A stretch of 48,152 nucleotides of DNA, from positions 1-48,152 of IMG/VR virus record IMGVR_UViG_3300010362_000028, one strand, 5' to 3'. The stretch comes from a virus. Its lineage: Duplodnaviria; Caudoviricetes. The translations under genes were made by a program, and so were the position numbers. The number at the start of each line of letters is the position of its first letter. The stretch's first letter is position 1. Of this stretch, positions 1 to 48,152 are shown one piece after another. Below the pieces are notes generated by a model. It was given only the letters and a program-made list of their open reading frames with translations, did no database searches and was not told the origin of the DNA.

Positions 1-36
1 GCAGCAGCCATGCTCGAAGTGGCGAGGATCGCGTGA
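1..36 (+). CDS. C-terminal end of an upstream fibre gene (probably the collagen/C1q-like fibre starting at 46941)
   Basis: Frame 1 reads AAAMLEVARIA-stop. TGA 34-36 overlaps ATG 36 of the next gene and is in frame with the ORF running off the window end. Confidence 0.6.
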   Translation, partial: AAAMLEVARIA

Positions 37-959
37 TGGCCGCGCCCGACTTTCCCGCGTCTCCCAGCATTGGGCAGACCTACACCGCTTCGAGCGGCGT
101 GATCTACACCTGGGATGGTGCCGTGTGGGCGACGAGCTCTGGCGTCGCGGCTGCGTACTGGACCGACACAGGCACGGCGCTGACGCCAACGACGGCAACG
201 CGGCAACTTGTCGTCCCTGGCCCGTCGTTAATCGGTACCACTGGCGACGTATTTGTGTTCAGCAATCGCACCGTCAAGGCGCGCTTGAACACGAATATGA
301 GCCCGGCGGCAAACGACTGTGTGCGCTTTAACCTCAACCTCAATCGGAGCGCGGCCACTGCGACTGCCGATGACAATAGCATGTCGACTTGGGAGCTGGC
401 ATTCCGCTGCGGATCGAGTGACGATTTTCGAATACTGCGAACGCCAGTGGGATCGCCTACAGCTCCGAATATCCTGCTCACTGTTGATGCCGCCGGCAAG
501 ACGACGTGCACGCTCGCGGACGGCACCGTCAATCGGGCGATGCTCGCGGCGGGGGCGGCGACGGGCACGGTCGCGACCGCCTCGGTTCCCGCGAGCTTCG
601 TGACCACGGTCTACAACCACTGGGTCGATGTCGTGACCCTCTCAATCACGACCCGTGGCGGGTTGGTCGTGCTCTCGGTGCATGGCTCCATGTCCTACAA
701 CACCTTGAATTCGACGCAGGTGAACGTGCATCAACGGTTACTGCGAGACAGCTCGGTAGGGGCCGGTGGTGTGCAGCCCGGGAACAAGGTTGGTCTTGCG
801 TCGGGGGTCATGGCCCTGCCGTCCTTCGTCGTCATGGACCAACCGGCAGCCGGGGCACACACCTACAACTATCAAGTCTATCAGGGCACTGGGGCGAGCA
901 GTTCCTTAACAGCGCTCGGCACCGCTAATGCAATCTTTTCTGCGGTTGAGATTAGCTAG
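36..959 (+). CDS. Tail fibre / receptor-binding protein
   Basis: N-terminal DFPASPSIGQTYT..YTWDG..W motif typical of phage fibres. Ala/Thr/Gly-rich, with a beta-rich C-terminus (DQPAAGAHTYNYQV). Confidence 0.75.
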   Translation: MAAPDFPASPSIGQTYTASSGVIYTWDGAVWATSSGVAAAYWTDTGTALTPTTATRQLVVPGPSLIGTTGDVFVFSNRTVKARLNTNMSPAANDCVRFNLNLNRSAATATADDNSMSTWELAFRCGSSDDFRILRTPVGSPTAPNILLTVDAAGKTTCTLADGTVNRAMLAAGAATGTVATASVPASFVTTVYNHWVDVVTLSITTRGGLVVLSVHGSMSYNTLNSTQVNVHQRLLRDSSVGAGGVQPGNKVGLASGVMALPSFVVMDQPAAGAHTYNYQVYQGTGASSSLTALGTANAIFSAVEIS

Positions 960-961
960 CC

Positions 962-1171
962 ATGACTATTACCTGCGCACTCTGTGGAAAGACGAGCGAC
1001 ACGGGCGAGGGGTGGACGTATATCCAGGTGTCCACGGCCCCCGTCCTCTCCCTCGATCCCTTGAGGCTCGGCGGTGATAGTTCCCAGCTCACCGTCGTTT
1101 ACTGCGAGCCACAACATGTCAACGGGTGGTTCACGCGGGCGGGCTTGCCGATACCGGAGCCGATATCATGA
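962..1171 (+). CDS. Small CxxC protein, possible fibre-associated chaperone
   Basis: ORF tightly packed after the fibre gene. CALC and C..H residues. ATGA overlap with the next gene. Confidence 0.55.
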   Translation: MTITCALCGKTSDTGEGWTYIQVSTAPVLSLDPLRLGGDSSQLTVVYCEPQHVNGWFTRAGLPIPEPIS

Positions 1172-1572
1172 GAGAAGAGTATATTGGTAGCGATTATCCA
1201 GGCCCGAACTTTCCGCGGCGGGGCGAGCAATGGTTCGAGTGCTACATTTGTGGGTTCGACTTCCCGTTGAGCGAGGCAAGGCGTCACTACAAATCTAATC
1301 GATTGGTGGACAGACGATGTGACGATGAGAAGACCCATGACGATTACCTAGCAGAGATGGAGATTCCTCGCGAGGATACCACCACGGTGGAGCAGCCGGT
1401 GTCTTGCCAGGGCCCGGCCGTGGATTGTGCGTGGTATACTGCCGAATGGTACGTGTGTGTTTGGTACGGTGGGGGTCACCTATGCGAGGAGAAGCCAGCT
1501 CCGGTGGGTACTGGTCTGGGATTTGGCGAGGGTAGCTTCGATAGCGAGGAAGCTGGGTTTGGGGGACGCTAA
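1168..1572 (+). CDS. Hypothetical virion-module protein (Zn-ribbon-like N-terminus, WY and GFG repeats)
   Basis: ATGA-coupled start. Contains CYICGF, WYTAEWYVCVWY and GFGEGSF...GFGG. Confidence 0.6.
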   Translation: MREEYIGSDYPGPNFPRRGEQWFECYICGFDFPLSEARRHYKSNRLVDRRCDDEKTHDDYLAEMEIPREDTTTVEQPVSCQGPAVDCAWYTAEWYVCVWYGGGHLCEEKPAPVGTGLGFGEGSFDSEEAGFGGR

Positions 1573-2168
1573 TGCGTTATGTGCTAGCCTTGGTGATTGT
1601 GTTGATTGCAACTACGGGATACGCGGCGTGTGATCCGTCTGCGCAAGCAACAACGACCCCGCGGGCTAGCCTCAAGCGTCCTGCGACGAAGCAATGCGAC
1701 TGGAACGTGCCGCTTCAGCAGACGATAGATCTCCTGGATTCTAACGGTGCATTTCTCAATGTACCCTCCTCGTGGAGCGCGCCACAGACCTTCGCGGGTG
1801 GTATCAAGGGCCAGACGATGCGTCTTGGGGGCTTATTCTTCGATCTGGGCGCTATTAGCTTGACGACGAATGACGAGTGGACTTTCCGCCTCGAAGCTGT
1901 CAAGGCTACTGTGAACCGGGTCGAATGTGAGGCGTACACGGGTACATCCTTCACGATCAAAATCTGTAATGGCGAGGATACGGGTGATGATACCTGTACG
2001 CAAGACTTGTTAACGGCTCCGTTAGTTTGCGATACGGGTGGGGCAGCTACGTCAGGTATTAGCAGCTTTTCGAGCGTTAACCCTCGTGACAAGGTAACCA
2101 TCGTGATAACGGCCGTGAGTGGAGCCGTTACGAAAGGCGAGATTTATATTCAGGGCGTAACGTCGTGA
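1572..2168 (+). CDS. Fibre/appendage-like protein with predicted Sec signal peptide
   Basis: MRYVLALVIVLIATTGYA-A signal-like N-terminus, then LKRP....W...L...DLLD resembling a fibre anchor. Six Cys. Confidence 0.65.
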   Translation: MRYVLALVIVLIATTGYAACDPSAQATTTPRASLKRPATKQCDWNVPLQQTIDLLDSNGAFLNVPSSWSAPQTFAGGIKGQTMRLGGLFFDLGAISLTTNDEWTFRLEAVKATVNRVECEAYTGTSFTIKICNGEDTGDDTCTQDLLTAPLVCDTGGAATSGISSFSSVNPRDKVTIVITAVSGAVTKGEIYIQGVTS

Positions 2169-3130
2169 GGTGGATTGTGGCTATTTGCCTGCTAGCGATG
2201 CAGGCCAATGCAGCTATGGTGAGCGTGTTTAGGCGCGCGGTGCCGACTACGACGACGAGTACGTCGACTTCGAGTACGACGTCTACCTCTACGACTAGCT
2301 CAAGTACTAGTTCTAGCAGCTCGACCAGTTCATCGTCGACTAGTAGTAGCACGCTTATTGCGGCGCCTTCGTGGGTCCCTCTCACTATGGCCACATGGTT
2401 CCTTGATGAGGCGGTTAACAATGATCGCTTGAATGCGCAGGGCAACACGGGTCGCAATCTCACGCAGGCGGGTGGCTCGGTGAATAGCAGCACTGTGTTT
2501 AAGATGGAAGGTGGCGCTTCGGCAAGCTTCACGACAACTCCATCGCTTCGCTGCAATGATGCGGCTTGTAACAGCATGAATGCGCCGTATTCGTGCGCGC
2601 TGTGGGTACGGCCGCATACTATGACAGCGGGTGGCTATCCTGCTATAGTGCAAGTTGGCAATGGAGGACCCGCTGGCTTCTATATTGGTTATGAGGTGAA
2701 TGGGCAACGGGCTTTTGGGGGCATGAATGGTAACCTAGCGTATACGCCGAACAATAGCATTCCTCCAAACACTTGGGCACACATTGCTCTCACCTTCCCT
2801 GGTAGTGCGGATCAGGTTCAGCGACTCTATATGAATGGAGCTTTCGCTGCGCAGGTGAGCCCATCCTCGTATAGTCCTGCTCCTGGGGCAGGCTGGCCTC
2901 TCATTGTCAATGATTCCCTTGGTGGTCCGTCTCCTCTTATTGCAGAGGTTGATGAGTTGACTTGCTTCACACAAGTACTTACTGCTAGTTCCATCTGTCG
3001 TATCTGTTCGTGCGGAGTGCGGGGTGAGCAGTGTACTTGCTCTGGAGCTAGCTATACCAATAGCGGGCGGAATGCGGCTAACTGTGGAAGCTGTACGCTG
3101 CCCGCGTGTAACGCTGCGACTCCTCCATGA
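2165..3130 (+). CDS. LamG/concanavalin A-like domain protein with signal peptide, Ser/Thr linker and Cys-rich tail
   Basis: MRWIVAICLLAMQANA-A signal and a roughly 36-residue S/T tract. LamG hallmarks (CALWVRP, WAHIALTF, RLYMNG, VDEL). Many C-terminal Cys. Confidence 0.75.
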   Translation: MRWIVAICLLAMQANAAMVSVFRRAVPTTTTSTSTSSTTSTSTTSSSTSSSSSTSSSSTSSSTLIAAPSWVPLTMATWFLDEAVNNDRLNAQGNTGRNLTQAGGSVNSSTVFKMEGGASASFTTTPSLRCNDAACNSMNAPYSCALWVRPHTMTAGGYPAIVQVGNGGPAGFYIGYEVNGQRAFGGMNGNLAYTPNNSIPPNTWAHIALTFPGSADQVQRLYMNGAFAAQVSPSSYSPAPGAGWPLIVNDSLGGPSPLIAEVDELTCFTQVLTASSICRICSCGVRGEQCTCSGASYTNSGRNAANCGSCTLPACNAATPP

Positions 3131-3139
3131 GGTAAGAAT

Positions 3140-4516
3140 ATGGCCATTCAACGTGCAATAAAGCGGGGGGACGTGAGAACGTTCCAGGCATCCTACGAGA
3201 AGAACTTCAAAGATATTTGGGCGACGGAGGTCGATGCTGATTTCGATATTCTGTTCGAAGGTTATAATGTGGGTCTGCCTCCTAGTGGACCTGCGGGTGG
3301 CGATCTTGTAGGAAGTTATCCAAACCCAGAGATTGGTCCTGGAGTTGTTGGGACTCCCGAACTTAACCCATCGGTCCTAGCTAACTTGCTCCCAGGCCAC
3401 ACGGTGGCTGATGCTGATAAGATTCTACTCGTGGATGACAATGGTAATTTAGTTTGGGCTTATCCGTCTGGGATCGTCGCAGGCACGCAGTGGGATATAG
3501 ATAACACGGCCGCAGGTCAAGGAAACCGAGTTTATTCCTCGCGCGATCCTACTTCGAATATATTCTACCATATTCGGGCTGCTGCGTACGCGTATCTATT
3601 TGGGCCAACTGACACAGATCCCGCTACTAGTACCTCTCTGTACGGGGCTAGCAACAATCTAATAGTTCGATCTAAGGGTGGTCTTTCTCTGCTTAATCGG
3701 ACCAATGTCGTGTGCCTAACTGGTGAAACGAATGGGTGCACGATCAACTTTGGAACTAACTCAAACGCCTCCCCTCCTAACGGGATGATTCAGTGGACTG
3801 GTAGTGCGTTTCAGGGTCGGATAGGTGGCGCGTGGGTAGATATGCGGTCGCCAAGCGGTGCGGTGCCTGCGGGTGGCTCGCTTGAGGGAACGTATCCATC
3901 GCCGGTGATCGCTACTGGGGCGATTACTAACTCGATGGTCAACAACGTTGCGTGGGTGAAGATAACGGGTGCGCCAACCTCGTTCCCACCAACGGGGGCA
4001 ATTGCCTCTGGATCGTTGGCGGGAAGCGCGTATCCAAATCCAGTGGTTGCGACGGGAGCGATCAGCCAATCACAGATCTCTGTGGGTGCGATCCTTCGCT
4101 CGATCCCTGGTTCCTTTGAGATCTTGAAGAATTACTCGTATTCTACATCGCCCCCAAACGGGACGTATTGGGTCTGGAAGACAATCTCGCAACCGGGGGG
4201 TGTGTATACCGCAGTGGCCAATCAGAGTTTCTTGATTTTGGGTCACGGGACTGCTGCCCTAGCATCGGCGTCTGGGACCCAAGGTGCTGGTGTTCGGTTG
4301 AGGCGAGAGCCTGGTGGGGTAGAGATCAAGGCATGGGGAGCGAATACTAGCTTCAATGGTGTCAACCAGATGCCATTCCCGCTTACGTTTGCGATAATGG
4401 ATGTGCCTGGTGCCGGGAACTGGACGTATTATGTCGATGTGTTGTGCGAGACAGGTATCGGTAACATCGTTACGTCGGATTGGCCGGGTGGCTTCTCCGT
4501 ATGGCCTTTGCTATGA
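3140..4516 (+). CDS. Tail fibre / tail-associated protein
   Basis: Repeated GPAGGDLxGxYPNP-type motifs. The C-terminal DVPGAGNWTYYV resembles the C-terminus of the 36-959 fibre. Confidence 0.7.
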   Translation: MAIQRAIKRGDVRTFQASYEKNFKDIWATEVDADFDILFEGYNVGLPPSGPAGGDLVGSYPNPEIGPGVVGTPELNPSVLANLLPGHTVADADKILLVDDNGNLVWAYPSGIVAGTQWDIDNTAAGQGNRVYSSRDPTSNIFYHIRAAAYAYLFGPTDTDPATSTSLYGASNNLIVRSKGGLSLLNRTNVVCLTGETNGCTINFGTNSNASPPNGMIQWTGSAFQGRIGGAWVDMRSPSGAVPAGGSLEGTYPSPVIATGAITNSMVNNVAWVKITGAPTSFPPTGAIASGSLAGSAYPNPVVATGAISQSQISVGAILRSIPGSFEILKNYSYSTSPPNGTYWVWKTISQPGGVYTAVANQSFLILGHGTAALASASGTQGAGVRLRREPGGVEIKAWGANTSFNGVNQMPFPLTFAIMDVPGAGNWTYYVDVLCETGIGNIVTSDWPGGFSVWPLL

Positions 4517-4764
4517 CACTTACAGAGCGTCGTGAGACATTGATGCAGCAACTTAAACAGACGCAGATTCAGGTTTATCAGATCGAGGGCGCCATTGCGA
4601 TGTGCGATGCGTTGATCCGGGAGGCAACGGATGAATGCGCAAACCTACGACGACATCAAGGCGGAAGTGATCAAGCGCCTGGGGAATCGACAGGATCTGT
4701 CGACGAGGATCGACCAGTGGGCAATGGACGCGTTTACGGAACTAACTCAGGCTCCGAAGGCTAG
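4513..4764 (+). CDS. Small coiled-coil protein (fibre chaperone-like)
   Basis: ATGA-coupled start. MTLTERRETLMQQLKQ...IEGAI heptad pattern. The tail overlaps the next gene. Confidence 0.5.
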   Translation: MTLTERRETLMQQLKQTQIQVYQIEGAIAMCDALIREATDECANLRRHQGGSDQAPGESTGSVDEDRPVGNGRVYGTNSGSEG

Positions 4765-5239
4765 CTTCCGCGAGCTCGACGCGCTGTTCGAGTTCACGGC
4801 GATAGCGAAAAACCCGCGGGTAGATACACCGCCGGATTTCTGGTTCATTCTATCGCTACGGGATCCGACACGGAAGCTCGACCAGGTCCACTGGCAAGTT
4901 CTGGATCGGACGTATCGGACGCTGGGGGTCGCGACTCGATTCGCGCGATACCAAGATCATTTGGAACTGGATCCAATCCCGAGCCAAGACCAGTCGATGA
5001 CGATGCGGTATCGTCGCCGGCTGCCGAAGCTCATTGCGGGGATGCCAATTCCGCTGGAGCGCGAGTGGCACGAGATGCTGGTGACTCTGACGGTGGCTAA
5101 GGGGCTTGAGGCCCTACAGCGCTTTGAGGAAGCTGCGCCGTATAAGGGCTCGGTAGATGCGAACCTTGCTAGCCGAATGGACAACCCACTGTTGGAAGAT
5201 GATGGATTCGAGACAACGATTGCGGTACGGTACCGTTGA
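4631..5239 (+). CDS. Head-tail adaptor (podovirus gatekeeper-type)
   Basis: GAGG RBS. TYDDIKAEVIKRLG N-terminal helix and LELDPIP...MRY pattern. Positioned before the nozzle gene. Confidence 0.7.
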   Translation: MNAQTYDDIKAEVIKRLGNRQDLSTRIDQWAMDAFTELTQAPKASFRELDALFEFTAIAKNPRVDTPPDFWFILSLRDPTRKLDQVHWQVLDRTYRTLGVATRFARYQDHLELDPIPSQDQSMTMRYRRRLPKLIAGMPIPLEREWHEMLVTLTVAKGLEALQRFEEAAPYKGSVDANLASRMDNPLLEDDGFETTIAVRYR

Positions 5240-5266
5240 TCGTTCACTAATTGAAGGGGCAAGAGA

Positions 5267-6850
5267 GTGGGTGCGCAGGGAATCGGCCGAAACCAGGTCC
5301 CTACGAAGGGCTTATACCTCAGCGCCGTGTCTGACTCGATTAGTCCCGAGTATAGTCCCGCTTGCCAGAACGTGCGATTTAGGTTCGGGAACATAGAGCG
5401 GGCTCCCGGTCGTAGCACTGTGTTGTTTACTGGCTCCCAAACGCTGCTGGACTTTGCGCGACATACTGACTTTTCAAGTATCTCGACTGTGCTTTCGTTG
5501 CATGCTAACACATTAAACGACAATCATTACTTGCTGTACAATGAGGTGGGACAAGATCTTGAGCCTGGGGGAGCCATACCCGTTAATTCGCTGTTTGATA
5601 CTCGGTTCTCGTGGACGCAGGGTGAGGAACGGCTATTTGTTGTGCGAGCGTCGTCGGTGGTAGCAATTCGCAAGAGTGCGAGCCAGGTTTGGAGCACGGA
5701 GACGTTGCTTAGTCCAGTAGGTCTATATCTGGAATACTTTAAGAACCGTGTATTCTTGATGAATATCCTGCAGGGCTCGCCGGACCTACAACCGTATGCA
5801 AACCGCTTATGGTGGTCGCAACGTGGTACGTATTCAAACTGGGACATTGCAACTGGGGGCGGCTTCCTGGATCTGTATGATGGAACCTCGGAGCCATTGT
5901 GTGGGGGCAAGGTTCTAAACGATCGACTGGTAGTGTATCGGCAATCTTCGATCACGGATATGGTGCCGACGGGCGACGATGTGAACCCGTTCCTACCCGA
6001 GGTGCGGGTCAACGGAATTGGTTGTAATGCGCCATTCACGCTTGCATCGGTGGGACAGTTTCATTTTTTCGTGTCCAACGATTACAACGTGTACATGTGG
6101 GATGGGACGCGGTTGACAGCGGTCGGGACGCCTATCCACTCGTACCTGAGGCGAATCTTCGAAGCTGGAACTTCAGGGAAGCTAACCCCGTTTGCCAAGA
6201 CGTTTATGGGCTTCAAGGAATACTGGCTCGTATTCCCGAGAGTGGCGAGCGAGAACAACGCGTCAGTCGTACTGATTTATGACTATCTACGGGACTCGTG
6301 GACTAAGGATGTGCACACGAATTTGTATGCGTTGTATGAGCACGTGCAACCTCTGAAGACGAGTACGCCGGGTGCTATCACAACAGGTTACCCCAGTAAC
6401 TATCCAACGATGCTGGCGTCACGGGACAAAGATCTATACATCATTGATGAGCGGATCCTTGGCGATCGACTCTCTCGGCCAGCGGATGGTGGAATGGAGA
6501 TGTACTTCGATACGCCAGATATGTACTACGATCAAAACGCGATGACTAACGCGACGCTTGAGCGGGTAATGGTCTCGCAATCGATGCCCCAGCAAGCGAC
6601 AGATCCTAAGTATAATGTAGAGGTGAGCACCGATCGGGGTCTTAACTTCCCAACTATGGTGCCAGTGACTCCGGTGCAGACGCACTGGGGTTGGGAGTTT
6701 GCGGACTTCAATGTATCTAGCCAGGTTCGTAGGTACCGATTTCGGTATCCTGTGACCGTTGGAAATGCACAACCATCTTGGAGATCGTACAGCGACATTT
6801 ATGTTCCCTCAGGCGAATTTTTCCCCGTCGACAGACCAATTGGCTCTTAG
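5267..6850 (+). CDS. Tail nozzle / stabilisation protein (P22 gp10 / T7 gp12-like)
   Basis: 527 aa, beta-propeller-like. Motifs NVRF, NRLWWS, GIGC.AP, VLIYDY...W, VSTDRG. Confidence 0.75.
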   Translation: MGAQGIGRNQVPTKGLYLSAVSDSISPEYSPACQNVRFRFGNIERAPGRSTVLFTGSQTLLDFARHTDFSSISTVLSLHANTLNDNHYLLYNEVGQDLEPGGAIPVNSLFDTRFSWTQGEERLFVVRASSVVAIRKSASQVWSTETLLSPVGLYLEYFKNRVFLMNILQGSPDLQPYANRLWWSQRGTYSNWDIATGGGFLDLYDGTSEPLCGGKVLNDRLVVYRQSSITDMVPTGDDVNPFLPEVRVNGIGCNAPFTLASVGQFHFFVSNDYNVYMWDGTRLTAVGTPIHSYLRRIFEAGTSGKLTPFAKTFMGFKEYWLVFPRVASENNASVVLIYDYLRDSWTKDVHTNLYALYEHVQPLKTSTPGAITTGYPSNYPTMLASRDKDLYIIDERILGDRLSRPADGGMEMYFDTPDMYYDQNAMTNATLERVMVSQSMPQQATDPKYNVEVSTDRGLNFPTMVPVTPVQTHWGWEFADFNVSSQVRRYRFRYPVTVGNAQPSWRSYSDIYVPSGEFFPVDRPIGS

Positions 6851-7481
6851 TTATCGGCCGCTTGTTCTGGTCAAGGGCAAGCTTGAATATCTGTGGGATC
6901 GTATGCGGCAGTACCCACAGATGTTCGACGACGTTATTCCTCGAACGTTTGAGGCGTTCAAGGCCGGTATGATGGCTCCCCAGAACCAATTCTATGAGTT
7001 CGTGCAGGGGAACGAGATCGTGGGCCTCGCGGCTGCGACGCAGGTTCGCCCGAACCTAGACGCCAACATGCACGTTATCATGTTCGATCGACGGTTGCGT
7101 GGTCGTGAGGAGATCTTGAAGGATGCCTTGCGGGACTTTGCTGTGAGGGCCAAGCTTCGGCGGATGACAGTTGTGTTGCCAGAGGATAACCGGACTGCTA
7201 TCAAGCTCGTTGGGCGGCTAGGCTTCACGCTTGAGGGCGTGATGAGAAAGGCGCATCTGCGCGATGGAATCTACCGCGACTATCATATCTTCGGAATCCT
7301 CCTCGAAGAACTGTTCGATTGGCACGGCGACAGTGGACGATCTACATCTGTTGGGGGAGATGGGAACGGTGTTCGCGAACCTGTACGGGGCGGGCCTGAT
7401 GAAGTTCGACCCGATGGTGTTCAAGAGGAAGATGTTGGAGTTCATGAGCAAGGGTCTGGGGATAGTCCTCTGTGCACATGA
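6801..7481 (+). CDS. GNAT family N-acetyltransferase (RimJ/RimL-like)
   Basis: N..AIKL..RLGFTLEGVMRK....DG...D..IFGIL motif. Confidence 0.8.
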   Translation: MFPQANFSPSTDQLALSYRPLVLVKGKLEYLWDRMRQYPQMFDDVIPRTFEAFKAGMMAPQNQFYEFVQGNEIVGLAAATQVRPNLDANMHVIMFDRRLRGREEILKDALRDFAVRAKLRRMTVVLPEDNRTAIKLVGRLGFTLEGVMRKAHLRDGIYRDYHIFGILLEELFDWHGDSGRSTSVGGDGNGVREPVRGGPDEVRPDGVQEEDVGVHEQGSGDSPLCT

Positions 7482-7758
7482 GAACTTCGAATTGCGGGGC
7501 GCGATCGCGGGCCTCTTGTACGAGAACGTCTTCGATGGCGAGTGGTGTGCTAGCGAGATGTTTTGGTATGTGTGGCCCGGGGCACCAAAGGGAACAGGGC
7601 ACGCGTTACTTGACGCGTTCGAGGAGTGGGCTCGATTCCGTAAGGCTACGCGGGTGACGATGGCGTACATGCTCCACAATATGCCCGAGCGCCTAGCTGA
7701 GTACTATGAGCGACGTGGGTATCGGGCGTTCGAGACACACTATGTAAAGGCTCTATGA
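7264..7758 (+). CDS. Second GNAT family acetyltransferase (start uncertain)
   Basis: ATVDDL..L.EMG, EMFWYV...KGTG..LL..FEEWAR, YYERRGY. Confidence 0.75.
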   Translation: MESTATIISSESSSKNCSIGTATVDDLHLLGEMGTVFANLYGAGLMKFDPMVFKRKMLEFMSKGLGIVLCAHENFELRGAIAGLLYENVFDGEWCASEMFWYVWPGAPKGTGHALLDAFEEWARFRKATRVTMAYMLHNMPERLAEYYERRGYRAFETHYVKAL

Positions 7759-8324
7759 TTCCGTACTTCTACGTGCTGGACGAATTCTTCCCAAACTACG
7801 AGTTCGATTTGCTGCGGGATTATGCGTTGCGCCTTGAGTACAAGGACCAGGTAGCACCATTCGATGGTGTTACGTACAAGAACATCGGGCTGCCGGTGCC
7901 GGATGGGGCACTAATGCGGATCAGTACGAATCTGTCTTGGCTCCTTGGGTACAAGGTGATGCCCAAGCATTGCGCGTTCCGCCTTTCGCTTGAGGGCAGC
8001 TCACCACCTCAGTGGGCTCATAGCGATGCGGAAGTCGCAAGATTTGGGATGTTTATCTACCTTAATCCAGGGCCTGGTGGCACCGTGTTACTTGAGCACA
8101 AACTCACCGGGATGCGTCAGCATCCTCGGACGATGGATGAGTTAGATGCATGGCGCTTTGACCATAACGATCCAGATAAGTGGGAGATAAGGGCGTCCAT
8201 TGACAGCGCACCTAACCGGGCGGTGGTGTTGCAGGCAGGCCTTATCCATGCGGCGCTTCCATTCTGGGGGTTCGGTGATGGTGTGCACAATGGACGCCTC
8301 ATTCTTCTTTGCTTCTTTGATTAA
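7755..8324 (+). CDS. 2OG-Fe(II) oxygenase-like protein (DUF6445-like)
   Basis: HSD...IYLN...GT...NRAV......HA....GFG....RL....F, i.e. an HxD...H facial triad plus a distal Arg. Confidence 0.7.
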   Translation: MIPYFYVLDEFFPNYEFDLLRDYALRLEYKDQVAPFDGVTYKNIGLPVPDGALMRISTNLSWLLGYKVMPKHCAFRLSLEGSSPPQWAHSDAEVARFGMFIYLNPGPGGTVLLEHKLTGMRQHPRTMDELDAWRFDHNDPDKWEIRASIDSAPNRAVVLQAGLIHAALPFWGFGDGVHNGRLILLCFFD

Positions 8325-8333
8325 GGGGGCACT

Positions 8334-8975
8334 ATGGCAGCGGTAACAGCAGCAGCGATCTCGGCGGCGGTAGCGGTAGGTGGCGCGGCGTACTCAGCCA
8401 CACAGCAAGCCTCCAGTGGTGGTGGGGGAGGAGGTAATCCTAAGCACTTTGGGCCGGTGCCTGAGGATCCGCAGGACGAAGCGATGAAGAATTACTACGC
8501 TAGATTGGTTGCGGCGAATGTAAATACGCCGTATAAGAGCTTTAGTGGATATCTCGGGAGTGGGGGCGATCCTGCTGCTGCGGCGATGGATGTAACGATT
8601 CCGGAAATGAAACCGAGTGAGGCTGCTAAGCTGGGCTTCGTTGGGGGTCATGGCGAAGATATTCCCGGCTATGATCCTACCAGTGGAGCTACTAGCCTGA
8701 CTCCCGAGCAACGAATCTATCTGGCTAAGGAACGAGTGAGGGCGATGAGAGAGAAGGGCCAAGAGGCAGAGGGTTGGCCCAAAACTCTGGCGGAGCGGAC
8801 TCATGCATACAACGTAGTGGGTAATCGGTTGGAAAACCTGCAGGCAATCGAGGATCCGACCCAGCGACAGCAGCGTCGGATTGAGCGGCTGACGAATCGC
8901 CAGAGCCGAATTCGGGAGAGGTTACAGAACCAACTCGGTGGAGAATTGCCACCTGGATACCGGGGAGGGGCGTGA
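8334..8975 (+). CDS. Putative internal virion / ejection protein
   Basis: Ala/Gly-rich hydrophobic N-terminus (MAAVTAAAISAAVAVGGAAYS). Positioned after the nozzle. Confidence 0.6.
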   Translation: MAAVTAAAISAAVAVGGAAYSATQQASSGGGGGGNPKHFGPVPEDPQDEAMKNYYARLVAANVNTPYKSFSGYLGSGGDPAAAAMDVTIPEMKPSEAAKLGFVGGHGEDIPGYDPTSGATSLTPEQRIYLAKERVRAMREKGQEAEGWPKTLAERTHAYNVVGNRLENLQAIEDPTQRQQRRIERLTNRQSRIRERLQNQLGGELPPGYRGGA

Positions 8976-9580
8976 TGGGCCAGCAACAGAACGCACCAGT
9001 TGGGCAAACTGGGGTTACTCCGGCGGGGCAGACTGGCATTTATGGTCAGCCTGGCTCGATGCAACGAGCGCAGAGTGGTACCGAGGCGAGTATCGCTCCC
9101 TATTACGTGGGCCCAGGCCCCGCTGGGCAACGTTACCAGGATATCGTTAGCTCTGAGTACCAAACTATCGGGGACCGGACCACGGGTCGCTTTGCGGATA
9201 TGTTCAGTAAGTATCTCGACGTCGCAAATCGTGAAGCGAATCGCCAAGCATCCCAGATTGGCGAGCAGTTGGGGTCCAGGGGTGCCTTGTACTCAAGTGC
9301 AAACCTGAGGATGCAGGAGGACCTGCGACAGAAGACTGCACAGGACATTGCGGCCAAGGGCGCTGAGTTCCAAACGACCTTAGAGGACCAGCGCCAACGT
9401 GCGATGGGCCAGGTGCTTACGGGTCAGCAGGGCATCGCGCAGGCAGAACTAGGGGGTCGTGAGGCGGCAATGGCTCGGACGTATCAGGACTTCATTCGAC
9501 GGAGCGAAATCCCGCCGTGGATGCAGGCTGGCGTTCAGTGGGGAGCCACGCGGCCTGGTGGTGGTACCTTCACCTTCTGA
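8975..9580 (+). CDS. Putative ejection protein
   Basis: Gln/Gly/Ala-rich helical protein with an RGALYSS motif. Coupled start. Confidence 0.6.
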   Translation: MGQQQNAPVGQTGVTPAGQTGIYGQPGSMQRAQSGTEASIAPYYVGPGPAGQRYQDIVSSEYQTIGDRTTGRFADMFSKYLDVANREANRQASQIGEQLGSRGALYSSANLRMQEDLRQKTAQDIAAKGAEFQTTLEDQRQRAMGQVLTGQQGIAQAELGGREAAMARTYQDFIRRSEIPPWMQAGVQWGATRPGGGTFTF

Positions 9581-9588
9581 GGTGAGTG

Positions 9589-11307
9589 ATGGCCGAAGTT
9601 ACTGTAACGAACCCAGCAGAGAAAAAGATGCAGATGCTGCTGATGATGCAGCAGTTCAGGAATCGTTCCTCGACCTTTGGGGGCGAGACCGAACTCGAGC
9701 GGGTCATAAAGCAGCAAGCGGAGCAACGACGACAAGAAGCCGCTGACCGCCGGGCGGAGGAAGCAGGCGCGCGTCAAGAACGCAACGTGCAGTCGGAGAT
9801 CGAGACGCGCCAACGGACGCGTGACCTGCAGGAGTGGGAAGCAGGTCAGAGGAATATCCAAGATTGGCTTGAGGATGAGCGTAAGCGGCAACTGCAGGAC
9901 GTTCAGGTCCCTTACATTAAGCAACAGACTGCAGAGGCAGCGGCCCGCACGGAGGGTGCGAAGGCTACGACTGAGAAGACCAGGGCCGAGACAACGAAGT
10001 TGGGCGTCCAGACTCAGCAGGAGCGTGTGGACCTAGAGGCAAAGCGCGACTGGCAGACAAATCAACAGATCGAGGCCATGAGGACGGATGCGCGTAATGC
10101 CTGGAACGCGGGTGTCATGAATGTCTCTAGTGGGAATCCCTCGGCTCTGAGCCCCGAGAACGCGACGGTAATGGAGAACGCGTATAGGATCCTCTCGGGG
10201 AACAAGGCGTTCTCGCTGCCTCGTACGGCGGATGGTTCGCTGGATCCGCAGGTCGTGCCGCGGCTCTCGACGATGATGTTCGATGCAAAGGGTCAGCCGA
10301 GCGCGGACTTTGCGAAGGATCTCAAGGCTGTAGAGAAGCCGGCTACGAACTTTGAATCGTATATGCGGGCCTACAATGAGGCCAAGGCCAAGGGTGACAA
10401 GGAAGCGGTGAAGTTCTACGGCCACAAGTTGATGAGAGAGTCGGCCCTAACGGTCAACAATACGCAGGCCGGGGTGCTGCAGGGGATGCTCGATGATGGA
10501 GATCTGCAGGGCTACAAGACCCTACTGAATGAGTGGAACCAGGGCAAGACTGGGGCGGGTACCAAGAAGGAAGTGTACCCGACGGCGGAGGCCCAGAAGA
10601 ATACGCGGGATGGTCTCGATACCTTGGCCGCGATTGACCGGCTCGAGCAGCAGTGGTCCGGACTTGTAAAAAGTAACGCGGTGCCTCCGACCGGCCGGAT
10701 CGTGACTCCGTTCTACGATATACTGGCGACCCTTCAGATGTCCAACTCCGACGTGCAAGCCTTCCGCGCGAACCTGATGGATGTGGTGGCTCGGTATCGG
10801 TTGTTCATCACCGGCAAGGCATCGAACGAAAAGGAGATGGGCGACCTACTCCGTGCCGTACCGAACGAGACCGACGATACGAGGGCATTTTACAAGAAGC
10901 TCCGCGAGATGCGATGGAAGACAACTCGTCGCATCCGTATGGACATCGGGGCGCAGCAGGCCCTAGGCATGAAGACTCCGGACCTAGGCCCCGACTTCGC
11001 ACCGATCTCACCGAAGGAGGTCTTGCAGCGGTGGGGCTCCCCGGACATAACCACGGACTCGGGCCGGCGGATTGCTGTCGCGGGGAGCATAGGGCCTGGC
11101 ACACAGATCATTGGGCAGCAAGGAGGCCAGTCGAGTCGACTCGGTGGGACTGCCGAGTTCCGACAGAAGTCGGGTGGCATCGGGTACTCGGTGGAAGCGG
11201 GGGATCTCCAGAAGTACTATGATAACTTGGACCCACGACTCAAGCCCTACTTTGAGCAACTGTCGCCGGAGGACCAGGTCCGTGTCATGCAGGGAGGGGG
11301 CCAGTAA
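9589..11307 (+). CDS. Putative ejection protein (large, coiled-coil)
   Basis: 572 aa helical Q/E/R-rich protein in the ejection cluster. GAGG RBS. Confidence 0.6.
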   Translation: MAEVTVTNPAEKKMQMLLMMQQFRNRSSTFGGETELERVIKQQAEQRRQEAADRRAEEAGARQERNVQSEIETRQRTRDLQEWEAGQRNIQDWLEDERKRQLQDVQVPYIKQQTAEAAARTEGAKATTEKTRAETTKLGVQTQQERVDLEAKRDWQTNQQIEAMRTDARNAWNAGVMNVSSGNPSALSPENATVMENAYRILSGNKAFSLPRTADGSLDPQVVPRLSTMMFDAKGQPSADFAKDLKAVEKPATNFESYMRAYNEAKAKGDKEAVKFYGHKLMRESALTVNNTQAGVLQGMLDDGDLQGYKTLLNEWNQGKTGAGTKKEVYPTAEAQKNTRDGLDTLAAIDRLEQQWSGLVKSNAVPPTGRIVTPFYDILATLQMSNSDVQAFRANLMDVVARYRLFITGKASNEKEMGDLLRAVPNETDDTRAFYKKLREMRWKTTRRIRMDIGAQQALGMKTPDLGPDFAPISPKEVLQRWGSPDITTDSGRRIAVAGSIGPGTQIIGQQGGQSSRLGGTAEFRQKSGGIGYSVEAGDLQKYYDNLDPRLKPYFEQLSPEDQVRVMQGGGQ

Positions 11308-13409
11308 TGGATAGGGAGGAAGCCCTCAAGCGATTCCTCGAGGCAAGAGACGCGCTCCAGCAGCAGTATGATCCCACCCAGGGGCCCGGCAAAGCTTTCG
11401 TGGGGACCGATGCCCCGACTCCGCGGACCGTGGATCTACCGGACTTGTCGGCGCCAGCGCAGGACCTACCGGGCATGGCTCTGTCGGTGGGGGCCGGGTA
11501 TGCGGGTGAGAAGGGGGGCGCCAAGGCATTTGAGATGGCTGCGGACCTTGTACCCGAGAAGTACCGGCCGGCTGCCAAGCTAGCGTCGAAAGTATTGGGG
11601 GCAGGGGGCGCAGCGTTTTTGACGGATCTCGGGTGGCAGAACCTGCGACGGAAGCTCGGGACCGTGGACGCACCAGATAACTTCGAACAGACGAAAGCCA
11701 TTGCAACCAAGACCGCGATCGACCAGATGGCGGGTGGGTTGTGGGGCGAGGCGCTGGCAAGGGTGGGTGAGCGCACGTCGCTCGTCAACAAGATGACCGA
11801 TGAGAAGGCCCAGTTGATGGGCACCATCCAGGACGCACTCAAGAGGACCTACGAACGCATTGGCGGGGCGCCGCTTGTGGAGGACATGCGGTGGCGCTGG
11901 AACCCGATGCGGATACTCAAGCCCCTAGAGACCGAGTTGAACGACTCGGCGGTCGTGCAGCGGCTGCAGGACCAGGGCCTGGATCCCAAGATGGCCCGTC
12001 GGGTCGCGTTGCAGGGGGGCATGACGACCGCGGACCTGCTGGATAGCACGCCATACATCATCATGCAATCCGTGGCCGAGGGCACAGCATCCAGCCACAA
12101 GTACATGCAGGACTACCGGGGCAATCGGAACAGGCTCTATGAGTTGATGCTCGAGGACCTATCTAACGAGTTTGCGGCCGCGCTACCCGAGGAAAAGATG
12201 GGCGAGGCCGTAAGGGCTGCGCTCAACGGCAACTTTAACCTACCGAACGCGTTGATGACCGCTGGCTTGCAGAGCGTGCGATCACAGATCAATCCCAAGA
12301 GCACAATCAATGTGGTGGGCCTGCGGAACTACTTCAAGCAGCAGGGCCTAGATGCAAACTCACCTGTCGCGGAGATGATCCTCTCCCTACCTGACAACGT
12401 AAGCTTCGATGCAATCCACCGGATCCGCAGCAACCTTAGCTCGTTGATCCATGCACTGGACCAGGACCCTCGAATCGTTGCGGAGGCGAAGGCCGTAGCT
12501 AAGTCGTTGGATAAGCGGATGTTCAAGGAGCTGCCGACTGGCCTAGACCAGCACTATCTACTGTCCGTGCAAGCCGATGACGTGCTGAACGAGGGCCAAT
12601 TCAAGAGTAAGTTCGTGCAGAACCTCTTGAACAACAAGCAGGTAGATCGGGAGTTTGCCAAGACGCTATTGCGGAATAGCGACGTAAAGAGCTTCCGCCA
12701 GATGGAGGCTGCGGCAGGGCGCGGTGCTGCTGACAACGTGCGCCGGGCGCTTAGCGAGTCGGTGATCGAGCGGGGCATCGAGCCCGATGGGAGCATCAGC
12801 CCAAGCGGGCTGCACCAGGCTTTGAACGAACATGGAAAGTACGGGCGGTACTTCTACGGGGCGACGCTGGGACCGCAGTGGATCCACAACGTGGAGATGA
12901 TCCGGGACACCACCGACGCGTTGCTCGAGATAGCCAAGGGCCGGAGCTTGTCGGACCTAGGGCTCGGGAGTCTGAAGTACGCGACAGTGGCGCCGGTGAT
13001 CTGGGACCTCTACAACAAGAGAATCGGGTGGAGCACGGTGGCGAAGTTCGCGGCGATGACCACGGTGCCCAAGTTCCTTGCCCGAATCGTGACGAACCCT
13101 GAGGCCACGAAGACTATTGTCAAGGCGACCCAGATGGCCAAGACTGGCACGAACCCACGAACGTTTGAGAGGCTGGTCGCCCGGGTAGCCGAAGCAGTTG
13201 GCTTCACGCCGGAGGAACTTGCTGCGGCTGCCCAGACGCCAGGGGTCTCGCGGATCGAACGGATGCGGCGTGATCTCGGTCAGGGTCGATTCCCCAGCAC
13301 GGGGAACATGATGGTTGACACGTTGGTTGATCCCGGCCAGGCGCTAGGTCAATTTGGCAGTATGCAGGTCCCACCGCAACCGCCTCCACCAGATCAGTCA
13401 ACACCGTAG
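11307..13409 (+). CDS. Putative large ejection / DNA injection protein
   Basis: 700 aa helical protein with Gly/Ala amphipathic segments. Last gene of the virion operon. Confidence 0.6.
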   Translation: MDREEALKRFLEARDALQQQYDPTQGPGKAFVGTDAPTPRTVDLPDLSAPAQDLPGMALSVGAGYAGEKGGAKAFEMAADLVPEKYRPAAKLASKVLGAGGAAFLTDLGWQNLRRKLGTVDAPDNFEQTKAIATKTAIDQMAGGLWGEALARVGERTSLVNKMTDEKAQLMGTIQDALKRTYERIGGAPLVEDMRWRWNPMRILKPLETELNDSAVVQRLQDQGLDPKMARRVALQGGMTTADLLDSTPYIIMQSVAEGTASSHKYMQDYRGNRNRLYELMLEDLSNEFAAALPEEKMGEAVRAALNGNFNLPNALMTAGLQSVRSQINPKSTINVVGLRNYFKQQGLDANSPVAEMILSLPDNVSFDAIHRIRSNLSSLIHALDQDPRIVAEAKAVAKSLDKRMFKELPTGLDQHYLLSVQADDVLNEGQFKSKFVQNLLNNKQVDREFAKTLLRNSDVKSFRQMEAAAGRGAADNVRRALSESVIERGIEPDGSISPSGLHQALNEHGKYGRYFYGATLGPQWIHNVEMIRDTTDALLEIAKGRSLSDLGLGSLKYATVAPVIWDLYNKRIGWSTVAKFAAMTTVPKFLARIVTNPEATKTIVKATQMAKTGTNPRTFERLVARVAEAVGFTPEELAAAAQTPGVSRIERMRRDLGQGRFPSTGNMMVDTLVDPGQALGQFGSMQVPPQPPPPDQSTP

Positions 13410-13622
13410 CCAAGGTGGGTCAGTTGAGAACCTAGCTTGCATCTTGAGCTTTGCCTTTGCTAGAAGCTGGTGGACACGGTTGGCAGTTACGTTCCAATAG
13501 GCCCCGATTTCCTTCGCGGTACACTGTTGGCATCCCAACCCGTAATACATCCGCACCACCAGCTCTTCGCGCGGCGTAAGAGTTGCGAGGATTGCGTCGT
13601 TGATCTCTTTGAATGGTAGCAT
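13398..13622 (-). CDS. Stand-alone sigma70 region 4 (HTH) protein
   Basis: LATLTPREELVVRMYYGL...TAKEIG..WNVTANRVHQLLAKAKLKM matches sigma70 region 4 (LTPRE..VLRLRFGL...TLEEVG..F.VTRERIRQIE.KAL.KL). Confidence 0.8.
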   Translation of the reverse strand: MLPFKEINDAILATLTPREELVVRMYYGLGCQQCTAKEIGAYWNVTANRVHQLLAKAKLKMQARFSTDPPWLRC

Positions 13623-13647
13623 GTTGGCACTTTAATCCTTGAACGAA

Positions 13648-14787
13648 CTACTTGAGTTCCCCGACCCAGATATAGACGTTCGGGTGGTCCTCGGCCCGCT
13701 TGACGAGACCGCTCTCGACTAACGTTTCCATGATCAACTTGAACTGGTCCGCACGACACGGGTAGAGCTTTCGTAGGACCTCGCTGTGGCCGACTCGCTT
13801 GGCCCTGCTGATGAAGGTGGCGGCGCGACTCAGATAGTTCGTTTGCTGGTCGCCACCGATCTCCGCGAAGGCATGGGGCGCGTTGTTTTCCACGGCCTCG
13901 ACAGCGTGCAAGGCCCCGTCCAAGAACCCTTCGTCAATCTCCTTCGTGAGATTCGAGGCCGCGAGCACCATCGCCACCCGCAGTACGTGGTCGTGCTTGC
14001 GCCCCCACATTCCCTCAAGTCGCTTGTCCGAAGGCGGCTGGATGTTGTTGTACCAGTCGATGTACCACTCCCTAGCTGCGGGCGTGAGGGTGAACTCACC
14101 ATTGAGTTCCCCGATCTTGGACATGATCGCGAGGAGCTGGAGTCGAAGATCCTCGTCCTCCTGCGTCAGTTCGGGCAGCGCGTTGCGCCGGGGGGTGTCC
14201 GCCTGGTAGATGAACAGTACCCGCGAGGCGAATCCCTCGAGCAGGGCGCTGGGTGGGATGCCCTGCGCGACCCCATCTGGGGTAGTAGCGGCAATGATGC
14301 ACAGAAACAAATCTTTAAGGAGCACCTGGCCCTTGTTCTTAGTCTTGTACGACCACTCGCGCGGACAATCATACATGTCCGTCAAGATGTGAATGAGCGG
14401 CTCACCGTACTGTTGCTTGGTAAGAAACACGCTCAACTCCCCACTATGGACCAGGACATTAGGCGCGATCTCACAGCCTTCGTCCGGCTTGATCTCCTCG
14501 ATAAAACGTTCTGGCGTAATCTTCCCACCGATCACACGGGTCGTCGGGACAACCTTAAGTAACTCGACGCCGATGTTGATTGCCGTTGACTTCCTGCACC
14601 GGGCTGAGCCAGCCACGAGGATCGTGAACAAATTCGGGAATAGCCTGTAGTACCCTCTATTGATGAAGCACTTCCGGCCCAACGCCGCTGCAACCACCGT
14701 CATCCCAACCCACAAATGGAAGTCGTCTGGGGACTCTTGCTTGCTCGTGTACCGTAAGTACAGTCGCAAGAACGACTCCTCAAGCAT
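13648..14787 (-). CDS. DUF3987/YfjI-type P-loop ATPase (putative replicative helicase)
   Basis: ESP..FH.W, PNLFTILVAGSARCRKSTA (Walker A-like), ITPE, LTDMYD, IAATTP, GFASR, and a winged-helix-like C-terminus. Confidence 0.7.
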   Translation of the reverse strand: MLEESFLRLYLRYTSKQESPDDFHLWVGMTVVAAALGRKCFINRGYYRLFPNLFTILVAGSARCRKSTAINIGVELLKVVPTTRVIGGKITPERFIEEIKPDEGCEIAPNVLVHSGELSVFLTKQQYGEPLIHILTDMYDCPREWSYKTKNKGQVLLKDLFLCIIAATTPDGVAQGIPPSALLEGFASRVLFIYQADTPRRNALPELTQEDEDLRLQLLAIMSKIGELNGEFTLTPAAREWYIDWYNNIQPPSDKRLEGMWGRKHDHVLRVAMVLAASNLTKEIDEGFLDGALHAVEAVENNAPHAFAEIGGDQQTNYLSRAATFISRAKRVGHSEVLRKLYPCRADQFKLIMETLVESGLVKRAEDHPNVYIWVGELK

Positions 14788-14995
14788 CCTGGCACCGACG
14801 TTCAACCGGAGACGGCTGCGCTCGCACCGCGCATTGGTAGCCCGCCTCAATCGGAGCAGGGTCCCCCACGTCTCCTTCCTCACCAGCCCTCCGGGGTGGT
14901 GGGGGGGTGGTGGTGGATAGTAGCGCTAACGCGTCTTGAAAGCTCGCTTCACCGATCGCGTCCTTTATTCGCAGCAATATCTCGAACAGGTTCAT
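14780..14995 (-). CDS. Hypothetical protein
   Basis: GGAGG RBS, coupled to the ATPase gene. Contains a copy of the dispersed repeat. Confidence 0.5.
   Translation of the reverse strand: MNLFEILLRIKDAIGEASFQDALALLSTTTPPPPRRAGEEGDVGDPAPIEAGYQCAVRAQPSPVERRCQDA
14861..14916 (+). repeat. Dispersed C-rich/CCTCACCAGCC/G-tract element, copy A
   Basis: CCCCACGTCTCC-TT-CCTCACCAGCC followed by a G-rich tract. Shares these blocks with the copies at 24790 and 40123. Confidence 0.65.
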
Positions 14996-15054
14996 GCTTC
15001 ACCTCCCTAAGCATGACGTACTTACCTTTGCCCCCCATCTTCAATGCGTGCTTC

Positions 15055-15258
15055 CTACCGTCTGGCGTTTTGAATACGAGTTGAATCTTGTTCATGGCTT
15101 ACCTTCTCTGCTTTCCGCCGGGCCAACCTGATCGCTTCCTCCCTCTCTTTCACGTCGCTCAGGTACGGCTCAGTCGCTACATAGTCACCGTACTCATTGA
15201 AGCCCACCCACACTTGGCCTACCAAGATCAGGAAGTGGGCTCTTGAGATCAACTTCAT
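15055..15258 (-). CDS. Hypothetical protein
   Basis: GGGGGA RBS. Overlaps the polymerase 3' end. Confidence 0.45.
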   Translation of the reverse strand: MKLISRAHFLILVGQVWVGFNEYGDYVATEPYLSDVKEREEAIRLARRKAEKVSHEQDSTRIQNARR

Positions 15259-17506
15259 GCAAGTCCCCCCAGCTATAGCCAATCTTTAGCTCGACGGGTA
15301 TAATGATCGGACCACCCCATGTTTCCACTGTTGATGTCATTGCGGTCTCAAGATCCCGGAGTGAGCTTGCTACACTTTCCGCTGGTACCTCGCACACAAT
15401 GGAGTCGTGTACTTGTGCCACGACTGAGTATCCTTGAGCTACCAGCCTTCGGACCCCTATGTTTGTTACCGTTACGATACTGCTTTGGGGTCGCTGGGCA
15501 TATGCCTTTCGGAATAAGTCCTCATCCATCCGATCTAGGAACAATCGTCGACGCCCGAATGCGTCGTGAATGCATCTGGTGGCCCGGACCACACTACGTA
15601 TACGTGGGTACCACAGAGTTCTAAGTTCAGGAGCGAGACTATGATAGGACTCAATGAGGAACTCGGCCTTGGATTTTGCTCCCCACAGTCCTCGAAGTTC
15701 CAGGTCATCTATATCGATCCCCGCAAGTCTAAGGATCATGATGAGCTTCTTCCACGCCATTCCGTAATTACTGGCGTGCGTGACCGTCTTAAACGTTTTG
15801 TAAATTTCTTCTTCGCTCTTGCTCACGTGACGCTTCAGTGTGCGCGATGCGAACTCGCAGTACGGATTGATCGTGGGATCTGTGTACAGCTTCTGCAGAC
15901 TTGGCGACTGGCTGTCGAACGCAACGAACATCGCCTCCGCTCGCTTTAGGTCCCCCTGAATAAGGACGTGACCAGGCGCCGCTACAAACATCTTCCTGGC
16001 ACGCATCGGGATGTTTTGCAGTTGTGGCCCACTACCGCGGCCCCTGCTACTTAAGCGGCCCGACTTAGTCCCATGGATCAGATAATCTGCTTTGTACCTA
16101 TTATCCTCGCCAACCTGGAGAGACAAAAACCCGCTAAGCATCGTGCGCCTCTCCCGAACGTCCAAGATCTTTCTGAAGATCGGCGCATGCCGCTCACTGT
16201 CGTAGGACAACTTTCGCAATGTATCTTCGTCTGTACTTGGTTGGCCGCCCTTCGTTTGCTTGAGCTTGGGAAGCTTGAGCACATCGTGCAGCAAATATCT
16301 GAGGTCGGTAGGACTCCGAACGTTGAGGTCGAAGTTAACCATCTGATTAAGTTGCAACTGTAGATACTCCCTCTCAAGCTCCATCCTCGCGCGCGTCGTC
16401 TCGAGGGCCTGTTTGTCAATGACGAAGCCCTGGCTCTGCATGTGCATGACAGGTCGAATCAAGCTTAGCACTTGTTCCTGGTAGTACTGAAGCTGGTCGT
16501 TCTTTATCAGTTCTTTTTTGAGTCCAAGGTACGCTTCGTATGTGCAGGCAGCGTCCTTGCAATTGTAGCGCCAGAGGTCGCTGCTACTTTCATGTTTGTA
16601 GTACGGTTCCTCTGTATAGATACTTGTTATGAATCCGAGATCGTGGTCGAACTCCGGGTAGAGGAGGTGGTGCGCGAGCATCGTATCAAACTCAATGCGC
16701 GGGAAGGTGAACCCGTAGCGTTCGAGTCGTGTGAGGTCAAACTGTATGTTTTGCCCGATGATCCCGCGGGTGCGAAAGACATGTTCCAATTTACGCCAGA
16801 CGTATGCAAGTTCTGTAACTCCGAGGCGACCTCCTCTAAATGGGATACAGATCGCCCGTGCGGGATCGTCAGAGATACCGACACACGTAGGGTAGTCCAT
16901 CCCGATTGTTTCGATATCCACCGAAATAGGGTCGCCAAGCCCGTCGAGATAGCTAACAGCTTCGACAAGGTTGGGGTCGATGAGGAAGTCGCGTTGAGGC
17001 CGATTGATATGCGGAAATGCTGCTTCACGACGAGCCCTCCTTAAGTCGTGTTCAATGATGAAAGTTATCGGGAACTCGCGGAGGGCAGCCGCAGTGTGAT
17101 AAGTACCGATAACTTTGCGATTGGGCACCAGACTACAAGGTAGAACCGAGCCCCGCCACTGTTCGATTGACTGCTGGCCCGTGAGGGCATATAGTGCCTG
17201 CGCGCCAATGGCGACAAACACGTTTGCCGTCGTGCGACTAAGCTCGTCCCGCAGAGCGGGCAGAACCGAATCAATTTCTTCTCGCGTAGGGACGGATAGG
17301 ACATCGTGGAAGTCCCGTCGTACATTCGTGACGTAACATTCTGCCCGCGATAAGCCTGCCAATCGCCAAAGTAGTTCGCCCGAGGGGCCAGTGAAGGGCC
17401 TGCCTGTACAGACCTCATCCTGGCCCGGTCGGGCGCCTACGAAAGCAATCTGACAAGCGGGTGTGCCGCTAGGTGGAACTATCCTTCCGTGAAACGGACT
17501 GGCCAT
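15194..17506 (-). CDS. polA: Family A DNA polymerase with N-terminal uracil-DNA glycosylase-like domain and 3'-5' exonuclease
   Basis: UDG-like FVGARPG..E...G.PF.GPSG and TYHTAA. Exonuclease motifs DIET, QNIQFD, DTML, YNCKD. Polymerase motifs TKSGRLSS, QNIP, motif A GDLKRAE, motif B K...H..NYG, motif C QVHDS. Confidence 0.92.
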   Translation of the reverse strand: MASPFHGRIVPPSGTPACQIAFVGARPGQDEVCTGRPFTGPSGELLWRLAGLSRAECYVTNVRRDFHDVLSVPTREEIDSVLPALRDELSRTTANVFVAIGAQALYALTGQQSIEQWRGSVLPCSLVPNRKVIGTYHTAAALREFPITFIIEHDLRRARREAAFPHINRPQRDFLIDPNLVEAVSYLDGLGDPISVDIETIGMDYPTCVGISDDPARAICIPFRGGRLGVTELAYVWRKLEHVFRTRGIIGQNIQFDLTRLERYGFTFPRIEFDTMLAHHLLYPEFDHDLGFITSIYTEEPYYKHESSSDLWRYNCKDAACTYEAYLGLKKELIKNDQLQYYQEQVLSLIRPVMHMQSQGFVIDKQALETTRARMELEREYLQLQLNQMVNFDLNVRSPTDLRYLLHDVLKLPKLKQTKGGQPSTDEDTLRKLSYDSERHAPIFRKILDVRERRTMLSGFLSLQVGEDNRYKADYLIHGTKSGRLSSRGRGSGPQLQNIPMRARKMFVAAPGHVLIQGDLKRAEAMFVAFDSQSPSLQKLYTDPTINPYCEFASRTLKRHVSKSEEEIYKTFKTVTHASNYGMAWKKLIMILRLAGIDIDDLELRGLWGAKSKAEFLIESYHSLAPELRTLWYPRIRSVVRATRCIHDAFGRRRLFLDRMDEDLFRKAYAQRPQSSIVTVTNIGVRRLVAQGYSVVAQVHDSIVCEVPAESVASSLRDLETAMTSTVETWGGPIIIPVELKIGYSWGDLHEVDLKSPLPDLGRPSVGGLQ

Positions 17507-17526
17507 TGCGGATCACCCGAAAGAAT

Positions 17527-18960
17527 TCACTCGGAAACAGTAGACTCATTGCTAGGAGCGCCATCACCTGCCGGCAGGTCAATTTCTGCCTGGCTCGCCA
17601 GATCACGCGCCACGCGATCCACCGCACTGCGATAAAAGTCCTGATGCTTCTCGATCCCGATGAACCGGCAGCCCAGCTGTGCAGCAGCAACCAAGGAACT
17701 TCCGCTTCCGGCGAAGGGGTCAAGTACGAGTTCACCCTTGACGGCGCTCGCTTCGATGAGGTGTCGCATGAGCGCGACGGGCTTCTCGACGCTGTGGATC
17801 TTCTTTGAGACGGTGTCATACTTAAGCACGTTGAACGGTTGGGGCTTGACCAGAACACGGCCGCGGTTCACCCAGAAGCACGGTTCGTAGGTATAGATCC
17901 AATTCCGTGTAGGATCCCCGATGCCCGTGGTCTGCTTAAGCCAGATGATGGGGGTCGCTTCGCACTCCCCGAAATGCCGCTTGAGCATTAGGTACACAGG
18001 TTCGTACCTAGTCATGTGGAAGAACACGTACGCATGTCCGTCAGGCTTCAACAGCCTAGCAGCGTGCATGAACGTTTCGTCTAGCATATCCATGACTGTC
18101 TTGGGGTCGTCATCGTACATGGCGCCCTGGTTCTCGGCAAACTTGCTGGAGCTGGTCGCTGTGCCTTCCCGATACAGCCCTATTCCGTACGGTGGGTCTG
18201 TGACGATGAGGTCGATGGAGTCGGCGGGGAGTCCGCGGAGGACATCTCGGGAATCGGCGTGATAGAAGATTCCGATACCTTTCCACACGGCTTTGCGGAT
18301 CGGTTGACGGACGAATATCGGAGCGTCGGTTTCTGTGGCTTCTTCCTCGGCATCGTCGTCATCTTCCGAGAACGCTCCATGGTCGATCTCCTGCTTGCGC
18401 TTCGCCAGCTCCGCACGAAGTGCGGTCTCCTTCATGCGCCTGAACCGCTTGAACGCGGAGGACTTTGTCTTTTCCTCCACGAGATCTGGGTATTCCTGGA
18501 GCGCCTTTGCTAACGCAAGATCCATGCTAATGGATCCGGTCGCACGATCAAGTTCCCTTGCCGCCTCCTCGATCCCGTACCCACCGTTCTCGCTTAGTGG
18601 GTTACCCTTCTCGCCGTACCGACTCTGCTTGGCCATGTACAGCCTGTAGAGCCCGACGACTTCCTCTTGCCACTCGAGATCCTTGCGCCGGATATTCTCC
18701 TCAAGCTCGAGTTCCTGTCGCACGATCGGATCCAGCGCCTCGCGGCGCAGGTACGGGATGTCGGGCCAGCCGAGATGCTTTGCTGCCAAGATGCGGCGGT
18801 GGCCCGCGATCAAATTGTTCTCCTCGTCGAGCACGATGGGCGTGAGCAATCCGAACCGTGCCAGTGACGCAGCGAGTCCCTCGATATCACCGAAGAACTT
18901 CCGCATGCGATGCTTCTCACCGATGTTGATGTCCGTGATGGCTATGCGTTCCTCAGGCAT
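17527..18960 (-). CDS. ParB-like domain fused to N6A/N4C DNA methyltransferase (beta order)
   Basis: LAASLARFGLLTPI...LIAGHRRILA...ENIRRKDL (ParB/Srx), then TDPPY, HSVEKP and VLDPFAGSGS. Confidence 0.88.
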   Translation of the reverse strand: MPEERIAITDINIGEKHRMRKFFGDIEGLAASLARFGLLTPIVLDEENNLIAGHRRILAAKHLGWPDIPYLRREALDPIVRQELELEENIRRKDLEWQEEVVGLYRLYMAKQSRYGEKGNPLSENGGYGIEEAARELDRATGSISMDLALAKALQEYPDLVEEKTKSSAFKRFRRMKETALRAELAKRKQEIDHGAFSEDDDDAEEEATETDAPIFVRQPIRKAVWKGIGIFYHADSRDVLRGLPADSIDLIVTDPPYGIGLYREGTATSSSKFAENQGAMYDDDPKTVMDMLDETFMHAARLLKPDGHAYVFFHMTRYEPVYLMLKRHFGECEATPIIWLKQTTGIGDPTRNWIYTYEPCFWVNRGRVLVKPQPFNVLKYDTVSKKIHSVEKPVALMRHLIEASAVKGELVLDPFAGSGSSLVAAAQLGCRFIGIEKHQDFYRSAVDRVARDLASQAEIDLPAGDGAPSNESTVSE

Positions 18961-19183
18961 TGTCGCGCTTCCTCTTGCTTTCCCAGGGCCGGGTCTCAAT
19001 GAGTTGGCCTAGGTGTTCTAGGGATCGGGTGAGCTGCGCGGGCGACGGGAACATATCCATCGCTTCTTCAATCCTATCCTCCTCGTCGTTCTCAACGATG
19101 GTTTTTAGGTGGTCAAGTGCGTCGGTCACTTCCACAAAAGTTGCTGCGATCTTCTCGATCTTCGAAAGGCATTTTTGGTTCAT
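18953..19183 (-). CDS. Hypothetical protein
   Basis: GAGGA RBS. Helical and acidic. Overlaps the MTase start. Confidence 0.55.
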   Translation of the reverse strand: MNQKCLSKIEKIAATFVEVTDALDHLKTIVENDEEDRIEEAMDMFPSPAQLTRSLEHLGQLIETRPWESKRKRDNA

Positions 19184-19200
19184 GGCTTCCTCGTCTAGTG

Positions 19201-19260
19201 GGCCGACGGCTCCCCGGGGAGGTCCCGACTGGGGGCAGCCGGTGTGGTGAGCCGCCGGCC
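19201..19260 (-). other. Intergenic RNA stem-loop
   Basis: On the minus transcript GGCCGGCGGCUC pairs with GAGCCGUCGGCC (12 bp, one G-U). Confidence 0.6.
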
Positions 19261-19271
19261 CTCAGGTTAGA

Positions 19272-19667
19272 CTACGCCTTGCTGTAAGGCGGAGTCACTT
19301 CGGCCCGGATCGCGCTCGGATCGGTGCGGTCCGGGGAGTGCTTGACGGTCACGTAGACCTCCTTGCCGAGGAAGTCATCGACATGGAAACCTTTCTCGGT
19401 GAAGGGAACCTGGGCAGCCTTCATGAACCGCTTGAGATTCCACATCGCGTTGGGATGGAAGCTCAGGGTGAGGAACAGGGTGCGCTTGAGGAACTTGTCC
19501 TCAACCTCGAGCGGAGCGAGGCGCACGTCGATGTATGGATACTCGCTCCCCTGCTTGTGTTGGCGCTGCGCCGACTTGACGCGGCACAGTTGGAGGCCAG
19601 CGGGAACAGGATCCCCGCCGTCGTCAACGTCCCCCAGGTTGATGTTGATGAAGTCTTCTTCCGCCAT
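19272..19667 (-). CDS. Single-stranded DNA-binding protein (DUF669-like)
   Basis: Acidic N-terminus, PVPAG...V.SA, WNLKRF..A, DDFLGK...V.VKH. Adjacent to the Sak4-like ATPase. GGAGG RBS. Confidence 0.7.
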   Translation of the reverse strand: MAEEDFININLGDVDDGGDPVPAGLQLCRVKSAQRQHKQGSEYPYIDVRLAPLEVEDKFLKRTLFLTLSFHPNAMWNLKRFMKAAQVPFTEKGFHVDDFLGKEVYVTVKHSPDRTDPSAIRAEVTPPYSKA

Positions 19668-19687
19668 GCTACTGCCTCCTTGGCACG

Positions 19688-19900
19688 CTACCGCGTGCCC
19701 GTTAGGGCCGGTGAACCGGCCGAGTCAACGTGTTCGATCCGTGCACCTGCTCGTATAAGGATGGCGATAGCGACGAGTGCTGGTAGAAAGAGGATCTTTC
19801 GCCGGAGTATCGGCGCTGCCTCAACCACTCTATCGCCACTGACAACAAAGCCAGCGCAATACGCAGGATGACTTGCTTGAAAAAGAAGTTCATCGCTCAC
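19688..19900 (-). CDS. Hypothetical protein
   Basis: GTGA-coupled start. CAGFVV...V.EAAPIL. Confidence 0.5.
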   Translation of the reverse strand: MSDELLFQASHPAYCAGFVVSGDRVVEAAPILRRKILFLPALVAIAILIRAGARIEHVDSAGSPALTGTR

Positions 19901-20673
19901 GCGAAGATCTCCGGACCGGCTAAGACCTCGGGGTCGAGGTTCCTTCCCGTACGTGCAGCTGCGCCATTGGCAGTCACAGTCTGGAGTTTGTACTTCCCGC
20001 TTCGTTCCCGTCCAGTGAGCCAGTAAGCCTCAGTGAAGAATCTGACAAGATTATCTCCCATCTGCCCTGCGACAGAAGGTCGTATAACGTCAAGCTTAGT
20101 ATCCTCATCAGTTCGACGCTTCTCGTGGCAGACGACGATTCGATCACAAGGCAGAGTGAGAAAACCATTTAGGTACTCCATCATCCCTGCGAGATAAATC
20201 CCCCACAGCCTCTCGGTCATAAACGAGACCCGATGCGTGTACATGAGCAGCCGGGTCCAGTGGTCGCCAACTGCCGTCAGAGTATCAAGCACGACACAAT
20301 CGTAATCGAGCCCCTGCTCGGTCCGCGCTTGCTTTAGTAACTCGTTTGTGACGCCTACGAGCTTCTCATAGCCCATGGGCTTCTTGCTAGGAATAGTGCC
20401 AGTCTTCACGTCCTTGGGATCCGGCGACCAGGGTATCTCGATCCGCTCAGGGTTCCCAAGAGGTTCGTCGGGCACCCACACGCTGATCGCGCCTTTGTTG
20501 GGCAGCCGGTCCATCTCGTGAATCTTTTGGTCCACGTCCAACCAGAGCTTCCGCTTGCTAGGGTGCATGGCTGCGAGGGTAGTCTTCCCACTACCTGGAG
20601 GCCCGTAGAACAAGTATGATCGCCCGACTCGTGGCGCGTCGGTCACGTGCCGGATGTTGTTCAATTCACTCAT
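19897..20673 (-). CDS. AAA_24 / Sak4-like recombination ATPase
   Basis: YGPPGSGKTT Walker A, VVLDTLT Walker B, VVCHE. Lies between the nuclease and SSB genes. Confidence 0.82.
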   Translation of the reverse strand: MSELNNIRHVTDAPRVGRSYLFYGPPGSGKTTLAAMHPSKRKLWLDVDQKIHEMDRLPNKGAISVWVPDEPLGNPERIEIPWSPDPKDVKTGTIPSKKPMGYEKLVGVTNELLKQARTEQGLDYDCVVLDTLTAVGDHWTRLLMYTHRVSFMTERLWGIYLAGMMEYLNGFLTLPCDRIVVCHEKRRTDEDTKLDVIRPSVAGQMGDNLVRFFTEAYWLTGRERSGKYKLQTVTANGAAARTGRNLDPEVLAGPEIFA

Positions 20674-21578
20674 TCTTCCTCCTTCCGTGGTTCCCACGGT
20701 TTCACTTCGTAAGCGCTCTGCTTGAGAGTCTCCCGAGTCTGGGCAGATGCGATACACAGTGGGTAATACTCGCAGACTCGGTTGTACGCTCCGCACGCGT
20801 AGGGTGCCGATTTGGACCACCAGCCTTGCTCGCGGCCCCTGAGGATTTGAGTCGCGAGGTGTTGGACCTCGGTTCGCCAGTTATCGAACTCCTCGGGGGT
20901 CCGGTATGTAAAGATGCGTGCGAAGCTGTTGTCGTCGATCTTAGTTGTTATGCGAAGGGAATTGGCCATTGCGGACGTTACCTCGCGGCCGATAAGGGCC
21001 TCAGCCCCTCGCATGTACCCGGTGAACTGACCACTGAGCTTGAAGCTGGCGTCGAACACGGCCCCGAAGCGGGAGGTGGTCTTGTGGTCGATAGTCATCG
21101 GGGTGCCTTCGTAGTCCACGATGAGATCGATCCGCCCGATATACTTGAAGCCGACTCCCTCGCTAGTGACGAACCAAATCTCGAAGGGTTTCTCGACCTC
21201 AAGCACCTTGAAAGGTTCGCGGCCATACTTGGAGAGATAGGTCACTAGCATCTCAAGGCCCCGATCGACGGTACGAATCTCCCGCATTTCCTCGGGATCA
21301 TCGCTGTAGTTGGCGAGAAAGAGGGCGCTGATACGAGGGATCTCGCGGCCCTTACAGTAGAAGCACCCTTGTTCACAGAGTGGGCACTTCACCTTCTCGA
21401 AGGCGGTGCCGCGGTAGAGGGACTCTAGGGCCTTGTGGATCGCTCCACCGAACATGATAGCCGAGTCGCGCTTACGGTCTACCGGGACTAGGTGTTCTTC
21501 GTAACGATAGGCGTACTTCTGCGGGCAGAGATGGAACGCTTCGATCTTGCTGGAATCGAGCCAGAACTCGTCCCCCAT
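20670..21578 (-). CDS. PD-(D/E)XK exonuclease (AddB/Cas4-like)
   Basis: SKIEAF..CP, FGGAIH, VE..F, GRIDL, DHKT, Q..GY, C-terminal C.....C....C, and an extra CPLC..GCFYC insert. Confidence 0.85.
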   Translation of the reverse strand: MGDEFWLDSSKIEAFHLCPQKYAYRYEEHLVPVDRKRDSAIMFGGAIHKALESLYRGTAFEKVKCPLCEQGCFYCKGREIPRISALFLANYSDDPEEMREIRTVDRGLEMLVTYLSKYGREPFKVLEVEKPFEIWFVTSEGVGFKYIGRIDLIVDYEGTPMTIDHKTTSRFGAVFDASFKLSGQFTGYMRGAEALIGREVTSAMANSLRITTKIDDNSFARIFTYRTPEEFDNWRTEVQHLATQILRGREQGWWSKSAPYACGAYNRVCEYYPLCIASAQTRETLKQSAYEVKPWEPRKEEE

Positions 21579-21600
21579 GATTCACCTCCCCAGGTGGTTG

Positions 21601-21864
21601 TCATTCATCACCCATTAGTTCGCGCATTTGGTCGATGTTGTCGTTCATGTCCTCGACACACTCAGCGCAAATGTTCCCGAGTGTGGTGGTAAGAACGATG
21701 GGCGCTGCCTTGTTGCAAGCGTCGCAAACCTCAGCTTCGGTCTTGTTCAATCGAACGTAGAGTTGGGACGCGAGCCACTGCATGTCGAGGTACGGTAGTT
21801 CGACGTGGCCAGACCAGTCGAGTAGTTCGATCTCCCGCAGTATGCGTCGTGCGGTGAGAGACAT
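21601..21864 (-). CDS. Hypothetical Zn-finger protein
   Basis: CDAC...CAEC. Confidence 0.55.
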   Translation of the reverse strand: MSLTARRILREIELLDWSGHVELPYLDMQWLASQLYVRLNKTEAEVCDACNKAAPIVLTTTLGNICAECVEDMNDNIDQMRELMGDE

Positions 21865-21865
21865 C

Positions 21866-22039
21866 TCAGTCTCCGAACAGATCGTCCCGCCAGGTACGCT
21901 TGGCCGGATCTTTAGGTGGCTTCTTTTCATCGAGTCGCTTCGGCTGCTTGGGCGTCTTTGTGGGAATACGGACCGCTTGTAGTTCTGTGATAGCTGATAT
22001 CAGTTCCTCGTAGCTCATTTGATCGACGGTCTTGCCCAT
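21866..22039 (-). CDS. Hypothetical protein
   Basis: GAGGG RBS. Lys/Pro-rich. Confidence 0.5.
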   Translation of the reverse strand: MGKTVDQMSYEELISAITELQAVRIPTKTPKQPKRLDEKKPPKDPAKRTWRDDLFGD

Positions 22040-22152
22040 CCGTAGGTCCCTCTCAAGCCTCCTGTATAGGTGGAGTTCAGCGGACGTGGTCCCATAGGGG
22101 CGGGGACCGTTATTCGTTTTCCAGAGGATCATAGTCCCCGCCCCCGCTTAGG

Positions 22153-22443
22153 TCAGAGCCCTAGGGACTCGAGGTACTGAGCCCGCTTGCGCTCGCGAGG
22201 CTCGGTCTCGGACTCCTTCTGGAGCTTGGAGCGCTCGACGCCCTGGAGGTACACGACATGGGCATTGATGAAGCGACGGAACACGGCCTTCTCACCGAGC
22301 AGCGCCACGGCGTCCCCAATAGACGCGGGCAGTTCTGCCTGGAAGTCCTGCTCGTTCTTGTCATCACCCTTGCCGGTGCTGACCTTGAGAGTGACGGCCT
22401 TGACCTTTGCTTCGTGCTTTGCGGGAACAACAATATCCGCCAT
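22153..22443 (-). CDS. Hypothetical protein (first gene of the replication operon)
   Basis: Strong AGGAGAGG RBS before ATG 22443. GC-rich codon usage like other phage genes. Confidence 0.6.
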   Translation of the reverse strand: MADIVVPAKHEAKVKAVTLKVSTGKGDDKNEQDFQAELPASIGDAVALLGEKAVFRRFINAHVVYLQGVERSKLQKESETEPRERKRAQYLESLGL

Positions 22444-22662
22444 GTGTCCTCTCCTTCTTCTAGCGTGGATCAATTGATGGGTTTTGCGATCCACGACTAC
22501 TAAATTGTTGAGGTTGTTATTGAACGGATCTTCGTGTACTAGTTCGTAATTCTTGAGCCTCCTTCCCAGATATATCTCGATAAGTTTTCTGGCTGCTATG
22601 TGGCCGTAGGCTGTTGCGGTGCCGCCTGTTATCGTGTCCTTAAATTTTCCTTTTAAATTCAA
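22444..22662 (-). pseudogene. Degenerate HNH homing endonuclease remnant, in frame with the downstream gene
   Basis: AT-rich segment encoding LGRRL..YELVHEDPFNNNLNNL....H...H, which lacks part of the usual VHH.D motif. Confidence 0.55.
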
Positions 22663-22690
22663 AAGGCGACTCCCTGACGATGTAGGTCAA

Positions 22691-22707
22691 TGCAAACGGA
22701 GTGCCAA
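22691..22707 (-). promoter_or_regulatory. sigma54 (-24/-12) promoter of the replication operon
   Basis: The minus strand reads TTGGCAC-TCCGT-TTGCA with exact GG-N10-GC spacing. Intergenic. Confidence 0.75.
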
Positions 22708-22722
22708 TGTCAATTTTACAAT

Positions 22723-23130
22723 TCACCTCAAGGTCCTGGTATTGACAAGGCTGCATTGTGCACGTAACAATCCCTTGAGCTTCTTTAGTAAGGGAAAGAG
22801 GACCGCATTTCCGGTTATGTTTGGGTCAACAGATATTTCGGGAGTTAGCTGAAATTCCGACCAGAGAAGGTGGCCCATGGGAATACGCTTCGTAACCACG
22901 CGGGCGCCCGTCGGTACTTTGATGTTGAGCTCAATCTGTTCTATGATCTCGCGCCTGGTTGCATCTAGCTCGAGCTGGACCTCGGGTCCAACTAGAAAGC
23001 AGATGAGCTGCGCGATATTGAACATCTCGACCTGGGCGGCATGGAAATGACGTATTACTTCTGGCGTCCTACCGTTTCTAGGTAGGTGGCCATGCTTTCC
23101 GCGTAGTTCGCGGAAGCGTGCGATTGCCAT
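22723..23130 (-). CDS. Hypothetical protein (start uncertain)
   Basis: Open frame filling the gap between the structured region and the sigma54 promoter. Confidence 0.45.
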   Translation of the reverse strand: MAIARFRELRGKHGHLPRNGRTPEVIRHFHAAQVEMFNIAQLICFLVGPEVQLELDATRREIIEQIELNIKVPTGARVVTKRIPMGHLLWSEFQLTPEISVDPNITGNAVLFPLLKKLKGLLRAQCSLVNTRTLR

Positions 23131-23159
23131 GTCAAGTATCATGCTGTCTTGAGAACCCC

Positions 23160-23420
23160 CCTTCTGCATCAGAACGCAGCTTGGCGCTGTGGGTCGTTGA
23201 CCCAACAAGAAAGTTTGGGGCACGCCTCGACGTCGGGCGCGGTCAGACGCCCGAGTCGGTTGGCTGTCCCGTGGCTACTTCAATCTGTGAAGGAGAATGA
23301 AAGAGGCTAACATGAAACTACCTCATTACGTTGAGGTCCGCCGTTCTCATTTTCAACCTTGTTTATATGCACCGGATGAGACGCCGGTTTAGGGCAACTG
23401 CCCAGGGCGCGGTTCGCCCT
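23160..23420 (-). ncRNA. Candidate structured non-coding RNA / leader
   Basis: At least six short perfect hairpins in 260 nt with no convincing gene. No family recognised. Confidence 0.35.
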
Positions 23421-23941
23421 TAGATCTTCTGGTACAATTTCTTGCTGTCCAGTGCCGCGGCACCGCTCGGTGACAAGCGACCGCGGGGATCGATCAGTCC
23501 CCGATACACGCAGACTGCACGCGCAACTGCCATCGTGGACCGATCGAAGGCATCTTCCTGCGATAGGAGCACTGCGATTTCCTCGGGCGAGAGTCGCCAG
23601 CCATTGGAGTAGGACCAGGAGTGTGCTCGTGCCCTTGCGGGGCAGAGGAACACCAGCAGGTCACGACGCCGGCCCCGCATCACGGGAAGGGCCGCGAGTG
23701 CTGTGTTAACGTCGAGCTTGATACGCTTGCCCTCTCTCAGGGCGTGGTTGCGGTAGAAGGTGTAAGGCTCCTGGGAGATGTCGAGCAGTCGGAAGCGGAG
23801 CCTCGAGACTCCCGACAGGTTGCTAGCGTTGATGGTCACGTCGGGCGTCGGGACCAGCCAGACGAATCGGCCTTGGTAGCCGATCCGCCGGCTGATCTCG
23901 CGCATCACGTCTTGCCTCCTATAGACGGAAGCTGAGTCCAT
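23420..23941 (-). CDS. Hypothetical protein
   Basis: Arg-rich ORF in the minus-strand early cluster. Confidence 0.55.
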   Translation of the reverse strand: MDSASVYRRQDVMREISRRIGYQGRFVWLVPTPDVTINASNLSGVSRLRFRLLDISQEPYTFYRNHALREGKRIKLDVNTALAALPVMRGRRRDLLVFLCPARARAHSWSYSNGWRLSPEEIAVLLSQEDAFDRSTMAVARAVCVYRGLIDPRGRLSPSGAAALDSKKLYQKI

Positions 23942-23942
23942 G

Positions 23943-24293
23943 TTAGACGAGCCTGCCTCCGGACTTGGTGATGACCAGGCTTGCGAAGTGAACCAACAAC
24001 TCAAGGCATCCTGTTGCACTCTCGTGTGGCATCTCGTGACATGCTACCATGTGTTCCACGAACTCGGCCGTGGACTTGGCTGTCGGTCCGATAATACCCT
24101 TGTCTTTGCGGATCGTGGCCCACCAGCAGCCGATGAAGTGATACAACAGGTTACCCATCGAATCCGACTTCTCTCTGTCATCGACGAAGTTAAGCTCGTC
24201 GATCACCTGGGCTGCCGCCTCGATGCACCACTCGTGGAACGGCTCGACATGTAACCAGTTGTCATCGAACGGAATGTGGCAGAAGTCCTGCAT
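23943..24293 (-). CDS. Hypothetical protein
   Basis: AGGAGG RBS. Confidence 0.55.
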   Translation of the reverse strand: MQDFCHIPFDDNWLHVEPFHEWCIEAAAQVIDELNFVDDREKSDSMGNLLYHFIGCWWATIRKDKGIIGPTAKSTAEFVEHMVACHEMPHESATGCLELLVHFASLVITKSGGRLV

Positions 24294-24302
24294 CACACCT
24301 CC

Positions 24303-24539
24303 TTACTCGCAGATTGTCTGGAGGTCAGCCATGATTGCGTTGTAGATAGTCTCACGATCCTCTGCGCTTAGTTGCGTGATCTCTGCCTCCTCCTGGGGGT
24401 CGAAGACCTTGTACCTGAACTCGATCGTATCGTGTTCGTCTTCCAGGTCCCCGTCACGCACGTAGTGGTCTAGGAGCAGGACCACGACCTGTCGCGCGCC
24501 GAGCATTATCTCGAGTTCGAAGGACACGTAAAATCCCAT
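24303..24539 (-). CDS. Hypothetical acidic protein
   Basis: Abuts both neighbours. Acidic. Confidence 0.55.
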   Translation of the reverse strand: MGFYVSFELEIMLGARQVVVLLLDHYVRDGDLEDEHDTIEFRYKVFDPQEEAEITQLSAEDRETIYNAIMADLQTICE

Positions 24540-24725
24540 CTACGAGCGCGAGTGGGTCTTCGTGTAGCTGACCTGGCCCTTGTCAATCCGAAGGGTCCAC
24601 CCACACTTCTCGTTGTAACAGACCCACGCTTTGTACTTGACGGAGCCCCCGTGATCCCCGCCGTAGTCTGATAGCGGGAGCAAGATCCCGGACTTGCAGT
24701 TAGGACAATTGATAAACGTCTCCAT
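24540..24725 (-). CDS. Zn-ribbon protein
   Basis: CPNC...WVCYNEKCG. Strong GGAGGAGAGG RBS. Confidence 0.65.
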   Translation of the reverse strand: METFINCPNCKSGILLPLSDYGGDHGGSVKYKAWVCYNEKCGWTLRIDKGQVSYTKTHSRS

Positions 24726-24740
24726 CTTCCTCTCCTCCTC

Positions 24741-25094
24741 CTACTTCAGTAGATCGTCAAGATCTTGCTTGAACTTGAGGGTGATCTCGCCCACCGCCCC
24801 ACCCCGCCCCCTCCTCCCCCCACCACCTTGGCTGGTGAGGGGGAGACGTGGGGTCCCCGTCTCCGATCGAGGGGCCGCTGCCTGTTCGAACGCCAGTTCC
24901 CGCGGCCCATGGTACGGGATGTACTCGCCGTCGTGCCGAATGAGCGGCGCGACGAGGTTGATCGCTTGCACCAGCAGCTGGTCGATCTCAGCGAGCTGGC
25001 CCCGCAGAGACTCTTGCTCTACGGGGCGCGCTCGGAGATCCGCTAGTGCTGTGTTAAGGAAGTGACTTACTGCTACTAGCGGAGCGTGTGGCAT
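24741..25094 (-). CDS. Hypothetical protein
   Basis: ORF in the early cluster. Contains repeat copy B. Confidence 0.5.
   Translation of the reverse strand: MPHAPLVAVSHFLNTALADLRARPVEQESLRGQLAEIDQLLVQAINLVAPLIRHDGEYIPYHGPRELAFEQAAAPRSETGTPRLPLTSQGGGGRRGRGGAVGEITLKFKQDLDDLLK
24790..24856 (-). repeat. Dispersed C-rich/CCTCACCAGCC/G-tract element, copy B
   Basis: Minus strand CCCCACGTCTCCCCCTCACCAGCCAAGG followed by GGGGGG/GGGGG/GGGG/GGGG tracts. Confidence 0.65.
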
Positions 25095-25097
25095 GGT

Positions 25098-25313
25098 TCA
25101 CCACTTGGGCCTGGGGCCCTGGGTCTTGCGGAGCATGTTCAGTAGCTCCCGATCGGTCTTGCTGAAGGGCTCGTCCCCGCGGCGCTCCTCAAGGGCTAGC
25201 TCGTAGCCCATGTCGTACTCGCGCTGCAGGATGGGGTCGCTCCACTTGTAGCGTTTGAGGCCCTCGAGCCCGTGGTGGTATCCTAGCTTCCGATGTTCGT
25301 CGTATAGCCCCAT
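25098..25313 (-). CDS. Hypothetical protein
   Basis: GGAGG RBS. GY..G...Y..GY pattern. Confidence 0.55.
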   Translation of the reverse strand: MGLYDEHRKLGYHHGLEGLKRYKWSDPILQREYDMGYELALEERRGDEPFSKTDRELLNMLRKTQGPRPKW

Positions 25314-25322
25314 CTCACCTCC

Positions 25323-25454
25323 TCACGGCAACGTGCCAGTGATGGCCCAGATCATGAGCGTGATGAACGCTGCCCAGGCCACGAACTCAGTCACGAACTC
25401 GAAGACCTGGCCGTGGCGTTCGTGCTGCCAGAACCACTTGTACCTGGGCGTCAT
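25323..25454 (-). CDS. Small membrane protein
   Basis: ATGA-coupled. C-terminal hydrophobic helix FVAWAAFITLMIWAI. Confidence 0.45.
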   Translation of the reverse strand: MTPRYKWFWQHERHGQVFEFVTEFVAWAAFITLMIWAITGTLP

Positions 25455-25882
25455 TCCATCTCCTCGATGGTCCACCCACGCTTCTCGAACCTCTCGCGGA
25501 TGGGCGCCCAGTCCGCGCCGATGAAATCGGGCCTGAAGCACGACTTGTCGCTTGTGCCCGCAGCCACGATCACATGGTCGCTGTTCACGTGGACCTGCAT
25601 CGTTTGCCCGTTAGGTGCCGTAGTCACGACGTAGGTGGTCCATCCACTGTTGTCGTTCATGTTATACATCTCCTCCCAACACGTGGGGCATGTGCCAGTG
25701 ATGAACAACTCCCGGAGGTCCGGGGAGAGTTCGGGCATTGCATCCTGGATCATGTGGCCAGCCATCCAGCTGTCGAAGCGGTCCTGGTGAATGGGAACGT
25801 CCACCTGGACAGGGCACCAGCGGCAGTTGATTTGCGCGTACACATGGCCTTCCTTGGTAACGAGGTTGATGTCTGTGATCAT
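25451..25882 (-). CDS. Hypothetical protein with CxxC pairs
   Basis: CRWC and IQDAMPELS...RELFITGTCPTCW. Confidence 0.6.
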   Translation of the reverse strand: MITDINLVTKEGHVYAQINCRWCPVQVDVPIHQDRFDSWMAGHMIQDAMPELSPDLRELFITGTCPTCWEEMYNMNDNSGWTTYVVTTAPNGQTMQVHVNSDHVIVAAGTSDKSCFRPDFIGADWAPIRERFEKRGWTIEEME

Positions 25883-26280
25883 GGGCGGCTCAGCTTACGG
25901 CCGGCACCCGTGCCCGTGCTCTTGAGGCGACCTGCCTTGATCAGTTCCTTCGCTACGCTCTGCACTGCGGTGTTGTGAATCTTGAGCTGTCGCGCGACCG
26001 CGGCGCCAGTAGTGGTCTTGCCCTTGTTAGTGGCAGCCATGAGCGCGTCGCGGATCTTCTGCCAGTCGTGCTTGTAGCCCTTGCCTGGGGACTTCGAGTT
26101 GGCTACCGCGCGCTGCTTGTTGTGAGATTTGAGGATACGGGCCAGCTCGCGGCCGTGCTTGGCGCAGAGGTCCACGTTAGGCACGCTGCTTGTCTCGTTG
26201 CCGTTTGACGCTGCCAGACTTACGACGGCGTGTTTGTGCTTTGGGCACCAATCGCAGACGAGCTCTGTTATCTGAGCCAT
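25879..26280 (-). CDS. Putative DNA-binding protein (Lsr2-like/Zn N-terminus, winged HTH C-terminus)
   Basis: MAQ..LVCDWC...VDLC..H..EL, and a C-terminal AAVARQLKI...AVQ.V..EL..AGRL...G.G. Confidence 0.55.
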   Translation of the reverse strand: MAQITELVCDWCPKHKHAVVSLAASNGNETSSVPNVDLCAKHGRELARILKSHNKQRAVANSKSPGKGYKHDWQKIRDALMAATNKGKTTTGAAVARQLKIHNTAVQSVAKELIKAGRLKSTGTGAGRKLSRP

Positions 26281-26557
26281 GGGGTTGTTCCACCTTTCTG
26301 ATGTCTGAATCTAGGATGGCGACTCGCGCCGCTGCTGGGTTGTGATTATCCAAGAACTCTCGGTATTCCTTCGAGTGCTTGTACGCAGGGGTCTTGATGA
26401 TCCTGCCCCGCGCGTCCCAGATCGGGAACTTCTCGCTGTTGCACTGGCTGCATACCTTGTGGATCTTGAACGTCCCATCATTGAGCTTGATGATCAGGAC
26501 GGTCCTGAAGGCATGCCGGTAACCCGCTGTGCATTCCATCAGTAGCTCGTACTTCAC
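26177..26557 (-). CDS. Hypothetical protein
   Basis: GTGA-coupled. C..H and CSQC residues. Confidence 0.55.
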   Translation of the reverse strand: MKYELLMECTAGYRHAFRTVLIIKLNDGTFKIHKVCSQCNSEKFPIWDARGRIIKTPAYKHSKEYREFLDNHNPAAARVAILDSDIRKVEQPHGSDNRARLRLVPKAQTRRRKSGSVKRQRDKQRA

Positions 26558-26715
26558 GCCGCAGCCCTCCTCGCCTCAGCCGCGCTTTCCTCGCGGACGA
26601 TCCGTGCGATGGCGCTGAGTGCCTCAACGCCGGTGATCTCCCTCCGATTGTGGGCCCGGAGGACGCCCTGGATTCTCGAGAGCGTTCGCTTGTTGGTAGG
26701 TTTGGTTTCCTTCAT
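26554..26715 (-). CDS. Hypothetical protein
   Basis: AAGGAG RBS just downstream of a triple hairpin. Confidence 0.55.
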   Translation of the reverse strand: MKETKPTNKRTLSRIQGVLRAHNRREITGVEALSAIARIVREESAAEARRAAA

Positions 26716-26737
26716 CGCGTCTCCTTTTCTGGGTTCG

Positions 26738-26806
26738 CTGGTCGCTGTGACCAGTGGGGTGCCAGGTTGACACCTTACTTGGCGCTTCGAACTCCGAAGC
26801 GCCAAG
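26738..26806 (-). other. Triple-hairpin intergenic cassette
   Basis: CTGGTC/GACCAG, GGTG/CACC core with flanking wobble pairs, and CTTGGCGCTTCG/CGAAGCGCCAAG. Confidence 0.6.
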
Positions 26807-26813
26807 CGGGCTA

Positions 26814-26993
26814 TCAACTTGGGATGTTTGCCTCTAGTGTCTCCTCCTTAGTGATGATCTCTCGGAACATGTCCTCTAACTTCTGGGGGACGTTCGCGTT
26901 TTGGTTGGGGGCTGGGTTCGTAGTCTCCTCGAGCCACCGGCAGAGGTTGGACGCTTCGTCCTCGCTCATATGGATGTTGACGGTCTTGGCCAT
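26814..26993 (-). CDS. Hypothetical protein
   Basis: ORF in the early cluster. Confidence 0.45.
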   Translation of the reverse strand: MAKTVNIHMSEDEASNLCRWLEETTNPAPNQNANVPQKLEDMFREIITKEETLEANIPS

Positions 26994-27004
26994 TGGGTAG
27001 TGGC

Positions 27005-27346
27005 TCACGTGCATGACTTCTCCGCTAGCCCAGTGACGAGTCCGTGCCAGTACGCGACTTCCGTGGCGTATGGTACGTGGCCCTTGCGGGCATACATGAG
27101 TGTGAGAAAGACTGGCACGATCCACGGCTCCTTGCCGAGTGGCACGATCGGCTTGAGATCCTCGTAGATCGCTTCAGTCAGCCCGACGTGGGCGTCGGCC
27201 TCGAGCATGATGTCGAGCGCGTCCGCCCAGTGGGCTCCGCGGTAGTGCGGGTTTGTTTCGACGAAATGCTCGAGTGCCTTCTTGCTGTGATCTGACAGCA
27301 GTTCCTCGATGTCCAGGAGCATCCTGGTCTGTTGATCCGTCTCCAT
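27005..27346 (-). CDS. Hypothetical protein
   Basis: AAGGAGG RBS. Confidence 0.55.
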   Translation of the reverse strand: METDQQTRMLLDIEELLSDHSKKALEHFVETNPHYRGAHWADALDIMLEADAHVGLTEAIYEDLKPIVPLGKEPWIVPVFLTLMYARKGHVPYATEVAYWHGLVTGLAEKSCT

Positions 27347-27421
27347 TCGCCCTCCTTTGCATCTCGGGTAGATAGCCCTGCAATAAGGCCAGCAGGTAGT
27401 TGCGTCGCTGCTCGAGCCAGG

Positions 27422-27715
27422 TCACTTCGGGAATCCCTGCGCCTGGTCGATCAGTTCACGGACGGCGCTGCGGAGCCCGTGTAGCTGTTGGGTCAAGAAC
27501 TCGCGCTCCGCGTCGGTCTTGGCTAGCGTCCGCAGATTCACGAACACCGCGCCAAACCGCTTGTACATGTCGTTGAGGATCATGTTGAGGCTCCCGTGCT
27601 TCTTGACTGGATCATTTGGGATGGGTCGCACGATTGCCTCCTGGTGTCCGTTCCTAGGTGTGATTCCGACTGCTCCTTCCAGCAGCCCCCTGCGCTCCGA
27701 TGGTGGTGTTTTCAT
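27422..27715 (-). CDS. Hypothetical protein
   Basis: GGAG RBS and ATGA coupling. Confidence 0.55.
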   Translation of the reverse strand: MKTPPSERRGLLEGAVGITPRNGHQEAIVRPIPNDPVKKHGSLNMILNDMYKRFGAVFVNLRTLAKTDAEREFLTQQLHGLRSAVRELIDQAQGFPK

Positions 27716-27951
27716 TCGTCGTACTCCCTGAAGTTGTGAACCAGCCGATAGTTCACGCCGATCAGGGGATCGACGACGCAGACGTGGCCATTGACGCACC
27801 AGGTGACAGCGGTGGGGCGTGGGTCACCCGAGAAGACGGGCAGCTGGAGCTTGATGCAGCGCTCGTTGCACTCGGGGCACCGGTCGATGGAGTGGATGGG
27901 ATCGTCGGTCCGAAGGGCTTCGGCTCGTGGGTCGTCGTATTCGCTGGTCAT
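27712..27951 (-). CDS. Hypothetical Zn-ribbon protein
   Basis: CPEC...CVNGH. ATGA coupling. Confidence 0.55.
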   Translation of the reverse strand: MTSEYDDPRAEALRTDDPIHSIDRCPECNERCIKLQLPVFSGDPRPTAVTWCVNGHVCVVDPLIGVNYRLVHNFREYDE

Positions 27952-28223
27952 TCGCCCGGCTCCACGCGGTCGACCTCGATCTCGCGCTCGTTCATGTTGC
28001 TCTCGATGTCCTGGTTGTCCACGTCCCAGACGATGTTGTACTTCTCTGGGTACGGGGCCTTGTCCTGGCGGTACGCCTTCATGGCTGCCTCATCGTTCTC
28101 GACGAGGCCCGCGTACACGTCCATCGCGCGGTCCCAGGCCTGGTCCTCGTTCTCCGCGGCGACCTTGATGTGACAGGTCGCCGTGAGCTTGACGGGCACC
28201 TTCAGTGTGACGTTGTAGATCAT
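27948..28223 (-). CDS. Hypothetical acidic protein
   Basis: AGGAG RBS. V.AENEDQA motif common in small phage proteins. Confidence 0.55.
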   Translation of the reverse strand: MIYNVTLKVPVKLTATCHIKVAAENEDQAWDRAMDVYAGLVENDEAAMKAYRQDKAPYPEKYNIVWDVDNQDIESNMNEREIEVDRVEPGE

Positions 28224-28225
28224 GG

Positions 28226-28414
28226 TTAGATCTCCTGTACTGAGAGCTTGATGGCCTTGCCGTCGCCGATGGCAAGTGGTTGCATGGCGGAGACAGCCTC
28301 CCTGATGTCGTCGCGGAACTGCTGGGTGAGTTCCGCGAACTTCTCGTCGGGGCACTCCATCCAGAACTCGTCGGTGACAAGCACTGTGATCTTCATCTGT
28401 AGGATCGTGCGCAT
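28226..28414 (-). CDS. Hypothetical protein
   Basis: AGGAGG RBS. Confidence 0.5.
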   Translation of the reverse strand: MRTILQMKITVLVTDEFWMECPDEKFAELTQQFRDDIREAVSAMQPLAIGDGKAIKLSVQEI

Positions 28415-28708
28415 TTAGTCCTCCTTGTTGGTTCGCTCGATCGCTTCGAGGATCTGGAAGGTCTGGATCGTGCGGTGGAGTCCGCTGACGATAACATCGG
28501 CGTACTCGGGGGTATTGACCGTGTCTTTGATCACGTTGGTAACGACCTCGGGTAGGGCCCTGCCGTTCTCGGGGAAGATCTCGATGCTCAAGTCCGTGAT
28601 GTCTACGGGAGTCACGTGCTTGAGAGGGGCGCGTTCCCCATTCGACATGATCTTGAAGACCCGCACGGTGATACCGTGCTCCTTGAGACCCTTCGGATTG
28701 ATTACCAC
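28415..28708 (-). CDS. Hypothetical protein
   Basis: AAGGAG RBS before GTG 28708. Confidence 0.5.
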   Translation of the reverse strand: MVINPKGLKEHGITVRVFKIMSNGERAPLKHVTPVDITDLSIEIFPENGRALPEVVTNVIKDTVNTPEYADVIVSGLHRTIQTFQILEAIERTNKED

Positions 28709-28733
28709 TTTCGTGCTCCTTTCATTGGTTGGT

Positions 28734-28793
28734 GGGATGCGTAGCATCCCGGTGCGGGATTGCACCGTGAGGGGCTTGGTCTCCCAAGCCCCT
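28734..28793 (-). other. Triple-hairpin intergenic cassette
   Basis: GGGATGC/GCATCCC, CGGTGC/GCACCG and AGGGGCTTGG/CCAAGCCCCT. Confidence 0.65.
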
Positions 28794-28803
28794 GGTGCTG
28801 CAA

Positions 28804-29148
28804 TCACTGGTTGTCGTGGTGACAGACCAACCGGCAGTGTTCGCAGAGATTCCAGGTGCCCATGTCCCGGAGCTTGGTGGGTTGGGTGGGAATGTGAGCA
28901 CCGTAGCCGTGGCCTTCGCCTTCGTCGTCGGTATGTGAGATGTGCTCGCACTCACACCACGCTGTGAGAAGGGCCGCGGCCTGGACGTGGCGTGCACATT
29001 CGGGGCAGCTACGCTGGTCTAACTCGTAGCGCCAATCCACGACCTCGTTGCCGATGGTATTGACCGACCAGGCTTTGCCGTCTGCGTAGAGGATGGGTCC
29101 GGCGGAGCCACAGTGAGGCTTGGTGTTCGGGTGGATGGTGAGGGTCAT
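28804..29148 (-). CDS. Hypothetical Cys/His-rich protein
   Basis: AAGGA RBS. CPEC, CECEH and CEHC. Confidence 0.55.
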   Translation of the reverse strand: MTLTIHPNTKPHCGSAGPILYADGKAWSVNTIGNEVVDWRYELDQRSCPECARHVQAAALLTAWCECEHISHTDDEGEGHGYGAHIPTQPTKLRDMGTWNLCEHCRLVCHHDNQ

Positions 29149-29152
29149 CGTG

Positions 29153-29539
29153 CTAGTCCTTTCTGCGAGCGAGTCGCTCGGCGCCTGGGTACTCATACTG
29201 CTTGAGGTGCTTCTTGATCTTGAAGGGGAGATCCACGAGGATCTCGTCGGGCAGCGGACCGAGTTGCTCGAATTCGTGGAGGGCCTTGACGTAGGCGTAG
29301 TACGCATCGTTCAGGACGAGGGAGGCGTGGGCCACGCGCTCGCGTAGCTCGTAGGTATCGGCCTGGGGGACTGCCTTGGGCGAGCGGTACTTGTACACGT
29401 CTTCGGGCTCGGGCTTGTAGTAGCGTCGTTGGGGTTCGTTGCGAGTCCGAGCGCCCGGGGGATTGCTCCCCCTGGCAGGGCGCGGTTTGTTTGTCTCGGC
29501 TGCCTTGAGAGGCTGCTTGAAGTTGAGAGTGAGGGTCAA
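29153..29539 (-). CDS. Hypothetical protein
   Basis: AAGGAGG RBS before TTG 29539. Confidence 0.55.
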   Translation of the reverse strand: MTLTLNFKQPLKAAETNKPRPARGSNPPGARTRNEPQRRYYKPEPEDVYKYRSPKAVPQADTYELRERVAHASLVLNDAYYAYVKALHEFEQLGPLPDEILVDLPFKIKKHLKQYEYPGAERLARRKD

Positions 29540-29567
29540 TGCCTTGTCCTCCTTGGGGGGGGCTGCC

Positions 29568-29897
29568 TCAGCCCACGATTTGGCGAAGGCGGTCGCAGAC
29601 GCGATTGATGGCGACCATCTGCTCATGGGTGCCGCCGAGGTCGGGGTGGTGCTTGCGGCTCGTGGTGCGGTAGCCAGCGTTGATGATCTCCAGCGCGAGC
29701 TGTCGATCGACGGCGGCGATGGCCTGCTGGGTGGCGTACCGAGCATTCTGGCGGGCGCGCCACGCTTCCTCACGTGCACGCTGCGCCTGCTCGTCGGCGC
29801 GGCGCTCCGCCTTGACACGCTTGCGCTCGGCGCGGCGCCGTTCCTGCTCTGCCTTGCGTTTGTTGACTCGGGCATCAGCGTTGAAGGTGAAATCCAT
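29568..29897 (-). CDS. J-domain (DnaJ-like) protein
   Basis: C-terminal GYRTTSRKHHPDLGGTHEQMVAIN with the HPD motif. AAGGA RBS. Confidence 0.7.
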   Translation of the reverse strand: MDFTFNADARVNKRKAEQERRRAERKRVKAERRADEQAQRAREEAWRARQNARYATQQAIAAVDRQLALEIINAGYRTTSRKHHPDLGGTHEQMVAINRVCDRLRQIVG

Positions 29898-29913
29898 GCA
29901 GTTTTCCTTTCTC

Positions 29914-29977
29914 GGGCTGCACAGCAGCCCCCTTCGGCGGCCTTGCCGCCTGGCTTGGATCCTTGGATCCCGCAGCC
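29914..29977 (-). other. Triple-hairpin 5' leader of the early operon
   Basis: GGGCTGC/GCAGCCC, GGCGGC/GCCGCC and GGATCC/GGATCC with flanking GGCT/AGCC. Confidence 0.55.
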
Positions 29978-30010
29978 GCTCTTGAGTTGCAAACCATCGA
30001 TTCCGAGGAC

Positions 30011-30039
30011 AGAGTACATGATCCGGCGAGATAAGTCAA
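30011..30039 (-). promoter_or_regulatory. sigma70-type early promoter
   Basis: Minus strand TTGACT-N17-TACTCT, upstream of the early gene cluster. Confidence 0.65.
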
Positions 30040-30044
30040 GCGCG

Positions 30045-30479
30045 TTAACTATCAACCTTGGTGCGCTTCGCGGCGCGGTCGAGGACATCTGACGCGGATT
30101 GTGGAGTGGGCATCTTGCGGGTCAGTTCAGCAATTTGAACTGATACGTTGGAATCTGTCTTGGCAGCGAGGGTGCGCTCGAGCTGGGGCATATACTGATG
30201 AACTAACATGTCTGCTATGCGGGGATCATGGGCACGCTTGCGATGCATTGTCTCAGCACACGAGGAGCAGAGATCGTAGCGCGTGTCCATCTCCTCCTGG
30301 AGGTATGGGACCTTGCAACGTGCACAGATAGGTACGTCGTACTTATCACGGAGGAACTGGAGTCGTTCTTGCCAGGCTAGGCGAATGAATGTGTTGGGTA
30401 GTTCGCGGGCGTCAATGCCCACGTGGTCGAGTGCAGCTAGGAGTCGGTCGAGATACGCGTAATTGATGCGACGTGACAT
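30045..30479 (-). CDS. Hypothetical Zn-finger protein downstream of a sigma54 promoter
   Basis: AAGGAG RBS. CARC...CSSC. Confidence 0.65.
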   Translation of the reverse strand: MSRRINYAYLDRLLAALDHVGIDARELPNTFIRLAWQERLQFLRDKYDVPICARCKVPYLQEEMDTRYDLCSSCAETMHRKRAHDPRIADMLVHQYMPQLERTLAAKTDSNVSVQIAELTRKMPTPQSASDVLDRAAKRTKVDS

Positions 30480-30524
30480 GTTGTCTCCTTTCAGTTAGCG
30501 GGGTACTGCCTAGTGGTATATGTA

Positions 30525-30540
30525 TGCAGAAGTTGTGCCA
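30525..30540 (-). promoter_or_regulatory. sigma54 (-24/-12) promoter
   Basis: Minus strand TGGCAC-AACTT-CTGCA, GG-N10-GC, about 45 nt upstream of ATG 30479. Confidence 0.7.
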
Positions 30541-30602
30541 CACTAATTGGGGCCTCGTGGGCGTGGTACCGCGGCGGGCCGTGGGCTCGTGGTTGGGGTT
30601 TG

Positions 30603-30827
30603 TGGTCGATTTGTTGGTGGTTCTGGTTCTAGTGTGCCCCTTGGGATGATATGGTGGGTTCCTATCATTAAGTATATTGTAACACTATATAATTATTTAT
30701 ACATATAGGGCCACTTCAAATTCCTCGTGATACCCTTTAATTTCCTTCCTCGTCGGAAATGACGACAGAACCTCACCATATTCCCCCAAGGGGCACACCA
30801 GAACCATAACCCACAACCAATCAACCA
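30603..30827. repeat. About 68-bp imperfect inverted repeat flanking an AT-rich core (candidate replication origin)
   Basis: Arms 30603-30669 and 30758-30827 share TGGTTCT.GTGTGCCCCTTGGG...ATATGGTG. The core 30666-30716 is very AT-rich. Confidence 0.75.
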
Positions 30828-31119
30828 ATGTCAGCCCAGTGGCTGGCTAACGTGGCTAGCACGTTGAACGTTCACATTTTGAAGGCCCAACAAACCTGGC
30901 CAGATGAGATGCCCGCGTTTGTATCTCTATGAGAGTGCCGCGTTTCAACCATTATAGGGGCGTGCGCCGCGGCTGCTGGCTAGCTTTCAGCGCCGCGAGG
31001 TAGAGCTCTGGTACTCGAGCAACCTGGCCAGGTGGCAGGCCAGGCAGCAGCCTGGTCGAACAGCCAGGTGTGCAGCTAGACTGACGTGCTCAGGCAGGTG
31101 CCATGGCACGACGCAAGCG

Positions 31120-31179
31120 AAAAAAAATCGCGTCGGGGGCAAAAAAAGACTTGACTCGCTCCGCCCCGTCGGGCAAGGT
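31120..31179 (+). promoter_or_regulatory. Possible sigma70 promoter with A-tract UP element
   Basis: Two A-tracts, then TTGACT (31151) N17 CAAGGT. The -10 match is weak. Confidence 0.4.
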
Positions 31180-31251
31180 GGTTCCAATCCGATCGATGGT
31201 CGATCGGAGGTTGCTTGATCCGGGCGAGGCCCGGGCCAAAGGAGATCAGAG

Positions 31252-31695
31252 ATGGCATTCACGTTCCGCAAGCCGGTCGCAGGCGAGGCCACCAAGCCCG
31301 CGACCAAGAAGGATCCGATGGCGTATATCTTCATCGGAAACGATCCGTACCGCACCAGCCCCGACCGGACCGCGCAGGACTGGCGTAAGCTTTTCCTGGT
31401 GTTGGCAAGCTTCGCTGAGAGCAACGGCAAGCCAGTCAGCAATAATGAGTTCGGGCTGTCGATGGTGTACGACGCGCTGGAGAAGCTGGAGGCGCAGGCC
31501 CGCAAGGAACTCGGCGCCGACTACGACACGGCCGTCGAGGCGCGGTGGACGGAGATTCTTGCCAAGGAAGCAGAGAAGAAGGACCGCAAGGCAGCAGCGG
31601 ACGCTGTTAACCCGGACCTGCAGCAGGATCTGGAAGCGTCAGTCGAGGCGGCCACCAAGCCGGCCACGAAGCCAGTTGCCAAGACCAAGAAGTAG
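31252..31695 (+). CDS. Hypothetical protein in its own transcription unit
   Basis: AAAGGAG RBS, strongly biased codons, TKPA repeats at both ends, and a downstream terminator. Confidence 0.75.
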   Translation: MAFTFRKPVAGEATKPATKKDPMAYIFIGNDPYRTSPDRTAQDWRKLFLVLASFAESNGKPVSNNEFGLSMVYDALEKLEAQARKELGADYDTAVEARWTEILAKEAEKKDRKAAADAVNPDLQQDLEASVEAATKPATKPVAKTKK

Positions 31696-31715
31696 CAAGG
31701 CAACTTGCTAGAGAC

Positions 31716-31749
31716 GGGGGGCCGGGGTAACCTGGCCCCCTTTCTTTTT
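31716..31749 (+). terminator. Rho-independent terminator
   Basis: GGGGGCCGGG/CCTGGCCCCC stem followed by TTTCTTTTT. Preceded by a TAGCAAG-GCAA-CTTGCTA hairpin. Confidence 0.85.
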
Positions 31750-31761
31750 GGCTCGCGCCGT

Positions 31762-31811
31762 ACGAGCGTTCGTTTGACACAGACAACCTGTATGCGAACG
31801 AGCGTTCGTTA
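31762..31811. promoter_or_regulatory. Duplicated near-palindromic operator/enhancer-like sites
   Basis: ACGAGCGTTCGTT occurs twice, 36 bp apart. Confidence 0.5.
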
Positions 31812-31940
31812 GTACCCCCCAACGTGATTTAAAATTGGAGGACCCGCTAGGGTACCCCACCCTCGCGCGCGCGTACTTTTTTCAGTACTTTGTAAACGAT
31901 ACAACTGCTATCCATTTCACAGCTTTTGGCCCGGTGGCCC

Positions 31941-31956
31941 TGGCACGCCGATTGCA
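31941..31956 (+). promoter_or_regulatory. sigma54 (-24/-12) promoter of the late/virion operon
   Basis: CTGGCACG-CCGA-TTGCA, a near-perfect match to the sigma54 consensus, upstream of the first late gene. Confidence 0.8.
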
Positions 31957-32142
31957 TTAGTATGGACCGCCCTCCCTCGAAATTCCTGCGGAAGCTGGCA
32001 GCCCTCTACGATCGACTACCCAAGCGGTACGAAGTCCGGAATGGCCCATGGGACAACGATCCCGAGGGCCTTATTTTTTGAAGGAGGCCAGGGATGGGGC
32101 GCTTCGCGCCACCAAACCCCTGAGCAGCGAAGGGAGCCAGGG

Positions 32143-32478
32143 ATGGCTACCAAGGAAACTGAGACCGCAGGACCCCCGAAGCCCGAGAAGCCCGCAGCCC
32201 GGAAGCTCGCCGACGACTTCCAACCAAACGAGCCCACCTCGAAGTCCGGCCTAGATAAGGACGGGCACCCCGACGATTCCCTCTCGGCCAAGCAGGTCGA
32301 ACGGGCGGCCACGGAGGCCATGCTCTCCCTCCGTCCCCAACCCTCGGCGGAGGAAATGAACGCGGTCTTCGACAAGCTCGGGGAGCTGACGCCCGAGGGT
32401 CAGCCCGCCAAGAAGTTCAAGACTGCTAAGGAAGCAGGTGACGCTGCGGTCGCAGCCCTCAACGAGGGCAGCAAGTAG
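32143..32478 (+). CDS. Hypothetical protein
   Basis: GGGAG RBS. Charged and low-complexity. Confidence 0.6.
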   Translation: MATKETETAGPPKPEKPAARKLADDFQPNEPTSKSGLDKDGHPDDSLSAKQVERAATEAMLSLRPQPSAEEMNAVFDKLGELTPEGQPAKKFKTAKEAGDAAVAALNEGSK

Positions 32479-32500
32479 GGGGGCGGGGAGGGGCACGCAG

Positions 32501-32671
32501 ATGGCCAAGAAGTGGATTCAGGGCGCGATCAAGCATCCGGGTGCCCTTCACAAGCAGCTAGGCGTCCCGCAAGGAACCAAGATCCCCGCAGCTAAGCTCG
32601 CGAAGGCCGCCAAGGCCGGTGGGAAGCTGGGCCAGCGAGCCCGGCTTGCTCAGACCCTTAAGAAGTTCTAG
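32501..32671 (+). CDS. Small basic protein
   Basis: MAKKWIQGAIKHPGALHKQLGVP..KIP..KL..A...G...RA.LA.TLKK, a type commonly seen in podovirus late regions. Confidence 0.7.
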   Translation: MAKKWIQGAIKHPGALHKQLGVPQGTKIPAAKLAKAAKAGGKLGQRARLAQTLKKF

Positions 32672-32767
32672 CGAGGAGGTGGTTGCATGCAGCAAAGGAG
32701 CATGCTGGCCCGGGCGCCCCAAGCTGATGCTACTACCCCGGGCCACAACTCCTCCTAGGAGATAAAT

Positions 32768-33307
32768 ATGCCCAACGATTCTACGACTGGCGATATCGTT
32801 TGGCGGCGCCTGGATCCCAAGACTGTTGAGCTGTTCAACCGGATCCGTAGCCGCCACGATGTAACCATCGACCCGAACGACCCAACTACCCAGGTCCAGG
32901 ACACGAAGGCCAGCCCCCGCGAGGTTGAGACTATCAAGGCCCTCATGAGTGGCAAGTCGAGGCCCCAGGGCGAAGCCCTACCAAACCCGCCCTACGCTGA
33001 CGAAGCGGGATACAAGCAGAGGCGATTCTGGAACAACCAAATCAAGGACTTCTTCAAGAACCAGGACAGCGAATCGGACTACGACCCCGTGTTGGCCATC
33101 CAGAACATGATCGACTCGGGAGCCCTCCGGTATGATGAGGATGGGCTCTCGATCTCAACTAACCTCAAGCTCTCCCCTGAGCAGAACCAGGTCCTCGTGC
33201 GACTGGCCGACGAGTGGGCCGCCAATACGGGCCTGTGGCGGAGGGGGGAGGGGGGTGGGGAAAGCTTTGACCCTGGGAACTACAGGCCCTATATAGGAGG
33301 ACAGTGA
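32768..33307 (+). CDS. Hypothetical protein
   Basis: AGGAG RBS. Confidence 0.6.
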   Translation: MPNDSTTGDIVWRRLDPKTVELFNRIRSRHDVTIDPNDPTTQVQDTKASPREVETIKALMSGKSRPQGEALPNPPYADEAGYKQRRFWNNQIKDFFKNQDSESDYDPVLAIQNMIDSGALRYDEDGLSISTNLKLSPEQNQVLVRLADEWAANTGLWRRGEGGGESFDPGNYRPYIGGQ

Positions 33308-33510
33308 TGCCAGCACCAGCACCGGATCCAGGAATCTCAAGCATTGCGGCCCAGCGGCCGTGTGGCACGCGTCGGTGGGTCCTGCAGCAAGACAACACGG
33401 TTGCGGCGGCCCATGGGTGGTTCCCCTGGAAGGGCCAGAACATCGACACTCCATGGCGGGCTAGCGGTACCAAGTGGACCTCGGACGACGATTCGCACCC
33501 GCTTACGTAG
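33307..33510 (+). CDS. Hypothetical protein
   Basis: GGAGG RBS and TGATG coupling. Confidence 0.5.
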
Positions 33511-34211
33511 TGGTGGTGATGGTAGCGAGCAGTGCTCTGGCGTGCCCAGCTGTGCCATGTCTCAACTGCAGCGTGCCCCTGCGGTCGAAGAAGGAGTTCT
33601 GCAGCGAGGTATGCATACCAATCGTCAGTGCACTGTGCAGCCAATTCAGCGGCCCAGACTACAAGCAATGCCAGCAGGGCATCGTGAGGACGTGCGTGCA
33701 GACTGATCCTAACGTGTGCCGCGCGGTGTCAATCCCAGTTGGTCCAACGGGGCCGACAGGCCCCGCCGGCCCGCAAGGAGCACAAGGTAATGTCGGACCG
33801 AGTGGTGTTCCTGGCATGGATGGCAATGTCGGTGCTACTGGGAATGCTGGTAGCAACGGTGCTATGGGGCTGCCCGGTCAACCCGGAGCGACGGGACCGA
33901 GCGGACCCACAGGCCCTACCGGAGGAAGTAGTGCCGGGGTTTTGAGGGCCGTGTCGCAAGATTTCGGTCGCGCACAGGCCGGCGACCTCTTTGTGCTAAC
34001 GTCCCCTTGCGAGCCCGGCGAGGTCGTCCAAGCTGGGGGCGTCGTTCCAACGATTGCGAACGGCGTCGCGGTCGATATTCAGCGCATCCACTTGTTATTC
34101 TCGGGCCCTACCAGCGGGACCGAGTGGACGGCTGCAGCGACGTGCATCCAAACATTATCCCCGAATGCCGACCTCACCTACACCGTCTACGCCCTCTGCG
34201 CCCCCTCCTAA
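33474..34211 (+). CDS. Secreted-type Cys-rich collagen-like protein
   Basis: [20 protein letters not shown] signal-like segment, nine Cys in the N-terminal domain, about 21 Gly-X-Y triplets, and a C-terminal CEPGE...GG...VYALC domain. Confidence 0.7.
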
Positions 34212-34219
34212 GGGTACAG

Positions 34220-34306
34220 ATGGACCTGATAAGCTACCTCGCGGGGATGGCGGGAGGGATCGCGCTCCTGGCCCTCTGCCTGGTTCTGCTCGACCGAGGT
34301 CGATGA
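34220..34306 (+). CDS. Small transmembrane peptide (lysis cassette)
   Basis: MDLISYLAGMAGGIALLALCLVLLDRGR, coupled to the holin-like gene. Confidence 0.45.
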   Translation: MDLISYLAGMAGGIALLALCLVLLDRGR

Positions 34307-34587
34307 TGGCTAACGGGGGCTGGGCCAGCACCGCGTCGGATATTGTCGTCCGGGTGGGCTTTCCAGTCGTGGTGGCTGCGGTACTTCTATGGTTCCTGTT
34401 GACCGAGTTCACGAAGGACATGGGCCAAATCAGCACTCGGATGGCGGAGAACGCAGTTGCTATCGAGAAGTTTACTGCCATGCAGGATAACCAGCTTGCC
34501 GAGATGAAGGCGCACACCGCAGAGTTGAGGGCACAGACCCAGATGATGAAGGATTGGGTTGCGGCGAAGAAGCGAGGGGAGCTATGA
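34303..34587 (+). CDS. Putative holin (1 TM plus coiled coil)
   Basis: VGFPVVVAAVLLWFLL helix immediately upstream of the endolysin. Confidence 0.6.
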   Translation: MMANGGWASTASDIVVRVGFPVVVAAVLLWFLLTEFTKDMGQISTRMAENAVAIEKFTAMQDNQLAEMKAHTAELRAQTQMMKDWVAAKKRGEL

Positions 34588-35159
34588 TCCACCGGAAATA
34601 CTTCTTCGACAACATCAAGTATTACCTGTTTAAGAAGTTCGATCAGGGGCAGGTCGATGGACTCAACGTGTTCCTTGACTGGTACGACAATAAGAACCCA
34701 CCCATCCCCGAACGGTACCACCTTGACGATCGGATGCTCGCTTACATTCTGGCAACCACGTACCATGAGACCGCGGCTACCATGCAACCCATTGCCGAGT
34801 ATGGGAAGGGCAAGGGAAAGAAATACGGGACGCCGGATCCCGTCACGGGGCAAACCTATTATGGGCGGGGATATGTCCAGTTAACTTGGAAGGACAACTA
34901 TTCTCGGCAGGACACCAAGCTATCCCTGAAGGGGACGCTTGTGAAGAATGCGGACCGTGCCCTCGAGCCGGCTATCGCTCTGGAGGTCATCATTGGGGGC
35001 ATGATTGATGGTGACTTTACGGGCAAGCGCCTATCGCAGTTCTTTACGGACCAGCTCACCAACTGGTACGATGCGCGAACGATCGTGAACGGGTACGACC
35101 AAGCCTCGCTGATCGCAGGCTATGGGGAGAAGTTTTGCAATGCGCTTACTCAAACTTAG
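34584..35159 (+). CDS. Endolysin, glycoside hydrolase family 19-like
   Basis: AYILAT.YHET..TMQPI.E, YYGRGYVQLTW..NY, AR.IVNG.D. Confidence 0.85.
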   Translation: MIHRKYFFDNIKYYLFKKFDQGQVDGLNVFLDWYDNKNPPIPERYHLDDRMLAYILATTYHETAATMQPIAEYGKGKGKKYGTPDPVTGQTYYGRGYVQLTWKDNYSRQDTKLSLKGTLVKNADRALEPAIALEVIIGGMIDGDFTGKRLSQFFTDQLTNWYDARTIVNGYDQASLIAGYGEKFCNALTQT

Positions 35160-35274
35160 CCTAGTCATCCTTCTGCTGGCACTGGGTTGCCACAAGCCGC
35201 CACCGCCGTGCCCCGTTTGCCCGACGTGTGCACCGTGTCCACCCCCGCCCGTAACTCAGCGTAGGGGAGGCTAG
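35140..35274 (+). CDS. Pro/Cys-rich lipoprotein (o-spanin-like), not in the ORF track
   Basis: MRLLKLSLVILLLALG-CHKPPPPCPVCPTCAPCPPPP with a lipobox-like cysteine. GGGGAG RBS. Overlaps the endolysin end. Confidence 0.6.
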   Translation: MRLLKLSLVILLLALGCHKPPPPCPVCPTCAPCPPPPVTQRRGG

Positions 35275-35275
35275 C

Positions 35276-35434
35276 GTGATAAAGTTGGATAAAGATACAG
35301 TCATTCCGTCGGCTACTCCAGTGGATCCTCTAGGTGAGCAGGAACAGGAGCCGCAAGAAGAACCTAACCCTAAATCGATACAGGATGAACCTGGCGATGA
35401 AAAAGAAGGTGTCGATGTTCCCAAAGATGGCTAG
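35276..35434 (+). CDS. Small acidic protein
   Basis: GGAGG RBS and GTG start. E/D/P-rich, 52 aa. Confidence 0.45.
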   Translation: MIKLDKDTVIPSATPVDPLGEQEQEPQEEPNPKSIQDEPGDEKEGVDVPKDG

Positions 35435-35519
35435 TATTCCAGCTAAGCCTACCCTGCCAAGGCGACTGGCCGAAGTCGGTAAGGGGCCGCGTCCTCGGGG
35501 TACCAAGACCCCGAAGTAG
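35397..35519 (+). CDS. Small basic peptide (start uncertain)
   Basis: K/R/P-rich. Fills the gap before 35529. Confidence 0.4.
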   Translation: MKKKVSMFPKMASIPAKPTLPRRLAEVGKGPRPRGTKTPK

Positions 35520-35528
35520 GAGGGTAGC

Positions 35529-35717
35529 ATGCCTGCTAGGAGCAAGGCGCAGCAACGGTTCATGGGGGCGGAGCTGGCGCGGGAGCGCGCGGGAAAGAAA
35601 ACTAAGACGGGGATGGCAGCATCCCAGTTGGAGGACTTTGCTTCGACCAAGCTGAAGGGCTTGCCGGCCCGCGCCAAGAAGGCGGGGAGGGGGGGAGGGG
35701 GGAGGGGGGCAAAGTAA
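35529..35717 (+). CDS. Small basic protein (DUF3008-like)
   Basis: MPARSKAQQRFMGAEL.R.R.G.....M...QLEDFASTK.KGLP. GGAGG RBS. Confidence 0.7.
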   Translation: MPARSKAQQRFMGAELARERAGKKTKTGMAASQLEDFASTKLKGLPARAKKAGRGGGGRGAK

Positions 35718-35911
35718 TGGCCCTCTTTCAATTAATCGTTCTCATTATCGCGATTGGCGTAGCGCTGTGGGCCGTGAACACGTTCGTGCCCATGGACAGC
35801 AAGGTCAAGCAGATCCTTAACACGGTCGTTATTATCGTGCTAGTAGTGTGGTTGTTGTGGTGGCTGCTGATGTTGGCGGGCCTCGGGAGCACGAGGGTGC
35901 CGATGCCATGA
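35717..35911 (+). CDS. Two-TM small membrane protein (Thivi_2564-like)
   Basis: LIVLI..GV.LW.VN.FVPM...K.ILN.VV.I..V.WLL. Confidence 0.7.
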   Translation: MALFQLIVLIIAIGVALWAVNTFVPMDSKVKQILNTVVIIVLVVWLLWWLLMLAGLGSTRVPMP

Positions 35912-36150
35912 TTGGGAGTTTTGATTGGCCCCACTGTGCGTTTTGCGGGCATGGGGTGGAGAAGGTTGAGCGCCGGCAGGACTTCTTTACGGGGGACCTG
36001 GTGTACACGGTGTATTGTCATGGGCGGAAGCAAACCCAGACGGTGAGCGGGCTCGATTTGCATGATGCCATCATGATCTGGGCGACGGCAGCGTTTGATG
36101 AGAAGCCCGTAAGCGCGTACCCGAGCGTGACGTACAAGAGGGACAACTAG
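35908..36150 (+). CDS. Hypothetical protein
   Basis: ATGA coupling. CAFC...CHG. Confidence 0.55.
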   Translation: MIGSFDWPHCAFCGHGVEKVERRQDFFTGDLVYTVYCHGRKQTQTVSGLDLHDAIMIWATAAFDEKPVSAYPSVTYKRDN

Positions 36151-36519
36151 GTGCCTAGGGACCCAGATCTCGAGGCCGCTAAGGCCCTGTTTCAGTATCA
36201 GAAAGAACCCTCGTCTACGACAAGCACGTCCACGACCCAACAGAGGGAGAGTCCGTACAAGGACTACATGTTCCAGCAGCAGAAGCAGGAAGCGTTGCGA
36301 ATGCCGAGCGACACCGAACTCCAGGATATAATGGATCGAACGCTCGGCTTCGCGATGCCTGTGGTGCGGATGGAGCACATGGGCCTCGAAAGTGCGATGA
36401 AGGGGATGGAGGGCACAAGGGCCACGCTAGCACGGGAGCGAGTTCGGCGGCTTGTGAGCGTGGCGAACCGGAACAGCGGGATGGGCGAGCTGTTTGGGGG
36501 AGTTCGGACCGATGAGTAG
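36151..36519 (+). CDS. Hypothetical protein
   Basis: Abuts the upstream gene. GTG start. Confidence 0.5.
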   Translation: MPRDPDLEAAKALFQYQKEPSSTTSTSTTQQRESPYKDYMFQQQKQEALRMPSDTELQDIMDRTLGFAMPVVRMEHMGLESAMKGMEGTRATLARERVRRLVSVANRNSGMGELFGGVRTDE

Positions 36520-37021
36520 ACACCTAGATTATAGGGAGTTGGAGCCGCTCGAGCGCCGTGTGGCGCTCATGCGGGCAGCGGGTATGTCGGAGGTCGTAAT
36601 TGGGCACTTCTTGGATACTGACTATATGACGGTGAAGGGTATCCTGGAGAGGCCACGGGTTGCGAGATACCTGATTGCGCTTGAGTCGACGTTTGTGCAG
36701 GAGATCAGCGAGAGCGCGAAGCACCTGACGGAGTCGATCGAGGCGGAGGCGGTTAACGCGTTTCACATCGAGAAGAATGTGATGGAACGGTTGTACGCGA
36801 TGGAGAAAGATGTACGCGCACAGTTGGGAGCGGCGTCGACGGCGCAGGATATACTTGACCGCGCTGGCAAACGCGCGCCGACGAAGATCCAAACAGAGGT
36901 ATCGCATACGATTGATGCCGAGGCCCTTGCGCATGTTGCGGGTGTGCTACAAGAGATACATGGGCCGCAGGTCATCGACGTGACGCCTAGTGGGAATGGG
37001 CATGAAGAAACAAGCGACTGA
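36512..37021 (+). CDS. terS: Putative terminase small subunit
   Basis: N-terminal HTH-like region, a helical middle and an AQDILDRAG motif. Upstream of TerL. Confidence 0.65.
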   Translation: MSRHLDYRELEPLERRVALMRAAGMSEVVIGHFLDTDYMTVKGILERPRVARYLIALESTFVQEISESAKHLTESIEAEAVNAFHIEKNVMERLYAMEKDVRAQLGAASTAQDILDRAGKRAPTKIQTEVSHTIDAEALAHVAGVLQEIHGPQVIDVTPSGNGHEETSD

Positions 37022-37109
37022 GTGGCAAGGCAAGGGCAAGCCAAGCAAGGCGCAGAAGGCGTTCATTGTGGCTGTGCGGGCCATGCCGCCCAAGAAGACG
37101 AAGAAGTGA
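37002..37109 (+). CDS. Small basic peptide
   Basis: MKKQATEWQGKGKPSKAQKAFIVAVRAMPPKKTKK. Its stop overlaps the GTG start of the MTase (GTGA). Confidence 0.45.
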   Translation: MKKQATEWQGKGKPSKAQKAFIVAVRAMPPKKTKK

Positions 37110-38071
37110 AGTTCGGATCTTGCTTTGCGGGGATCGGTGGGTTCGACCTGGGGTTGGAAGCCGCAGGCTTCCAGCCTGCATGGCAGGTTGAGCTTAGCGA
37201 GTATTGCAGAGGCGTACTCGCTCGTCATTGGCCGGATGTGGCCCGTTACGATGATGTACGGGCCGTCCCGCAATTCGCGTTGGAGAGCGTGGATTTGATT
37301 TGCGGGGGGTTCCCGTGCCAGGACGTGAGTGTGGCAGGGAAGCAGGAGGGGTTGGAGGGCGAGCGATCGAGGCTGTGGTATGACATGTACAAGATCATCG
37401 CGCGAATCCGACCACGTTGGCTCGTTGTTGAGAACAGCCCTGCTTTACGAACTAGGGGAGCCGATACGGTCCTCGGGGGACTGGAGGAGGTTGGATACTC
37501 CTGCTGGCCGCTCGTGGTGGGTGCTTACGCCGTCGGAGCGCCTCATAAGCGCGAGCGAGTCTGGATCGTGGGCTACGCCGGTCAGCAACGACGGCCTGCG
37601 GCACAGGTACGGGAAGTACGCGCAGGGCGGGGAGCCGCTAAGCGCGCAAGCGACCTGGCCGACGCCGGTTTCACAGGATGCGAGGGGAGTGGGCAGCAGC
37701 GGGTACGAGACCCTATCGGGGAGGCACAGCGGGATCACGCTCACGGATGCGACGACGCGTTGGAATACACCAAGGGCCCGGGACTGGAAAGGCCAGGGAA
37801 AAGATTGCTTAGACGATGGCCGGTTGGCCCCGTGGAACCACAGCAATGGTGGGAGCCACCACGTACGGTTGAACGCAAGGTGGGTAGCCGTGCTGATGGG
37901 CTTTCCGGAAGGATGGCTGAGCGCCGGCGGAAACGGGAAATAGAGGCCCTGGGCGCGGCAGTCGTGCCACAGGTTGCGGAGGCGATTGGGCGGGCGATTC
38001 AGACGGTGGAAGCGATGGAGCAGGCCACGAGCCAGGGTCTCATCAAGGATATAGGGGAGCTATTCGCATGA
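37106..38071 (+). CDS. C5 cytosine DNA methyltransferase, alpha subunit
   Basis: Motif I FAGIGG, IV GGFPCQD, VI ENS, VIII HKRERVW, X ALGAAVVPQVA. Motif IX is absent from this frame. Confidence 0.88.
   Translation: MKFGSCFAGIGGFDLGLEAAGFQPAWQVELSEYCRGVLARHWPDVARYDDVRAVPQFALESVDLICGGFPCQDVSVAGKQEGLEGERSRLWYDMYKIIARIRPRWLVVENSPALRTRGADTVLGGLEEVGYSCWPLVVGAYAVGAPHKRERVWIVGYAGQQRRPAAQVREVRAGRGAAKRASDLADAGFTGCEGSGQQRVRDPIGEAQRDHAHGCDDALEYTKGPGLERPGKRLLRRWPVGPVEPQQWWEPPRTVERKVGSRADGLSGRMAERRRKREIEALGAAVVPQVAEAIGRAIQTVEAMEQATSQGLIKDIGELFA
37380..37943 (+). CDS. C5 methyltransferase beta subunit nested in the +1 frame (EcoHK31I-like)
   Basis: GAGG RBS. WATP/WPTP/WNTP repeats and motif IX-like LNARWVAVLMGFPEGW. 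Confidence 0.75.
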   Translation: MTCTRSSRESDHVGSLLRTALLYELGEPIRSSGDWRRLDTPAGRSWWVLTPSERLISASESGSWATPVSNDGLRHRYGKYAQGGEPLSAQATWPTPVSQDARGVGSSGYETLSGRHSGITLTDATTRWNTPRARDWKGQGKDCLDDGRLAPWNHSNGGSHHVRLNARWVAVLMGFPEGWLSAGGNGK

Positions 38072-38325
38072 AGGCCATGAACACGCCGAGTAGGTTCGCC
38101 ACGATCAAGTATCCGAGGAACGTGCCACGGGTGTCGCGCAAGCGAGATTGGTACGACAGGAGCGAGTGGCGGAAGGACCCGCAGGCCACGCTGGAGGGCA
38201 GCACTTCGTTGATAGATCAGCAGATGGCCGTAAGTCGAGCGAAAGCGAGACTTGAGGGGACGAACTACGAGGATTTCCCGGACATGGTGAACAGGGCTGG
38301 CCGGGTAGGAATACGGAGGGTCTGA
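38068..38325 (+). CDS. Hypothetical basic protein
   Basis: ATGA coupling. Arg-rich. Confidence 0.5.
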   Translation: MKAMNTPSRFATIKYPRNVPRVSRKRDWYDRSEWRKDPQATLEGSTSLIDQQMAVSRAKARLEGTNYEDFPDMVNRAGRVGIRRV

Positions 38326-38492
38326 TGAGGCATCCCGACGCAGATGAGATGGCGACTGAGGCGTTTGCGGAAGCGAGGCGGATCTACGGGAAGCGACCGG
38401 AGGAGGAAAGCCCGGAGCAGGGCGCGGATGAGGCGAGCGAGGAGGATCTCGAGGGGCTAGAGGAGCCAGAGGAGAAGAAGGACGACGAGTGA
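38325..38492 (+). CDS. Small acidic protein
   Basis: GGAGG RBS and TGATG coupling. Glu-rich, 55 aa. Confidence 0.5.
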   Translation: MRHPDADEMATEAFAEARRIYGKRPEEESPEQGADEASEEDLEGLEEPEEKKDDE

Positions 38493-38524
38493 AGGCCGCT
38501 TGGCCGTTCAAGGTTTGAAGCGAT

Positions 38525-40063
38525 ATGCAAGCGAGTGACTTGAGCCAGGCGCGGTGGGCCGCCGAGAGTGGGGATACGGGGGAGCGGAGTGAGACCGTGC
38601 GCCAGAATTTGAGGTGGCAGGCCCAGCGGAACACGTACTTTATGGCCAAGGCGGTGGTGGGCTTCCATGACCTGACGGTGGGCTTGCATAGTGAGATGTG
38701 CGAGTGGATCCGGAGCGTGCCGACTAGGAAGCTCGGGCTGGTGCCGCGGGACCACTTGAAGACGAGTGTCTGGACAATTGCTGATACGGTGAGGTTGATT
38801 GCGGCGGATCCGAACATCCGGCTGTTGATCGCGAATGAGACGGCGACGAACGCGAGCCATTTCCTGCGGAGGATCCAGGCGGTGTTCGAGCGGAGCACGA
38901 TGTTTAGGTGGCTGTTCCCTGAATTGATACCGGACGTGGGCAAGACCAAGTGGAGCGAGAGCGAGATGCTGGTGCCACGGAAGAAGGACTTCCCTGAGTC
39001 CACGGTGGAGGTGATGGGGGTCGGTGGAGCTGTCGTTAGCCGGCACTACAATAGAATCAAGCTGGATGACTTGGTCGGGAAGGAAGCAAGCGAGTCCGTT
39101 GAGGTGATGAAGAAGACGATTGATTGGTACTTGTATTGCGAGTCCTTACTCGAGAAGCCCATCGACCCCATCGAAACGTACGGCACAAGGTGGACCCACA
39201 AGGATCTGTACGCTTGGATAATGGAGCACGAGCAAGACATAGATATCTTCCACCGGAAGGCCGTGAGCCCAGAGGGGACTACGCTGTGGCCCGAACGCTT
39301 TCCGTTGGTGGAGCTGGATCGGATCAGGCGGAAGATAGGTTCGTTCAAGTTCTCGTGCCAGTACCAGAACGAGCCCTTCGATCCGGAGCACATGACCTTC
39401 GATCCTGGGTGGCTAAGGTTCTACGAGCTGAGCGGTTGGTTTGTGGACGAGGAGGCCGGATGTGTGCAGTTGCAGTTCGTCGGGCTGCCGAAGCCGGTGC
39501 GCGTCGTTCCGTTCATATTGACGGATCCCGCGATTAGTGAAAAGAGCCACGCTGCACGAAGTGCGGTGGTGGTGGCGGGCCTCGATGAAGCGGAGCGAAT
39601 CCTGGTGCTGGAGGCCTTTGCGGAGCGGTGCCAGCCAGTGAAGATGATCGACAAGATCTTCGAGATGGCCGAACGGTGGGGGCCGATGGCGATAGTGATC
39701 GAGGGGGTGGCGTACCAACGGGCCTTGAAGGGCTTCATCGAGGCCGAGTGTATACGGAGGGGGAACTGGCTCAATGTGAGGGAGGTGCGGCCTGGTAGCA
39801 AGGAAGGGAAGGAGAGTCGCATCCGGGGATTGCAGCCGTATGCCCAGCGGGGACGCCTCTGGATTCGTCGGTCAACTTGCGAAAAGCTGGTCGACGAGTT
39901 TGAGGCGTTTCCGCTGGGCGATACTGTGGACATCTTGGATGCTCTGAGCTATGGGCCCCAGGTCTGGGTGGGCCCTGACACGGAGTCAACTGGTCGTCCA
40001 ATTCGTGACGAAGACGAGCGGCCACCGAGCTACGAGGGGGTGAGCTATGTCACCGGGTACTGA
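38525..40063 (+). CDS. terL: Terminase large subunit
   Basis: PRDHLKT Walker A variant, IKLDDL Walker B, GTRW, FSCQYQNEP, and nuclease motifs TDPA, IEGVAYQ, KESRI, DILDAL. Confidence 0.92.
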   Translation: MQASDLSQARWAAESGDTGERSETVRQNLRWQAQRNTYFMAKAVVGFHDLTVGLHSEMCEWIRSVPTRKLGLVPRDHLKTSVWTIADTVRLIAADPNIRLLIANETATNASHFLRRIQAVFERSTMFRWLFPELIPDVGKTKWSESEMLVPRKKDFPESTVEVMGVGGAVVSRHYNRIKLDDLVGKEASESVEVMKKTIDWYLYCESLLEKPIDPIETYGTRWTHKDLYAWIMEHEQDIDIFHRKAVSPEGTTLWPERFPLVELDRIRRKIGSFKFSCQYQNEPFDPEHMTFDPGWLRFYELSGWFVDEEAGCVQLQFVGLPKPVRVVPFILTDPAISEKSHAARSAVVVAGLDEAERILVLEAFAERCQPVKMIDKIFEMAERWGPMAIVIEGVAYQRALKGFIEAECIRRGNWLNVREVRPGSKEGKESRIRGLQPYAQRGRLWIRRSTCEKLVDEFEAFPLGDTVDILDALSYGPQVWVGPDTESTGRPIRDEDERPPSYEGVSYVTGY

Positions 40064-40122
40064 TTTCGGGAACAATCCAGAGGCGCTCGCACTGGTACTG
40101 GCCGGCCCCGCACTGGCAGAGG

Positions 40123-40199
40123 CCCCCACAGTCCCACCTAGGTTCTTCCTCCTCACCAGCCAAGGGGCTGGGGGGGGTGGGGGTGGTGGGGTGGGGTGG
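40123..40199 (+). repeat. Dispersed C-rich/CCTCACCAGCC/G-tract element, copy C
   Basis: CCTCACCAGCCAAGG (identical to copy B), then G8, G5, G4 and G4 tracts. CCAGCC-AAGG-GGCTGG hairpin. Confidence 0.65.
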
Positions 40200-40221
40200 A
40201 CTAACTCAAGGGTAGGTGACA

Positions 40222-40581
40222 ATGTCTAGCATCGTTCGAGTGGCGGTCGCGATGATAGATGCTGTTGATGGTACGTATGATATTGATGACCTCTACAGTA
40301 CCACGGGGGGCCATCACTATCACACGGGCCTGTTAGCTAACATACCGAATAACATTTCATGGTCCCAGGGGGATGAGGGGCATGTCTACATCGTGATTAC
40401 GACTCCAAGCGCCACGGCTGGTACCATAACAATTAAACTTACTGGTAATACCCAGGGTTGGGACAGTACTCTCCAGCCCAATGGCGTGAAGAATCCGTTC
40501 CTGTTCCCAAAGGGTGTAGGTAACGTTCAATTTACTTTGCTTAGCACCGTAGATGGGGCTGTGTCACTAACATATTTCTAG
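40222..40581 (+). CDS. Hypothetical beta-rich virion-module protein
   Basis: T/G/V-rich ORF between TerL and portal. Confidence 0.55.
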   Translation: MSSIVRVAVAMIDAVDGTYDIDDLYSTTGGHHYHTGLLANIPNNISWSQGDEGHVYIVITTPSATAGTITIKLTGNTQGWDSTLQPNGVKNPFLFPKGVGNVQFTLLSTVDGAVSLTYF

Positions 40582-40592
40582 GGTATGATTCT

Positions 40593-40907
40593 ATGGGCCA
40601 AATGATTGATAGTCCGTTCGGTCAGGCGCCTACCATGTACGATAACGATCCACGGGCCCAGCAATTATACAAAGAGATGTTCGCGCAGGCCCACATGGCA
40701 CCTGGGATGGGAATTGGCACTCATACTTACGCTCCTGATGCTGGATTCCAGCGCGAAATGGTTCGTCGTCGTGCACAGGGGGCTTCGGCACAGGAGCGCA
40801 TGGCGGCTCTATCCCGTGCAGGTGTCACTGATCGTGATGGTATGCAGCAAGTGTTTAGTCGTCTCTACGCACCAATAAGTCAGGCGTTCATGCGAGCAAG
40901 GAGGTAG
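40593..40907 (+). CDS. Hypothetical protein
   Basis: ORF packed in the late operon. Confidence 0.5.
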   Translation: MGQMIDSPFGQAPTMYDNDPRAQQLYKEMFAQAHMAPGMGIGTHTYAPDAGFQREMVRRRAQGASAQERMAALSRAGVTDRDGMQQVFSRLYAPISQAFMRARR

Positions 40908-40909
40908 AA

Positions 40910-41476
40910 ATGGGAGCAGCATTGGCGGCAATCGGCCCCGCGCTTGGGGCAGTTGGATCAGGTGTCGCAGCAGCCGGTCCTGCAATCGCGCAGGGTGCGA
41001 GCACTGCAGCTGGCGCTTTAGGTAGTGCGGCGGGTGCCGTTGGATCTGGTCTCTTGGAGGCTGGGAAGTCCGTCGGGGGAGCCCTTAAGGGTGCTATCGG
41101 TAGCACGGGCAGCCTAGTTGAGGGGGCGCATCCCGAAGGCTTCACGGGGCCAATGCCCGCGACTGGTACCCCACCTTCGGGTATCATAGGCGGCCTGAGT
41201 TCTGTGCTGGGCAAGATCAAGAACTTCACTGATTTCCTTGGCGACACTCCTGAGGAGAAGGAAAGGAACGCCCAGAAGTTCGCTGCTCTTGCCAAAGATA
41301 TCAACAACACGATGAAGGATGTGAACGAGTCAACTCTGATGCAGCGCTTGATGAAGGAAGCATCGCGGCGTGACATTACGGTTGGCCCGCAGGGTATATC
41401 CGGTGGCTTTGCGATGCCAAAGACCCTAGATTCTGGCATCGCACAAGCCGTAATGAGTCAGCTTGGTTTCAGGTAG
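40910..41476 (+). CDS. Gly/Ala-rich putative internal virion protein
   Basis: AGGAGG RBS. The long G/A-rich N-terminus resembles pilot/ejection proteins. Confidence 0.55.
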   Translation: MGAALAAIGPALGAVGSGVAAAGPAIAQGASTAAGALGSAAGAVGSGLLEAGKSVGGALKGAIGSTGSLVEGAHPEGFTGPMPATGTPPSGIIGGLSSVLGKIKNFTDFLGDTPEEKERNAQKFAALAKDINNTMKDVNESTLMQRLMKEASRRDITVGPQGISGGFAMPKTLDSGIAQAVMSQLGFR

Positions 41477-41487
41477 GAGGTGAGACG

Positions 41488-41586
41488 ATGCCTGTTTCGC
41501 GCTCGGCCAAGAACAAGGTCCGAGGGGGTAATACGCAGAAGAAGCCCCCGAAGAAGCCCCCGAAGATGCCGAAGGGAATGTACTAG
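41488..41586 (+). CDS. Small basic peptide
   Basis: AGGAGG RBS. MPVSRSAKNKVRGGNTQKKPPKKPPKMPKGMY. Its stop overlaps the portal start. Confidence 0.55.
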   Translation: MPVSRSAKNKVRGGNTQKKPPKKPPKMPKGMY

Positions 41587-43487
41587 TGCCAGCCTACACG
41601 GGAGTCATTCCGGGCGCGCCGGTCGCTCTGACTTCAAAGGATCGGCAGTGGTTGCCTCAATATCTATCCAGCGAGGTGGAGGAGGCGTTGCATGTCCATG
41701 AGTTGAAACTGGAGTGGATAGATGAGTCTAACCGCCTATATCTAGGTGATCCGATCACTGCCCGGAAGACTTTCCCGTGGGACGGTGCTGCGAACCTTGT
41801 AATCCCGCTTGTGGGGATAACGGTCGATTCGATTGTTGCACGCATCATTAATACGATCTTTGCTGTGCAACCGTTCTGGAGCGCGCAGGCCTTGATTAAG
41901 GACCTAGAGCCGGTAGTGCATCCACTTCAGGATTTTATGGAATGGTCCCGCGTGAACGAGCTTGATATGTACGCCGAGGTTCGTTCCTGGATCGTTGAGG
42001 TCGTAAAGCATGGGTGGGCCTACCTTAAGATCTACTGGGAGACGTTTACCCAACGAACCTTCGTGATTAGCCGGGGGGCAGCTAGGCCAACTGACAAGAT
42101 TGTTCGTCGCCCTCAAGTGCAGCATGTCTTGCTGGCGGATATAATCTGCCAGGCAGGCGTCGAGGACGAGCTGGCCCAGGCCGAGTGGATGGCCCATAGG
42201 ATTCGACTGACAGATGGCCAGCTGCGGTGGCGCAAGCACGATAAGGTTTATGATGAGGTTGATAAGATCCTCGCGCACAAGGCTGAGATGACGCCGATGG
42301 AGGAGAAGGTCCTCCAAAACGAGCTGGAGGAGAAGGCTCCTCGGCCACGAGACAAACTGAATACGTTGTATGAAATCTATGCGGACCTGCCTCTGGGGGG
42401 TTCCGATCTCCCAATGCCTGTGATGATAACGTACCACCACGAGACAAAGACCATCGCCCGTTGTGTCTATAACCCGGACATTACGGGCGAGCGGCCTTTT
42501 AAGAAGGGTAAGTTCATAGATCGTGAGGGTAGACGCGATGGGATCGGTATATCACGCCAGCTCGCGCTTCTGCAAGCGGAAATCAGTACGCTCCATAACC
42601 AGCAAGTTGACAACGCCACTCTCGCCAATACACGCTTCTTTGTCGGACGACGTGGTGTTGTTAGAAATGGAACTCGTATTTGGCCAGGAAGATTTCTTAC
42701 CGTGCCGGACCCAGCAAGGGACATTGTTGCCCTTCAAATGGCCGACGTGTACCCCTCAATGCGCCAACTTGAGACATCTTGCCTTGCATATGCTGAGCGT
42801 CGGTCCGGTGTGGCTGACTATCAGCTTGGACGAGAGTCCAACGTCCTGGGCAATCGAGCGACTGCGACAGGTACGCTTGCTCTCATCCAAGAAGGCAACC
42901 GACGATTCGATCTAAACGTTCGGGACGTGCGCGAATGTCTTGGGCAGGTGGGCAAGAAGCTTTTGTTGCTGAACGCACAGTTCCGGCCATCGGGCATGGC
43001 CTATTTTGTTAAGGGCCAGGATGGTGAACTGGTTGAAAATGTGTTTAACTTGCCTGAGGAATTCGTGGCCGATGGTATCGGAATGGAACTGACTGCCTCG
43101 ACCGCGACGATTAACCGGGAGATCGAGAAGCAGGGTCTCCTCGCCATGATGGGCACTTTGACTCAGTACTACCAGCAGCTCCTGCAGATCAGTGGAGTTG
43201 CGATGAACCCCCAGACACCACCACCCGTGCAGCAAATGGCCTTGCAGATGGCCGATGGTGCACGATACTTGATGGCTATGATCGTTCAGACGTATGAGAT
43301 CAGGGCTGTCGACACGTTGCTACCCCCGAGTTTAGCAGACCAGATGGAGTCAGATACCAATGCCAATCCCCCACCAGGTGGAGGCCCTCCGGGAGTCGGT
43401 GGACCGAATACGAACGGAGCCGGAATGGCAAATGCTGTGGGAGTACCTCCTGGAGGCCCGCCAGGGATGCCTCCTGCAGCTGCTTGA
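41586..43487 (+). CDS. Portal protein
   Basis: PWDGAANL.IPL, G.GI...L..LQ.EI..LHNQ..DN, AERRSGV, TATG...L, and a Pro/Gly-rich tail. Positioned after TerL. Confidence 0.85.
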   Translation: MPAYTGVIPGAPVALTSKDRQWLPQYLSSEVEEALHVHELKLEWIDESNRLYLGDPITARKTFPWDGAANLVIPLVGITVDSIVARIINTIFAVQPFWSAQALIKDLEPVVHPLQDFMEWSRVNELDMYAEVRSWIVEVVKHGWAYLKIYWETFTQRTFVISRGAARPTDKIVRRPQVQHVLLADIICQAGVEDELAQAEWMAHRIRLTDGQLRWRKHDKVYDEVDKILAHKAEMTPMEEKVLQNELEEKAPRPRDKLNTLYEIYADLPLGGSDLPMPVMITYHHETKTIARCVYNPDITGERPFKKGKFIDREGRRDGIGISRQLALLQAEISTLHNQQVDNATLANTRFFVGRRGVVRNGTRIWPGRFLTVPDPARDIVALQMADVYPSMRQLETSCLAYAERRSGVADYQLGRESNVLGNRATATGTLALIQEGNRRFDLNVRDVRECLGQVGKKLLLLNAQFRPSGMAYFVKGQDGELVENVFNLPEEFVADGIGMELTASTATINREIEKQGLLAMMGTLTQYYQQLLQISGVAMNPQTPPPVQQMALQMADGARYLMAMIVQTYEIRAVDTLLPPSLADQMESDTNANPPPGGGPPGVGGPNTNGAGMANAVGVPPGGPPGMPPAAA

Positions 43488-43665
43488 TAGCCAGACGTGG
43501 GAACAGTTTCTTGAGAAGCGGGCGGAGATAACAGCGTTAAATCAATTCATCGAATTTGGGGATGTATTGCTGGCGCGCCTGGAACAGGCCCAGCTGGAGG
43601 CACAGACAGATGGCAGAGGACGAGAAGGCGGATACCACGGACGAGACACAGGAGAAGCAGGATGA
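43360..43665 (+). CDS. Small conserved post-portal protein
   Basis: GGAG RBS. Helical, with P.WQ.L..YL...R. Overlaps the portal tail. Confidence 0.6.
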   Translation: MPIPHQVEALRESVDRIRTEPEWQMLWEYLLEARQGCLLQLLDSQTWEQFLEKRAEITALNQFIEFGDVLLARLEQAQLEAQTDGRGREGGYHGRDTGEAG

Positions 43666-44320
43666 TCCTGGCCTTTTAGAGAAGCTAAGTCGTCTCGAGG
43701 CCCAAAACCTTGAGATGCGGGCCGTTACGCAACGTAGCCTCGAAGAAGCTGCGTCTGCGCGGGGCCAGGTCAGTGTTATTCTGGAGCAAATTCAGCGGGC
43801 GGCTGCGGCGGGAGATAAGGGTGCTCAACAGCAAGTAAAAACGTTACGTGACAAGTTCGATGAGGATCCAGTTGCAGCGATGAACGAGCTCGTGACGTTG
43901 AGGGTCGGTCCGATAGTGCAGGAATACTTTGGACGTAGTGCGGATACGGAACGCGAAGCGGCCCGTTTGAAGCATGGTAAGATGTTCGAGAAGTATGCAG
44001 ACGAAGTAGATGACTTTATGAAGGACATGCCCCTTGATGTCAAAGCGAAGGCCGGGAGCTATACCGCGGCCTTGAAGTACGTGCGTTCTCAGCACCTCGA
44101 GGAGGAAGTCGAGGAGGCACGTAAGCAGGAGCGTGAACGTGCTGCCCAACCGGAAGGCGCCTCGCCGGCTGAGGCCGAAAGCAAGAAGGCCCGCCCAATG
44201 TCGAGAGAGGAGCGGGAGATCATGAAGGCTTTCGAGATGGATGAGGACGATTGGTCGAAGTGGGGAACCGCTGATGGGACCAAGCCCAAGAAGGACAAGG
44301 GGCGCAGCAAGGCGGCTTAA
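43610..44320 (+). CDS. Capsid scaffolding protein
   Basis: GGAGG RBS. Acidic coiled coil, FDEDP, and a C-terminal MSREERE...F.M...DW. Confidence 0.75.
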   Translation: MAEDEKADTTDETQEKQDDPGLLEKLSRLEAQNLEMRAVTQRSLEEAASARGQVSVILEQIQRAAAAGDKGAQQQVKTLRDKFDEDPVAAMNELVTLRVGPIVQEYFGRSADTEREAARLKHGKMFEKYADEVDDFMKDMPLDVKAKAGSYTAALKYVRSQHLEEEVEEARKQERERAAQPEGASPAEAESKKARPMSREEREIMKAFEMDEDDWSKWGTADGTKPKKDKGRSKAA

Positions 44321-44321
44321 C

Positions 44322-44774
44322 ATGGGAATTGAGTTCGTTAAGGACGAAGCTGATAAGAAGATGGCGGGTGGCGTGTACGACCCGCTTTTGGTCGAGAATA
44401 AAGACCCGCGATTCCACTATCGGTGGGTTCGTAAGGAACGACTTAACATGGCTCGCAAGCGGGACTTTCTCGGATACGAGATCGTGTCGGGCGGGGCCGA
44501 GACGGGCGTGTGCAAAGACAACACGCCTATGAAGGCGGGTGAGTCGGTGGTGGGACAGGTGGAGGTCGGCGACCTGGTGCTCATGCGGATTCCGAAGGAG
44601 CTGCACGAGGAATACAGGCGGAGGAACAAGGCCAAGATCGACGCTCTTGCAACTGGCGTAACTGCCAGCTTTAAGGCGGCGCTTGGAGGCCGGGGGTTCG
44701 AGGAGCACAAGGACGTGCCGGGCTACGCGGGTAGCGTGACTCGGGACGACGTGGACCTGGAGGATAATCCATGA
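44322..44774 (+). CDS. Conserved head-module protein
   Basis: HYRWVR...GYEIV...GDLVLMRIPKE motif between scaffold and capsid genes. Confidence 0.65.
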   Translation: MGIEFVKDEADKKMAGGVYDPLLVENKDPRFHYRWVRKERLNMARKRDFLGYEIVSGGAETGVCKDNTPMKAGESVVGQVEVGDLVLMRIPKELHEEYRRRNKAKIDALATGVTASFKAALGGRGFEEHKDVPGYAGSVTRDDVDLEDNP

Positions 44775-45205
44775 GACAACTTGAGCAGCAAATGACAGTG
44801 TCGGGCAACAGCCCGCACACTCTGACCTTTCCAGAGGCGGCGGCTCAGACCTTCGAGGTGGGTGAGCCCGTGGTGCTCACGGGTGGAAGCGTGGGGATAG
44901 CCGCGTCGCCAGCTGCTTCGCTGGTGGGCGTGGCAGCTGCGAATGCATCGGGCGTGACGGGTAGGGGTTGCCCAGTCTGGATCGCCAACGATGACACGCT
45001 GTTCGCTATCGTGATGCCTACCGCGACCGCGACTACCATCGGGAGCCTCGTGGTGGTCTCGAAGGCTGCTGGCAAGTGGAGCGCAGCTACAGGTGCTGGT
45101 GGAACTTTCCTGGTGATGGAAGTCGGGCAGTCGCTGCCACCTGGGCAGGTGATTGTGCGCGGGAAGTTCCTTGAAAGCGCCTGCCAGTTGTCGAAGGCGG
45201 CGTAG
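44771..45205 (+). CDS. Capsid decoration/cement protein
   Basis: Small A/G/V-rich beta protein (GEPVVL..G...A...VGVA) directly upstream of the MCP. Confidence 0.6.
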   Translation: MRQLEQQMTVSGNSPHTLTFPEAAAQTFEVGEPVVLTGGSVGIAASPAASLVGVAAANASGVTGRGCPVWIANDDTLFAIVMPTATATTIGSLVVVSKAAGKWSAATGAGGTFLVMEVGQSLPPGQVIVRGKFLESACQLSKAA

Positions 45206-45214
45206 GAGGAGGCG

Positions 45215-46123
45215 ATGGTAAACGTAACTGGTGCATTCAGTTACCTGCTGGCGCCTGGTCTCCGGAAGGTGTTCTTCCAACACCTCGACGAACGGCCCGC
45301 GGAATACAGCAGGATTGCAAACGAGGAGAGGTCCAGCCGGGCGTACGAGGAAGACCTCGAGATCGGCGGCCTCGGAAGCATGCCCATCAAGCCCGAGGGG
45401 CGGGGCATCGTGTATCAAGACTTCCGGCAGGGCGGGAAGAAGCGGTACACTCACCTGACCTATGGACTCGGCTTCCGCGTCACTCTGGAGATGATGGAAG
45501 ACGATCTGTACAACGTTATGAAGAAGAACACCAAGGAGCTTGCGAAGGCGGCTCGGAACGCCCGCGAGGTGGCCTTCTTCAATATGCTGAACAATGGCTT
45601 CACGACTGAGTTTGGGTTCCCAAAGTTCGGGGCAAACGAGGCCCTGTTCTCAGCAATCCATACCAAGTTGGGTGGTGGGACGGGTTCAAACCGGGCGAGC
45701 ACCGACGCCGACCTCTCGCCAACGTCCCTAGAGGCGGCGATCATCTCCTTCGAATCGCTTAGCGATGAGATGGACATTCCGGTAGTTATCAAGCCCAAGC
45801 TTTTGCTGTGCGGGCCGCAGCTGAAGATGACTGCTCGGGAGATCCTTGGTTCGGAGTTCAGGCCGTATACCTCGAACAACGAGATCAATGCGTTGCGCGA
45901 GGAGGGCCTGGACTACATGGTCGGGCACTACATCGTGGATCCGGACAGCTGGTTCCTGCTTGCGGGGAAGGGCGATCATGACTTGAACTTCTTCGAGCGC
46001 CAGGCGACCCGATTCCAAAACGGAGATGACTTCGATTCGGGCGATGCAAAGTTCAAAGCGTTTCAGCGATTCTCGGTGGGCGCTGGCGAGTGGCGCGGCA
46101 TCTACGGAAGCCAGGGTGCCTGA
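45215..46123 (+). CDS. Major capsid protein (Mu gpT-like, HK97 fold)
   Basis: LAPGL, KPEG..I.Y, YTHLTYGLGF.VT.EM.EDDLY, P..LL..P.L...A..IL, D.DSWFL, WRGIYGS.G. Confidence 0.88.
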   Translation: MVNVTGAFSYLLAPGLRKVFFQHLDERPAEYSRIANEERSSRAYEEDLEIGGLGSMPIKPEGRGIVYQDFRQGGKKRYTHLTYGLGFRVTLEMMEDDLYNVMKKNTKELAKAARNAREVAFFNMLNNGFTTEFGFPKFGANEALFSAIHTKLGGGTGSNRASTDADLSPTSLEAAIISFESLSDEMDIPVVIKPKLLLCGPQLKMTAREILGSEFRPYTSNNEINALREEGLDYMVGHYIVDPDSWFLLAGKGDHDLNFFERQATRFQNGDDFDSGDAKFKAFQRFSVGAGEWRGIYGSQGA

Positions 46124-46126
46124 TGT

Positions 46127-46155
46127 CTTGCCCGTTCAACCATTGAACGGGTAGG
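46127..46155 (+). other. Stem-loop after MCP, abutting the next RBS
   Basis: CTTGCCCGTTCAA-CCA-TTGAACGGGTAGG with no U-tract. Confidence 0.6.
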
Positions 46156-46167
46156 AAGGAGGGACAC

Positions 46168-46746
46168 ATGGCCAAAGAACAAACGATTGCTCGGGCATCT
46201 GGGGTGACGTCAGTGGGTAGCGAGGAGTGGCCGTTGGCCACTTTGGTTCTTCGGGGTTTGACCCCGGGGGGAGCTGCCTCGGTTGTTGTCCAGACTCCTG
46301 ACGAGCGATACCGAGAACTATTTATCTCGGGAACTGCGCCGGGCACGCTGCAACATCGGGCAGCTCCTGGTACCGATGAACCGATTCGCACGGCAACTAT
46401 TGGGGGGAACCGGATCCCTAACGCTGCGTTGTGGATCCGTTCTCTTACGCTAAGTCGCCTTGTTATTCCTAAGGATGACACGGGCGTCCAAACAGCACTG
46501 ACGGTGAGTGTGGCTGGGCTTACGCAGATCACGGCAAATCCGACGGGTTTGGATGTGCGTAACGAAAATACTATGGTAATGGGTCATCCATCGAGCCCAG
46601 TGACTAGGGTATGGATTAAGTGCATGCCTGGCAAACCATCTGGCCTTGTCTTGCAAGATATGAATCGCGTTCCGTGGGTCTTCTGGGTGAATGCTTCCGA
46701 CGTGCTGAAAATCACTACGTGGGAAGACTTCCTAATAGGTGCCTAA
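46168..46746 (+). CDS. Hypothetical virion protein
   Basis: AAGGAGG RBS. Beta-rich, after the MCP. Confidence 0.6.
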   Translation: MAKEQTIARASGVTSVGSEEWPLATLVLRGLTPGGAASVVVQTPDERYRELFISGTAPGTLQHRAAPGTDEPIRTATIGGNRIPNAALWIRSLTLSRLVIPKDDTGVQTALTVSVAGLTQITANPTGLDVRNENTMVMGHPSSPVTRVWIKCMPGKPSGLVLQDMNRVPWVFWVNASDVLKITTWEDFLIGA

Positions 46747-46941
46747 GTGGATCCACGTTATCGCATCGAGATAGAGCACGATGGAGAGATGTGGATAGTC
46801 ACGTTCCCAAAGCTTCCGGGCTGCGTCGCTCGCGGATACGATGTTAACGAAGCGATCGACGCAGCGCGGTTTGCCCAGGACGATTACCTCTTGCGATACG
46901 CTGACGCTGAGAGGTGGGGTCGGACCGTGTGGGGTGATTAA
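46747..46941 (+). CDS. hicB: Orphan HicB-like antitoxin domain
   Basis: Y.I.IE.D...[22 protein letters not shown]...YL. No HicA partner and no DNA-binding domain. Confidence 0.75.
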
Positions 46942-48152
46942 TGCCAAGTGACAATTCAGCGGGTACTGGTTCCGTTGTAGAAGTTCTGCCACGCTTGCGT
47001 TTTGAGCGGGAGCTACCTGACTGGTCACGAGCCCTGATAGATGATCTCAGTATTCGGTTCGGCAAGCTCAAGAAGGCAGGTGGGGTGCCAGGGCCTGCGG
47101 GTCCTCCCGGGCCACAGGGGCCTGAAGGCCCTGCGTCTACGGTCCCGGGGCCACAAGGTCCCCAGGGCCCGGCGGGACCAACTGGATCGACCGGCGCGCA
47201 GGGTCCGCCAGGTATACAAGGTCCTGCAGGTGCTACTGGTGCGCAGGGTCCACAGGGTGATCCAGGCCTAACTGGCGCGACGGGCGCGCAAGGACCGCAA
47301 GGCGTACCGGGGCCTACGGGGCCAACGGGTCCAGCGGGGGCTGATTCGACGGTCCCTGGGCCACAGGGTCCGCAAGGAGCAACTGGTGCTACTGGCCCGC
47401 AAGGCGATCCTGGTCCTACTGGACCACAGGGAGCCAAGGGTGATACGGGCGCGCAGGGCGCGCAAGGTATCCCCGGTACGACTGGAGCGCAAGGGCCGGC
47501 GGGGCCGGGCGTGCCAACAGGCGGGGCGACAGGCACGGTCTTAAGCAAGACGAGTGCTGCGGATTACGCGACGGCATGGGTGACGCCAGCTAGCGGTGTG
47601 ATAATTGGGTCGTCGGCGCCTGCATCACCGCAGGTGGGTAACCTCTGGTGGCGCAGCGATCCCGATCAGAGCCTCTACGTCTACTACGACGACGGGAACA
47701 GCCAGCAGTGGGTGAGTGCAACGCCGACTGGGCTTACCGGGCCGGCTGGGGGCGACCTAGTGGGCTCGACCTACCCAAACCCGGTCGTCGCGGCTGGGAA
47801 AATCACCTGGCCAAAGCTCTCGCTGCAGATGTATTGTCGAATATCGCGGATCACGAACCAATCAATCCCTAACGCAACGAATACTGCCATCATCTGGGAT
47901 GAGATTACAGAGGGCGTTGGTGGCATGACGCCAGCTGCCGGCGGCACGGTGGTTACCATTCAACAAGCGGGCTTCTACCTCATGGCTGCTCATGTCTCGT
48001 TTGCTGGGAGCACGGGGGGAAGTGTGCGACGCATGTCGATTGTCCGGAGCGGGCCCTACATGCCGACCGTGCAGGACCTCCCGCAAGGCGCATCGATGGG
48101 CGCCATGTCGTGTAGTGCCATGATGACACTCGCGGCTGGCGCGACTATCGGC
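46941..48152 (+). CDS. Collagen-like tail fibre with C1q/TNF-like C-terminal domain (runs off the window, missing from the ORF track)
   Basis: TAATG-coupled ATG and 404 open codons. About 45 Gly-X-Y triplets, then GVPTGG.TG.VL.K, G.LWW....[39 protein letters not shown]. Confidence 0.85.

Follow-up and report, generated by a model that had tools for sequence, protein, structure and literature searches.

Three sigma-54-type sites stand at the heads of the replication operon, a zinc-finger gene and the lysis/packaging/virion arm of an uncultured, soil-type phage of podovirus and lytic type, whose 48-kb stretch of DNA (48,152 nucleotides, the whole of what was analyzed, hereafter the window) has no integrase match. 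The motifs hold their positions in related phages, no activator domain was found, one early gene (22723-23142) is conserved alongside the sites, and half-sites of a palindromic repeat occupy different places at the middle and late promoters. Judged from sequence, the three sites are very probably active sigma-54 promoters. In the explanation that we favor, (i) conserved sigma-54-type sites head the three units in a clade that encodes no recognizable activator, (ii) a host AAA+ activator would likely open these promoters, (iii) the early protein 22723-23142 would likely recruit or switch on that activator, and (iv) a phage DNA-binding protein would likely set middle before late expression via the palindrome half-sites. 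The combination of host activator, recruitment and half-site ordering is tentative, and we place it somewhat under an even chance.

If essential middle and late genes are under sigma-54 and the phage has no activator of its own, the decision to replicate and lyse is left either to a host signaling protein or to an undescribed way of unlocking sigma-54. In the first case, a soil phage could time lysis to the physiology of its host; the second would bear on natural sigma-54 activation without an enhancer-binding protein and could offer a compact switch for synthetic circuits.

Sigma-54 sites in the window and its relatives

The three sites are as follows.

22691-22706, minus strand: sigma-54 -24/-12 site of the replication operon, TGGCACTCCGTTTGCA; predicted start at about 22680
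30525-30540, minus strand: sigma-54 -24/-12 site of the zinc-finger gene beside an origin-like tract, TGGCACAACTTCTGCA; predicted start at about 30514
31941-31956, plus strand: sigma-54 -24/-12 site of the lysis/packaging/virion arm, TGGCACGCCGATTGCA; predicted start at about 31967

All three TGGCAC-N5-YTGCA sites claimed in the first-pass annotation were found, intergenic and each oriented to the head of a unit. The GG-N10-GC spacing was as exact as described within TGGCAC-N5-YTGCW, and spacers of N2-N9 otherwise yielded 0-1 matches each. Among 39 TGGCAC hexamers in the window, 4 carry YTGC at N5, and the fourth, which the annotation did not mention, lies at 47090 on the minus strand. This site ends in CTGCC, scores 13.3 (vs 19.0-23.1 for the three promoter sites) and was rejected as a promoter, being antisense within a collagen-repeat ORF and having no counterpart among the top matches of the relatives. 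The number of matches expected by chance was 0.27 under an order-2 Markov model and 0.42 under order 5, and at least three matches arose in 1 of 150 simulations for both orders alike. With a matrix trained without the window, the sites rank first, second and third in it. Their -12 TGCW is the canonical consensus, and most sites lie, by a crude regular expression, about 45-95 nt upstream of a start codon with a ribosome-binding site.

The strict pattern was present in 10 of 10 related records, with 26 sites against 0 for a reversed control, and a leave-one-genome-out ranking recovered the sites, which include GG-N10-GC variants in G005, in G008 and in a phage from a metagenome-assembled genome (the MAG phage). 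The sites recur at orthologous positions while their flanks diverge, down to 50% terminase identity, and the architecture is kept in G012 (terminase identity 58%) and in G056 and G057 (50%), which together are the distant relatives referred to below. Homologs of 22723-23142 are followed by a sigma-54 site after 13-87 bp in 21 of the 22 loci with downstream DNA, a count that includes the window's own record and duplicates. L075 carries the homolog with no sigma-54 site in the 1.4 kb downstream, and the late site of G056 is degenerate only. Loss of the motifs in close relatives, which the first-pass annotation had named as a refutation, did not occur, and at the heads of the middle and late units the sites behave as conserved sigma-54 promoters.

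Alternatively, such sites could serve sigma-54 for parking or repression, or could be bound by another factor of the same specificity, with the operons transcribed from unrecognized promoters. Promoters that overlap a sigma-54 site can be repressed by it (PMC4551910), the replication site shares bases with a TTGACA in the window, G002 and G003, and some relatives carry extra sigma-54 sites without an adjacent gene. However, this overlapping TTGACA lacks a good -10 and most relatives do not have it, a search for a sigma-70 site or other alternative promoter at the three heads in the window found none, and orientation and start-codon spacing fit promoters in all three classes. We consider this reading improbable.

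Source of the activation step

Sigma-54 polymerase is thought to require an ATP-driven AAA+ activator. As previously claimed, none is recognizable in the window, where the PF00158 AAA+ domain is absent at E<=10 and no GAFTGA-like motif occurs in six frames; at the same threshold, PF00158 was found in 0 of 10 records searched, 8 of which are at least 90% complete. Sak4, the sole conserved Walker A match of the motif scan, was discounted as a universal activator together with primase and terminase, since all of them lie behind sigma-54 sites. Bypass of the activator in vivo is slight and linked to a non-consensus -12, and even deletion of Region I gives little of it (PMC4551910). Because the -12 TGCW of the phage sites is canonical and in vivo bypass is so limited, an activator would be needed at them.

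A close relative, the MAG phage, was binned in an Acidobacteriota MAG, and the putative host assignment is this one metagenomic bin. The MAG holds rpoN and 26 strong PF00158 matches, among them a 327-aa AAA+-HTH protein without a sensor domain. rpoN was present in 41 of 41 Acidobacteriota genomes (40 of 40 leaving out the unpublished G039), and rpoN with Region I is found in the bin and in the phylum, the host link running through the single bin. Few phage groups have a link to Acidobacteriota, and this clade may be one of them. We think it somewhat more likely than not that a host AAA+ activator supplies the ATP step at the phage promoters.

The proposed tie to nitrogen or envelope stress found no support: no motif common to all three promoter classes was found at -250..-30, so a host activator would have to work without an ordinary enhancer. 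Upstream activator sequences of sigma-54 promoters are expected at about -80 to -200; ahead of the sites here there are a motif confined to the late class and, farther away, a palindrome.

Host control might suffice by itself, through a sensor-less or infection-induced activator and with no phage adaptor, 22723-23142 then having an unrelated essential job. The 26 activators of the putative host, including the one without a sensor domain, would fit this, and nothing positive links 22723-23142 to transcription. The early arm of the three distant relatives also seems to start with sigma-54 sites, so that first transcription may precede any phage protein. The lack of a shared enhancer speaks against it, however, as does the position of 22723-23142, which directly adjoins the replication promoter at almost every core locus. 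A role of the palindrome as a host enhancer found no support: among 61 genomes related to the putative host, just 1 has it next to a sigma-54 site, and none of the 9 host matches examined lies beside a canonical site. Taken alone, host gating is unlikely, though by a smaller measure than the alternatives below.

The phage sites resemble canonical sigma-54 promoters (glnAp2/NtrC, pspA/PspF) in their TGGCAC-N5-TTGCW geometry, GG-N10-GC spacing, consensus -12 and placement at operon heads, but differ in belonging to a lytic-type phage that has neither a cognate activator gene nor a common enhancer at -250..-30. FlgR, CtcC and FleT are enhancer-independent AAA+ activators encoded in the same genome as their promoters; such activation without a bound enhancer is what the missing shared motif would require, yet the phage encodes no such protein. 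In Pseudomonas phage YuA, according to the accessible part of the source, promoter P015 is sigma-54-like with a mapped start, and 1 of 21 starts is called sigma-54-like while nine have a phage-specific motif (10.1101/2023.10.13.562163). In contrast to what that part describes, the present clade as a whole has sigma-54 sites at all main middle and late units. The first-pass suggestion of an undescribed system calls for a qualification: the literature searched, mostly openly readable texts, did not describe a phage that lacks an activator and runs its whole programme on sigma-54, but a sigma-54-like promoter with a mapped start is reported for YuA.

Early genes and the 22723-23142 protein

The early region contains the following elements besides the sigma-54 sites.

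22723-23142, minus strand: 139-aa helical protein of no known family; candidate adaptor or activator
23420-24019, minus strand: protein whose C terminus weakly matches a winged helix; missing from the complete genome G001
29568-29897, minus strand: J-domain (HPD) protein, first gene behind the sigma-70 promoter; homologs in G001, G002, G003, G006, G009, G056 and G057
30011-30039, minus strand: sigma-70-type early promoter TTGACT-17-TACTCT, behind the zinc-finger gene; counterparts in G001, G004, G005, G007, G008 and the MAG phage
30045-30479, minus strand: fast-evolving, Cys-containing zinc-finger-like protein next to the origin-like tract, behind a sigma-54 site
30600-30810, no strand: AT-rich tract flanked by inverted repeats, apparently origin-like
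about 31151-31179, plus strand: sigma-70-type promoter with an upstream A-tract, before 31252-31695; counterparts in G004, G005 and G008
31252-31695, plus strand: putative ribbon-helix-helix DNA binder (alignment pattern only), monocistronic; candidate palindrome binder

The sigma-70 promoter at 30011-30039 is thus present as first annotated, and the sigma-70-like site at about 31151-31179 had been overlooked. Three early proteins had been put forward as a possible new sigma-54 activator. The families of 30045-30479, possibly an origin-binding protein, and of 31252-31695 were not detected in the three distant relatives, whereas 22723-23142 is kept throughout and is the best candidate: it alone among the three was found in all sigma-54-bearing genomes with the early region covered, and it is the most widely kept early gene outside replication. 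23420-24019 was rejected as a universal activator on its absence from G001. The ribbon-helix-helix pattern of 31252-31695, whose unit ends in a terminator at 31716-31748, is seen in the alignment and its monomer model has two helices, with no Pfam or Foldseek support for that fold.

The model of 22723-23142 (pLDDT 84) has four helices and no sheet; neither a Walker A motif nor the alpha/beta fold of a P-loop or AAA+ protein was found in it. A fold search with the model gave a best Z of 5.1, and Foldseek matched nothing at E<=0.001; profile searches of PDB and Pfam with the four candidate families returned nothing significant, and Atlas searches with 22723-23142 and 30045-30479 gave only matches below 0.9. 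Among the 50 rows listed by the fold search, 4 were sigma-70-family chains from polymerase/sigma complexes (Z 4.2-5.1, rmsd about 7), a resemblance too slight to be used. No homolog was found in five sister phages (terminase identity 35-38%); the search had no positive control, so this blank could be due to divergence. The co-occurrence of the gene with sigma-54 promoters amounts to a single evolutionary event.

Direct activation of sigma-54 by a phage protein, most likely 22723-23142, would need no ATP hydrolysis if the protein displaced Region I or stabilized the opened -12 fork, and would define a new activator class. A lytic phage would thereby be independent of host signals. In its favor, the family of 22723-23142 is the one early family outside replication that was found across the whole clade, 12 positions are invariant among 31 homologs, and the confident model lacks an AAA+ sheet or a clear structural match. 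However, removal of Region I itself does little in living cells, and the consensus -12, which limits bypass, is retained at the phage sites (PMC4551910). In addition, sigma-54 sites precede the homologs in G012, G056 and G057, and no sigma-70 promoter was detected facing these homologs, in a scan so insensitive that it also missed those of G002, G003 and G009. We regard direct activation as quite unlikely. Less probable by far is a chaperone route, in which the J-domain protein would steer host DnaK to the closed sigma-54 complex, whose remodeling would then need no AAA+ activator: its gene is the first one driven by sigma-70 in the window and has homologs in seven relatives, but it was not found in the complete genomes G004, G005 and G014, which keep all sigma-54 sites, and it was rejected as a universal activator on that account.

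Recruitment of a host activator by 22723-23142, the reading we prefer, is itself doubtful, about half as probable as the host step on which it depends. The placement of the gene behind sigma-54 sites in the three distant relatives counts against it as well. In the accessible part of its source, Htm (Gp204) of phage AV110 is hypothesized to act on sigma-54 polymerase without a GAFTGA motif (10.64898/2026.10.06.757011). Htm is there an AAA+ protein said to reprogramme host genes, whereas 22723-23142 is small and helical, has no ATPase fold and would have phage promoters as its targets. That a whole replication and virion programme runs on host sigma-54 through this non-AAA+ protein, as the first natural adaptor or ATP-free activator, with evenly spaced palindromic operators as the middle-to-late switch, is likewise a doubtful proposition.

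Palindromic repeats and the late upstream region

A 29-bp palindrome occurs in six copies in the window at near-even 7-10 kb spacing, and a half-site and a second motif lie ahead of the late site.

5235-5263, no strand: palindrome copy 1
13623-13651, no strand: palindrome copy 2, at the convergence of two arms
23271-23299, no strand: palindrome copy 3, before 22723-23142 and 570 bp upstream of the replication site
30863-30891, no strand: palindrome copy 4, 330 bp upstream of the zinc-finger site
38499-38527, no strand: palindrome copy 5, at the large terminase start
46127-46155, no strand: palindrome copy 6, directly after the major capsid gene
31915-31919, plus strand: TTTCA half-site, with its end 21 nt ahead of the late -24 element
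31840-31858, plus strand: GGACCCGC(T)AGGGTACCCC motif, some 100 bp ahead of the late site, in the window and 8 relatives

Four of the six copies are far from any sigma-54 site, and the palindrome was not found in G012. An RNA hairpin was rejected as its function: 191 of 427 outer positions pair, vs 175 +/- 9 in shuffled arms (p 0.057). The palindrome may resemble IHF, Fis or parS sites. Half-sites lie downstream of the replication promoter in 23 of 26 cases, and all 11 late promoters of the core clade have a YTTCA that ends 14-26 nt upstream, a feature absent in the distant L089. This placement suggests a middle/late switch, in which the palindrome binder would repress the replication promoter from about +20 and assist the late promoter from about -45, an arrangement somewhat less likely than not. 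Further upstream, ACCC-N3-GGGT is present in 9 of 13 late regions, and the motif at 31840-31858 is a candidate terminal-repeat/packaging signal or late-specific upstream element.

Sigma-54 sites and their conservation in related phages

The phage record (48,152 bp, rated 100% complete) is organized in two arms. The leftward arm, from ~30.5 kb, starts with small early genes, followed by a PD-(D/E)XK exonuclease, Sak4, SSB, a ParB-N/methylase fusion, family A polymerase, and primase; the rightward arm, from ~32 kb, carries endolysin, terminase, SU10-type portal, capsid, and virion genes, which wrap past the record start to 13.4 kb. A scan of 76 ORFs gave no match to integrase, repressor, or RNA polymerase families, and the terminase is 41% identical to that of the closest GenBank phage record. 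The ParB-N/N6-N4 methylase fusion (17527-18999) stands out for its conservation (72-87% among core relatives, 45% in the distant G056 and G057), and two GNAT acetyltransferase genes lie side by side in the virion module (6759-7758; 55-75% conserved among relatives). A C5 DNA methylase (37022-38071), found in 0/11 compared relatives, was recently inserted, with the probable small terminase gene on one side and the large terminase region on the other.

The pattern TGGCAC-N5-YTGC occurs at 4 of the 39 TGGCAC hexamers in the window. The fourth match is antisense within an ORF, and three are intergenic, each ending in TGCAT:

22691-22706, minus strand, sigma-54 site of the replication operon
30525-30540, minus strand, sigma-54 site of the zinc-finger gene
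31941-31956, plus strand, sigma-54 site of the late lysis/virion arm

The three intergenic sites of the first-pass annotation are thus present and above chance: Markov models predict 0.27-0.42 matches, at least three arose in 1/150 simulated runs under each model, and wrong-spacer controls gave 0-1. By sequence and position, they appear to be ordinary sigma-54 promoters. An HNH-like fragment (22443-22662), likewise present in G005, is inserted between the replication site and the first conserved gene and lengthens the leader.

Conservation is the decisive test of such predicted sites. Ten related records were compared, nine holding the terminase (71-81% identical) and one (G010) recruited via the exonuclease. 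Site loss in close relatives, which had been named as grounds for refutation, did not occur: the strict pattern was found in 10/10 records (26 sites versus 0 in the reversed control), at the same three places and with diverged flanks. A matrix trained without the window ranked its three sites at the top (23.1, 21.2, and 19.0; next score 13.3) and also picked up GG-N10-GC variants in G005 and G008; another variant lies ahead of the zinc-finger gene in the phage binned in an Acidobacteriota genome (MAG). The base table of the 50 collected sites depends on the pattern used to select them and gives no independent support for the core bases.

A homolog of the 22723-23142 protein was present at 23 metagenome loci (the window's own record and duplicates included); downstream DNA was available in 22, and a site lay 13-87 bp past the gene in 21/22, the exception being L075, the most divergent of the set. 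Five additional viral loci have a site within ~100 bp of the homolog; in G012 (locus L089), the distance is 329 bp, with one inserted gene between. More distant relatives keep the layout: G012 (58% terminase identity), G056, and G057 (both 50%), the late site of G056 being degenerate. Three sisters at 35-36% terminase identity gave 2, 2, and 0 loose matches versus 5, 0, and 1 in the control (counts without positions), with no TGGCAY among them. In the G004/G005/G008/G014 subclade, the ribbon-helix-helix (RHH)-like gene has its sigma-70 promoter placed back-to-back with an additional sigma-54 site; loose matches in G014 number eight altogether:

L040:4872, L043:3953, L048:12174, L091:10961, extra subclade sigma-54 site

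Probable activator requirement and putative host

The pattern of sigma-54 sites without an encoded activator is real and clade-wide. A search for PF00158 at E<=10 returned nothing in 10/10 records (8 of these >=90% complete), and no GAFTGA-like string occurs in six frames of the window, which upholds the reported absence of a phage activator. The only conserved Walker A match of the motif scan was Sak4, itself behind a sigma-54 site. As outlined in one source (PMC4551910), bypass transcription seldom occurs in vivo and is tied to a non-consensus -12 element; the phage sites retain TGCW at -12, so by established mechanism they would be expected to need an activator. Phage use of sigma-54 is already known from the mapped sigma-54-like promoter described for YuA (10.1101/2023.10.13.562163), and an AAA+ protein of a phage, lacking GAFTGA, has been suggested, as a hypothesis, to act on sigma-54 (10.64898/2026.10.06.757011). 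No phage running all of its middle and late transcription on sigma-54 without an activator was found in the literature searched, mostly at title/abstract level.

A 48.6-kb relative forms a whole contig within an Acidobacteriota MAG, a single bin that weakly suggests this phylum as host. The MAG encodes a single rpoN, Region I included, and gave 26 strong matches to activator domains; among its activators is a 327-aa AAA+-HTH protein without a sensor domain. rpoN was present in 41/41 sampled Acidobacteriota genomes (40/40 leaving out the unpublished G039). Such host activators could gate the phage promoters entirely by themselves, a less likely but live alternative; nothing in this analysis points to the nitrogen or envelope stress signals once proposed for it. 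The sensor-less gene is divergent from a receiver-type activator:

L200:3451-4434 (G011 contig C104, putative host), sensor-less AAA+-HTH sigma-54 activator

Early-gene candidates

The early ORFs of the window were clustered with those of 11 relatives, and family profiles were searched across the available DNA of these phages. As universal activators, the winged-helix-like protein (23420-24019) was rejected because it is missing from the complete G001, and the J-domain gene (29568-29897) because it is missing from the complete G004, G005, and G014. The latter encodes a short J-domain (HPD) protein and is the first early gene; G002 and G003 have two J-domain-like genes apiece. The zinc-finger (30045-30479) and RHH-like (31252-31695) families occur across the core clade and were not detected by profile search in G012, G056, and G057; similarity of position and pattern alone marks look-alike genes in G012. 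Members of the 22723-23142 family were present in every sigma-54-bearing record with its early region available, with E-values down to 4e-14 (G056) and 2e-12 (G057); a search of the sisters, run without a positive control, gave 0/5. None of the family's 37 database homologs has a Pfam domain; the predicted structure is a four-helix protein (pLDDT 84, pTM 0.80), for which fold searches gave no clear match.

Most likely, host sigma-70 would transcribe 31252-31695 as well as the early arm, whose last gene is 22723-23142, given the sigma-70 promoter motifs seen there. Closed sigma-54 holoenzyme would wait at the three sites until a host AAA+ activator opens them without a normal enhancer, and the 22723-23142 protein would likely recruit or switch on that activator. 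In G012, G056, and G057, its homolog sits behind sigma-54 sites with no sigma-70 promoter seen facing it (the scan missed three core genomes too), which counts against this protein as the first trigger. Direct, ATP-free activation of sigma-54, also a live alternative, is less probable still than gating by the host alone.

Protein 25879-26280, retained in G056 and G057, has a weak C-terminal winged-helix match and a Cys-containing N-terminal part that presumably resembles Lsr2 dimerisation domains. The fast-evolving zinc-finger gene adjoins an AT-rich tract that has genome-specific inverted repeats on either side, and the pair resembles an origin and its co-evolving binder:

Window 30600-30810 and L050:3630-3800, AT-rich tract with flanking inverted repeats

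A palindrome and other operator-like motifs

A second element, absent from the first-pass annotation, is the palindrome S-ttggcg-CTTCA-N5-TGAAG-cgccaa-S (spacer N6 in the G004/G005/G008/G014 subclade); 8 core genomes carry 6-9 copies apiece and G012 carries none, and shuffled window controls gave 0 copies in 19/20 and 2 in one.

5242, 13630, 23278, 30870, 38506, 46134, 29-bp palindromes in the window, orthologously placed across 8 core genomes

The six are near-evenly spaced, 7,260-9,648 bp apart (CV 0.10; p 4e-5 versus random placement on a circle, post hoc), and 4/6 have no sigma-54 site nearby. The outer arms show no covariation; the palindrome is therefore a predicted protein-binding DNA site and not an RNA hairpin. 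A role as a common host enhancer was not supported, the palindrome occurring beside a sigma-54 site in 1/61 putative-host-related genomes; none of 9 host matches examined lay beside canonical sites. A YTTCA half-site ends 14-26 nt ahead of the late -24 element in 11/11 core genomes, and a TGAA half-site lies ~25-50 nt past the replication -12 in 23/26 loci (the strict form is missing in the window, G005, and L089). Binding past the middle start and ahead of the late promoter is what a switch repressing middle and assisting late transcription would require. The natural candidate binder would be the 31252-31695 protein, which is sigma-70-driven and has a putative fold and putative binding; such a binder would likely set the order of replication and then virion genes.

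No motif common to all three promoter classes was found at -250..-30. The motif GGACCCGC-AGGGTACCC, limited to the late class, may mark a packaging end. Upstream of the late promoter, a conserved ACCCCCC...GGACCCGC(T)AGGGTACCCC...GCGC...T-run block (31820-31880), also present in the distant G056 as a palindrome, is a probable genome end or packaging signal. The distant G012, without the palindrome, has a different repeated motif close to its sigma-54 sites, which may be an operator of its own:

L089:4295-4410 and 8078-8092, GGGTCA-N3-TGAC/GACC repeats of G012
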